Source of the DNA: Calditrichaceae bacterium | GTDB taxonomy: Bacteria > Calditrichota > Calditrichia > Calditrichales > JBFXGD01 | Length of the DNA stretch: 25,024 nt | Assembly: GCA_050173015.1 (NCBI GenBank) | Contig: JBFXLE010000039.1 | Span: 1 to 25,024 of the forward strand | Reading direction: 5' to 3' | Shown here: piece by piece, positions 1-25,024 of the stretch | Layout: each line of letters starts with the position of its first letter | Position numbering within the stretch: the stretch's first letter is position 1 | The notes under the pieces: model-generated | The model's database searches: none | What the model was told of the DNA's origin: nothing | The model's input: the letters and a program-made list of their open reading frames with translations, nothing else | Position numbers and translations under genes: made by a program

Positions 1-183
1 TATTATTGCCACTTCCCGCAAACTTTTGGATATCATATATATGACGTTAAAGGAAAAATTAATCTTTGAAGATTTCCCAAATTTTGTAGTGAAATCTTCT
101 TAACACTAAAGATTTTATCATAGGAGTTAATATGCTTCTTCTAAATTAAACGATATTTGCGCTTACCAACAAAGTAAACATTC

Positions 184-987
184 ATGACGCCTGATGAAAT
201 TTTCGAGATATACGTTAGCCATAATTTGCTGAACAAAGCGTTGGCGGAATCGAAAACCTACGCAGCCGTCTCACTGCCCTGGACGATAAACCGCATGCGG
301 TATGTTTCATCCAGGGACGGTTTTGAGAAAAGGCTTCGGAATATTATTCTTGGAAAACTTCCGGAAATTTTTCTGCGCGAAGCATTTCATAAGTTAAATA
401 TATCTGCCGATTTTACCGGGGGCAGCACACCCTATTGGCAAGGTGACCGTTTTGATATGATGATTGAAATAAACGGCGAACCGGAAGAGTGGGATATTAA
501 AAGCCTAAATGTGGACCTGGAGAAAGTAAAGCCCGATGAGATCATGGATTTACCGGTGTTGGTGCCAAATAATTATGAAATGGATCAGTGGTCAAAACGG
601 GAAAAATGTTCAGATCGTATGAGCAGGAGAAAAAGGTTTCTTTTTGCCTATTTAAATTCATTGGGATTGAATGTCCGGCTTTCAGATGAACAATATCTAA
701 ATTTTCAAAAAGTTGTTGAAAACAAAGCGTATTATGAAAATCAAAAAGACTATATTCTGAGAATGGTCAGTCCGATTGAAGTAACGTTGGATAAAAATGA
801 AGCTTTAATAATGATTGCAGGTTGCGCGGGACCTGAAGAATGGCGTTTTTTCAACGATGTTCCCAAAGGTACTAACTTTTTGAACGGATTGTTTACGACG
901 AGGATAAAGAATAAGGGCTGCACAGTCCGGGAATTACAAGCCATAAAAAATCTTGTCCGGATTGATGACCGAAATATTTCTCTATAA
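184..987 (+). CDS. Putative PD-(D/E)xK-fold nuclease / candidate restriction endonuclease
   Basis: 267-aa ORF. The segment GKLPE...DRFD-MMIEINGEPEEW-DIK has the helix-Glu / Asp / (D/E)xK spacing of PD-(D/E)xK nucleases, and the gene converges on a DNA methyltransferase. The function is inferred. Confidence 0.5.
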   Translation: MTPDEIFEIYVSHNLLNKALAESKTYAAVSLPWTINRMRYVSSRDGFEKRLRNIILGKLPEIFLREAFHKLNISADFTGGSTPYWQGDRFDMMIEINGEPEEWDIKSLNVDLEKVKPDEIMDLPVLVPNNYEMDQWSKREKCSDRMSRRKRFLFAYLNSLGLNVRLSDEQYLNFQKVVENKAYYENQKDYILRMVSPIEVTLDKNEALIMIAGCAGPEEWRFFNDVPKGTNFLNGLFTTRIKNKGCTVRELQAIKNLVRIDDRNISL

Positions 988-1056
988 ATACAAAATCACG
1001 TAGATGTTGAGCTTTAAAAGGTAACATTGCAGGATCAAACAGAAAAATTATCAAAG

Positions 1057-2454
1057 TTAGAAGTTCTTCCGGAAAGTCAGACAGTATTGATGGAATGTAT
1101 TGCTGACCCAGGCATTTCCATAGCCGTAAGGAGCAATCCGGATATCATCCTGCAGCCAGAAATTCAGATCGCGCAATTCCATTTCCGGGGCCAGTTTTTC
1201 CACCAGGTCCCAGGCGAAAGTATAAATAGTTCCCTTTTTTTTGATATTTTTAACAATAATAGTCATGTGCCCGCCGGGTTTTAGACGCGAGATAACTTTA
1301 TCATAAATCCGAATTAATTTTGCCAGAAATATATCGTATTCGGCGCAATTCCCAAGATCAGTGTCAAGGTCGGAATAGTTGGTCAGCAGATCCTTGTCGC
1401 GGCGTTTTTGCTGAGTCTCCGCGCCTTTCATATTCAGCATATCCCAGTAGGGGGGAGATGTTATAATATAATCAAACTCTGAAGGGAACCCGGCGGTTCT
1501 GTCAAAAAAGTAAGCATCTCCGTGGGCAATAATAAAAGGATGATTACCATCTGTCCCTGGTATCTTATTATTCGCGGAAAACTGCTTCAGCCTTTCGACC
1601 GCGATCCGGTGAAAATGCTCGGTAATTTCACAACCGTAGGCGAGACGGCCCGTTTCGAGAGCAGCCATCTGTGTACTTCCCGTTCCTGACATGGGATCGA
1701 ATACCGAGTCACCCGGTTTTGTATATTTCTCTATAAACCGGCTGATCAAAACTTCGGGAAATTTAGCGGGATGCAGTTTTACTTTTTCATGACGAGGCGG
1801 TGGTTTTAGAATAAACCATGACGGGAAATCGGGCTTGTTGAAATTGCGGCCGGGGCCATATTTCACATCGGTTGATGCTTGCGGGGCAGTTAGAGTATGT
1901 CTGAAATTTAAGGCATAAAAAATATCAGATCCGGTATGCGGAAAATTTTTATTACCGGTATCAGATCCGTTGACGCATCCCAATTTTTCATCCTTCATCT
2001 CAAAATATTGAGTAACCAATTTGCCCACATGCCAGGCGGACGGATAAAAATTATTACCGGATTCATGATTTCGGACTAAAATTGTGAGGTATCGTTTAGG
2101 TTCTAAATAATTATATATTTGTTTGAGAATCGGGGTCAGCGTGTTTATAAAAAAATTGATCACGCCTTTTTCGGAATCAAGATGTTCATTTTGTAAATTT
2201 ATGACAGCGTAAGAGATCTTTTCAGTCAATAAATCCTGCTCAATATCTATGATTCGTCGTCCGGTCAGGCGCTGAAGGTCAAGAGCTTCATAGTCAATCC
2301 CATACACAGCGACTGCCGAAGGTGTCTCCTCCGGATTGTTCTCTTTTGTAAAAAAACGGATGAAATCCGGCAGGGATGAAACGTCCGCGATATACCACGA
2401 CTTGAGAAATTTCATATATGATTTGGAATCGAGATCGTTCAAACGGTTTTTCAT
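1057..2454 (-). CDS. DNA amino-methyltransferase (N4-C/N6-A; SPPY suggests m4C) with a degenerate duplicated N-terminal MTase domain
   Basis: The C-terminal half has HPAKFP (motif X), VFDPMSGTGST (SAM-binding motif I), YGCEI, HGDA, IITSPPY (catalytic motif IV) and LKPGG. Confidence 0.9.
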   Translation of the reverse strand: MKNRLNDLDSKSYMKFLKSWYIADVSSLPDFIRFFTKENNPEETPSAVAVYGIDYEALDLQRLTGRRIIDIEQDLLTEKISYAVINLQNEHLDSEKGVINFFINTLTPILKQIYNYLEPKRYLTILVRNHESGNNFYPSAWHVGKLVTQYFEMKDEKLGCVNGSDTGNKNFPHTGSDIFYALNFRHTLTAPQASTDVKYGPGRNFNKPDFPSWFILKPPPRHEKVKLHPAKFPEVLISRFIEKYTKPGDSVFDPMSGTGSTQMAALETGRLAYGCEITEHFHRIAVERLKQFSANNKIPGTDGNHPFIIAHGDAYFFDRTAGFPSEFDYIITSPPYWDMLNMKGAETQQKRRDKDLLTNYSDLDTDLGNCAEYDIFLAKLIRIYDKVISRLKPGGHMTIIVKNIKKKGTIYTFAWDLVEKLAPEMELRDLNFWLQDDIRIAPYGYGNAWVSNTFHQYCLTFRKNF

Positions 2455-2523
2455 GCTGAAGTATGATTTCTTTTGCTTTAGATGGAGTAGAATTTAATAT
2501 TCAATTTAGGAATACAGATCAAT

Positions 2524-2832
2524 TTAGTCACCGGTTTCTATATAAATGTAACCATCCTTTTCTTTAACCGGATAGGTTTTCAGCTTTAGCTTATCGTTAT
2601 TGATGAAAGCTCCCGTCTCCAGACTAAAAGACCATCCGTGATGAGGGCAGACGGCATGACCGTCCTTCGCGAAACCATCACTGATCGGTGCGCCCTGATG
2701 AAGGCAAAAATTCCGCAAGGCGTAAACGATTCCCTGATATCGAAACAAGGCGATTTTTCTATTATCAATTACAACCGCTTTGCTGAATCGCTCTTTAACT
2801 TCGTTGCTTTTGGCCGCTTTAACAAATGACAT
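2524..2832 (-). CDS. Small Rieske [2Fe-2S] ferredoxin (NirD/dioxygenase ferredoxin-like)
   Basis: CLHQG and CPHHGWSF Rieske ligand motifs; 102 aa. Its ATG overlaps the upstream stop codon (TAATG). Confidence 0.92.
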   Translation of the reverse strand: MSFVKAAKSNEVKERFSKAVVIDNRKIALFRYQGIVYALRNFCLHQGAPISDGFAKDGHAVCPHHGWSFSLETGAFINNDKLKLKTYPVKEKDGYIYIETGD

Positions 2833-3680
2833 TACAGTGATACTTCTTCTTTTAAGCGATACCCTTTGTCAGTCAGTTCGACCGTTCCCGCGGCGCGGAA
2901 CGGATCATGTTCAAATACAAGGATCCAGTTGCCTTCAACTGCCTTAGGAAGAATGCGTTTCTTCTCGGCCAATGTTGCCAGCGGATTATTGTCATATCCC
3001 ATGATATAAGGAAGCGGGATATGCGAAGCGGTAGGAATCAGATCCGCGCAATAAAGCAGTGTCTGATGACCGTCCGAAATTTTTGGCAGCTGCATACCCT
3101 GTGTATGGCCGAATACGACGAGCAGTTCTATTCCGGGAAATAGTTCCATGGGCCCGGAAAGTTCCTGCAGCTTACCGGCATCCAGGATGGGCTGATAATT
3201 TTCAGGCATATAACTGGCGCGGTCTTTTTCAGAAGGATTATTTGCCCAGTTCCATTGTTCTCCCTGCACGTAAAAAGTCGCGTTAGGAAAAGTCAGTTGA
3301 ACCTTTCCGTCCTGATCAAAATAAGTGGCGCCGCCGATATGATCGAAATGGAGGTGGGTCACAATGACATCGGTTATGTCTTCGGCTGACAATCCCGCTT
3401 TCGCAAGCCCCTTGTGTAGTTCATGTACGGAATGATCTACGCCATAAATTTTGGAGAGCTTTTCATCCATTTTTGTCCCAACCCCGGCATCAACCAAAAT
3501 AGTTCTGCCGTTACCTTTAATCACAAGGGTCCTTAACGCTAAACGGATACGATTGTATTCATCCGCGGGATTGGTTTTATTCCAAAGTGTTTTCGGAATA
3601 ATTCCAAACATCGCGCCGCCATCAAGACTCGCGTATCCTGTTTCTATTGAAAAAATTTCATAGTTGCCGATACGAATCAT
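2832..3680 (-). CDS. Metallo-beta-lactamase-fold hydrolase (YtnP-like)
   Basis: LDGGAMFGIIPK, THLHFDHIGG (HxHxDH), GHTQG, ADL, MGYD and FEHDP; Shine-Dalgarno GAGGA upstream on the minus strand. Confidence 0.92.
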   Translation of the reverse strand: MIRIGNYEIFSIETGYASLDGGAMFGIIPKTLWNKTNPADEYNRIRLALRTLVIKGNGRTILVDAGVGTKMDEKLSKIYGVDHSVHELHKGLAKAGLSAEDITDVIVTHLHFDHIGGATYFDQDGKVQLTFPNATFYVQGEQWNWANNPSEKDRASYMPENYQPILDAGKLQELSGPMELFPGIELLVVFGHTQGMQLPKISDGHQTLLYCADLIPTASHIPLPYIMGYDNNPLATLAEKKRILPKAVEGNWILVFEHDPFRAAGTVELTDKGYRLKEEVSL

Positions 3681-3711
3681 TTATTCCTCTTTCTTTATGA
3701 CAGTGCCGGGG

Positions 3712-4557
3712 TCAGATATTCAAATAATTATCCAGCCAGTGTTCGGTTAAATCACAAACCGTCTCATAGGCGGGGGTAAGCGTAACAATCGGATGCCGGA
3801 TATCAAATGTATGACCGGTATCCTCAAGCAGTTCAAGCCTTTTTACATCGGCCTGACAATTCTCGAAAAGCTCCTCACTCTCTGCCGCGGGCACTGATGT
3901 ATCTTCGAGCCCATGAATAAATAATGTCGGAATTTCTAATTTTTCCGCTGCCTTAATTAGATCAAACCGTGTTTTGTTTTTATTCAGGTCATCCCAGAAT
4001 GTTTTGTTAATTGGCATCATCTGTTTTGTACGTTTGTTTTCTATGCTTAAAACGCCATTTTCCTCCCATTCCCTGATCTGGTCATCAGAAAAACGAAAAA
4101 GATTGGAAACCGTCGACCAGGTAACCAGAGCTTGAATATCTTCACTCATCTCGATCGCTGTCAGAAGGGCAATGGCGCCGCCCCGGCTGTGCCCGATCAG
4201 GCCAAGCCTCTCGGGATCGATAATTCTTGACCCGATTTCACCGCTTTTTATTGCTTCTATAATACACTTAAGGTCATTTAACTCATGCGAGTAAGTATTA
4301 TCAGCAAATTTGTCAAGTTCAGTAAATTGACTGGGGTCAAGGCCGATTCCGTTTCTGGAAAAGTTAAAAGTTAAAGTGACATATCCACTTGAAGCCAGAC
4401 GTCTGGCGATATCAGGAAAAAATCCCCAGTCTTTAAATCCTTTGAATCCGTGGACAATTATAACCGTCGGTGCGTTGCGCGCGTCTTCACGATATTGAAT
4501 ATCAATATGGATGTCTTCATTATCATGGTTCTTTAGCGTATAGCTTTTGCGAATCAT
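3712..4557 (-). CDS. Alpha/beta-fold hydrolase (S9/esterase-like)
   Basis: HGFKGFKDWG, nucleophile elbow GHSRGG, HGLEDTSV (Asp) and GHTF (His). Confidence 0.9.
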   Translation of the reverse strand: MIRKSYTLKNHDNEDIHIDIQYREDARNAPTVIIVHGFKGFKDWGFFPDIARRLASSGYVTLTFNFSRNGIGLDPSQFTELDKFADNTYSHELNDLKCIIEAIKSGEIGSRIIDPERLGLIGHSRGGAIALLTAIEMSEDIQALVTWSTVSNLFRFSDDQIREWEENGVLSIENKRTKQMMPINKTFWDDLNKNKTRFDLIKAAEKLEIPTLFIHGLEDTSVPAAESEELFENCQADVKRLELLEDTGHTFDIRHPIVTLTPAYETVCDLTEHWLDNYLNI

Positions 4558-4640
4558 TTCCTTCCTCTTAACTATTTAACCAGGTGAATTACTGAGTACC
4601 GATATTTAGAATGTTTTTCTTTCTGTAAAATAAATTTAAT

Positions 4641-5786
4641 CTATAGATATAACTTTACCGCATAATTAACCGCATTCTGAACAATGTGAATATTTCTCGG
4701 ATATTTCAAGGCTCTTGCCATCCTTCTTGCTGAATTTAAAAAGATCAGCCCTGCCGGATCCTGATCTGCTCCCTTTTCACAAACCGAAAGAACCAGTGGC
4801 TTGAATAATTTGTTTTCATTCTCACCGGTTTTGTTCAATCCTGCAAACTGTGCCGTTGCCGATGTTTCATCCTTATCAGAAATTGCTTTTCCGATGCCTT
4901 CAATACTACCGCTAACATTTTCAGTCTTCCGATTATCAGGCGTCGGGAAATCATTAAAAGAACGGGCAATATAAGCGGCCAGGTTTCCCCAGATTATCTG
5001 ATATTTTGCTGATGCGTACCGGTAAGCCTGACGGGCATGGGTCAGGTAAACCGCGTTTTCCCCCTTTTTGCCAGGATTTACCGAAACTCGAAGAAAATAA
5101 TCGGGGTAATTGATTTTATCCGCCTGGACCGGTTCGATCCATTCTCCGGATGTATCATTTCTCAAGTTGACCAGATAGCGGATGACATTAAAGACAAGAT
5201 CTTCGCTGTTATCCCATTCGAGAAATTCCAAACCCTTGCTTGTCGCATTGGCCAATATCAGCGCCTGATGCCCGGCTTCCGAATAATAGCCGGAAGCGAT
5301 CTCAATCAGGTTCTCATTGAAATATTTCTTTGAATCTATCGCGTACAATATATTACGTGAGGTGCGAATGGCATCGTCATAATTTCCTTCATAGATAGCC
5401 AGGGCAAGATCTTTAACAACGACCGCCTGGGGAAATTCACCGTCCCTGAATCGCATTTTGCTAACATCATTTTCCATATAGTCAAAAGAGCTAAAGTATC
5501 GTATGGCTTTTTTTAGCACCGGAGTCGGATTGTCATCCTTAAAAACGGTCTTGACCAGATCGATTAGCGCGTCCGCGTAAATGACGCCCTGAGGAGTGAC
5601 TGACTGATTGTCGATCATCCTCGCGCCTAAGATATAAAATGAAGCCAGGATCCGATTCAGGGATTCGGTATCATCGATGCCGTTTTTGACGATTGAATTC
5701 GCGGATTCAATCTCCTTTTTGATCACGGCTTCGATAAGCTCTTCATTATACTTTTTCGGTATAATCTTGAGATTTAATAAGTCCAT
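4641..5786 (-). CDS. Hypothetical, probably all-helical protein (381 aa)
   Basis: Long ORF within a co-oriented gene run; no catalytic motif recognised. Confidence 0.75.
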   Translation of the reverse strand: MDLLNLKIIPKKYNEELIEAVIKKEIESANSIVKNGIDDTESLNRILASFYILGARMIDNQSVTPQGVIYADALIDLVKTVFKDDNPTPVLKKAIRYFSSFDYMENDVSKMRFRDGEFPQAVVVKDLALAIYEGNYDDAIRTSRNILYAIDSKKYFNENLIEIASGYYSEAGHQALILANATSKGLEFLEWDNSEDLVFNVIRYLVNLRNDTSGEWIEPVQADKINYPDYFLRVSVNPGKKGENAVYLTHARQAYRYASAKYQIIWGNLAAYIARSFNDFPTPDNRKTENVSGSIEGIGKAISDKDETSATAQFAGLNKTGENENKLFKPLVLSVCEKGADQDPAGLIFLNSARRMARALKYPRNIHIVQNAVNYAVKLYL

Positions 5787-5824
5787 TTATACTGTTCTTT
5801 CTATATTCATAGTGATGATCATTA

Positions 5825-6241
5825 CTATTGTGTTGATTTTTTCTTATAGCGGGAAATGAACAAATGAGCCCGCCAGCTGATTTTCGGATAATCGTCGAAT
5901 GGAAAGTTGGATTGACCGTTTTCTATGTTGTGTAAAGCTGTTTGCAAGTAGGGTTCTGTCTGATCAAGAATATCAGTCAACATTACGCCCTGGTAAATCC
6001 GGCCGAATGGTTCAAGCTTTTTTCGGGCTTTCCGCAGCTGGCTTTGCGCACCGCGAAAGTTTGAATTGCCAAAATGATATAATCCCACAGCGATATGAAG
6101 GAGTCCCTGATAAAAGAAGCGTTCTTTCCCCTTTACATCAAACCAGATATCTTCCAGCGTGTCGTGACATTCGAAGAAACAGGCAGAATTAAATTGTTCC
6201 ACAGCAGCAGTGAAGCGATTTTTTATAGAATCAGGATACAT
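5825..6241 (-). CDS. DUF309 family protein
   Basis: FN-x3-FFECHDTLEDIW and YQGLLHIAVGLYH...NFRGA signature. Confidence 0.88.
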   Translation of the reverse strand: MYPDSIKNRFTAAVEQFNSACFFECHDTLEDIWFDVKGKERFFYQGLLHIAVGLYHFGNSNFRGAQSQLRKARKKLEPFGRIYQGVMLTDILDQTEPYLQTALHNIENGQSNFPFDDYPKISWRAHLFISRYKKKSTQ

Positions 6242-6246
6242 TTTCT

Positions 6247-6615
6247 CTATAATCGGGTGACGAATTCAGCCAATTTACTCAACGCCGGTTCCTTTATGCC
6301 GGGAATCGGAGGCATATTGCCGCGCCCGGAAAGAATAACCGTTTTTATTTGATCGACGCTGAGCCCGTTTTTCTGTAAAGTTGGATTGGAGCCTCTGCCT
6401 TCACCAAAAGATCCATGACAGGTGGCGCAACTTTTTGCATATAATGCCATAGCTTCATCAAAGTCATGATTGTGATTCTGTTGATTGGCGGCAACATTGT
6501 TCTGATTGACTTTGACAATCTGCTTAAATGGATCGGTTTTGATCTGATAGACAACAACCAGCATGAATGCTAAAAACAGCAAAACTGAAAAAAACAAAAC
6601 CGGTCTTTTATCCAT
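6247..6615 (-). CDS. Membrane-anchored monoheme class I cytochrome c (c550/c551-like)
   Basis: N-terminal hydrophobic helix, CATCH heme motif and GRGNMP distal Met; Shine-Dalgarno GGAGG upstream. Confidence 0.9.
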   Translation of the reverse strand: MDKRPVLFFSVLLFLAFMLVVVYQIKTDPFKQIVKVNQNNVAANQQNHNHDFDEAMALYAKSCATCHGSFGEGRGSNPTLQKNGLSVDQIKTVILSGRGNMPPIPGIKEPALSKLAEFVTRL

Positions 6616-6869
6616 TAATCCTCCGAACGGGAATTCATTATCTTTTCATATGGTTATTGATACAATGCTTACACAAAATTTATTCCGGTGTATTCATTAT
6701 TTGGTATAAATGATTTTCCGGGAGTGAATATTCCGGTCAATCTTCAATTAACCATAAAGCAAAATTAATAAAAAGCGTGTAAAAAATAAACCTTTTTTGG
6801 TCATTTTCCAACATCGAATTGCATTTTGCAATGAGAATTCCTGATTTTCACAAGAAATTAACGAAAAAT

Positions 6870-7163
6870 ATGAAAAAAATAGTAATCAGATTGCCAAAAT
6901 TGAAAAAAGAAATTGAAACTTCGGGCGATGTGACCCTGCTGCAATTGTTAAGAGATCATGATATTCCTGTCGCCAATTCATGCAGCGGTGAAGCAATTTG
7001 CGGTTGGTGCAAAGTAACCGTTACTGAGGGAATAAATAAAATGCATCCGCCAACAAATGACGAGAACATATTAAGAGAAAAAAAGAATCTGAGGAAACAT
7101 GAACGTCTGGCCTGTCAAATTTGGGTTGAAACGGATTTGACGATAGACACGGATTATTGGTAA
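6870..7163 (+). CDS. [2Fe-2S] ferredoxin (adrenodoxin/plant-type fold)
   Basis: C-SGEAI-C-GW-C...RLACQ. ATG 6870 is preferred over the ORF-track TTG at 6819; the start is uncertain. Confidence 0.88.
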   Translation: MKKIVIRLPKLKKEIETSGDVTLLQLLRDHDIPVANSCSGEAICGWCKVTVTEGINKMHPPTNDENILREKKNLRKHERLACQIWVETDLTIDTDYW

Positions 7164-7254
7164 CCGGCCGACTTTAAAAAAAGACAACCTACTGGCTGTT
7201 CAGTTCATAAACGTTGCGCGCATATTATGCTATATTTCAGTCGGAATAATTTGT

Positions 7255-7719
7255 TCATCCAAGCGATTGAATGTCATTCAGCAATTCCGTGTGGTGTTCT
7301 TTGACTTTCACCTTTGGATAGACTTTGGCGATAACGCCATCAGGATCGATCAGATAGGTGGAGCGTACAATGCCCATAAATTCTCTTCCGTATAATTTTT
7401 TCAATTGCCAGGTCCCATAAGTCTCACAGACATTCCCTTCATCATCGCTGAGCAGATGAAACTCAAGATCATGTTTATTGGCAAATTTTTTATGTCTTTC
7501 TACGGAGTCCTTGCTGATCCCAAGAATAACCGCGTCAATGCTCTTAAAGTCCGGTAGTGATTCCTGAAAGTTACAGGCTTCGGTAGTGCATCCCGGTGTC
7601 ATATCTTTCGGGTAGAAATAAAGTACAACCCATTTTCCGCGATGTGAAGAAAGAGAAACAGATTTTCCTTCCTGATTTGGCAGTATGAAATCAGGTGCCT
7701 TTTTACCCACATCAAGCAT
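7255..7719 (-). CDS. bcp: Thioredoxin-dependent thiol peroxidase BCP/PrxQ
   Basis: VVLYFYPKDMTPGCTTEAC, GISKDS and RSTYLID; Shine-Dalgarno GGAGG upstream. Confidence 0.95.
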   Translation of the reverse strand: MLDVGKKAPDFILPNQEGKSVSLSSHRGKWVVLYFYPKDMTPGCTTEACNFQESLPDFKSIDAVILGISKDSVERHKKFANKHDLEFHLLSDDEGNVCETYGTWQLKKLYGREFMGIVRSTYLIDPDGVIAKVYPKVKVKEHHTELLNDIQSLG

Positions 7720-7974
7720 GATTTATCCTCCTGAATTTGAAAAATTGAATGTAACCATAGTTGAAATTTGCTGTATTCTTCAATCATCCGCAACAAAAAT
7801 ATTAAAAGTGTCTGCTTGCCATAAGCGCGATTGTTTCACGACGAAAACTGAATACTACATGAATTCACAGGGGATAGATATAAATAATGAGTCGTTTGCC
7901 CGGTCTGAACAGAAGGACCCTAAAAAATAATGACAGAAAAGAGGCAAAATTAGTTAAAATATTTAAAAAAATGT

Positions 7975-8044
7975 TTGATCTGGAATTATTAGTAACTATA
8001 TTTCTTATTACTAATGTGTTAGTAACTCAATTTAGTGTTACTAC
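7975..8044 (+). promoter_or_regulatory. Candidate sigma70-type promoter overlapped by an array of TTAGTAAC / (G/A)TTACTA half-sites (putative operator)
   Basis: TTGATC (7975)-16 bp-TATATT (7997). Half-sites lie at 7989, 8007, 8019 and 8037, with a perfect inverted repeat TTACTAA-tgtg-TTAGTAA at 8008-8025. Confidence 0.55.
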
Positions 8045-8247
8045 CAAATGACAAGGAATACCGATCTTCCGGAGATTGTGATTCTGACAAACAAAAAAAG
8101 CGTGTTTTGTTTCTCCCGGCGGCGGGAAATCGTTGATCCTTGTCTCTAATATTTTGTAATGCTGATTTTTCGACGCGTTTTTAAATGAAAATTATTGAAA
8201 TTGTGCAAAATTTCCCGTAAAGTAAAATTCAAGGCGTGGTTTATTGA

Positions 8248-9777
8248 ATGAAATTGTTACTGATACGTCGAATAAGATTCCTGTTCATCCTCTTCTATTT
8301 AATTATTACGATGACTGTCGCGGGTTGCAGTTCAGCAAAAAACAATGATAATATTGCGCAGATCAATGATTTTGGGATTACTATCGCCGAGTTTCAGGAT
8401 CGGTTAAACTACAATCCCTATTTACGGGCCATCGAAGACGTTAATGTAGTAAAAAAAATAGTCCTGTCATCGCTGATTGCTGAAAAAATTCTCAGCCTGG
8501 AAAATGAAGAAACATCCGGCGTGAGTGAAAATGTCAATCTGTTGATTCGCCAACATTTAAGAGAAGCAATGATCGAACAATTCAGACGTGACTCGGTTGA
8601 AAGCGCGATTAAGATTTCGGATGCTGAGCTTCAGCATGAATATCAAAAAGCAATTCGGGAAATAGATATTCATTATATCGCTTTTGATTCGCTGAATGAC
8701 GCGTTGAAAGTCAAGTCCAAAATCGACTCGGGCCGCACATATGAATCTGTTGTAAAAGCCTATATGAAGAATAGGGGATGGGGTGATGAACCTATTCCTT
8801 ATAAAAAAATTCGATGGGCAAATGAAGATTATGACCTTGAAGAAAAGATATATCAACTTAAACCTAATGAAATCAGCAATATTATCAAAGCTCATGGTGA
8901 ATACTACCTTATAAAGATTGATAATATAAAAATAATCGAAAAACTATCTTCCAAAGATTATAAAAATAGACTTCCCGCCCTAGAAGACCGCATTCTTCGA
9001 AATAAAATTAAAAAACAGTACAGAGTAGTATATCATCGCACTATCCAAAAAGAAGCGGGTGAAGTCGAGTGGGATAAGCTGAAAGAAGCCGCCAAATTAG
9101 TCTCTGATGAAATAGAATTCAGTCAAAATGATCCCGCGCAAACGGGTCCGGTGGCGTATAAGCCTTTACCTGAAAATATTTATTTGAACCGGCAGGCCAT
9201 TTTAAATGATCTGAAAAATAATACCGCGGTTAATTTTCCTGATGGATCAACCTGGACTTTTCAGGAATTAATGGTTCAGCTAAAGTATGGACCATACGCA
9301 TTTGATTTCAGCAACAGCGGATCATTTATACATTCTTTTATTCAGAATGTCAGGTTGTTAATGGAGCACGAAGCTATCTATAAGCTGGCCCAAAAGAAAG
9401 GATATGAACATAATAAGCTGGTGCAGGATGAATATAAAATGTGGAAGTCTTATTATCAGGCCAACTCATTCCGGCACAATCTGCTGAGTGAATTAGATGC
9501 AAAATTAGCTGAAAAAAATATGCATGGTAAAGATCAATCCATTGAGGAACAACGGCTGGAATATTTTGATGCCAGATTGACGGCTTATGCGGAGAATTAT
9601 AAAATAGTAATATATAAAGCGGTTTATGACACGGTTTCATTAAATAAATTGGATATGGTTGTAAGAAAATCACATTTTGCCAATCGGTTGGTTTCACCCC
9701 GCCTGGAACCACTGATAGGATTACCATTCTGGCAGAAAAAGATAGATTCTTTGTTCAGGCGGTATGAGATTAACTGA
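8248..9777 (+). CDS. PrsA/SurA-like (PpiC parvulin-domain) lipoprotein chaperone
   Basis: Lipobox TVAG-C; IAQINDFGITIAEF N-domain; ISDAELQHEY; parvulin-like IHYIAFDSLNDA...IDSGRTYE and LKPNEISNIIKAHGEYYLIKI. Confidence 0.78.
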   Translation: MKLLLIRRIRFLFILFYLIITMTVAGCSSAKNNDNIAQINDFGITIAEFQDRLNYNPYLRAIEDVNVVKKIVLSSLIAEKILSLENEETSGVSENVNLLIRQHLREAMIEQFRRDSVESAIKISDAELQHEYQKAIREIDIHYIAFDSLNDALKVKSKIDSGRTYESVVKAYMKNRGWGDEPIPYKKIRWANEDYDLEEKIYQLKPNEISNIIKAHGEYYLIKIDNIKIIEKLSSKDYKNRLPALEDRILRNKIKKQYRVVYHRTIQKEAGEVEWDKLKEAAKLVSDEIEFSQNDPAQTGPVAYKPLPENIYLNRQAILNDLKNNTAVNFPDGSTWTFQELMVQLKYGPYAFDFSNSGSFIHSFIQNVRLLMEHEAIYKLAQKKGYEHNKLVQDEYKMWKSYYQANSFRHNLLSELDAKLAEKNMHGKDQSIEEQRLEYFDARLTAYAENYKIVIYKAVYDTVSLNKLDMVVRKSHFANRLVSPRLEPLIGLPFWQKKIDSLFRRYEIN

Positions 9778-9856
9778 TGGGGTATCATCCCGATCGGTGA
9801 TTGTTGAAAATAATGAAAGTGATCAATTCTTTTCCGATAGTTTAAGGAGGAATGTA

Positions 9857-12631
9857 ATGCGAAGGGGTATTTTACTCTTTGTTACAGTTTTATTGTTGAT
9901 ATCGGCTATAAACGCTTTTGCCGGAACAACTGGTAAGATTTCAGGTCAAATTCTGGATGAAAGCACGGGTGATCCCTTGATAGGTGCCAATATTGTTATT
10001 ATGGGCACGACAATGGGCGCTTCAACAGACTTGGACGGTTACTACGCTATATTAAATATCCCACCGGGTGTATATACACTTCAGGCGATGTATATAGGCT
10101 ACAACACAAAGGAAATTTCAGACGTCCGTGTTTCGATAGATTTAACGACAAAAATAGACGTTAAGTTGGCGGAAACGACTCTGGATGCGACTGAAATGGT
10201 TACAGTGGTGGCGGAACGTCCGGCCATCAAAAAAGATCTTACCGCTACGACATCGGTCGTCGGAGACAAAGAAATCGATGCTTTGCCGGTTACTGAAATC
10301 AATGAAATTCTTGAGCTTCAGGCGGGTTATGTTGACGGACATATGCGTGGCGGCCGGTCCGGGGAGGTCGCTTACTGGATTGACGGCATCCCTGTGACAG
10401 ATTCATATGACGGGGAGACAGTTGTCGATGTTAATAAAAACATGGTGCAGGAACTACAAGTGGTGAGCGGCGCTTTTAACGCGGAGTATGGTAACGCGAT
10501 GAGCGGTATTGTCAATGTTGTTACAAAAGGAGGTTCGAACGATTTTGGTGGAAGCATGACCGCGTATATAGGAGACAATCTGAGCTCTCATGACGATATA
10601 TTTATGAATATCAGCGATTTTAATCCCGCGTCAACCTATAATTTCGAAGGTAGTTTAAATGGCGCGATAGTGAAGGACAAGGTCTTTTATTATGTTAATG
10701 CCCGGCACATCTATTTCCATGGCTGGAATGAAGGGAAAGATGTTTATGATCCAAATAATGTCGCGTTTTTTGATGATACAACAGGAACGTGGATACCAAA
10801 CAGGGATGATTCCGGAAAAGGTGAAGGTGATTATGTTCCAATGAATTGGAACCGGAAAAATTACGCGCAGGCTAAATTAATCTTTAAGCCGATGGCTACA
10901 ATCAATTTGCTTTCAAACACCATTTATGATCAGGTTGATTACCAGGATTATGACCGGAATTATAAATATAATCCCGGAGGCGATCTCAATCGCTATCGCA
11001 CCGGATTTACACAAATGTTTAAGATGACGCACACACTGGCGCCAACAACATTTTATGATCTGGGCGTGACTTATTTTATGAAAGAGTACAAGCACTATGC
11101 TTATGAAGATCCCTATGATCCCCGATATGTTCACCCGGATCTTGGCTCTCAGCTGGCATATAGTTTTAAAACCGGTGGCACGAATAACAGTCGTTTTAAA
11201 AGGGAGACATATTCGGTATTAACGAAATTTGATATAACGAGTCAGGTCTCACGCACGCACCAGGTAAAAGCAGGGTTAGAATACAGAAATGACCATTTAA
11301 AATTCCAGGATATCACACTTCAGCCGGTCAATGAAGATTTGTCGTTTGATAAATATCTGAGTTCACCATACATCAGAACGGAAATACCCGCCGATAGTTC
11401 AATTTATGCGGCGCGCTATGATTATAAACCGATTGACGCGTCTGTTTATCTTCAAGATAAGATGGAGTTTAAAGACTTTATTCTCAATATTGGTGTTCGG
11501 TTTGATTATTTTGATCCGGATGGCCAGGTCCTCGCGGATCCAACTGACCCGGAACTCTATGATCCTGTTCGCCCCGAGAACCGTTATCATGATCTCAATG
11601 AAAACGGAGTTCAGGACGCGGGTGAGCCAAATGTAACCGTAGAGGAGAGAAGATCATACTGGTATAAAGACGCGGAGGCAAAATTCCAGATCAGTCCGCG
11701 AATTGGAGCGGCATTCCCGGTATCTGAAGGCGGAAAAGTTTATTTTTCCTATGGATATTTTTTCCAGCGGCCCAAATATGAACTTCTATATACAAATCCC
11801 GATTATGATTTGCCAATCGGAGGGTCAGCGGTTGTCGGAAACGCGGATCTCGAACCCGAAAAAACAATTCAGGGGGAGATCGGTATTCAGCAGCAGATTA
11901 CAGACGATATTACTGTAGATGCCACAATATTCTTTCGTGATGTTCGTGACCTGACCGGAACAACAGCTGAACAGATTACGGTCTTTGGAACAGGGCAAAC
12001 ATACAGTAAATATGTAAACAGCGATTTTGGATTGATAAAAGGATTTATTGTTGCTTTCAATAAAAGATTCTCGGCAGGACTCAGCGCTCGTCTCGACTAT
12101 ACGTATCAGATAGCGGATGGAACCGCATCGGATCCGCAGGATGCGTATAAACTGATAGAGGGCAATAGTGAGCCGGAAGTACAATTGAAGCCATTGGATT
12201 GGGATCAGCGACATACCATCAATGCTTCTGTTAACTATTCAAAACAGAGCTGGGGAGTCAGTTTTATCGGTCAGTATGGAAGCGGACTGCCCTACACGCC
12301 AAGAAAAACGGTTGACATTTCTTCGATTTCAACAAATAACGGCACAAAACCCGCCACATATAATATTGATTTGAAGGCATATAAAGATTTTATGATCAGC
12401 GATTATCGTTTCACGGCATTTTTGCGTGTCTTTAATCTTCTTGATCAGCTTAACGAAATTGAAGTATACGATGATACCGGTAGGGCTGGTCAGACAATAG
12501 ATGAAGTCACTGCGAGGGAAACACTTGGAAGTGACGATACAGTCGTAAATTCTTTGGATGATTGGTTCACAGATGAGACACATTATAACGAACCGCGAAG
12601 AGTTGAGTTTGGTTTAACTTTCAATTTTTAG
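9857..12631 (+). CDS. TonB-dependent outer-membrane receptor with N-terminal CarboxypepD_reg-like domain
   Basis: Signal peptide then AGTTGKISGQILD..TGDPLIGANI; plug motifs HMRGGRSGEVAYWIDGIPV and SGAFNAEYGNAMSGIVNVVTK; GNADLEPEKT; C-terminal PRRVEFGLTFNF. ATG 9857 follows AAGGAGG (the ORF-track start 9764 overlaps the upstream gene). Confidence 0.95.
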   Translation: MRRGILLFVTVLLLISAINAFAGTTGKISGQILDESTGDPLIGANIVIMGTTMGASTDLDGYYAILNIPPGVYTLQAMYIGYNTKEISDVRVSIDLTTKIDVKLAETTLDATEMVTVVAERPAIKKDLTATTSVVGDKEIDALPVTEINEILELQAGYVDGHMRGGRSGEVAYWIDGIPVTDSYDGETVVDVNKNMVQELQVVSGAFNAEYGNAMSGIVNVVTKGGSNDFGGSMTAYIGDNLSSHDDIFMNISDFNPASTYNFEGSLNGAIVKDKVFYYVNARHIYFHGWNEGKDVYDPNNVAFFDDTTGTWIPNRDDSGKGEGDYVPMNWNRKNYAQAKLIFKPMATINLLSNTIYDQVDYQDYDRNYKYNPGGDLNRYRTGFTQMFKMTHTLAPTTFYDLGVTYFMKEYKHYAYEDPYDPRYVHPDLGSQLAYSFKTGGTNNSRFKRETYSVLTKFDITSQVSRTHQVKAGLEYRNDHLKFQDITLQPVNEDLSFDKYLSSPYIRTEIPADSSIYAARYDYKPIDASVYLQDKMEFKDFILNIGVRFDYFDPDGQVLADPTDPELYDPVRPENRYHDLNENGVQDAGEPNVTVEERRSYWYKDAEAKFQISPRIGAAFPVSEGGKVYFSYGYFFQRPKYELLYTNPDYDLPIGGSAVVGNADLEPEKTIQGEIGIQQQITDDITVDATIFFRDVRDLTGTTAEQITVFGTGQTYSKYVNSDFGLIKGFIVAFNKRFSAGLSARLDYTYQIADGTASDPQDAYKLIEGNSEPEVQLKPLDWDQRHTINASVNYSKQSWGVSFIGQYGSGLPYTPRKTVDISSISTNNGTKPATYNIDLKAYKDFMISDYRFTAFLRVFNLLDQLNEIEVYDDTGRAGQTIDEVTARETLGSDDTVVNSLDDWFTDETHYNEPRRVEFGLTFNF

Positions 12632-12658
12632 GGAAGATTTAAGACGAGGAATGTAATA

Positions 12659-15600
12659 ATGAGAAAAATTACGGTATTTCTGTTCATAATTTTGATGCTT
12701 ACAGATCTTTGGGCACAGAGCGGAAAGCAGTATCGCCGGTACAATATTATGAATAAGAATCTGGTTAGTACAGTATATACAAACGGCGGTGTTATCGGGC
12801 ACCCGGTTGATAAGGGACCCCGCGGTGCATGGCTGAATGATAACAACGGTTACCTTGGGGATGTGAGCCCTTTCGTAGGTGCCGAAATTCCTTATAAAGT
12901 TAATCCGGACAGTACTTTCTATTTTCATTCGGTAACTTACTGTCTGGCCGATAAACGGCCGAATCGCCAGGAAAATTCATCAACAGGTGATTTTTGGGGC
13001 TTTGAACCAAAGCGAGGCTATTTTAATGAAACAAAAGAAGGCCCGGCTGTAGCTTTGTTCACAAATCCATCTACCTGGCCGCAGCAGTGGCCTGATCGTC
13101 TGGACGATGTCATCGATCCGGGCTGGGCAGGTAAGTGGAATGGATATTTTGGTAAAGGTATATCTAACGCCACAGAAGAAACTTATTTTGCAATGGACGA
13201 TAATGCGGATGCGGAATTTAACTTCGCCGCAAATAATAAATTCAGGTTTGATTTTAAACCGGATTCCTTAAATACCGCCCGGAGCGGCATGGCGCTGGAA
13301 ATGAAGGTCAGGGCACTGCAATGGCGGCAATTTCTTGCTCAGGACTGCATCTTTTGGTTGTATGAAATTACCAATGAGGGAACTACAGACTATAATAAAA
13401 CAACATTCGGAATGCTTGTAGGTACATATATCGGTGTTACGTCAACTGAGGATGTAAAGGAATATGATGATGACTGGTCGTTCTTTGATGCGGAACTCGA
13501 TATAACATACACAGGAGATTTTCCGGATAATAATGACCGGAATCCGCTGTGGGACGGGCCTGTGGGAATGGTTGGATATGCTTTTCTCGAAAGTCCCGGG
13601 AATGCTTTTGACGGTATAGATAATGATAATGATGCGGATGAAAATGGAGTCTTTACAAATGCATCGTTTTTTGCGCCTGCTGATTTCGACAGCATTCTGA
13701 TTAAGCTGAATGATAAGGTTGTTCTAATAGATAAGGACTTTAACCGAACAATTGTTACAATCACGGCAGAAACAACCCTGGTCAGTATGGGTAAAAGCTA
13801 CCATATTATCCCCGGCGTTACAAAGCTTGTGGAAGGCAATGTCCTTTTGGATAAAAATAATCGCCAGATCGTAAACAGAAACGCGATTGATGGCATTGAT
13901 AATGATCTTGACGGATTGATTGACGAGAATTATTTCCTCCATTATCGCCAAAGAAGACAAGATCCTGCGACAGGACAAATATTAATCGATAAACTTCGTC
14001 CGTTGCGTTTTGTAAATTACAAATCCGGTCAGGGAATGAATGACAATATGATTGACGAATCACGAAGTGACGGTATTGATAATAATGATGACTGGAATTC
14101 CGAAACAGATGATGTGGGCTTGGACGGGCTTGCGGATACTGGAGACCGTGGTGAAAATGACGGGCTTCCAACCTCAGGCGCCGGTACAGGGCTGCCCGGT
14201 GAGCCAAATATTGATATCACTGATGTGAGGGAATCTGATCAGATTGGCCTAACCAGCTTTGATTATTTTACAAATGCGCAGGCTCCGACAACTCTGTTGA
14301 CAGATGATGAAGTCTGGTGGACAAGAGTTGAGCCCGGCGATTTTGACGTACCCAGTTCAATCGTGAATAATGAACCGGTTCAGGGTGAAGACGGAGACTT
14401 TTTCTATGCCAGCGGTTATTTTCCTCTGCTTGCAAAGAGAACAGAACGATTCTCACTTGCTCTGGTTTATGGCGGAGGTCGTGGGGGGCGTGAAGCGGAT
14501 AAGGAAAATCTCCTGAAAAATCGTACGACAGTCCAGGAGATTTATGATTCAAACTATCAGTTCCCGAAAGAGCCCGATACACCAAATCTGACTGTAGAAG
14601 TCGGTGATGGAAAGGTGGTTTTGTATTGGGATAGAATATCAGAATCTTCATTTGATCCGGTATTGAGAGAATTTGATTTTGAAGGATACCGTCTTTATAA
14701 ATCGACGGACCCAAATTTTGAGGATGCTTTTACTGTTACGGATGCAGATGGCAGGGCGCGCGGTTATAAACCAATCCAGCAATGGGATCTGGTCAATGAC
14801 ATAAAGGGGATTTTTGTCGGTTCTGCCGATTTAATGAATAGTGCCAACGGATATTCATGGAATCTGGGAAATGATACCGGATTGAGACATTATTTTATTG
14901 ATACGGATGTGGAAAACGGCCGTACATACTATTATGCATTGACTGCCTATGACAGAGGTGAAGCCGAGAGAGACATCTTCCCGTCTGAAAGCCCGTTTTT
15001 GGTGACGGTTCTCCCAAGCGGTACAGTTGAAACAGGGCAGAATACGGTGAAAGTCGTGCCTGGAACCAATGTCGCGGGATATACAGCGCCATCAATGGAA
15101 GGCGATCTTGATCATCTCGCTGGTCCATCCAACGGTAAAGTGTCCTACCAGGTTGTTGATGAAAAAGCGCTTAATAATAATTCATATATGGTTGAGTTCC
15201 TTGACACAGGTACGGATGGACTGGATAATGACGGAGACTGGAATGTCTTAACGGATGATCTGAACGGGAATGGCAAACCGGATTCAAATGAACCCAGAAT
15301 GGATAAAAATGACCCGGATGAATTCTGGCCTGTAAAAACCTCTTACTATACCGTAAGAGATATGTCTGATTATTCGGAAGAAATATTCGTTGATGACACA
15401 ATTTTTGTGGAATTAAGCAGACAGAATCTGGCTCCTGAATCAATTGTGATCAAAAAGATGGATGGCACGGTGCTCAGTCCCATCGCATATGAAATTAAAT
15501 ATGCCACCGGTGAAATTCGTCCAAATCCGGATGATCCGAACTCCGAAATGGCGCCAAACACAAATTATATTATTGAATACCAATATTATCCGGTTTATAA

Positions 15601-16561
15601 AAGTGTAAATATCGGAGAAATCCAGACGGATCAGGCCGATGAAGTAGTTTTTGATACGGACATTTTTGATGGTGTTCAACTGTCCTTTATAAATTATTCA
15701 TCCATTAATCTTATCGCTTCACAATCAGGATGGAATGTACCGCAGGCATATACTTTTACTCTGGGAGCGGAAGGAATCGATTTTACCGGTGACGCGAAAC
15801 CTGATCTGATCGGAAGAAGAACTCCTCATAATTTTAAGCTGATATTTTCCGACTCGGTCGTTTATAATTCGCTGGATACGACAGTATTTGGAGTAAATCT
15901 GCAAAGTTATCCGATGAACTTTAAGATTATGAATACCACACTAAACAAACAGGTTGAATTTGTATATGGTCCATTCAGCCCTTCAGTCTCTCCCAACGGA
16001 TATTATAAACTCAGTCCGAAGGATTTAATCCTTTTGTTTGAATCCGGTCCTGAAAGTAATAATTATTTTACATATCTCTTAGAGATCGGAGCGATTAAAG
16101 GACAGCCAAGTACGACATTAATGACGACAGGTACCGGTGTTGAATTAACGCTTAATTCCACACTTCCATTTCGAACTGGGGATAAGTTTACATTCACCGC
16201 CGAACGGCCGGTAATTGATGCTGCTAAGGCAAAAGCAGAATTGAGTCAGATAAGAGTGGTTCCAAACCCTTACGTTGTAGCCCATGAGCATGAAGCGCCG
16301 CTTCCTCCACTGATAACGAGCGGGCGCGGGGAGAGAAAAGTCACATTCACGCATTTACCGGCGGATTCAAAAATAACGATTTTCACGGCACGCGGTGAGC
16401 ATGTTGTGACTATAAGTCCGGATAGCCAAAGTTTATTTAACGGCACGGCTGACTGGAATCTCAAAAACAAGGAGAATCTCGATATCGCCTTTGGAGTTTA
16501 CTTCTATGTAGTAGAATCCCCTGTTGGTGAAAAACGAGGTAAACTGGCCATTATTAAATAA
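12659..16561 (+). CDS. Large secreted/surface protein (1300 aa) with Asp-rich Ca-binding-type motifs, an Fn3-like segment and an atypical T9SS-like C-terminal domain
   Basis: Sec signal peptide; four DG(I/L)DN(D/N) motifs; Fn3-like PNLTVEVGDGKVVLYWD...FEGYRLYKS...NGRTYYYALTAYD; C-terminus IRVVPNPY...WNL...GVYFYVV...GKLAIIK. Confidence 0.8.
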   Translation: MRKITVFLFIILMLTDLWAQSGKQYRRYNIMNKNLVSTVYTNGGVIGHPVDKGPRGAWLNDNNGYLGDVSPFVGAEIPYKVNPDSTFYFHSVTYCLADKRPNRQENSSTGDFWGFEPKRGYFNETKEGPAVALFTNPSTWPQQWPDRLDDVIDPGWAGKWNGYFGKGISNATEETYFAMDDNADAEFNFAANNKFRFDFKPDSLNTARSGMALEMKVRALQWRQFLAQDCIFWLYEITNEGTTDYNKTTFGMLVGTYIGVTSTEDVKEYDDDWSFFDAELDITYTGDFPDNNDRNPLWDGPVGMVGYAFLESPGNAFDGIDNDNDADENGVFTNASFFAPADFDSILIKLNDKVVLIDKDFNRTIVTITAETTLVSMGKSYHIIPGVTKLVEGNVLLDKNNRQIVNRNAIDGIDNDLDGLIDENYFLHYRQRRQDPATGQILIDKLRPLRFVNYKSGQGMNDNMIDESRSDGIDNNDDWNSETDDVGLDGLADTGDRGENDGLPTSGAGTGLPGEPNIDITDVRESDQIGLTSFDYFTNAQAPTTLLTDDEVWWTRVEPGDFDVPSSIVNNEPVQGEDGDFFYASGYFPLLAKRTERFSLALVYGGGRGGREADKENLLKNRTTVQEIYDSNYQFPKEPDTPNLTVEVGDGKVVLYWDRISESSFDPVLREFDFEGYRLYKSTDPNFEDAFTVTDADGRARGYKPIQQWDLVNDIKGIFVGSADLMNSANGYSWNLGNDTGLRHYFIDTDVENGRTYYYALTAYDRGEAERDIFPSESPFLVTVLPSGTVETGQNTVKVVPGTNVAGYTAPSMEGDLDHLAGPSNGKVSYQVVDEKALNNNSYMVEFLDTGTDGLDNDGDWNVLTDDLNGNGKPDSNEPRMDKNDPDEFWPVKTSYYTVRDMSDYSEEIFVDDTIFVELSRQNLAPESIVIKKMDGTVLSPIAYEIKYATGEIRPNPDDPNSEMAPNTNYIIEYQYYPVYKSVNIGEIQTDQADEVVFDTDIFDGVQLSFINYSSINLIASQSGWNVPQAYTFTLGAEGIDFTGDAKPDLIGRRTPHNFKLIFSDSVVYNSLDTTVFGVNLQSYPMNFKIMNTTLNKQVEFVYGPFSPSVSPNGYYKLSPKDLILLFESGPESNNYFTYLLEIGAIKGQPSTTLMTTGTGVELTLNSTLPFRTGDKFTFTAERPVIDAAKAKAELSQIRVVPNPYVVAHEHEAPLPPLITSGRGERKVTFTHLPADSKITIFTARGEHVVTISPDSQSLFNGTADWNLKNKENLDIAFGVYFYVVESPVGEKRGKLAIIK

Positions 16562-16637
16562 GAATTATAAATGATTGTCTATCAAAAAATGATAACCTTT
16601 AAGGTGACCAATTGGATAAATTGAGTTGAGGTTGAAG

Positions 16638-17660
16638 ATGAAATTTAAATTTAGATCGCTTGTTCTGGCAATAACAATACAATTTTTGATATTTAGTTTT
16701 GGTTTCGCCCAGAATAAGGTCGGTACAACCGCGGCACCGTTTCTGGGTATTGCTGTCGGCCCACGCGCTCAGGCAATGGGTGGAGCTTATGTGGCGTTAG
16801 CAAACGATGTGACGGCCGCATATTGGAATCCGGGCGCCATCGCCGGTATTAGTGAAAATCAGGTGATGATTTCACATACCACATGGTTTCTTGGTACTGA
16901 TTTTAACTGGATTGGAGCCACTTTTAATCTGGGCAGCGGAAATGCCGTAGCCATCAGCATAACACAGCTGGATTATGGCGAGGAGGAAATCACAACGACA
17001 ACAGAGCAAGAGGGTACCGGAAGATATTGGGATGCTCAGGATATATCCGCGTCAGTGAGCTATTCAAGGGCGTTAACGGATCGTTTTTCTCTAGGCGGTA
17101 GTTTAAAGTACATCGGACAAAATATTTGGAATGAATCGGCAAGCGCCGTCGCGGTGGATGTAGGCTTATTGTTCGTCACTGGTTTTAATGACATGCGTCT
17201 GGGTATGAGCATCTCGAACTATGGAACAGAAATGAGGATGGATGGGGATGATCTTTTAAGACAAATCGATCTTGATTCCGAAAACAGCGGTAACAATGAA
17301 ACGCTTGTCGCGCGGCTCAAGACGGAAGATTATCCGCTACCGATCTTTTTCAGGATCGGTGTGGCATATGATTTAATAAACACGGAGATGAACCGGGTAA
17401 CTTTGGCCGCTGACGCTTTGCACCCGACAGATAATGTGGAATCGGTAAATGTCGGCGCAGAATACAGCTGGAAAAACATGGTTGCGTTAAGGGCCGGTTA
17501 TAAATCTTTGTTTCAGGAAGATACGGAGGAAGGATTAACATTCGGAGCCGGTCTGCAATATCGCATGGCGGGGATTGGGCAAGTTTCCCTGGACTACGCA
17601 TTTGCAACCTACGGGATTCTGGATGATATACAAACGTTTGCATTATCAATTGCGTTTTAA
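16638..17660 (+). CDS. PorV/PorQ-like (UPF0164, FadL-type) outer-membrane beta-barrel
   Basis: GTTAAPFLGIAVGPRAQAMGGAYVALANDVTAAYWNPG N-terminal signature, amphipathic strands, ALRAGY and terminal Phe. ATG 16638 follows GAGGT. Confidence 0.85.
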   Translation: MKFKFRSLVLAITIQFLIFSFGFAQNKVGTTAAPFLGIAVGPRAQAMGGAYVALANDVTAAYWNPGAIAGISENQVMISHTTWFLGTDFNWIGATFNLGSGNAVAISITQLDYGEEEITTTTEQEGTGRYWDAQDISASVSYSRALTDRFSLGGSLKYIGQNIWNESASAVAVDVGLLFVTGFNDMRLGMSISNYGTEMRMDGDDLLRQIDLDSENSGNNETLVARLKTEDYPLPIFFRIGVAYDLINTEMNRVTLAADALHPTDNVESVNVGAEYSWKNMVALRAGYKSLFQEDTEEGLTFGAGLQYRMAGIGQVSLDYAFATYGILDDIQTFALSIAF

Positions 17661-17694
17661 CAAACCACTAAACCATAACTAATTGGAGGACTTC

Positions 17695-19824
17695 ATGAAG
17701 CGTACATTTTTTACTGTTTTTGTACTGCTGATGTTAACAGCACTTCTGAGCGCGCAGACTGTTAATGTCACTTTCCGGGCCAATGTGGCCGCGGTTCCCG
17801 ATACACTCGGAGCTACAAGTCTTGTTCAGATCAGAGGAACAAGCGATTCTGATGATGGTAATATTGATGTTTTGTCTCCCGGTGTAGAAATTGCCTGGAA
17901 CGCGAATACAACCATGTATTTGCAGAATGTGGGCGGTGATTACTGGGAAGGTACTTTTGCGGTACCGGCAGGATCAGCCTTAAAGTATAAGTTTTTCACA
18001 AATTATCACAGTACAGTCGCGTCAGGGGATGAATGGGAACATACCGGCTGGGAAAACGATGTAGCAGAGACTGCGGATCCGATAGTTGGCGGAGAGGCAA
18101 AAACTACAAACCGGGTTCTTGATCTGTCAGGTTTCGCAGGAACGGATACCGTTCTGAATTTACAGTTCGTGAATGGCTGGTCTATGCAGAAACCGGGTCA
18201 ATACGCTACGCCATACACCACCAATGATTCTACATTTGTAATTTATATACGTACCAATATGATGGGCTTTGAAGAATTTGATCCATCCCGTCACGCCGTT
18301 GGTGTTCGCGGATCGAATATGGAAGACTGGGGACAAACAGGTGAATTAAGCTGGGGGCCATCATATCTTTTGACAAAAGGACCTGGTGATGGAAAGGTTG
18401 CCACAAATTTCTATTCAGCCGCAATTCATGTTCCGTTAAAATACGATAGTGCCGGAGTAAAATTTAAATTAGTTGTACATGATACCGTATCCGGTTCTAT
18501 CGATGAAGATTGGTCGTTGATGTTTCATAATTCCGGTCGGGAAGATGAGGTACCCTTCGTTTGGACCGGTGAAGACACGACCGTTCACTGGTTTTGGTTC
18601 GATAATATGGCGCCAATTATTAGGCCTAATGAGGATTCAGTCATAGTTACATTTAAAGCCGATATGAGCAAAGCCATTTCCGATAACGCGTTCTCATCAA
18701 ATGATACGGTAGTGGTAAAGTCCGGCTGGAATGCCACTGCGGATAATGTTTATACATCCGGCAAAATGATCCGCCAGGGTATTTCATCTATTTACGCTAT
18801 TGTTGATACGGTAGTAAGTTCCTTGAATGAAGATTTGCAATATAGCTATTATCTGGTTAAAAACGGACAGGAATTTAAAGAAATTTTCTTTGATTTTGCC
18901 GACAGTGATGGTGGGTCATCCGCTGAAAGAAGAAAATTATTAATGACAGGTTCAACTGTACTTGTTGAAGATTATACGGATGATATTGCAAGTCCAAGAA
19001 GAAAACCGACCTTCAGGAATACGACTCCTATCGATAAAGATATTACGGTGATATACACCTGTGATGTGCGCCCTGCATTTTATCAGGTTAAATTTGGTGG
19101 CAGCACACTGGAAGATATCCAGAGCACCTTTCATATTACCGATCCTGAAGATGTGATCACTTATGGTGTACGTATTAATGGCCCGGCAACAGGTTCATGG
19201 GAAACATGGGGTCAAACACTCTATGACAATGCCGAACGTACGATGTATGATGACGGAACGAATGGTGACGAAGTTGCCGGTGATTCAATTTATACCGCGA
19301 CTTTTACCTATTTAACATCAACGGTACCGGTTCCGACAGTTGGACAGGAATTTAAATTCGGTATCCATGGCGGGGACAACGAAGGTGGATTCGGAAACAA
19401 CCACATCGAAAATATTGATATGAGCGGTGACACTACTTTTATTCACTCACAGTTCGGCAGCATCGATCCTCTATTTTATTCTGAATGGGATTATACAAAT
19501 CAGATGCCGTCAGCTATCGGGGATGATGATCTGGGAACCTTGCCGAAAGTTTACACTCTCAACCAGAACTATCCAAACCCGTTCAATCCCGTGACTACAA
19601 TTACCTATACTCTCGCTAAATCAGGTAAAGTAAAGTTGGATATTTACAATGTACTTGGACAGAAAGTGAGAACATTGATTGATGGCAACGCTACAGCGGG
19701 ATTACATGTCGATCAGTGGAATGGTCTGGATAACAATGGTAAGAAAGTCGCCTCCGGTGTTTATTTCTATAAACTGGAAGCAGGCGAATTCACAGCCATT
19801 AAAAAAATGATCATGATTAAATAA
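17695..19824 (+). CDS. T9SS type-A CTD (FlgD-Ig-like) secreted protein with tandem CBM20/48-like beta-sandwich modules
   Basis: Signal peptide; repeated module starts (VTFRANV, IYIRTNM, VTFKADMS, VIYTCDV); MYDDGTNGDEVAGDSIYT motif; CTD LNQNYPNPFNPVTTITY...IYNVLGQKVRTL...SGVYFYKL...KKMIMIK. ATG 17695 follows GGAGGA. Confidence 0.85.
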   Translation: MKRTFFTVFVLLMLTALLSAQTVNVTFRANVAAVPDTLGATSLVQIRGTSDSDDGNIDVLSPGVEIAWNANTTMYLQNVGGDYWEGTFAVPAGSALKYKFFTNYHSTVASGDEWEHTGWENDVAETADPIVGGEAKTTNRVLDLSGFAGTDTVLNLQFVNGWSMQKPGQYATPYTTNDSTFVIYIRTNMMGFEEFDPSRHAVGVRGSNMEDWGQTGELSWGPSYLLTKGPGDGKVATNFYSAAIHVPLKYDSAGVKFKLVVHDTVSGSIDEDWSLMFHNSGREDEVPFVWTGEDTTVHWFWFDNMAPIIRPNEDSVIVTFKADMSKAISDNAFSSNDTVVVKSGWNATADNVYTSGKMIRQGISSIYAIVDTVVSSLNEDLQYSYYLVKNGQEFKEIFFDFADSDGGSSAERRKLLMTGSTVLVEDYTDDIASPRRKPTFRNTTPIDKDITVIYTCDVRPAFYQVKFGGSTLEDIQSTFHITDPEDVITYGVRINGPATGSWETWGQTLYDNAERTMYDDGTNGDEVAGDSIYTATFTYLTSTVPVPTVGQEFKFGIHGGDNEGGFGNNHIENIDMSGDTTFIHSQFGSIDPLFYSEWDYTNQMPSAIGDDDLGTLPKVYTLNQNYPNPFNPVTTITYTLAKSGKVKLDIYNVLGQKVRTLIDGNATAGLHVDQWNGLDNNGKKVASGVYFYKLEAGEFTAIKKMIMIK

Positions 19825-19855
19825 AGGTTAGCCTCAACGAGTCTATCCTGATTTT

Positions 19856-19895
19856 CTGTGCCGGTCTCCCTTTAGGATGACCGGCACAGTTTTTT
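19856..19895 (+). terminator. Rho-independent terminator
   Basis: Perfect 11-bp stem CTGTGCCGGTC / GACCGGCACAG followed by TTTTTT, 31 nt after the stop codon. Confidence 0.88.
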
Positions 19896-20005
19896 ATTTT
19901 GAATTTTTGAATTATCCGATTGTCGTAACCGAAGGGCAATCTGATAATTGAAAATTTCATCATCATATCCATGTTATTTCATCCGCAAACGATTAGGAGT
20001 GGTAT

Positions 20006-21820
20006 ATGTCCGTTCTGGATTATGGAATAGTCGTCGTTTATCTGCTAACGATGGTTGGAATAGGCTTCTACTTCCAACGCAAAGCGTCCGGCAGCATTGA
20101 ATCCTATTTCCTCGGAAAAAGAGGAATACCCTGGTGGGCGCTGGGCGCGTCGGGTATGTCATCAAATCTTGATGTAAGCGGCACAATGATCAATACGGCT
20201 CTGGTTTATGCCCTTGGAATCAGCGGATTTTTTATTGAAATCCGTGGCGGCGTAACGCTGATTATGGCCTTTCTTATGATTTTTATGGGTAAATGGAACA
20301 GAAGAGCGCATGTCATGACGCTTGCGGAGTGGATGAAATTACGATTCGGGGATTCCAGGGACGGTCATGTGGCCCGTTTGATCGCCGCTGTCTCGGTCAT
20401 CGTAGTGACAATCGCTATGATTACCTATTTTGCCGTAGGCTCCGGCAAGTTTATCGGCGAATTTCTTGGTATTCCGCCAATGTTGGGCTTACCGTCAGAA
20501 TTCTGGGCAGCTACGCTCATGATTGTTCTGGCTATGATTTACACAGTGGCCTCCGGTCTCTATGGTGTGGTCTGGACGGATGTATTTCAGGGAACCATCA
20601 TTTTTGGTACGATTGTGATCGTTTCGTTTATCGCTTTTACAAAATACGCTCTGCCCGAGTCGTTTCTGATTTCGCTGCCAATGAAAGACGGGAGCTATCA
20701 GGCTTTCGAAATGACCCGTGACGCGTGGACAAATATCATACCCCAATGGCAGCTGAATATTGATCCTAATTCGGCTTATTCAATTTATAACCTGTTTGGT
20801 CTCGCTATTTTATTTTACCTGATCAAAGTAACCATTGAAGGCAGCGGCGGGACATCCGGTTATATGATTCAGCGTTATTTTGCCGCGAAAGATGATCGTG
20901 AAGCAGGTTTGCTGTCGCTGTTCTGGACGTTTCTGCTTTCTTTCCGCTGGCCGTTCATCATCGCCATTGCCATGATGGGTATCGGATACGGCGCAACTCA
21001 TTCCGTTATCGGTGATCCCGAAAAAGTGCTGCCGGTGGTGATAAATGAACTGGTGCCCATTGGCGTTAAAGGATTTCTTGTGGCCGGTTTGATGGCGGCT
21101 GCCATGTCCACATTCGATTCGACGGTTAATGCCGGCGCCGCGTATTGGGTCAAAGATATCTATCAGGCGTACATCAACCCCAAAGCGTCCGAGAAAAAAT
21201 TGATGCAGCATTCACGCTGGTCCAGTATTCTCATCGTAATATTGGGATTAGGTTTCAGCCTGCTTGTTAAAAATATTAATGAAATTTGGGGCTGGATTAC
21301 GATGAGCATCGGCGCGGGTATGATTATCCCGATGCTGATACGCTGGTACTGGTGGCGGTTAAACGGTTATGGTTTTGCCATAGGAACTGTGGCGGGTATG
21401 CTTGCCGCGGTTGTCCAGAAATTGTTGTTTCCTGAAGTTCCGGAATATATCTCCTTTGGCTTTGCCAGCGGGATTTCGCTTTTAGGCGTAATTATAGGAA
21501 CCTATGCCACTCCGGCGACGAGCGATTCGGTTCTGCTTAATTTTTACAAGGTCACCCGTCCTTTCGGATTTTGGGGACATATCCGCGCAAAACTTTCGGA
21601 TCAAAAGTTGGGAGAAATAAGGAAAGAAAATAAACGGGATATATTCTCAATTTTCCTGGCGGTACCCTGGCAGTTAATCCTGTTTTTATCATGGATGATG
21701 CTGCTGGTACGGGATTGGACAAAACTGAGCGTTTTGCTCATTTTACTCGTGGCGATATCCACAACGCTCTATTTCACATGGTTCCGTCATTTGCGCCAGA
21801 AAGTTGATATAGATAAGTAA
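20006..21820 (+). CDS. Sodium:solute symporter (SSS/SLC5 family), probably for a sugar
   Basis: LDYGIVVVYL...YFLGKRGIPWW, SGLYGVVWTDVFQG, QRYFAAK and GLMAAAMSTFDSTVN; many transmembrane helices; Shine-Dalgarno AGGAG. Confidence 0.93.
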   Translation: MSVLDYGIVVVYLLTMVGIGFYFQRKASGSIESYFLGKRGIPWWALGASGMSSNLDVSGTMINTALVYALGISGFFIEIRGGVTLIMAFLMIFMGKWNRRAHVMTLAEWMKLRFGDSRDGHVARLIAAVSVIVVTIAMITYFAVGSGKFIGEFLGIPPMLGLPSEFWAATLMIVLAMIYTVASGLYGVVWTDVFQGTIIFGTIVIVSFIAFTKYALPESFLISLPMKDGSYQAFEMTRDAWTNIIPQWQLNIDPNSAYSIYNLFGLAILFYLIKVTIEGSGGTSGYMIQRYFAAKDDREAGLLSLFWTFLLSFRWPFIIAIAMMGIGYGATHSVIGDPEKVLPVVINELVPIGVKGFLVAGLMAAAMSTFDSTVNAGAAYWVKDIYQAYINPKASEKKLMQHSRWSSILIVILGLGFSLLVKNINEIWGWITMSIGAGMIIPMLIRWYWWRLNGYGFAIGTVAGMLAAVVQKLLFPEVPEYISFGFASGISLLGVIIGTYATPATSDSVLLNFYKVTRPFGFWGHIRAKLSDQKLGEIRKENKRDIFSIFLAVPWQLILFLSWMMLLVRDWTKLSVLLILLVAISTTLYFTWFRHLRQKVDIDK

Positions 21821-22045
21821 AAACAAAAAGTTATCCACAAAATATGGCAATAATTAACAATTTATCCACATGTGAGCAAAAAAACTGAAAAAGCTGATAT
21901 TTTTGATAATATTTTTCGTAATCCCTTTAATATTAACGGGTTGCGAAGAAAAAAAAGAAAGAATTGTTGTTTGGTCATCGTTAAGACCGGTTGAAAGAGA
22001 TCTTTTGGATCAGTTGTTGGATGAGTTTTCCACAAGATATCCACA
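21755..22045 (+). promoter_or_regulatory. Cluster of co-oriented DnaA-box-like 9-mers
   Basis: TTATCCACA at 21831 and 21862 (perfect), TTTTCCACA at 22026, and ATATCCACA at 21755 and 22037. Confidence 0.6.
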
Positions 22046-23120
22046 ATTTGCGTTTAACCAGCTTTTTTACGCGCCGGAGGAGGCGCGGACAAATTTTATA
22101 ATCAGCGCTCTGGCGGGAAAGGGGCCGGCTGTTCTGCACGGCGCCAGTGATAATGTGGGACCTCTGGTCGAACTCGGTGTGATACAACCGATGGAGCCTT
22201 TCTTTGAAAAAGAATATCTGTCCGGATTTTTGAATCAGCCAATAGAAGCAAACACCTGGTTCCGGGGCCATTTGTATCAGATAGCGGATCGGGTTGGGAA
22301 TCACCTCTGTCTGGTTTATAATAAAGACATTCTAAAAGACCCTCCGAAAACAATTTCTGAACTGATAGCCGTTGGTAAAACCCTGACGAAGGATCTTGAC
22401 GGTGACGGACGCCCGGACAGATACGCTCTGGCCTGGAATTACACTGAACCATTTTTTGCGGTACCTTTTATCGGTGGGTACGGAGGATGGATTTTTGACG
22501 ATGAATATAATCCGACACTAAATACAGAAGCTACGGTTAAGGCCGCGCAGTTGATCTATGATCTCGCGAACAAGCACAAAATTATCCCGAAGGAATGTGA
22601 TTACGAATTATCAAACGCGCTGTTTAAGGACGGTATTTCAGCCATGATCATTAACGGGCCCTGGTCTTGGGGAACGTATATAAAAAGCGGAATAAATATC
22701 GGATTGGCAAATATTCCGAAAATTGATGAAACCGGATTGTGGCCGACGCCGCTTGTATCACCCATGGGTTTTTCACTGAATAAAAATCTTCAGGGTGAAA
22801 AACTGAATGTGACAGTTGAATTGGTAAAATTTCTGACTTCCAAAGAAGTAGAATTAAAATTTACCGCGCTGGGAAGTTCCATTCCATCGGTACAATCGGC
22901 TTATGACGATACTCTTGTCACGAATAATCCTCTGATTCAGAATGCCATAGCTCAATTAATGGTTGGTAAACCGATGCCTGTCGTTACAGAAATGCGCTGG
23001 ATATGGGATGCCATGCGTCCGGCATACCAGGGGATTTTTACAGGCAGAGTGACACCCGCGCAGGCCGCGGAGGATATGCAAAAACTTGCTGAAAAGCTGA
23101 TCAGGGAAAACAGGGAGTAG
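21903..23120 (+). CDS. Sugar ABC transporter substrate-binding lipoprotein (MalE/maltodextrin-binding-like); start uncertain
   Basis: Lipobox LTG-C; LVYNKDILKDPPKTISELI, FKDGISAMIINGPW and PMPVVTEMRWIWDAM resemble maltose/maltodextrin-binding protein motifs. Confidence 0.88.
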   Translation: MIIFFVIPLILTGCEEKKERIVVWSSLRPVERDLLDQLLDEFSTRYPQFAFNQLFYAPEEARTNFIISALAGKGPAVLHGASDNVGPLVELGVIQPMEPFFEKEYLSGFLNQPIEANTWFRGHLYQIADRVGNHLCLVYNKDILKDPPKTISELIAVGKTLTKDLDGDGRPDRYALAWNYTEPFFAVPFIGGYGGWIFDDEYNPTLNTEATVKAAQLIYDLANKHKIIPKECDYELSNALFKDGISAMIINGPWSWGTYIKSGINIGLANIPKIDETGLWPTPLVSPMGFSLNKNLQGEKLNVTVELVKFLTSKEVELKFTALGSSIPSVQSAYDDTLVTNNPLIQNAIAQLMVGKPMPVVTEMRWIWDAMRPAYQGIFTGRVTPAQAAEDMQKLAEKLIRENRE

Positions 23121-23492
23121 GGGGAGGAAGAGAAGTAAGAAGTAGGAAGTAGGAAGGATAAGAAAAAAGATAAAAGAAAAAAGATAAAAGAAAAAAGAAA
23201 AAAGAATAGGGGATCAGTACCCTACGATCAACACAGCAGGTCATCCCGCAGGGATCTTCTGGTTGCTTGGGCAGTGGAGGAAAGTAAGAAGTAAGAAGTA
23301 GAAAGTATGAAGTAAAAAGGATAAGAAAAAAAAAGATAAAAGAAAAAAGAAAAAAGAAAAAAGAATAGGGGATCAGTACCCTACGATCAACACAGCAGGT
23401 CATCCCGCAGGGATCTTCTGGTTGCTTGGGCAGTGAAGAAAAGTAAGAAGTAGGAAGTAGGAAGGATAAGAAAAAAGATAAAAGAAAAAAGA
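23115..23492 (+). repeat. Tandem direct repeat, period 159 bp, about 2.3 copies (purine heptamer tract plus 73-bp core)
   Basis: 23204-23276 is identical to 23363-23435. Each core is preceded by AAGTA(A/G)G and A-rich AAAAAAG/ATAAAAG heptamers; a third heptamer tract lies at 23441-23492. Confidence 0.92.
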
Positions 23493-23614
23493 GTTGAGAG
23501 TTTAAGATTCAGCTATTGTGTTGTGGATTTCTTTGGGGCGAATTTTCTGTTCGAGTGGATGAATGAGAAAAATAGAAATAATGATCACGAGTTAAAATTC
23601 GCCGGGGCTTTTTG

Positions 23615-23640
23615 CTACTTTTTGGCCATTCAAAAAGTAG
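23615..23640. repeat. Perfect 10-bp inverted repeat (hairpin)
   Basis: CTACTTTTTG-gccatt-CAAAAAGTAG. Confidence 0.8.
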
Positions 23641-23652
23641 GGGGAAGAAGAA

Positions 23653-23778
23653 AAGTAGGAAGTGGGAAGTAGGAAGTAAGAAGTAGGAAGTGAGAAGTAG
23701 GAAGTGAGAATTAGGAAGTAAGAAGTAGGAAGTAAGAAGTAGGAAGTGAGAATTAGGAAGTAAGAAGTAGGAAGTGAG
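23653..23778 (+). repeat. Heptamer tandem array, 18 x AA(G/T)TRRG
   Basis: Units AAGTAGG/AAGTAAG/AAGTGAG/AATTAGG/AAGTGGG in exact 7-bp phase, with a 42-bp higher-order duplication (23695-23736 vs 23737-23778, 1 mismatch). Confidence 0.95.
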
Positions 23779-23861
23779 AACGATAAGAGTATAAGAGTGT
23801 TAGAGTAGGGGCCCGAGTGACATACGGGATTTATTTGAGTCGTCCGATTACACTCACAAAC

Positions 23862-23935
23862 TGTCATCTCGCAGGGATCTTCTGCTTGTGGGGGAATGGC
23901 ATCCGGACAGAGAATAGGATTCCTCCTGAATGACA
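23862..23935. repeat. REP/MITE-like imperfect inverted repeat
   Basis: TGTCATCTCGCAGGGATCT ... GGATTCCTCCTGAATGACA. The left arm recurs as GTCATCCCGCAGGGATCTTCTG at 23240 and 23399. Confidence 0.55.
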
Positions 23936-24008
23936 TTTTGACGTTAGTTGCATGGAACGGCCTGTCCGAAATAAAGTGCGAAGAGGAAGTAAGAAGGATA
24001 AGAACATA

Positions 24009-24899
24009 ATGTCATTGGAAGTTTTTAGTAAAAGCAACAGACTTGTGTACCTTTATGTTATGCCGGCGGTTATCGTGATGGCGCTGGTAGTGCTTTACCC
24101 GTTCATTTATAACGTGGTTATCTCCTTTTCAAATATGAGCCTGACTCATTTCACGGACTGGAGTTTTGTCAAATTAAAAAATTACGTCAATGTAATCTTA
24201 GACCGGACATTCTGGTATTTCTTTTTTAAGACGGTTTTATGGACTGGATTAAATCTTGTCTTTCATGTGGGCATCGGTGTGTTACTTGCTTTGATTATAA
24301 ATGAGGATATCAAAGGGAAGACATTTTTTCGCACTGTGCTCATCTTACCCTGGGCCGTGCCCCAGTACATCACCGCCCTTACCTGGCGCGGCATGTTTAA
24401 TAATGAATACGGCGCGGTAAATTTGCTGCTTGGCAATCTGTTCGGACTTGAGATCCCATGGCTTTCGACGGAGTGGGGGGCGTTTACCGCCTGTCTGATC
24501 ACCAATATCTGGCTTGGATTTCCGTTCATGATGATTATCGCGCTTGGGGGCTTACAAAGCATACCGGCAAGTTTATATGAAGCGGCTGAGATTGACGGAG
24601 CGAGCCGATGGCAGCAGTTTAAAAATATTACGGTTCCTTTATTGAAACCGGTCATGGTGCCCGCAGTGACCCTGGGTGTGATCTGGACTTTTAATAACTT
24701 TAATGTAGTATGGCTGGTGAGCAACGGGGGAGAGCCTTCCGATACAACTCATATCCTGGTTTCATGGGTTTACAAAGCAGGATTTACCTATTTCCGTATG
24801 GGGTATGCCGCGGCGTTTTCCATGATCATCTTTGGAATATTGCTGATCTTTAGCTGGAAATTTATAAATCGCACTAAGGCTACGGAGAATGTGTATTGA
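24009..24899 (+). CDS. Carbohydrate ABC transporter permease (short MalF/MalC-like)
   Basis: LILPWAVPQYITALTW, NIWLGFPFMM, EAA loop LQSIPASLYEAAEIDGASRWQQFKNITVPLL and FNNFNVVWL. ATG 24009 follows AAGGA and is preferred over 23952. Confidence 0.93.
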   Translation: MSLEVFSKSNRLVYLYVMPAVIVMALVVLYPFIYNVVISFSNMSLTHFTDWSFVKLKNYVNVILDRTFWYFFFKTVLWTGLNLVFHVGIGVLLALIINEDIKGKTFFRTVLILPWAVPQYITALTWRGMFNNEYGAVNLLLGNLFGLEIPWLSTEWGAFTACLITNIWLGFPFMMIIALGGLQSIPASLYEAAEIDGASRWQQFKNITVPLLKPVMVPAVTLGVIWTFNNFNVVWLVSNGGEPSDTTHILVSWVYKAGFTYFRMGYAAAFSMIIFGILLIFSWKFINRTKATENVY

Positions 24900-24920
24900 A
24901 GTAGGAAGTGACTTGTCCTG

Positions 24921-24967
24921 AATAAATTGACAAAAAAGTGTTAATTTATTACCCTTGCCCAAAGGGT
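24921..24967 (+). promoter_or_regulatory. Candidate promoter embedded in an inverted repeat
   Basis: TTGACA (24927)-17 bp-TACCCT (24950); inverted repeat AATAAATTGAC...GTTAATTTATT; short hairpin ACCCTT-gccca-AAGGGT. Confidence 0.4.
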
Positions 24968-24995
24968 GCTACTCTAAACAAAGAAAGGGATCTTT

Positions 24996-25024
24996 ATGGA
25001 AGGACAAGATGTATGTCTGCGTTA
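24996..25024 (+). CDS. Possible 5' end of a downstream gene (truncated by the window edge)
   Basis: AAAGGGA then ATG at 24996 (MEGQDVCLR...), with an alternative ATG at 25009; too short to identify. Confidence 0.3.

Follow-up and report, generated by a model that had tools for sequence, protein, structure and literature searches.

A two-domain amino-methyltransferase that joins a degenerate N-terminal copy to an intact, permuted C-terminal copy

Fused type IIS double methyltransferases (MTases) of the M.FokI type carry two active domains, each of which methylates one strand of an asymmetric site, and in the nematode enzyme PMT2 one of the two MTase domains is vestigial. The amino-MTases of the beta class are described as active only in dimeric form, with a catalytic and an assisting subunit (PMC7544214, PMC10406627). 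Their well-known homodimers (M.PvuII, M.RsrI, M1.MboII, TTHA0409, CcrM, M.EcoP15I Mod2 and rotifer N4CMT) belong to the same PF01555 family as the protein described here, P0001; however, they consist of two identical active chains in which motif IV precedes motif I, whereas P0001 is a single chain with one dead copy and with motif I ahead of motif IV. In METTL3–METTL14 and ciliate MTA1–MTA9, an active and an inactive beta-type paralogue form a fixed pair, according to a review (PMC7544214). P0001 likewise couples an active to an inactive copy, but the eukaryotic pairs are separate polypeptides that arose by independent duplications and act on RNA or nucleosomal DNA. RsmC is called "pseudodimeric", with mutually dependent domains, in part of its description (PMC1934991). 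Like P0001, RsmC and RlmG hold two homologous MTase-fold domains per chain, the N-terminal one without SAM binding, and have lost motifs in a complementary manner; unlike P0001, they are rRNA m2G enzymes of another MTase subfamily, with neither a restriction partner nor circular permutation. The M.FokI type shares with P0001 the presence of two MTase domains in one restriction-modification polypeptide, and differs in that the N copy of P0001 lacks all catalytic motifs. Literature searches turned up no paper on a DNA amino-MTase that carries a dead duplicate of its domain in the same chain.

P0001 is encoded near one end of the window, the whole 25,024-nucleotide stretch of DNA that was analysed (Table 1). 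Its gene is an intragenic duplication, in which a dead N-terminal copy is followed by an intact, permuted C-terminal copy. The PF01555 profile (N6_N4_Mtase) scores 88.3 bits against a Pfam gathering threshold of 26.7 (E 9.5e-25), in two stretches that both fall within residues 210–465, and the two hallmarks of that family, motif IV (S/D/N)PP(Y/F) and the glycine-rich SAM loop, are present in the C copy only. The PADLOC Type II MTase models (MTase_II) match as well, and the target is presumably DNA. The closest solved relatives are TTHA0409 (2zie, E 2.1e-16), N4CMT, CcrM, DpnA and M.PvuII. The structural model of the full chain has a pLDDT of 88.2 and a pTM of 0.89; successive blocks of residues 181–210, which take in the linker, reach 83, 78 and 89, and residues 444–451 fall below 50. 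Searched with Foldseek, the whole model best matches proteins with two MTase domains, namely PMT2 (E 3e-11), RsmC, RlmG and RlmKL, over 450–530 columns. The best of these matches, the nematode and plant phosphoethanolamine N-methyltransferases (4krh, 4kri, 5wp5), also have two MTase folds per chain, but act on small molecules, show no sequence relationship that can be detected and pack their domains differently (TM 0.26–0.29). RsmC and RlmG stand among the top matches too (3dmf, 2pjd, 4dcm), although their domains are arranged differently from those of P0001 (TM 0.24–0.35, rmsd above 20 Å over 450–510 columns).

Table 1. Positions, in the window, of the methyltransferase gene, its parts and its neighbour
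Feature	Position	Strand	Residues	Remarks
P0002, convergent neighbour, candidate restriction endonuclease	184..987	+	267 aa	intact frame
Two-domain amino-methyltransferase gene (P0001), stop codon included	1057..2454	-	465 aa	ORF list and translation, PF01555, PADLOC
N copy, degenerate MTase domain without motifs X/I/III/IV	1900..2454	-	1–185	
N-terminal leader NRLNDLDSKSYMKFLKSWY	2392..2448	-	3–21	also in single-domain relatives, gone from C copy
KDEK of N copy	1984..1995	-	154–157	group consensus lines
Decayed leader of C copy, now the inter-domain linker	1825..1899	-	186–210	global alignment of N, C and single-domain sequences
C copy core, intact catalytic domain	1060..1824	-	211–465	order X-I-II-III-IV-...-VIII
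HPAKFPE, region before motif I	1753..1773	-	228–234	
DPMSGTGS, SAM-binding loop, motif I	1675..1698	-	253–260	
SPPY, catalytic motif IV	1447..1458	-	333–336	
APYGYGNAWVSNTFHQYCLTFRK, conserved loop and last strand of C copy	1066..1134	-	441–463	

Counted with its decayed leader, the C copy (residues 186–465) is full-size and carries all three motifs, HPAKFPE, DPMSGTGS and SPPY. Invariant in 117 sequences are H228, P229, K231, P233 and E234 of the first, D253, P254, M255, G257, G259 and S260 of the second, and S333, P334, P335 and Y336 of the third, and the core is 47–89% identical to its relatives in 80 loci. SPPY suggests m4C rather than m6A as the product, a rule for which the N4CMT comparison in PMC10406627 gives support. 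The initial annotation, made from the letters of the DNA, had remarked that motif I precedes motif IV in this copy. The same order emerges against beta-class 2zie, where query residues 222–291 correspond to chain residues 210–279 and query residues 357–405 to chain residues 53–101, and against PF01555, where query residues 210–287 correspond to profile positions 141–221 of 221. A strict class-beta protein has motif IV N-terminal to motif I; here motif I occupies residues 253–260 and motif IV residues 333–336, and P0001 is beta-like by sequence and permuted by motif order. Permuted MTase classes were reportedly treated by Bujnicki in 2002, and that work could be relevant to how the permuted single-domain form should be classed.

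That the two halves resemble one another had been proposed from an alignment by eye, and the proposal holds. BLASTP of residues 1–205 against residues 206–465 returned a single alignment of 56 residues (N 100–155 with C 374–429) at 25% identity, with an E of 1e-5 that applies to one single comparison. When an alignment of 118 family members was cut at residue 200/201 and the halves were compared by hhalign, N 86–186 matched C 362–463 with a probability of 98.8% (E 7.9e-17). A second match, N 17–40 with C 210–249, is weak (E 0.0023, probability 12.5%) and colinear, and crosses 16 gapped residues that lie opposite KPPPR...HPAKFPE of the C half. The control comparison of the N-half profile with an unrelated family, that of the neighbouring gene, gave a probability of 0.17% (E 0.34). 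Comparison with single-domain homologues, which the initial annotation had recommended, places the N copy colinear with these ~270-residue proteins end to end: hhalign aligned N halves (n = 57) to single-domain relatives (n = 36) at 99.96% and E 5.3e-39 over 194 columns, N 2–196 with 8–278. Mean identity is 27% between N halves and single-domain relatives, 49% between C halves and single-domain relatives, and 18% between N and C halves. Seven of the eight segment pairs aligned by eye reappear in the alignments; to the remaining one, LTGRRIIDIE/ETGRLAYGCE, MAFFT and hhalign give a different placement. Its original pairing does agree with the modelled secondary structure, in which helix 57–64 and strand 67–70 face helix 260–267 and strand 271–276.

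The N copy is ~85 residues shorter than a single-domain relative and contains no HPAKFPE, no DPMSGTGS loop and no SPPY, in keeping with the motif losses first read by eye. In the full model, its secondary-structure elements follow the order of the C half, except that one strand is missing together with its helices. Modelled alone with AF2, the N half reaches a pLDDT of 88.8 and a pTM of 0.86 and is, as modelled, a class-I MTase-type fold. Foldseek found 102 matches to this half at E<=1e-3, the best 50 of which are all class-I MTases, including CamA, N4CMT and TTHA0409, with TM-scores of only 0.33–0.49 against MTases. A second look with VIA gave Z>=8 in 262 of 1000 chains; the best chain reached Z 10.2 (131 residues, 2.8 Å), which is a modest step up from the background of Z 7–8 that the tool itself quotes. 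Since the TM-scores are low and the Z values lie near background, the fold assignment leans on the profile comparison. Among PDB sequences the N-half profile finds no methyltransferase, the best match (0.16) being a histidine kinase; the N copy is too diverged for sequence-to-structure matching. Among 1.84 billion representatives the profile finds 293 proteins at E<=0.001; the interpretable rows among the matches listed are two-domain, single-domain or fragment members of P0001's own family, with no sign among them of canonical beta-class MTases (Pfam content was checked for 8 of the 150 listed). The presence of an MTase-type fold in both halves would accord with two active MTases in one chain, as in the fused type IIS double enzymes, or with an N copy that still binds SAM as a regulator. 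Either is most improbable, given that the columns of HPAKFPE, the glycine loop and (S/D/N)PP(Y/F) are gaps or unconserved in 60 N halves and that Pfam and NCBIfam at E<=10 detect nothing in residues 1–200. A conserved D-L-R of the N copy (N86-L-Q in P0001) was considered as a decayed motif IV; its placement differs between MAFFT and hhalign, and for that reason the reading was given up.

What the N copy has retained is best seen through the single-domain relatives. These proteins, ~270 residues long, are 50–54% identical to the C copy, have the same motif order, with I before IV, and are probably the ancestral state; intein-bearing and ParB_N-fused forms of them exist. The leader and the KDEK of the N copy are both found in them: N-half HMM positions 2–42 match their first ~60 residues at E 1e-9 to 1e-13, and KDEK is conserved in N halves and single-domain relatives (LKDEKIWCQDD) and lost in C halves. 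Two copies of one such relative, P0193, were modelled as a symmetric homodimer with an ipSAE of 0.76 (the median of three runs that share at least 94% of contacts, with partner pLDDT of at least 77) against 0.00 for the best control. The mark used for ipSAE is reached by 20 of 30 proteins solved as one-chain pairs and by 1 of 23 whose solved form is a single chain. The homodimer itself is predicted, and its score may reflect the predictor's familiarity with solved beta-class dimers. In the predicted interface lie leader residues 3–7, 11, 14–16 and 18–21, which are kept only in the N copy, and residues 231–237 of the single-domain protein, which form the KDEK region. The predicted contact for the partner's leader is the site of residues 441–463 of P0001, a region that survives in the C copy and has decayed or been deleted in the N copy.

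The division of conserved residues between the halves follows the same pattern. Single-domain relatives conserve 134 columns at >=80%. Both halves retain 20 of these, a further 16 persist in N alone and 82 in C alone, and 16 are gone from both. Within the predicted interface the N half retains 20 of the 36 conserved columns, as against 16 of the 98 others (Fisher odds ratio 6.4, p 1.6e-5), a test in which the alignment columns are not independent and the interface is taken from the same P0193 prediction. In the context of single-domain numbering, N halves keep the leader, F51 and K233/D234/K236/I237, and C halves keep A246–Y248 and W254–H260; the two halves have retained opposite faces of the predicted interface. 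A pseudodimeric architecture, in the sense of two homologous MTase-fold domains in one chain, is shown by profiles and folds alike, and the loss of cofactor and catalytic motifs from one domain, with complementary retention, accompanies it. The suggestion that the dead half is a scaffold or partner fits the preferential retention of predicted homodimer-interface columns by the N half. DNA binding, alone or alongside subunit contact, is another role that the conserved residues of the N half could have.

We propose the following account. The ancestor would have been a ~270-residue single-domain PF01555 enzyme, already permuted and homodimeric, which duplicated head to tail with fusion of the copies. 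The downstream copy (residues 186–465) has kept all SAM-binding and catalytic motifs, while its own N-terminal leader decayed into the linker. From the upstream copy (residues 1–185), deletions of ~85 residues have removed HPAKFPE, the SAM loop, the beta3 unit, and SPPY with the loop behind it; what this copy retains is a Rossmann-like fold together with FFTK, PxAW, KDEK, the leader and the last strand. In the predicted single-domain homodimer it is these retained elements that make up the subunit interface, so that the polypeptide may be regarded as a 1:1 "heterodimer" hard-wired into one chain, with a single active site. Its structural partner would be the dead N copy, the leader and KDEK face of that copy packing on the APYG...WVSNTFH loop of the catalytic copy. 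The two copies would pack like the ancestral dimer, the full-model pTM of 0.89 being the sole and indirect sign that their arrangement is fixed, and the N copy would be needed for activity. We regard the account as a whole, a type II modification enzyme made by fusion of a permuted homodimer with the dead copy as structural partner, as probable. Its more specific form, a natural single-chain version of an obligate beta-type dimer that discarded one active site and one symmetric half of the interface after one fusion, and in which the dead leader/KDEK face holds the live active-site loop, seems to us evenly poised.

The N copy may conceivably have been re-used mainly as a module for DNA target recognition or clamping, a TRD substitute whose residues contact DNA after the pattern of RsmC. 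The permuted C copy has no separate TRD, its chain ending just past the last strand; in the beta-class dimers reviewed, DNA is bound by the second subunit (PMC7544214, PMC10406627); a passage on RsmC proposes its N domain as a substrate-binding module (PMC1934991); and 16 of the 36 single-domain-conserved columns kept in N fall outside the predicted interface. Yet the most strictly kept N residues, the leader and KDEK, fall within that interface, and we consider a main role in DNA contact rather unlikely. It is compatible with the structural-partner reading, as the N copy could do both jobs.

If the structural-partner reading is true, one catalytic subunit per dimer suffices and the second subunit is a structural activator, and the logic of METTL3/METTL14 would have been reached independently in bacteria before spreading through at least five named phyla. 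In homodimers the contribution of the second subunit is hard to show because both subunits are identical. The P0001 family offers a fixed, asymmetric single-chain form together with close single-domain relatives (~50% identical), which differ from it in having one domain and, as for P0193, being predicted symmetric homodimers; this makes the question of the second subunit directly testable. The family matters for annotation as well: in its widespread members, ~185 residues that Pfam and NCBIfam do not see are a decayed MTase domain, and current pipelines annotate the C half alone. An MTase that is monomeric and independent of concentration may also find practical use.

The genomic surroundings suggest what the enzyme serves. 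The neighbour P0002 is separated from the MTase stop codon by 69 bp, and a homologue adjoins the MTase in 36 of 71 two-domain loci from several phyla, convergent and downstream in 26, divergent and upstream in 9 and otherwise placed in 1. Across 38 sequences of the P0002 family, E61, D88, D91, D104 and K106 are invariant, an E...D..D...DxK pattern. P0001 most likely serves as the modification enzyme in a type II restriction-modification pair, and P0002 is probably its restriction partner, with a nuclease role read from synteny and a short motif only. An orphan MTase, to which the 267-residue neighbour is no restriction partner, would agree with the 35 of 71 two-domain loci, some with short flanks, where no P0002 homologue was found beside the MTase and housekeeping genes (phosphoglycerate mutase, DUF983) flank it. 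It would agree also with the failure of P0002 to match any nuclease family in Pfam, NCBIfam or PADLOC, and of its family to match PDB sequences at E<=10. No Pfam family is matched by more than one of the 38 members, P0002 falls, in the protein Atlas, only into "hypothetical protein" clusters with no structure, and a word-based homologue search returned five proteins, all named "hypothetical". A solitary enzyme is nonetheless improbable in view of the direct adjacency in 36 loci of several phyla and in two different arrangements, the invariant pattern and the intact frame in the window. The other recurrent MTase neighbours (DUF983, phosphoglycerate mutase, NYN, AAA_15) show no relation to the P0002 family or the MTase, nor does a 260–286-residue ORF beside four single-domain loci. 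Two palindromes are under-represented in the genome, GTATAC (0.38) and GTCGAC (0.44); this scarcity is not attributable to the P0001 system, since at least three further PF01555-like genes occur in that genome.

Duplication followed by truncation at both ends is, in a passage citing Jeltsch 1999, a proposed route to permuted MTases (PMC5944983), and, read from the second part of the N copy on into the first part of the C copy, the chain does follow the beta-class order. The initial annotation had entertained a permutation intermediate; on this model, trimming both ends of the two-copy protein would yield a new motif order. We reject this idea as scarcely credible: the single-domain relatives already have I before IV and the N copy is colinear with them end to end, which argues that permutation came before duplication; the two-domain form is a conserved lineage across many phyla; the N copy has deleted exactly those motifs that a re-permuted product would require; and among the 233 proteins classified, no relative ordered IV–VIII then X–I–III is nested in the two-domain clade. 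In a FastTree phylogeny of 156 rows, the N halves form one group (support 100) and the C halves another (support 99), with the single-domain rows between them, which fits a single fusion event; by this tree the two-domain form has a single origin. In the tree, the two halves of P0001 draw 4 of their 5 listed nearest neighbours from shared proteins. Among the proteins classified, 158 have the two-domain form, and its lineage is spread over at least five named phyla. Its distribution is patchy, with matches in 14 of 61 genomes of the phylum.

The two halves of P0001, the 465-residue methyltransferase of the window, are homologous: a degenerate N copy (aa 1-185) precedes an intact C copy of full size (aa 186-465, 280 residues), and their self-similarity is real and far beyond chance. 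BLASTP aligned them over 56 residues (E 1e-5), and hhalign, run on a 118-sequence family alignment, joined N 86-186 to C 362-463 with a probability of 98.8% (E 7.9e-17), along with a weak colinear match of N 17-40 to C 210-249 in which a 16-residue gap falls over KPPPR...HPAKFPE. The homology that the initial annotation had read by eye thus holds. Seven of its eight aligned pairs were recovered, and the remaining one, though ambiguous when aligned by program, fits the modelled secondary structure. Its account of the motifs is equally sound: HPAKFPE, the DPMSGTGS loop (motif I) and SPPY (motif IV) are all absent from the N half, and all are present in the C half, where they are invariant in 117 sequences. 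The C half matches the beta-class structure TTHA0409 in two blocks of swapped order; the intact copy is thus circularly permuted, with motif I ahead of motif IV as first noted. P0001 is a member of the PF01555 (N6_N4_Mtase) sequence family and lies outside class beta in the strict, motif-order sense. That family is the sole Pfam match (88.3 bits, cut-off 26.7) and is limited to aa 210-465; aa 1-200 match no Pfam or NCBIfam model even at E<=10. PADLOC groups the protein with Type II methyltransferase models, and its nearest named relative is a protein of a Calditrichaceae MAG, at 83% identity.

Coordinates of the features discussed, in window positions
Feature	Position	Strand or orientation	Remarks
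P0001, methyltransferase gene	1057..2454	minus	intact frame, 465 aa
P0002, candidate nuclease, 267 aa	184..987	convergent with the methyltransferase gene	synteny and invariant residues
ORF of 381 aa	4641..5786	minus	between the alpha/beta hydrolase and DUF309 genes; without a Pfam family

The N half is an entire METHYLTRANSFERASE domain in a state of decay. In the confident AF2 model of full-length P0001 (pLDDT 88.2, pTM 0.89), the secondary-structure order of aa 213-463 is repeated in aa 20-185, minus one strand and flanking helices. Modelled alone from 57 N halves (pLDDT 88.8, pTM 0.86), the N domain drew 102 Foldseek matches at E<=1e-3 (TM 0.33-0.49), the best 50 of which are all class-I SAM methyltransferases, and VIA-align gave Z up to 10.2 (TrmN, 131 residues, 2.8 A), with Z>=8 in 262 of 1000 chains; the two methyltransferase-like folds expected of an AlphaFold-type model are indeed there. 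The top Foldseek matches of the full model are chains that themselves carry two methyltransferase folds, namely nematode and plant PMTs, RsmC, RlmG and RlmKL, and these alignments span 450-530 columns at a TM of only 0.24-0.30 and an rmsd above 20 A. As modelled, P0001 shares the domain types of these proteins in a different mutual arrangement.

The origin of the two copies is best seen against relatives that possess only one. Used as sole query, the C half matched 2805 proteins of 143-455 aa, many of them 250-281 aa long, 49-54% identical (65% for the family protein P0033) and covering 95-99% of the C half. Half-specific HMMs sorted 233 family proteins into 158 two-domain and 36 complete single-domain forms, 39 truncated or ambiguous ones being excluded. 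The N-half HMM aligns to the single-domain proteins in two colinear pieces: positions 2-42 fall on the first ~60 residues (E 1e-9 to 1e-13) and positions 75-189 on the final ~100 (E 1e-17 to 1e-24). In profile-profile comparison, N halves and single-domain proteins align end to end over 194 columns at 99.96% (E 5.3e-39), against 0.17% for an unrelated control family. This colinearity with permuted proteins means that the N copy derives from a complete single-domain enzyme whose order was already permuted. The proposal that the dead half is a permutation intermediate is therefore rejected. A FastTree tree of 156 rows (36 single-domain, 60 N, 60 C) and 266 columns placed N halves in one group (support 100) and C halves in another (support 99), with single-domain rows in between; the nearest neighbours of the two P0001 halves are largely the same proteins (4 of 5 listed), and the paths to N rows have roughly double the length of those to C rows. 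The tree fits one origin of the two-domain form, as a consistency check and no proof, the method being fast and the N rows long and gappy.

Several relatives depart from these two architectures. Among single-domain-type proteins, P0264 and P0283 (~600-626 aa) and P0349, P0327 and P0308 (446-669 aa) carry an intein (LAGLIDADG_3 and Intein_splicing matches) or an N-terminal ParB_N, P0327 additionally an HTH_ParB, which shows several different partners joined to one and the same catalytic domain. ORFs holding an N copy only also occur (P0246, 210 aa; P0249, 252 aa; P0252, 204 aa; P0257, 185 aa); P0246 and P0249, scanned against Pfam, had no match. They may be contig-end fragments, or split genes with the dead copy as a separate subunit.

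Decay of the two copies has been complementary. Among 134 alignment columns conserved at >=80% in the 36 single-domain proteins, a random sample of 60 of the 158 two-domain proteins, P0001 included, retains 20 in both halves, 16 in N only, 82 in C only and 16 in neither. The N-only set comprises the leader (NRxNxLxSKEWLxFQKS), the first F of FFTK, and KDEK; the C-only set comprises all catalytic and SAM motifs and the APYG...WVSNTFH loop, the leader of the C copy having decayed into a linker. Mean identities are 27% between N halves and single-domain proteins, 49% between C halves and the same proteins, 18% for N-C, 33% for N-N and 55% for C-C; across 80 loci, identity to P0001 is 47-89% in the C half and 22-76% in the N half. 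Taken with the retained columns, these lower identities show an N copy that evolves faster yet remains under selection.

What that selection preserves is suggested by a predicted dimer. The single-domain relative P0193 (270 aa, 36-row alignment), folded as two copies, gave a median ipSAE of 0.76 over three runs against 0.00 for the best control. Among proteins of solved structure, 20 of 30 same-chain pairs attain that score, as does 1 of 23 single chains; a pass may reflect the predictor's memory of solved beta-class dimers. The runs have >=94% of contacts in common, with partner pLDDT >=77. The predicted symmetric interface comprises the leader (3-7, 11, 14-16, 18-21), FF 51-52, the PLAW region 214-224, LKDEKI 231-237 and the loop 245-260. 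On it the N half retains 20 of 36 conserved columns, compared with 16 of the 98 elsewhere (odds ratio 6.4, p 1.6e-5); the bias of the C half is the opposite (20/36 versus 82/98). The two halves keep opposite faces: in P0193 numbering, N4, N7, W14, Q18, K19, S20, F51, K233, D234, K236, I237 and R267 survive in N, and K210, A246, P247, Y248, W254, V255, S256, N257, T258 and H260 in C. The lowest-error predicted contacts join exactly these sets (20 with 256-260, 21 with 237/239/260, 234 with 255/256, 51 with 254). An ancestral symmetric dimer would have had two equivalent contact patches, of which one, where the N leader and KDEK meet the C loop, would survive, the reciprocal patch having decayed. 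This interface-biased retention makes the scaffold or partner role once proposed for the dead half plausible. The pseudo-dimer reading is well supported for origin, fold and motif loss and plausibly supported for function, its N-C geometry being extrapolated from the predicted homodimer.

RsmC likewise arose by tandem duplication and has a dead N domain, with complementary loss and mutual dependence of its domains (PMC1934991), and the architecture of P0001 is analogous in the first three respects. Accounts of beta-class dimers and METTL3/METTL14 describe catalysis by one subunit with assistance by the other (PMC7544214, PMC10406627), and P0001 would follow a similar logic of one catalyst and one helper. 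Our literature search returned no DNA amino-methyltransferase described as carrying a dead duplicate domain within the same chain; an earlier mention, for example in REBASE or Bujnicki 2002, is possible. The family makes the role of the second subunit in a beta-type methyltransferase dimer directly testable.

The genomic setting fits restriction-modification. Of 71 two-domain loci, 36 have a homologue of P0002, the candidate nuclease, directly adjoining the methyltransferase: 26 are convergent and downstream, 9 divergent and upstream, and 1 is arranged otherwise. Among 9 single-domain loci there is 1 such case. The remaining 35 two-domain loci, some with short flanks and some with housekeeping neighbours, have no such neighbour. 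In the window's own phylum P0002 homologues occur in 8 of 12 loci, the window's included, a set partly overlapping the 71. P0002 matched no known family in Pfam, NCBIfam, PADLOC, PDB sequences or homologue searches, and E61, D88, D91, D104 and K106 (EWDIK) are invariant in its 38-sequence family alignment, a pattern we take to be typical of PD-(D/E)XK nucleases. The methyltransferase is patchy in the phylum: of 61 genomes sampled, 14 have a match, which is full length in 12 (the window's own genome among them) and single-domain in 2. Species-representative genomes yielded 570 confirmed relatives; the best 80 belong to Calditrichota, KSB1, Bacteroidota, Chloroflexota, Marinimicrobia, Deferribacteres and others, single-domain forms being partly archaeal. 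Patchy yet wide spread and a recurring P0002-type neighbour together fit a mobile type II module, often surviving as a solitary methylase.

Several palindromes strongly under-represented in the 4.3-Mb genome (observed/expected: GTATAC 0.38, GTCGAC 0.44, ACGT 0.70, GGCC 0.76, CTAG 0.30) are possible restriction targets, but with at least three further PF01555-like genes (C11, C20, C21) present they are not assignable to the P0001 system. In four single-domain loci (L087, L088, L091, L095) a same-strand upstream ORF of 258-286 aa recurs, none detectably related to the P0002 family or the methyltransferase, and the one scanned (L087) has no Pfam family; its product may serve the single-domain enzymes as an alternative restriction partner.

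The window is an entire 25-kb contig, and the upstream side of the P0001 gene is housekeeping in character (Rieske protein, MBL-fold hydrolase, alpha/beta hydrolase, peroxiredoxin, TonB-dependent receptor). Window 1..3680 was compared with two Calditrichaceae/Calditrichaeota MAG loci, L017 and L018. In these the upstream neighbour of the two-domain methyltransferase is of one family with that in L016, the window's closest relative; the window has its MBL-fold hydrolase gene at that position. No P0002 homologue was found beside the methyltransferase in L017 or L018; apparently the methylase remained in place as the putative nuclease gene was gained or lost. The window's first kilobase (1..1000), which holds that gene, has 37.6% G+C, with only 8001-9000 lower (36.1%); the other 1-kb bins span 37.9-47.2% and the five after the first 40.7-44.9%, and the low value of the first may reflect foreign origin.

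Follow-up and report, generated by a model that had tools for sequence, protein, structure and literature searches.

A conserved cassette of TonB-dependent receptor, 1300-residue secreted protein and PorV/PorQ-family barrel as a candidate SusD-less glycan capture-and-import module

A TonB-dependent receptor, a 1300-residue secreted protein of unnamed family (hereafter the giant) and an outer-membrane barrel of the PorV/PorQ family form a conserved three-gene unit, of which a literature search found no published description. We lean, modestly, towards reading the locus as a SusD-less module for the capture and import of glycans, in which the capture subunit would be exported by the T9SS and held by a private barrel.

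Layout, conservation and genomic surroundings

The window analysed, an entire contig (C39) of 25,024 nucleotides, contains five co-oriented ORFs on the + strand (8248-19824 in the ORF listing), with successive gaps or overlaps of -14, 27, 64, and 22 nt. They encode a PpiC/parvulin-type, SurA-like lipoprotein (8248-9777, 509 aa), the TonB-dependent receptor (9764-12631, 955 aa as the longest ORF), the giant (12659-16561, 1300 aa), the PorV/PorQ-family barrel (16626-17660, 344 aa), and a T9SS cargo with a type A sorting tail (17683-19824, 713 aa). An intrinsic terminator on the same strand (19856-19899) closes the five-gene unit. For its stem (19856-19889), which precedes a T-run, the folding energy is -25.5 kcal/mol (z -7.47), a value that none of 200 shuffles equals; the pattern scan did not return it, presumably because the hairpin pattern used (perfect stem, loop 3-8) is unsuited to this hairpin. 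Downstream of the terminator lies a block of inner-membrane sugar transporter genes on the + strand (20006-24899), with a sodium:solute symporter identified by profile match (20006-21820), a MalE-like binding protein (21903-23120; 153 bits, under the equivalog cut-off of 291) and a MalF-like permease (23952-24899; 190 bits, under the equivalog cut-off of 392), after which the contig end at 25024 cuts the locus. ORFs, profiles, and folding statistics thus confirm the originally noted arrangement of five co-oriented genes, a strong terminator, and SSS and MalE/MalF-like transporters. Some 200 nt 5' of the first gene, two tandem 25-nt units (7989-8043, no strand assigned), each with an inverted TTAGTAA/TTACTAA pair, combine direct and inverted repeats and may be read from their sequence as a candidate operator. 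The window holds no regulator gene.

The genome carries five such cassettes (on contigs C39, C4, C21, C6, and C1), the four paralogues of the giant each lying between a receptor and a barrel. Receptor, giant, and barrel all give one distance pattern, ((C39,C4),C21),(C6,C1). A search of genome contigs found at least 398 loci related to the giant. In the 80 best of these, picked by their match to the window giant and hence leaning towards its orthologues, a receptor adjoins the giant in 73 of the 74 testable loci and a barrel in 71 of 74, and the order receptor-giant-barrel is kept in 64. Median gaps in the cassette are 17 nt on the receptor side and 12.5 nt on the barrel side. By record title, the carriers belong to Ignavibacteria, Marinimicrobia, Calditrichota, KSB1, Gemmatimonadota, Rhodothermales, Balneola, and Chloroherpetonaceae, and the trio is syntenic across several FCB phyla, in favour of the original proposal.

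A Pfam scan of 18 proteins from the window gave no SusD-type family, and PF07980 (SusD) has zero matches in this 97.5%-complete genome. Across the phylum, 31 of 86 genomes match PF07980, one to three times each, and all 86 match the giant-type tail profile (E<=1e-10, 1-29 matches each); this genome has eight such tails, five of which belong to the cassette giants. The core T9SS that the proposal calls for is encoded, with SprA (868 bits), PorU (833 bits), and a true PorV (270.6 bits) at C6:176675-177703, separate from the cassette barrel. The genome further contains tail-bearing proteins paired with a PorV-family barrel but with no receptor, for example at C6:147554-152874, where a PorU-like 1694-aa frame precedes the barrel.

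The 509-aa ORF matches Rotamase_2 (6.2e-6, 27.5 bits, cut-off 27) and, weakly, SurA_N_2 and SurA_N_3 in Pfam. By its sequence, the N-terminus is a putative lipoprotein signal with the lipobox V-A-G-C, and the protein is presumed to be a periplasmic chaperone. A PpiC-like gene lies within ~8 kb in 26 of the 80 best loci (of at least 398) and in two of the five cassettes of this genome; in the C21 cassette, the paralogue comes after the barrel. The chaperone described as dedicated is only loosely linked to the trio. The 713-aa cargo carries a TIGR04183 type A sorting domain (residues 630-710; 46.6 bits, cut-off 23) and also matches Por_Secre_tail and choice_anchor_X. No Pfam or NCBIfam family covers its body, a PDB sequence search with the protein gave no match, and its matches elsewhere in this genome are confined to the sorting tail. 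As a lead only, its nearest Atlas clusters carry CBM_48, CBM_20 or X25 (score 0.91, 144 shared features), and its body is possibly made of starch-binding modules.

The C4 cassette neighbours two GH66 genes and symporters, the C21 cassette LacI, GH130, GH2, and an ABC system, and the C1 cassette a Reg_prop/Y_Y_Y sensor kinase, with M16 peptidases also nearby; around the C6 cassette no sugar genes are in view. The window itself contains no glycoside hydrolase gene because the contig ends at 25024. The nearest-two flanking ORFs include 208 complete ones, of which nine exceed 1000 aa and the other 199 were scanned. The scan gave 49 Por_Secre_tail, 16 Rotamase, 14 CBM_20, and 11 Alpha-amylase matches and, more rarely, LacI (6), GH26 (4), and GH66 (2). 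On the basis of the sub-equivalog transporters, the Atlas lead, and the neighbours in other genomes, the substrate of the window locus is probably an alpha-glucan or maltodextrin.

Receptor and giant

The receptor matches CarbopepD_reg_2 (74 bits) and Plug (30 bits) in Pfam. Its true start is probably at 9857, because the signal peptide begins at residue 32 of the longest ORF. The model (pLDDT 89.4, pTM 0.85) comprises a 22-strand barrel with its plug, preceded by a carboxypeptidase-regulatory-like domain at the N-terminus; the top Foldseek match is PirA (E 2.7e-31), followed by PqqU, Cir, FepA, and BtuB. SusC/RagA chains are absent from the 50 Foldseek matches listed, and TIGR04056, the SusC/RagA model, matches only across its positions 2-207, with 71.3 bits (cut-off 368). 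As modelled, the receptor resembles classical TonB transporters, which counts against the capture-and-import reading.

The giant carries a putative Sec signal peptide ending A/Q. Neither Pfam nor NCBIfam assigns it a family (E<=0.01), and its relatives in the Atlas fall exclusively in 'hypothetical protein' clusters. In its model (pLDDT 87), residues ~21-635 (12719-14563, + strand) adopt, according to VIA-align, a galactose-mutarotase-like beta-supersandwich with large insertions. Acidic loops of the D-x-D-x-D-G type can be read in these N-terminal insertions. The supersandwich aligns to enzyme N-terminal domains with Z 18.6-17 over 232-276 residues at rmsd 3.0-3.9 (best match Z 18.6, 256 residues, rmsd 3.3). 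The matches are 2cqs (16-351), 1lf6 (36-314), 1ulv, 5nz7, 9ju0, and 7w2t, N-domains of carbohydrate-binding type from GH94, GH15, GH65, and GH116 enzymes; aldose 1-epimerase-like chains give Z 11-13. The fold is no proof of sugar binding, since the YidC periplasmic domain (3blc) shares the list at Z 12.4. Residues ~639-1194 (14573-16240, + strand) are modelled as an FN3-like module followed by more beta-sandwich modules. FN3-type motifs are conserved in the giant-family alignments, and the Foldseek matches of the giant are limited to FN3/Ig-like domain chains (E >= 2.1e-4, TMq <= 0.08).

Pfam, NCBIfam, PDB profile, Foldseek, and VIA-align searches all agree with the earlier claim that the giant is neither SusD nor a recognisable enzyme. 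That it instead represents an undescribed family of surface enzymes (as a glycoside hydrolase, a lyase or a phosphorylase-like protein), cutting polymers beside the receptor rather than serving as a binding lid, is in our view unlikely. In favour of this alternative, the supersandwich matches, YidC apart, all come from domains of carbohydrate-active enzymes or epimerases; many acidic and aromatic residues are invariant in the family alignments; and ~256 of the ~615 N-terminal residues align to known domains, which leaves over large conserved insertions and so leaves room for an unrecognised active site. However, the aligned parts are non-catalytic N-domains only, as in 2cqs and 1lf6. The giant model matches no (alpha/alpha)6 or other catalytic fold in Foldseek or VIA-align, the protein bears no CAZyme Pfam family, and the loci in which the family occurs target various glycans (GH66, GH130/GH2, alpha-amylase, GH26).

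C-terminal tail, private barrel and proposed mechanism

Residues ~1195-1300 of the giant (16241-16558, + strand) are assigned to a C-terminal domain of T9SS type, long and divergent, by which the giant is predicted to dock on the barrel. The window tail is below the cut-off of both curated T9SS tail models, CHU_C (0.0035) and Por_Secre_tail. The tail of the C4 paralogue matches CHU_C at 2.5e-6 (28 bits, cut-off 27) and that of the C6 paralogue Por_Secre_tail at 3e-4. A giant-family tail profile scores the five giants at 131-193 bits, ordinary sorting tails at <=65, and the neighbouring 713-aa cargo at 26.7. The only PDB match of the giant-family profile, a weak one, is the tail of PorZ (5m11_A, E 0.05). 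With ~103-106 residues, the giant tail lies in the length range of the PorZ and PorU tails, which escape cleavage (96 and 108 residues), and outside that of processed tails (67-88), as reported in PMC11285876.

The barrel belongs to the PorV/PorQ family NF033709 (232.9 bits, cut-off 90) and stays below the PorV (96.5, cut-off 250) and PorQ (110.1, cut-off 220) equivalogs; its probable start is 16638. Complex prediction of the tail with the locus barrel gives a score of 0.90 in three runs, compared with 0.00 for the best of three controls, in line with the tethering originally proposed. The runs share >=73% of contacts, with partner pLDDT >=68. Of 80 solved complexes, 58 attain this docking mark, as do 2 of 110 mismatched pairs; these counts apply only approximately here, since our own alignments were used. 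The predicted interface involves invariant tail positions, namely V-V-P-N-P-Y (1199-1204) and the last strand (1291-1300). Because solved PorV-tail complexes exist (PMC10994853, in excerpt), the high score may stem from resemblance to these structures rather than from binding that is specific and lasting.

The giant could also be an ordinary T9SS cargo whose tail is cleaved, the protein then being released or attached to lipopolysaccharide and the barrel acting as a transient dedicated shuttle or FadL-type channel in place of a permanent anchor. PorU is encoded in the genome, the PorV family is FadL-like with PorV a shuttle (excerpts of PMC5562754; PMC12578637), and type B tails are known to be served by dedicated shuttles (excerpt of PMC12618676). 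Against these points stand the tail length within the non-cleaved range, the strict conservation of one private barrel per giant, and a confident predicted interface that uses the invariant residues of the family, and we hold this to be the least likely of the readings weighed.

A third alternative, which we regard as rather unlikely, is that giant and barrel form a locus-specific, PorZ-PorQ-like T9SS attachment or scaffold for secreted enzymes and binding proteins, the receptor being co-regulated and not a physical partner. It would fit with type A tail cargo as the commonest neighbour (49 of the 199 scanned flanking ORFs, and one 3' of the barrel here), with the PorZ tail as sole PDB match, and with receptor-less pairs such as C6:147554-152874. 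However, the receptor is the most constant neighbour of the giant (73/74 testable loci, median gap 17 nt) and is duplicated along with giant and barrel. Moreover, the giant lacks PorU and PorZ families, and cargo genes differ between loci whereas the trio is constant.

In the capture-and-import reading that we favour, the giant would cross the inner membrane via Sec and the outer membrane via the T9SS, guided by its C-terminal domain. The tail would be passed to the PorV/PorQ-family barrel of the cassette, not to the housekeeping PorV, and would stay bound, so that the giant would remain at the cell surface with no need of a lipid anchor, in the way that PorQ holds PorZ. The N-terminal supersandwich would bind glycan chains, here probably alpha-glucan or maltodextrin, and hand them to the adjacent receptor for import into the periplasm, where the symporter and the MalEF-like ABC system could take over. 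The parvulin-type lipoprotein may chaperone large outer-membrane clients, and the type A 713-aa cargo may act as an accessory surface binding protein. The original prediction of an alternative uptake complex is thus supported in part, by synteny, the non-SusD giant, the T9SS core, and the predicted tail-barrel binding, with the chaperone only loosely linked.

Comparison with known systems

As in SusC/SusD (RagA/RagB), the core of polysaccharide utilisation loci in Bacteroidota, a receptor with an N-terminal carboxypeptidase-regulatory-like domain is encoded directly 5' of a surface partner; the pair recurs several times in a genome, within loci that also encode sugar transporters, sensors, and glycoside hydrolases. 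In contrast, the giant is not SusD but a non-lipoprotein three times larger and all-beta, which ends in a T9SS-type tail and comes with a barrel of its own, and the receptor fails the SusC/RagA model (71 bits, cut-off 368). The Foldseek matches of the receptor model include 8p98_A and 9gbc_A, chains from the BtuB-BtuG and XusA-XusB systems of Bacteroides. In these systems, a TonB transporter of classical fold is paired with a surface-exposed capture protein, the partners being small lipoproteins for vitamins or siderophores. The cassette shares with them the classical-fold transporter and a non-SusD surface partner, which here differs in being a non-lipidated 1300-aa protein that bears a T9SS-type tail and is accompanied by a barrel of its own.

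In PorQ-PorZ and PorV-PorU, pairs of the T9SS attachment complex of Porphyromonas gingivalis, a secreted surface protein with a longer, uncleaved C-terminal domain is held by a PorV/PorQ-family barrel (excerpts of PMC5562754; PMC11285876). The barrel family, the similar tail length, the weak PorZ-tail match, and the predicted binding are consistent with such a pairing. However, the barrel here reaches neither equivalog score, beyond its tail the giant is not related to either PorZ or PorU, and the giant-barrel pair is multi-copy and located in nutrient loci with a TonB receptor, outside the secretion machine. In the type B systems SprB-SprF and PG1035-PorP, a barrel encoded beside a large surface protein is needed for its secretion and anchorage (abstracts of PMC9143113; PMC12618676). 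The giant is likewise encoded beside its own barrel, and the C4 paralogue tail just passes CHU_C; the barrel here is nonetheless of the PorV/PorQ family, the window tail lies under the CHU_C cut-off, and the described type B pairs have no TonB receptor as far as their abstracts show. Finally, BamG-BamH of the Bacteroides BAM, in the excerpted account of PMC12578637, differs in its role in outer-membrane protein assembly, with no T9SS tail involved there; its 14-stranded FadL-like barrel binds a surface protein via extracellular loops and packs against another large barrel, and thereby sets an example of how a surface protein and a large barrel may be linked through a small one.

The five-gene unit and its conserved core

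Five ORFs on the + strand fill positions 8248-19824, with successive gaps or overlaps of -14, 27, 64, and 22 nt. They encode a 509-aa PpiC-like protein (8248-9777), the N-terminus of which reads as a lipoprotein signal; a 955-aa TonB-dependent receptor (9764-12631) with CarbopepD_reg_2 and Plug domains; a 1300-aa secreted protein (12659-16561), hereafter the giant; a 344-aa barrel (16626-17660); and a 713-aa cargo protein (17683-19824) with an ordinary type A T9SS sorting tail. Translation of the receptor probably starts at 9857, because its signal peptide begins at residue 32 of the longest ORF. A hairpin followed by a T-run (19856-19889, + strand; -25.5 kcal/mol, z -7.47), overlooked by the hairpin pattern scan and found by folding, closes the unit, so that ORFs and hairpin together bear out the five co-oriented, terminated genes of the original prediction. 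Beyond the terminator lie genes for a sodium:solute symporter, a MalE-like binding protein, and a MalF-like permease, the latter two scoring under their respective equivalog cut-offs; the redox and methylase genes 5' of 7719 are unrelated to the unit.

Assignment of the 509-aa protein to the parvulin/PpiC-type isomerases is marginal (Rotamase_2, 27.5 bits vs a cut-off of 27), and its scores are far under the PrsA equivalog cut-offs. The tail of the cargo, about 84 residues long, matches the type A sorting domain with 46.6 bits. For its body, a search of PDB sequences matched nothing, and BLAST found neither paralogues in the genome beyond the tail nor internal repeats; a lead with a score of 0.91 and 144 shared features connects the cargo to Atlas clusters carrying CBM48/CBM20/X25.

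About 200 nt 5' of the first gene of the operon, at 7989-8043, two tandem 25-nt units each hold an inverted TTAGTAA/TTACTAA pair and represent a candidate regulator binding site; no regulator gene is present in the window. Purine-rich repeats on the + strand fill the 830 nt that separate the MalE-like gene from the MalF-like one (23112-23890; GC skew 0.44): a 14-nt-period array forming 12 copies of a 58-nt register, a pair of 159-nt repeats with 89% identity, and a 26-nt element present three times, each copy with a short GC hairpin. Read by eye, the predicted signal-peptide cleavage sites of the giant, barrel, and cargo (12659-12730, 16626-16720, and 17683-17770) are A/Q and would leave an N-terminal glutamine, a possible parallel to the N-terminal pyroglutamate known from Bacteroidota surface proteins.

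Receptor, giant, and barrel recur as a cassette on four other contigs of the genome (C4:67326-74656, C21:21027-28058, C6:203405-210939, and C1:101820-109428). The five giants can be aligned over their entire length; relative to the window copy, identity is 22-45%, and the C-terminal domain is common to all. Pairwise distances among the five cassettes follow the same pattern for receptor, giant, and barrel, ((C39,C4),C21),(C6,C1), where C39 is the window copy, the window being the entire 25,024-base contig C39, and C4 its closest paralogue; since the three proteins show the same distance shape, the cassette is, judged by sequence, duplicated as a unit. A locus titled Calditrichota (L023) encodes a giant 81% identical to the C4 paralogue.

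Across one genome per prokaryote species, at least 398 of 597 pattern-matched stretches were confirmed as relatives of the giant. Conservation was counted in the best 80 of these at least 398 loci, scored with HMMs from the five copies of the genome; their titles include Ignavibacteria, Marinimicrobia/Neomarinimicrobiota, Calditrichota, KSB1, Gemmatimonadetes, Rhodothermales, Balneola, Kryptonium, and Chloroherpetonaceae. The receptor adjoins the giant in 73 of 74 loci with enough upstream DNA, and the barrel adjoins it in 71 of 74 with enough DNA. The misses are L029, where no receptor was found, the fragmented locus L076, and L042 and L046, in which the giant opens the contig with a PpiC-like gene next, resembling the form in which the barrel precedes the giant. 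The order is receptor-giant-barrel in 64 of the 80 loci, receptor-barrel-giant in three, and unresolved in 13 owing to contig ends or fragmentation. In the minority order (L035, L051, L055, and probably L042 and L046), the PpiC-like gene directly follows the giant. Measured to longest-ORF starts, the receptor-giant gap has a median of 17 nt (≤50 nt in 61 of 69 loci) and the giant-barrel gap one of 12.5 nt (≤50 nt in 61 of 64). The expected synteny of the triad is therefore confirmed, with five copies in this genome alone. The dedicated chaperone that had been proposed stands only in part: because 26 of the best 80 loci hold a PpiC-like gene anywhere, it is a frequent companion of the cassette, yet not a fixed one.

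The giant protein and its predicted docking on the barrel

Searches of Pfam and NCBIfam assign the giant to no family, in agreement with the view that the gene after the receptor is not of SusD type, and the related Atlas clusters are all labeled 'hypothetical protein'. We modeled residues 21-1200 from a 69-row alignment (mean pLDDT 87.1, pTM 0.76). Foldseek returned only FN3/Ig-like chains for this model, with TMq ≤ 0.08, and a supersandwich surfaced only through a Foldseek-independent structure search. In this search the best rows (Z 18.6-17, 232-276 aligned residues, rmsd 3.0-3.9) are the N-domains of 2cqs, 1lf6, 1ulv, 5nz7, and 9ju0; the whole group of supersandwich matches spans Z 18.6-14 and aldose 1-epimerase-like proteins Z 11-13, compared with a typical best Z of 7-8 where a model has no clear match. 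The matched N-domains belong to GH94 cellobiose/cellodextrin phosphorylases (2cqs residues 16-351; 5nz7), to GH15 glucoamylase and glucodextranase (1lf6 residues 36-314; 1ulv), and also to dextran dextrinase (9ju0), GH116, and GH65 phosphorylases. Many of the alignments cover the model from residue 1 to about 615, and others extend to 766; the catalytic domains of these enzymes lie outside them. We take the supersandwich, the N-domain type of GH15, GH65, and GH94, to be that of the galactose-mutarotase-like superfamily.

As modeled, the parts of the giant are, in order, the supersandwich with long insertions, an FN3-like module, further beta-sandwich modules, and the C-terminal domain. The insertions include, as read from the sequence, four acidic D-x-D-x-D-G-type loops that may, by analogy, bind calcium. 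The model fits a non-catalytic glycan-binding surface protein, the fold alone being no proof of function.

The whole giant has no match to the type A sorting domain (PF18962/TIGR04183) at E ≤ 0.01, and its last 130 residues have no Por_Secre_tail match even at E ≤ 10; the tail of the C6 paralogue matches Por_Secre_tail with 3e-4 (21.4 bits, cut-off 27). With the type B model CHU_C (PF13585, cut-off 27), the window copy reaches 17.9 bits (0.0035), the C6 paralogue 16.2 bits, and the C4 paralogue 28.0 bits (2.5e-6). Searched against PDB sequences, the profile of the giant family has a sole match, at E 0.05, to the tail of 5m11_A, identified as PorZ in passages of PMC11285876. From a V-V-P-N-P-Y stretch to the end, the tail of the giant measures about 103 residues; the same passages give 96 and 108 residues for the non-cleaved tails of PorZ and PorU, and 67-88 for processed tails (PMC11285876).

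Directly 3' of the giant, the anticipated PorV-like barrel is indeed found: it matches the PorV/PorQ family model NF033709 over positions 1-326 of 326 (232.9 bits, cut-off 90) and falls under the equivalog cut-offs of both PorV (NF033710, 96.5 vs 250 bits) and PorQ (NF033711, 110.1 vs 220 bits). PorP/SprF models are absent from its NCBIfam and Pfam matches at E ≤ 0.01.

Barrel residues 29-344 were co-folded with the last 150 residues of the giant, using 70-row alignments from the same loci for both. The score was 0.90 in three of three runs, compared to 0.00 for the best of three controls. This mark is attained by 58 of 80 solved complexes and by 2 of 110 mismatched pairs, rough counts that hold only approximately here because our own alignments were supplied. 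The runs share at least 73% of contacts, with partner pLDDT of at least 68. On the tail side, the predicted interface involves giant residues 1199-1204, 1240-1249, 1270-1286, and 1291-1300, including family-invariant positions; on the barrel side, residues 29-42 at the mature N-terminus take part, as do patches distributed over the sequence. The proposed docking of the C-terminal domain on the locus barrel is thus supported as a predicted binding, although the pass may have been reached by likeness, because solved structures of PorV with tails exist; cryo-EM structures described in passages of PMC10994853 contain sorting tails bound to PorV loops. The co-folds support a giant tail that binds its own barrel, fitting it as cargo fits PorV, which does not imply permanence.

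Receptor, SusD, and T9SS background of the genome

The receptor is predicted as a standard plug-and-barrel TonB transporter (pLDDT 89.4, pTM 0.85), with a 22-strand barrel fold and a Plug match of 30 bits (cut-off 23.9). Foldseek relates it with probability 1.00 to many TonB transporters, the top rows being PirA (2.7e-31), PqqU, Cir, PhuR, FepA, and BtuB, and no SusC/RagA chain is among the 50 matches listed. The SusC/RagA model TIGR04056 gives 71.3 bits vs a cut-off of 368.25, over positions 2-207 of 981. Because the match is limited to the N-terminal 207 positions and no SusC/RagA chain is listed by Foldseek, sequence and model place the receptor outside the SusC/RagA family, SusC-like in its N-terminal domain and genomic role.

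The locus was described as SusD-less, which agrees with both searches: no SusD-type family is found among the 18 window proteins scanned, and the genome-wide search, run with SusD_RagB PF07980 (PF12741, PF12771, and PF14322 lying outside it), gave 0 matches in this genome of 4.34 Mb, which is 97.5% complete. The locus therefore lacks the adjacent susC-susD pair of a strict polysaccharide utilisation locus. Within the phylum, PF07980 matches 31 of 86 genomes with 1-3 matches each, neither this genome nor its one congener being among them. A profile of the last 150 residues of the giant finds between 1 and 29 matches at E ≤ 1e-10 in every one of the 86 genomes. This profile is not fully specific: of its eight matches in the present genome, the giants of the cassettes account for five, which span the profile in full (131-193 bits), the other three cover the second half only (≤65 bits), and the cargo tail scores 26.7 bits.

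Of the core T9SS expected of the genome, three components are encoded elsewhere in it: SprA (summed score 868 bits), PorU (833 bits), and, at C6:176675-177703, a true PorV (270.6 bits, cut-off 250). The genome holds 13 PorV-family matches above the cut-off. Several barrels lie directly 3' of T9SS-tailed proteins without a TonB receptor, as a second PorU-like 1694-aa frame with a barrel (C6:147554-152874), a 4292-aa frame with a barrel (C1:355550-356892), and a 497-aa frame with two barrels (C3:205563-207733). It looks as though this organism generally provides its tail-bearing proteins with barrels of their own.

Glycan context, proposed mechanism, and precedents

The neighbours of the C4 cassette (L001/L002, C4:58400-90000) include a binding protein, a sigma-54 two-component system, two symporters, two GH66 enzymes, and a T9SS cargo with a weak X25 match. 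On its gene content, this looks like a dextran locus. One of the two GH66 enzymes carries a T9SS tail, both symporters are of the sodium:solute type, a histidine kinase accompanies the solute-binding protein, and a sigma-54 response regulator is also present. The C21 cassette neighbours LacI, a small T9SS cargo, a PpiC-like gene 3' of the barrel, an ABC system, GH130, and GH2; the C1 cassette neighbours a Reg_prop/Y_Y_Y sensor kinase and LytTR regulators, with M16 peptidases farther upstream; and the C6 cassette neighbours a T9SS cargo, no sugar genes being seen before the contig end. At the C1 locus (L006, C1:96488-110295), a 1244-aa Reg_prop/Y_Y_Y histidine kinase and two LytTR response regulators flank the cassette; kinases of this type serve as sensors in the hybrid two-component systems of Bacteroides.

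The two nearest complete ORFs per side of the best 80 loci amount to 208, of which 199 were scanned, 9 over 1000 aa being omitted. Por_Secre_tail was found in 49 of the 199, followed by Rotamase (16), CBM_20 (14), Response_reg (13), Alpha-amylase (11), GDSL lipase (10), LacI (6), SSF (5), GH26 (4), and GH66 (2). These families, in a sample biased to orthologues of the window giant, are compatible with an alpha-glucan locus; the substrate of the window locus is only inferred, because the contig stops before any enzyme gene.

Gene order and its conservation, family and fold assignments, the presence of T9SS, the absence of SusD, and the predicted tail-barrel interface are established. In the mechanism we propose, the giant would be exported by T9SS, handed to its private PorV-family barrel, and remain there; its supersandwich would capture glycan and feed the neighbouring receptor, the parvulin-like lipoprotein would assist assembly, and the type A cargo, given its Atlas lead, may be an accessory binding protein. 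We lean slightly towards this chain as a whole. Much more likely is that the cassette is a functional unit of nutrient loci; anchoring of the giant by the barrel is moderately likely, and direct cooperation of giant and receptor is the least secure step.

In Bacteroidota, the accepted model for capturing glycans is SusC/SusD; to our knowledge, SusD is scarce or absent in large sister lineages of environmental importance. More tentatively, and with a little under an even chance in our estimation, the trio could be a third, phylum-spanning design of TonB-dependent importer, with a capture subunit that is delivered by T9SS in place of lipidation and kept at the transporter by a private PorV-like barrel. 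In FCB lineages poor in SusD, among them Calditrichota, Ignavibacteria, the marine Marinimicrobia/SAR406, KSB1, and Gemmatimonadota, it would be the chief machinery of glycan import, and its age may equal or exceed that of SusCD. The loci seen with the trio come mostly from metagenome bins. If true, a conserved, multi-copy alternative to SusCD would explain polymer uptake in these lineages, the trio would serve as a marker to annotate 'PUL-like' loci outside Bacteroidia, importer assembly would be a new job for T9SS and PorV-family barrels, and a 1000-1300-aa protein family now labeled hypothetical would gain a name and a testable function.

We could not find a published description of the fixed trio in the literature searched (titles, abstract starts, and some passages, with subscription journals and supplements outside view), and a search combining PorV, TonB-dependent, and Ignavibacteria was empty. 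The available part of the Caldithrix genome paper has 0 occurrences of SusC/SusD and refers to TonB-dependent receptors solely in connection with B12 and thiamine (PMC5317091). What we could not find described is the combination as a fixed trio; its pieces have precedents. SusCD provides that for the locus logic of the cassette. In PorZ-PorQ and PorU-PorV, a surface protein is held by a PorV-family barrel via an uncleaved tail (PMC5562754). Type B cargo with cognate PorP/SprF-like shuttles (PMC9143113 and PMC12618676), TonB transporters with non-SusD surface partners (judged by PDB entry titles among the Foldseek matches of the receptor), and BamG-BamH (PMC12578637) are further precedents.
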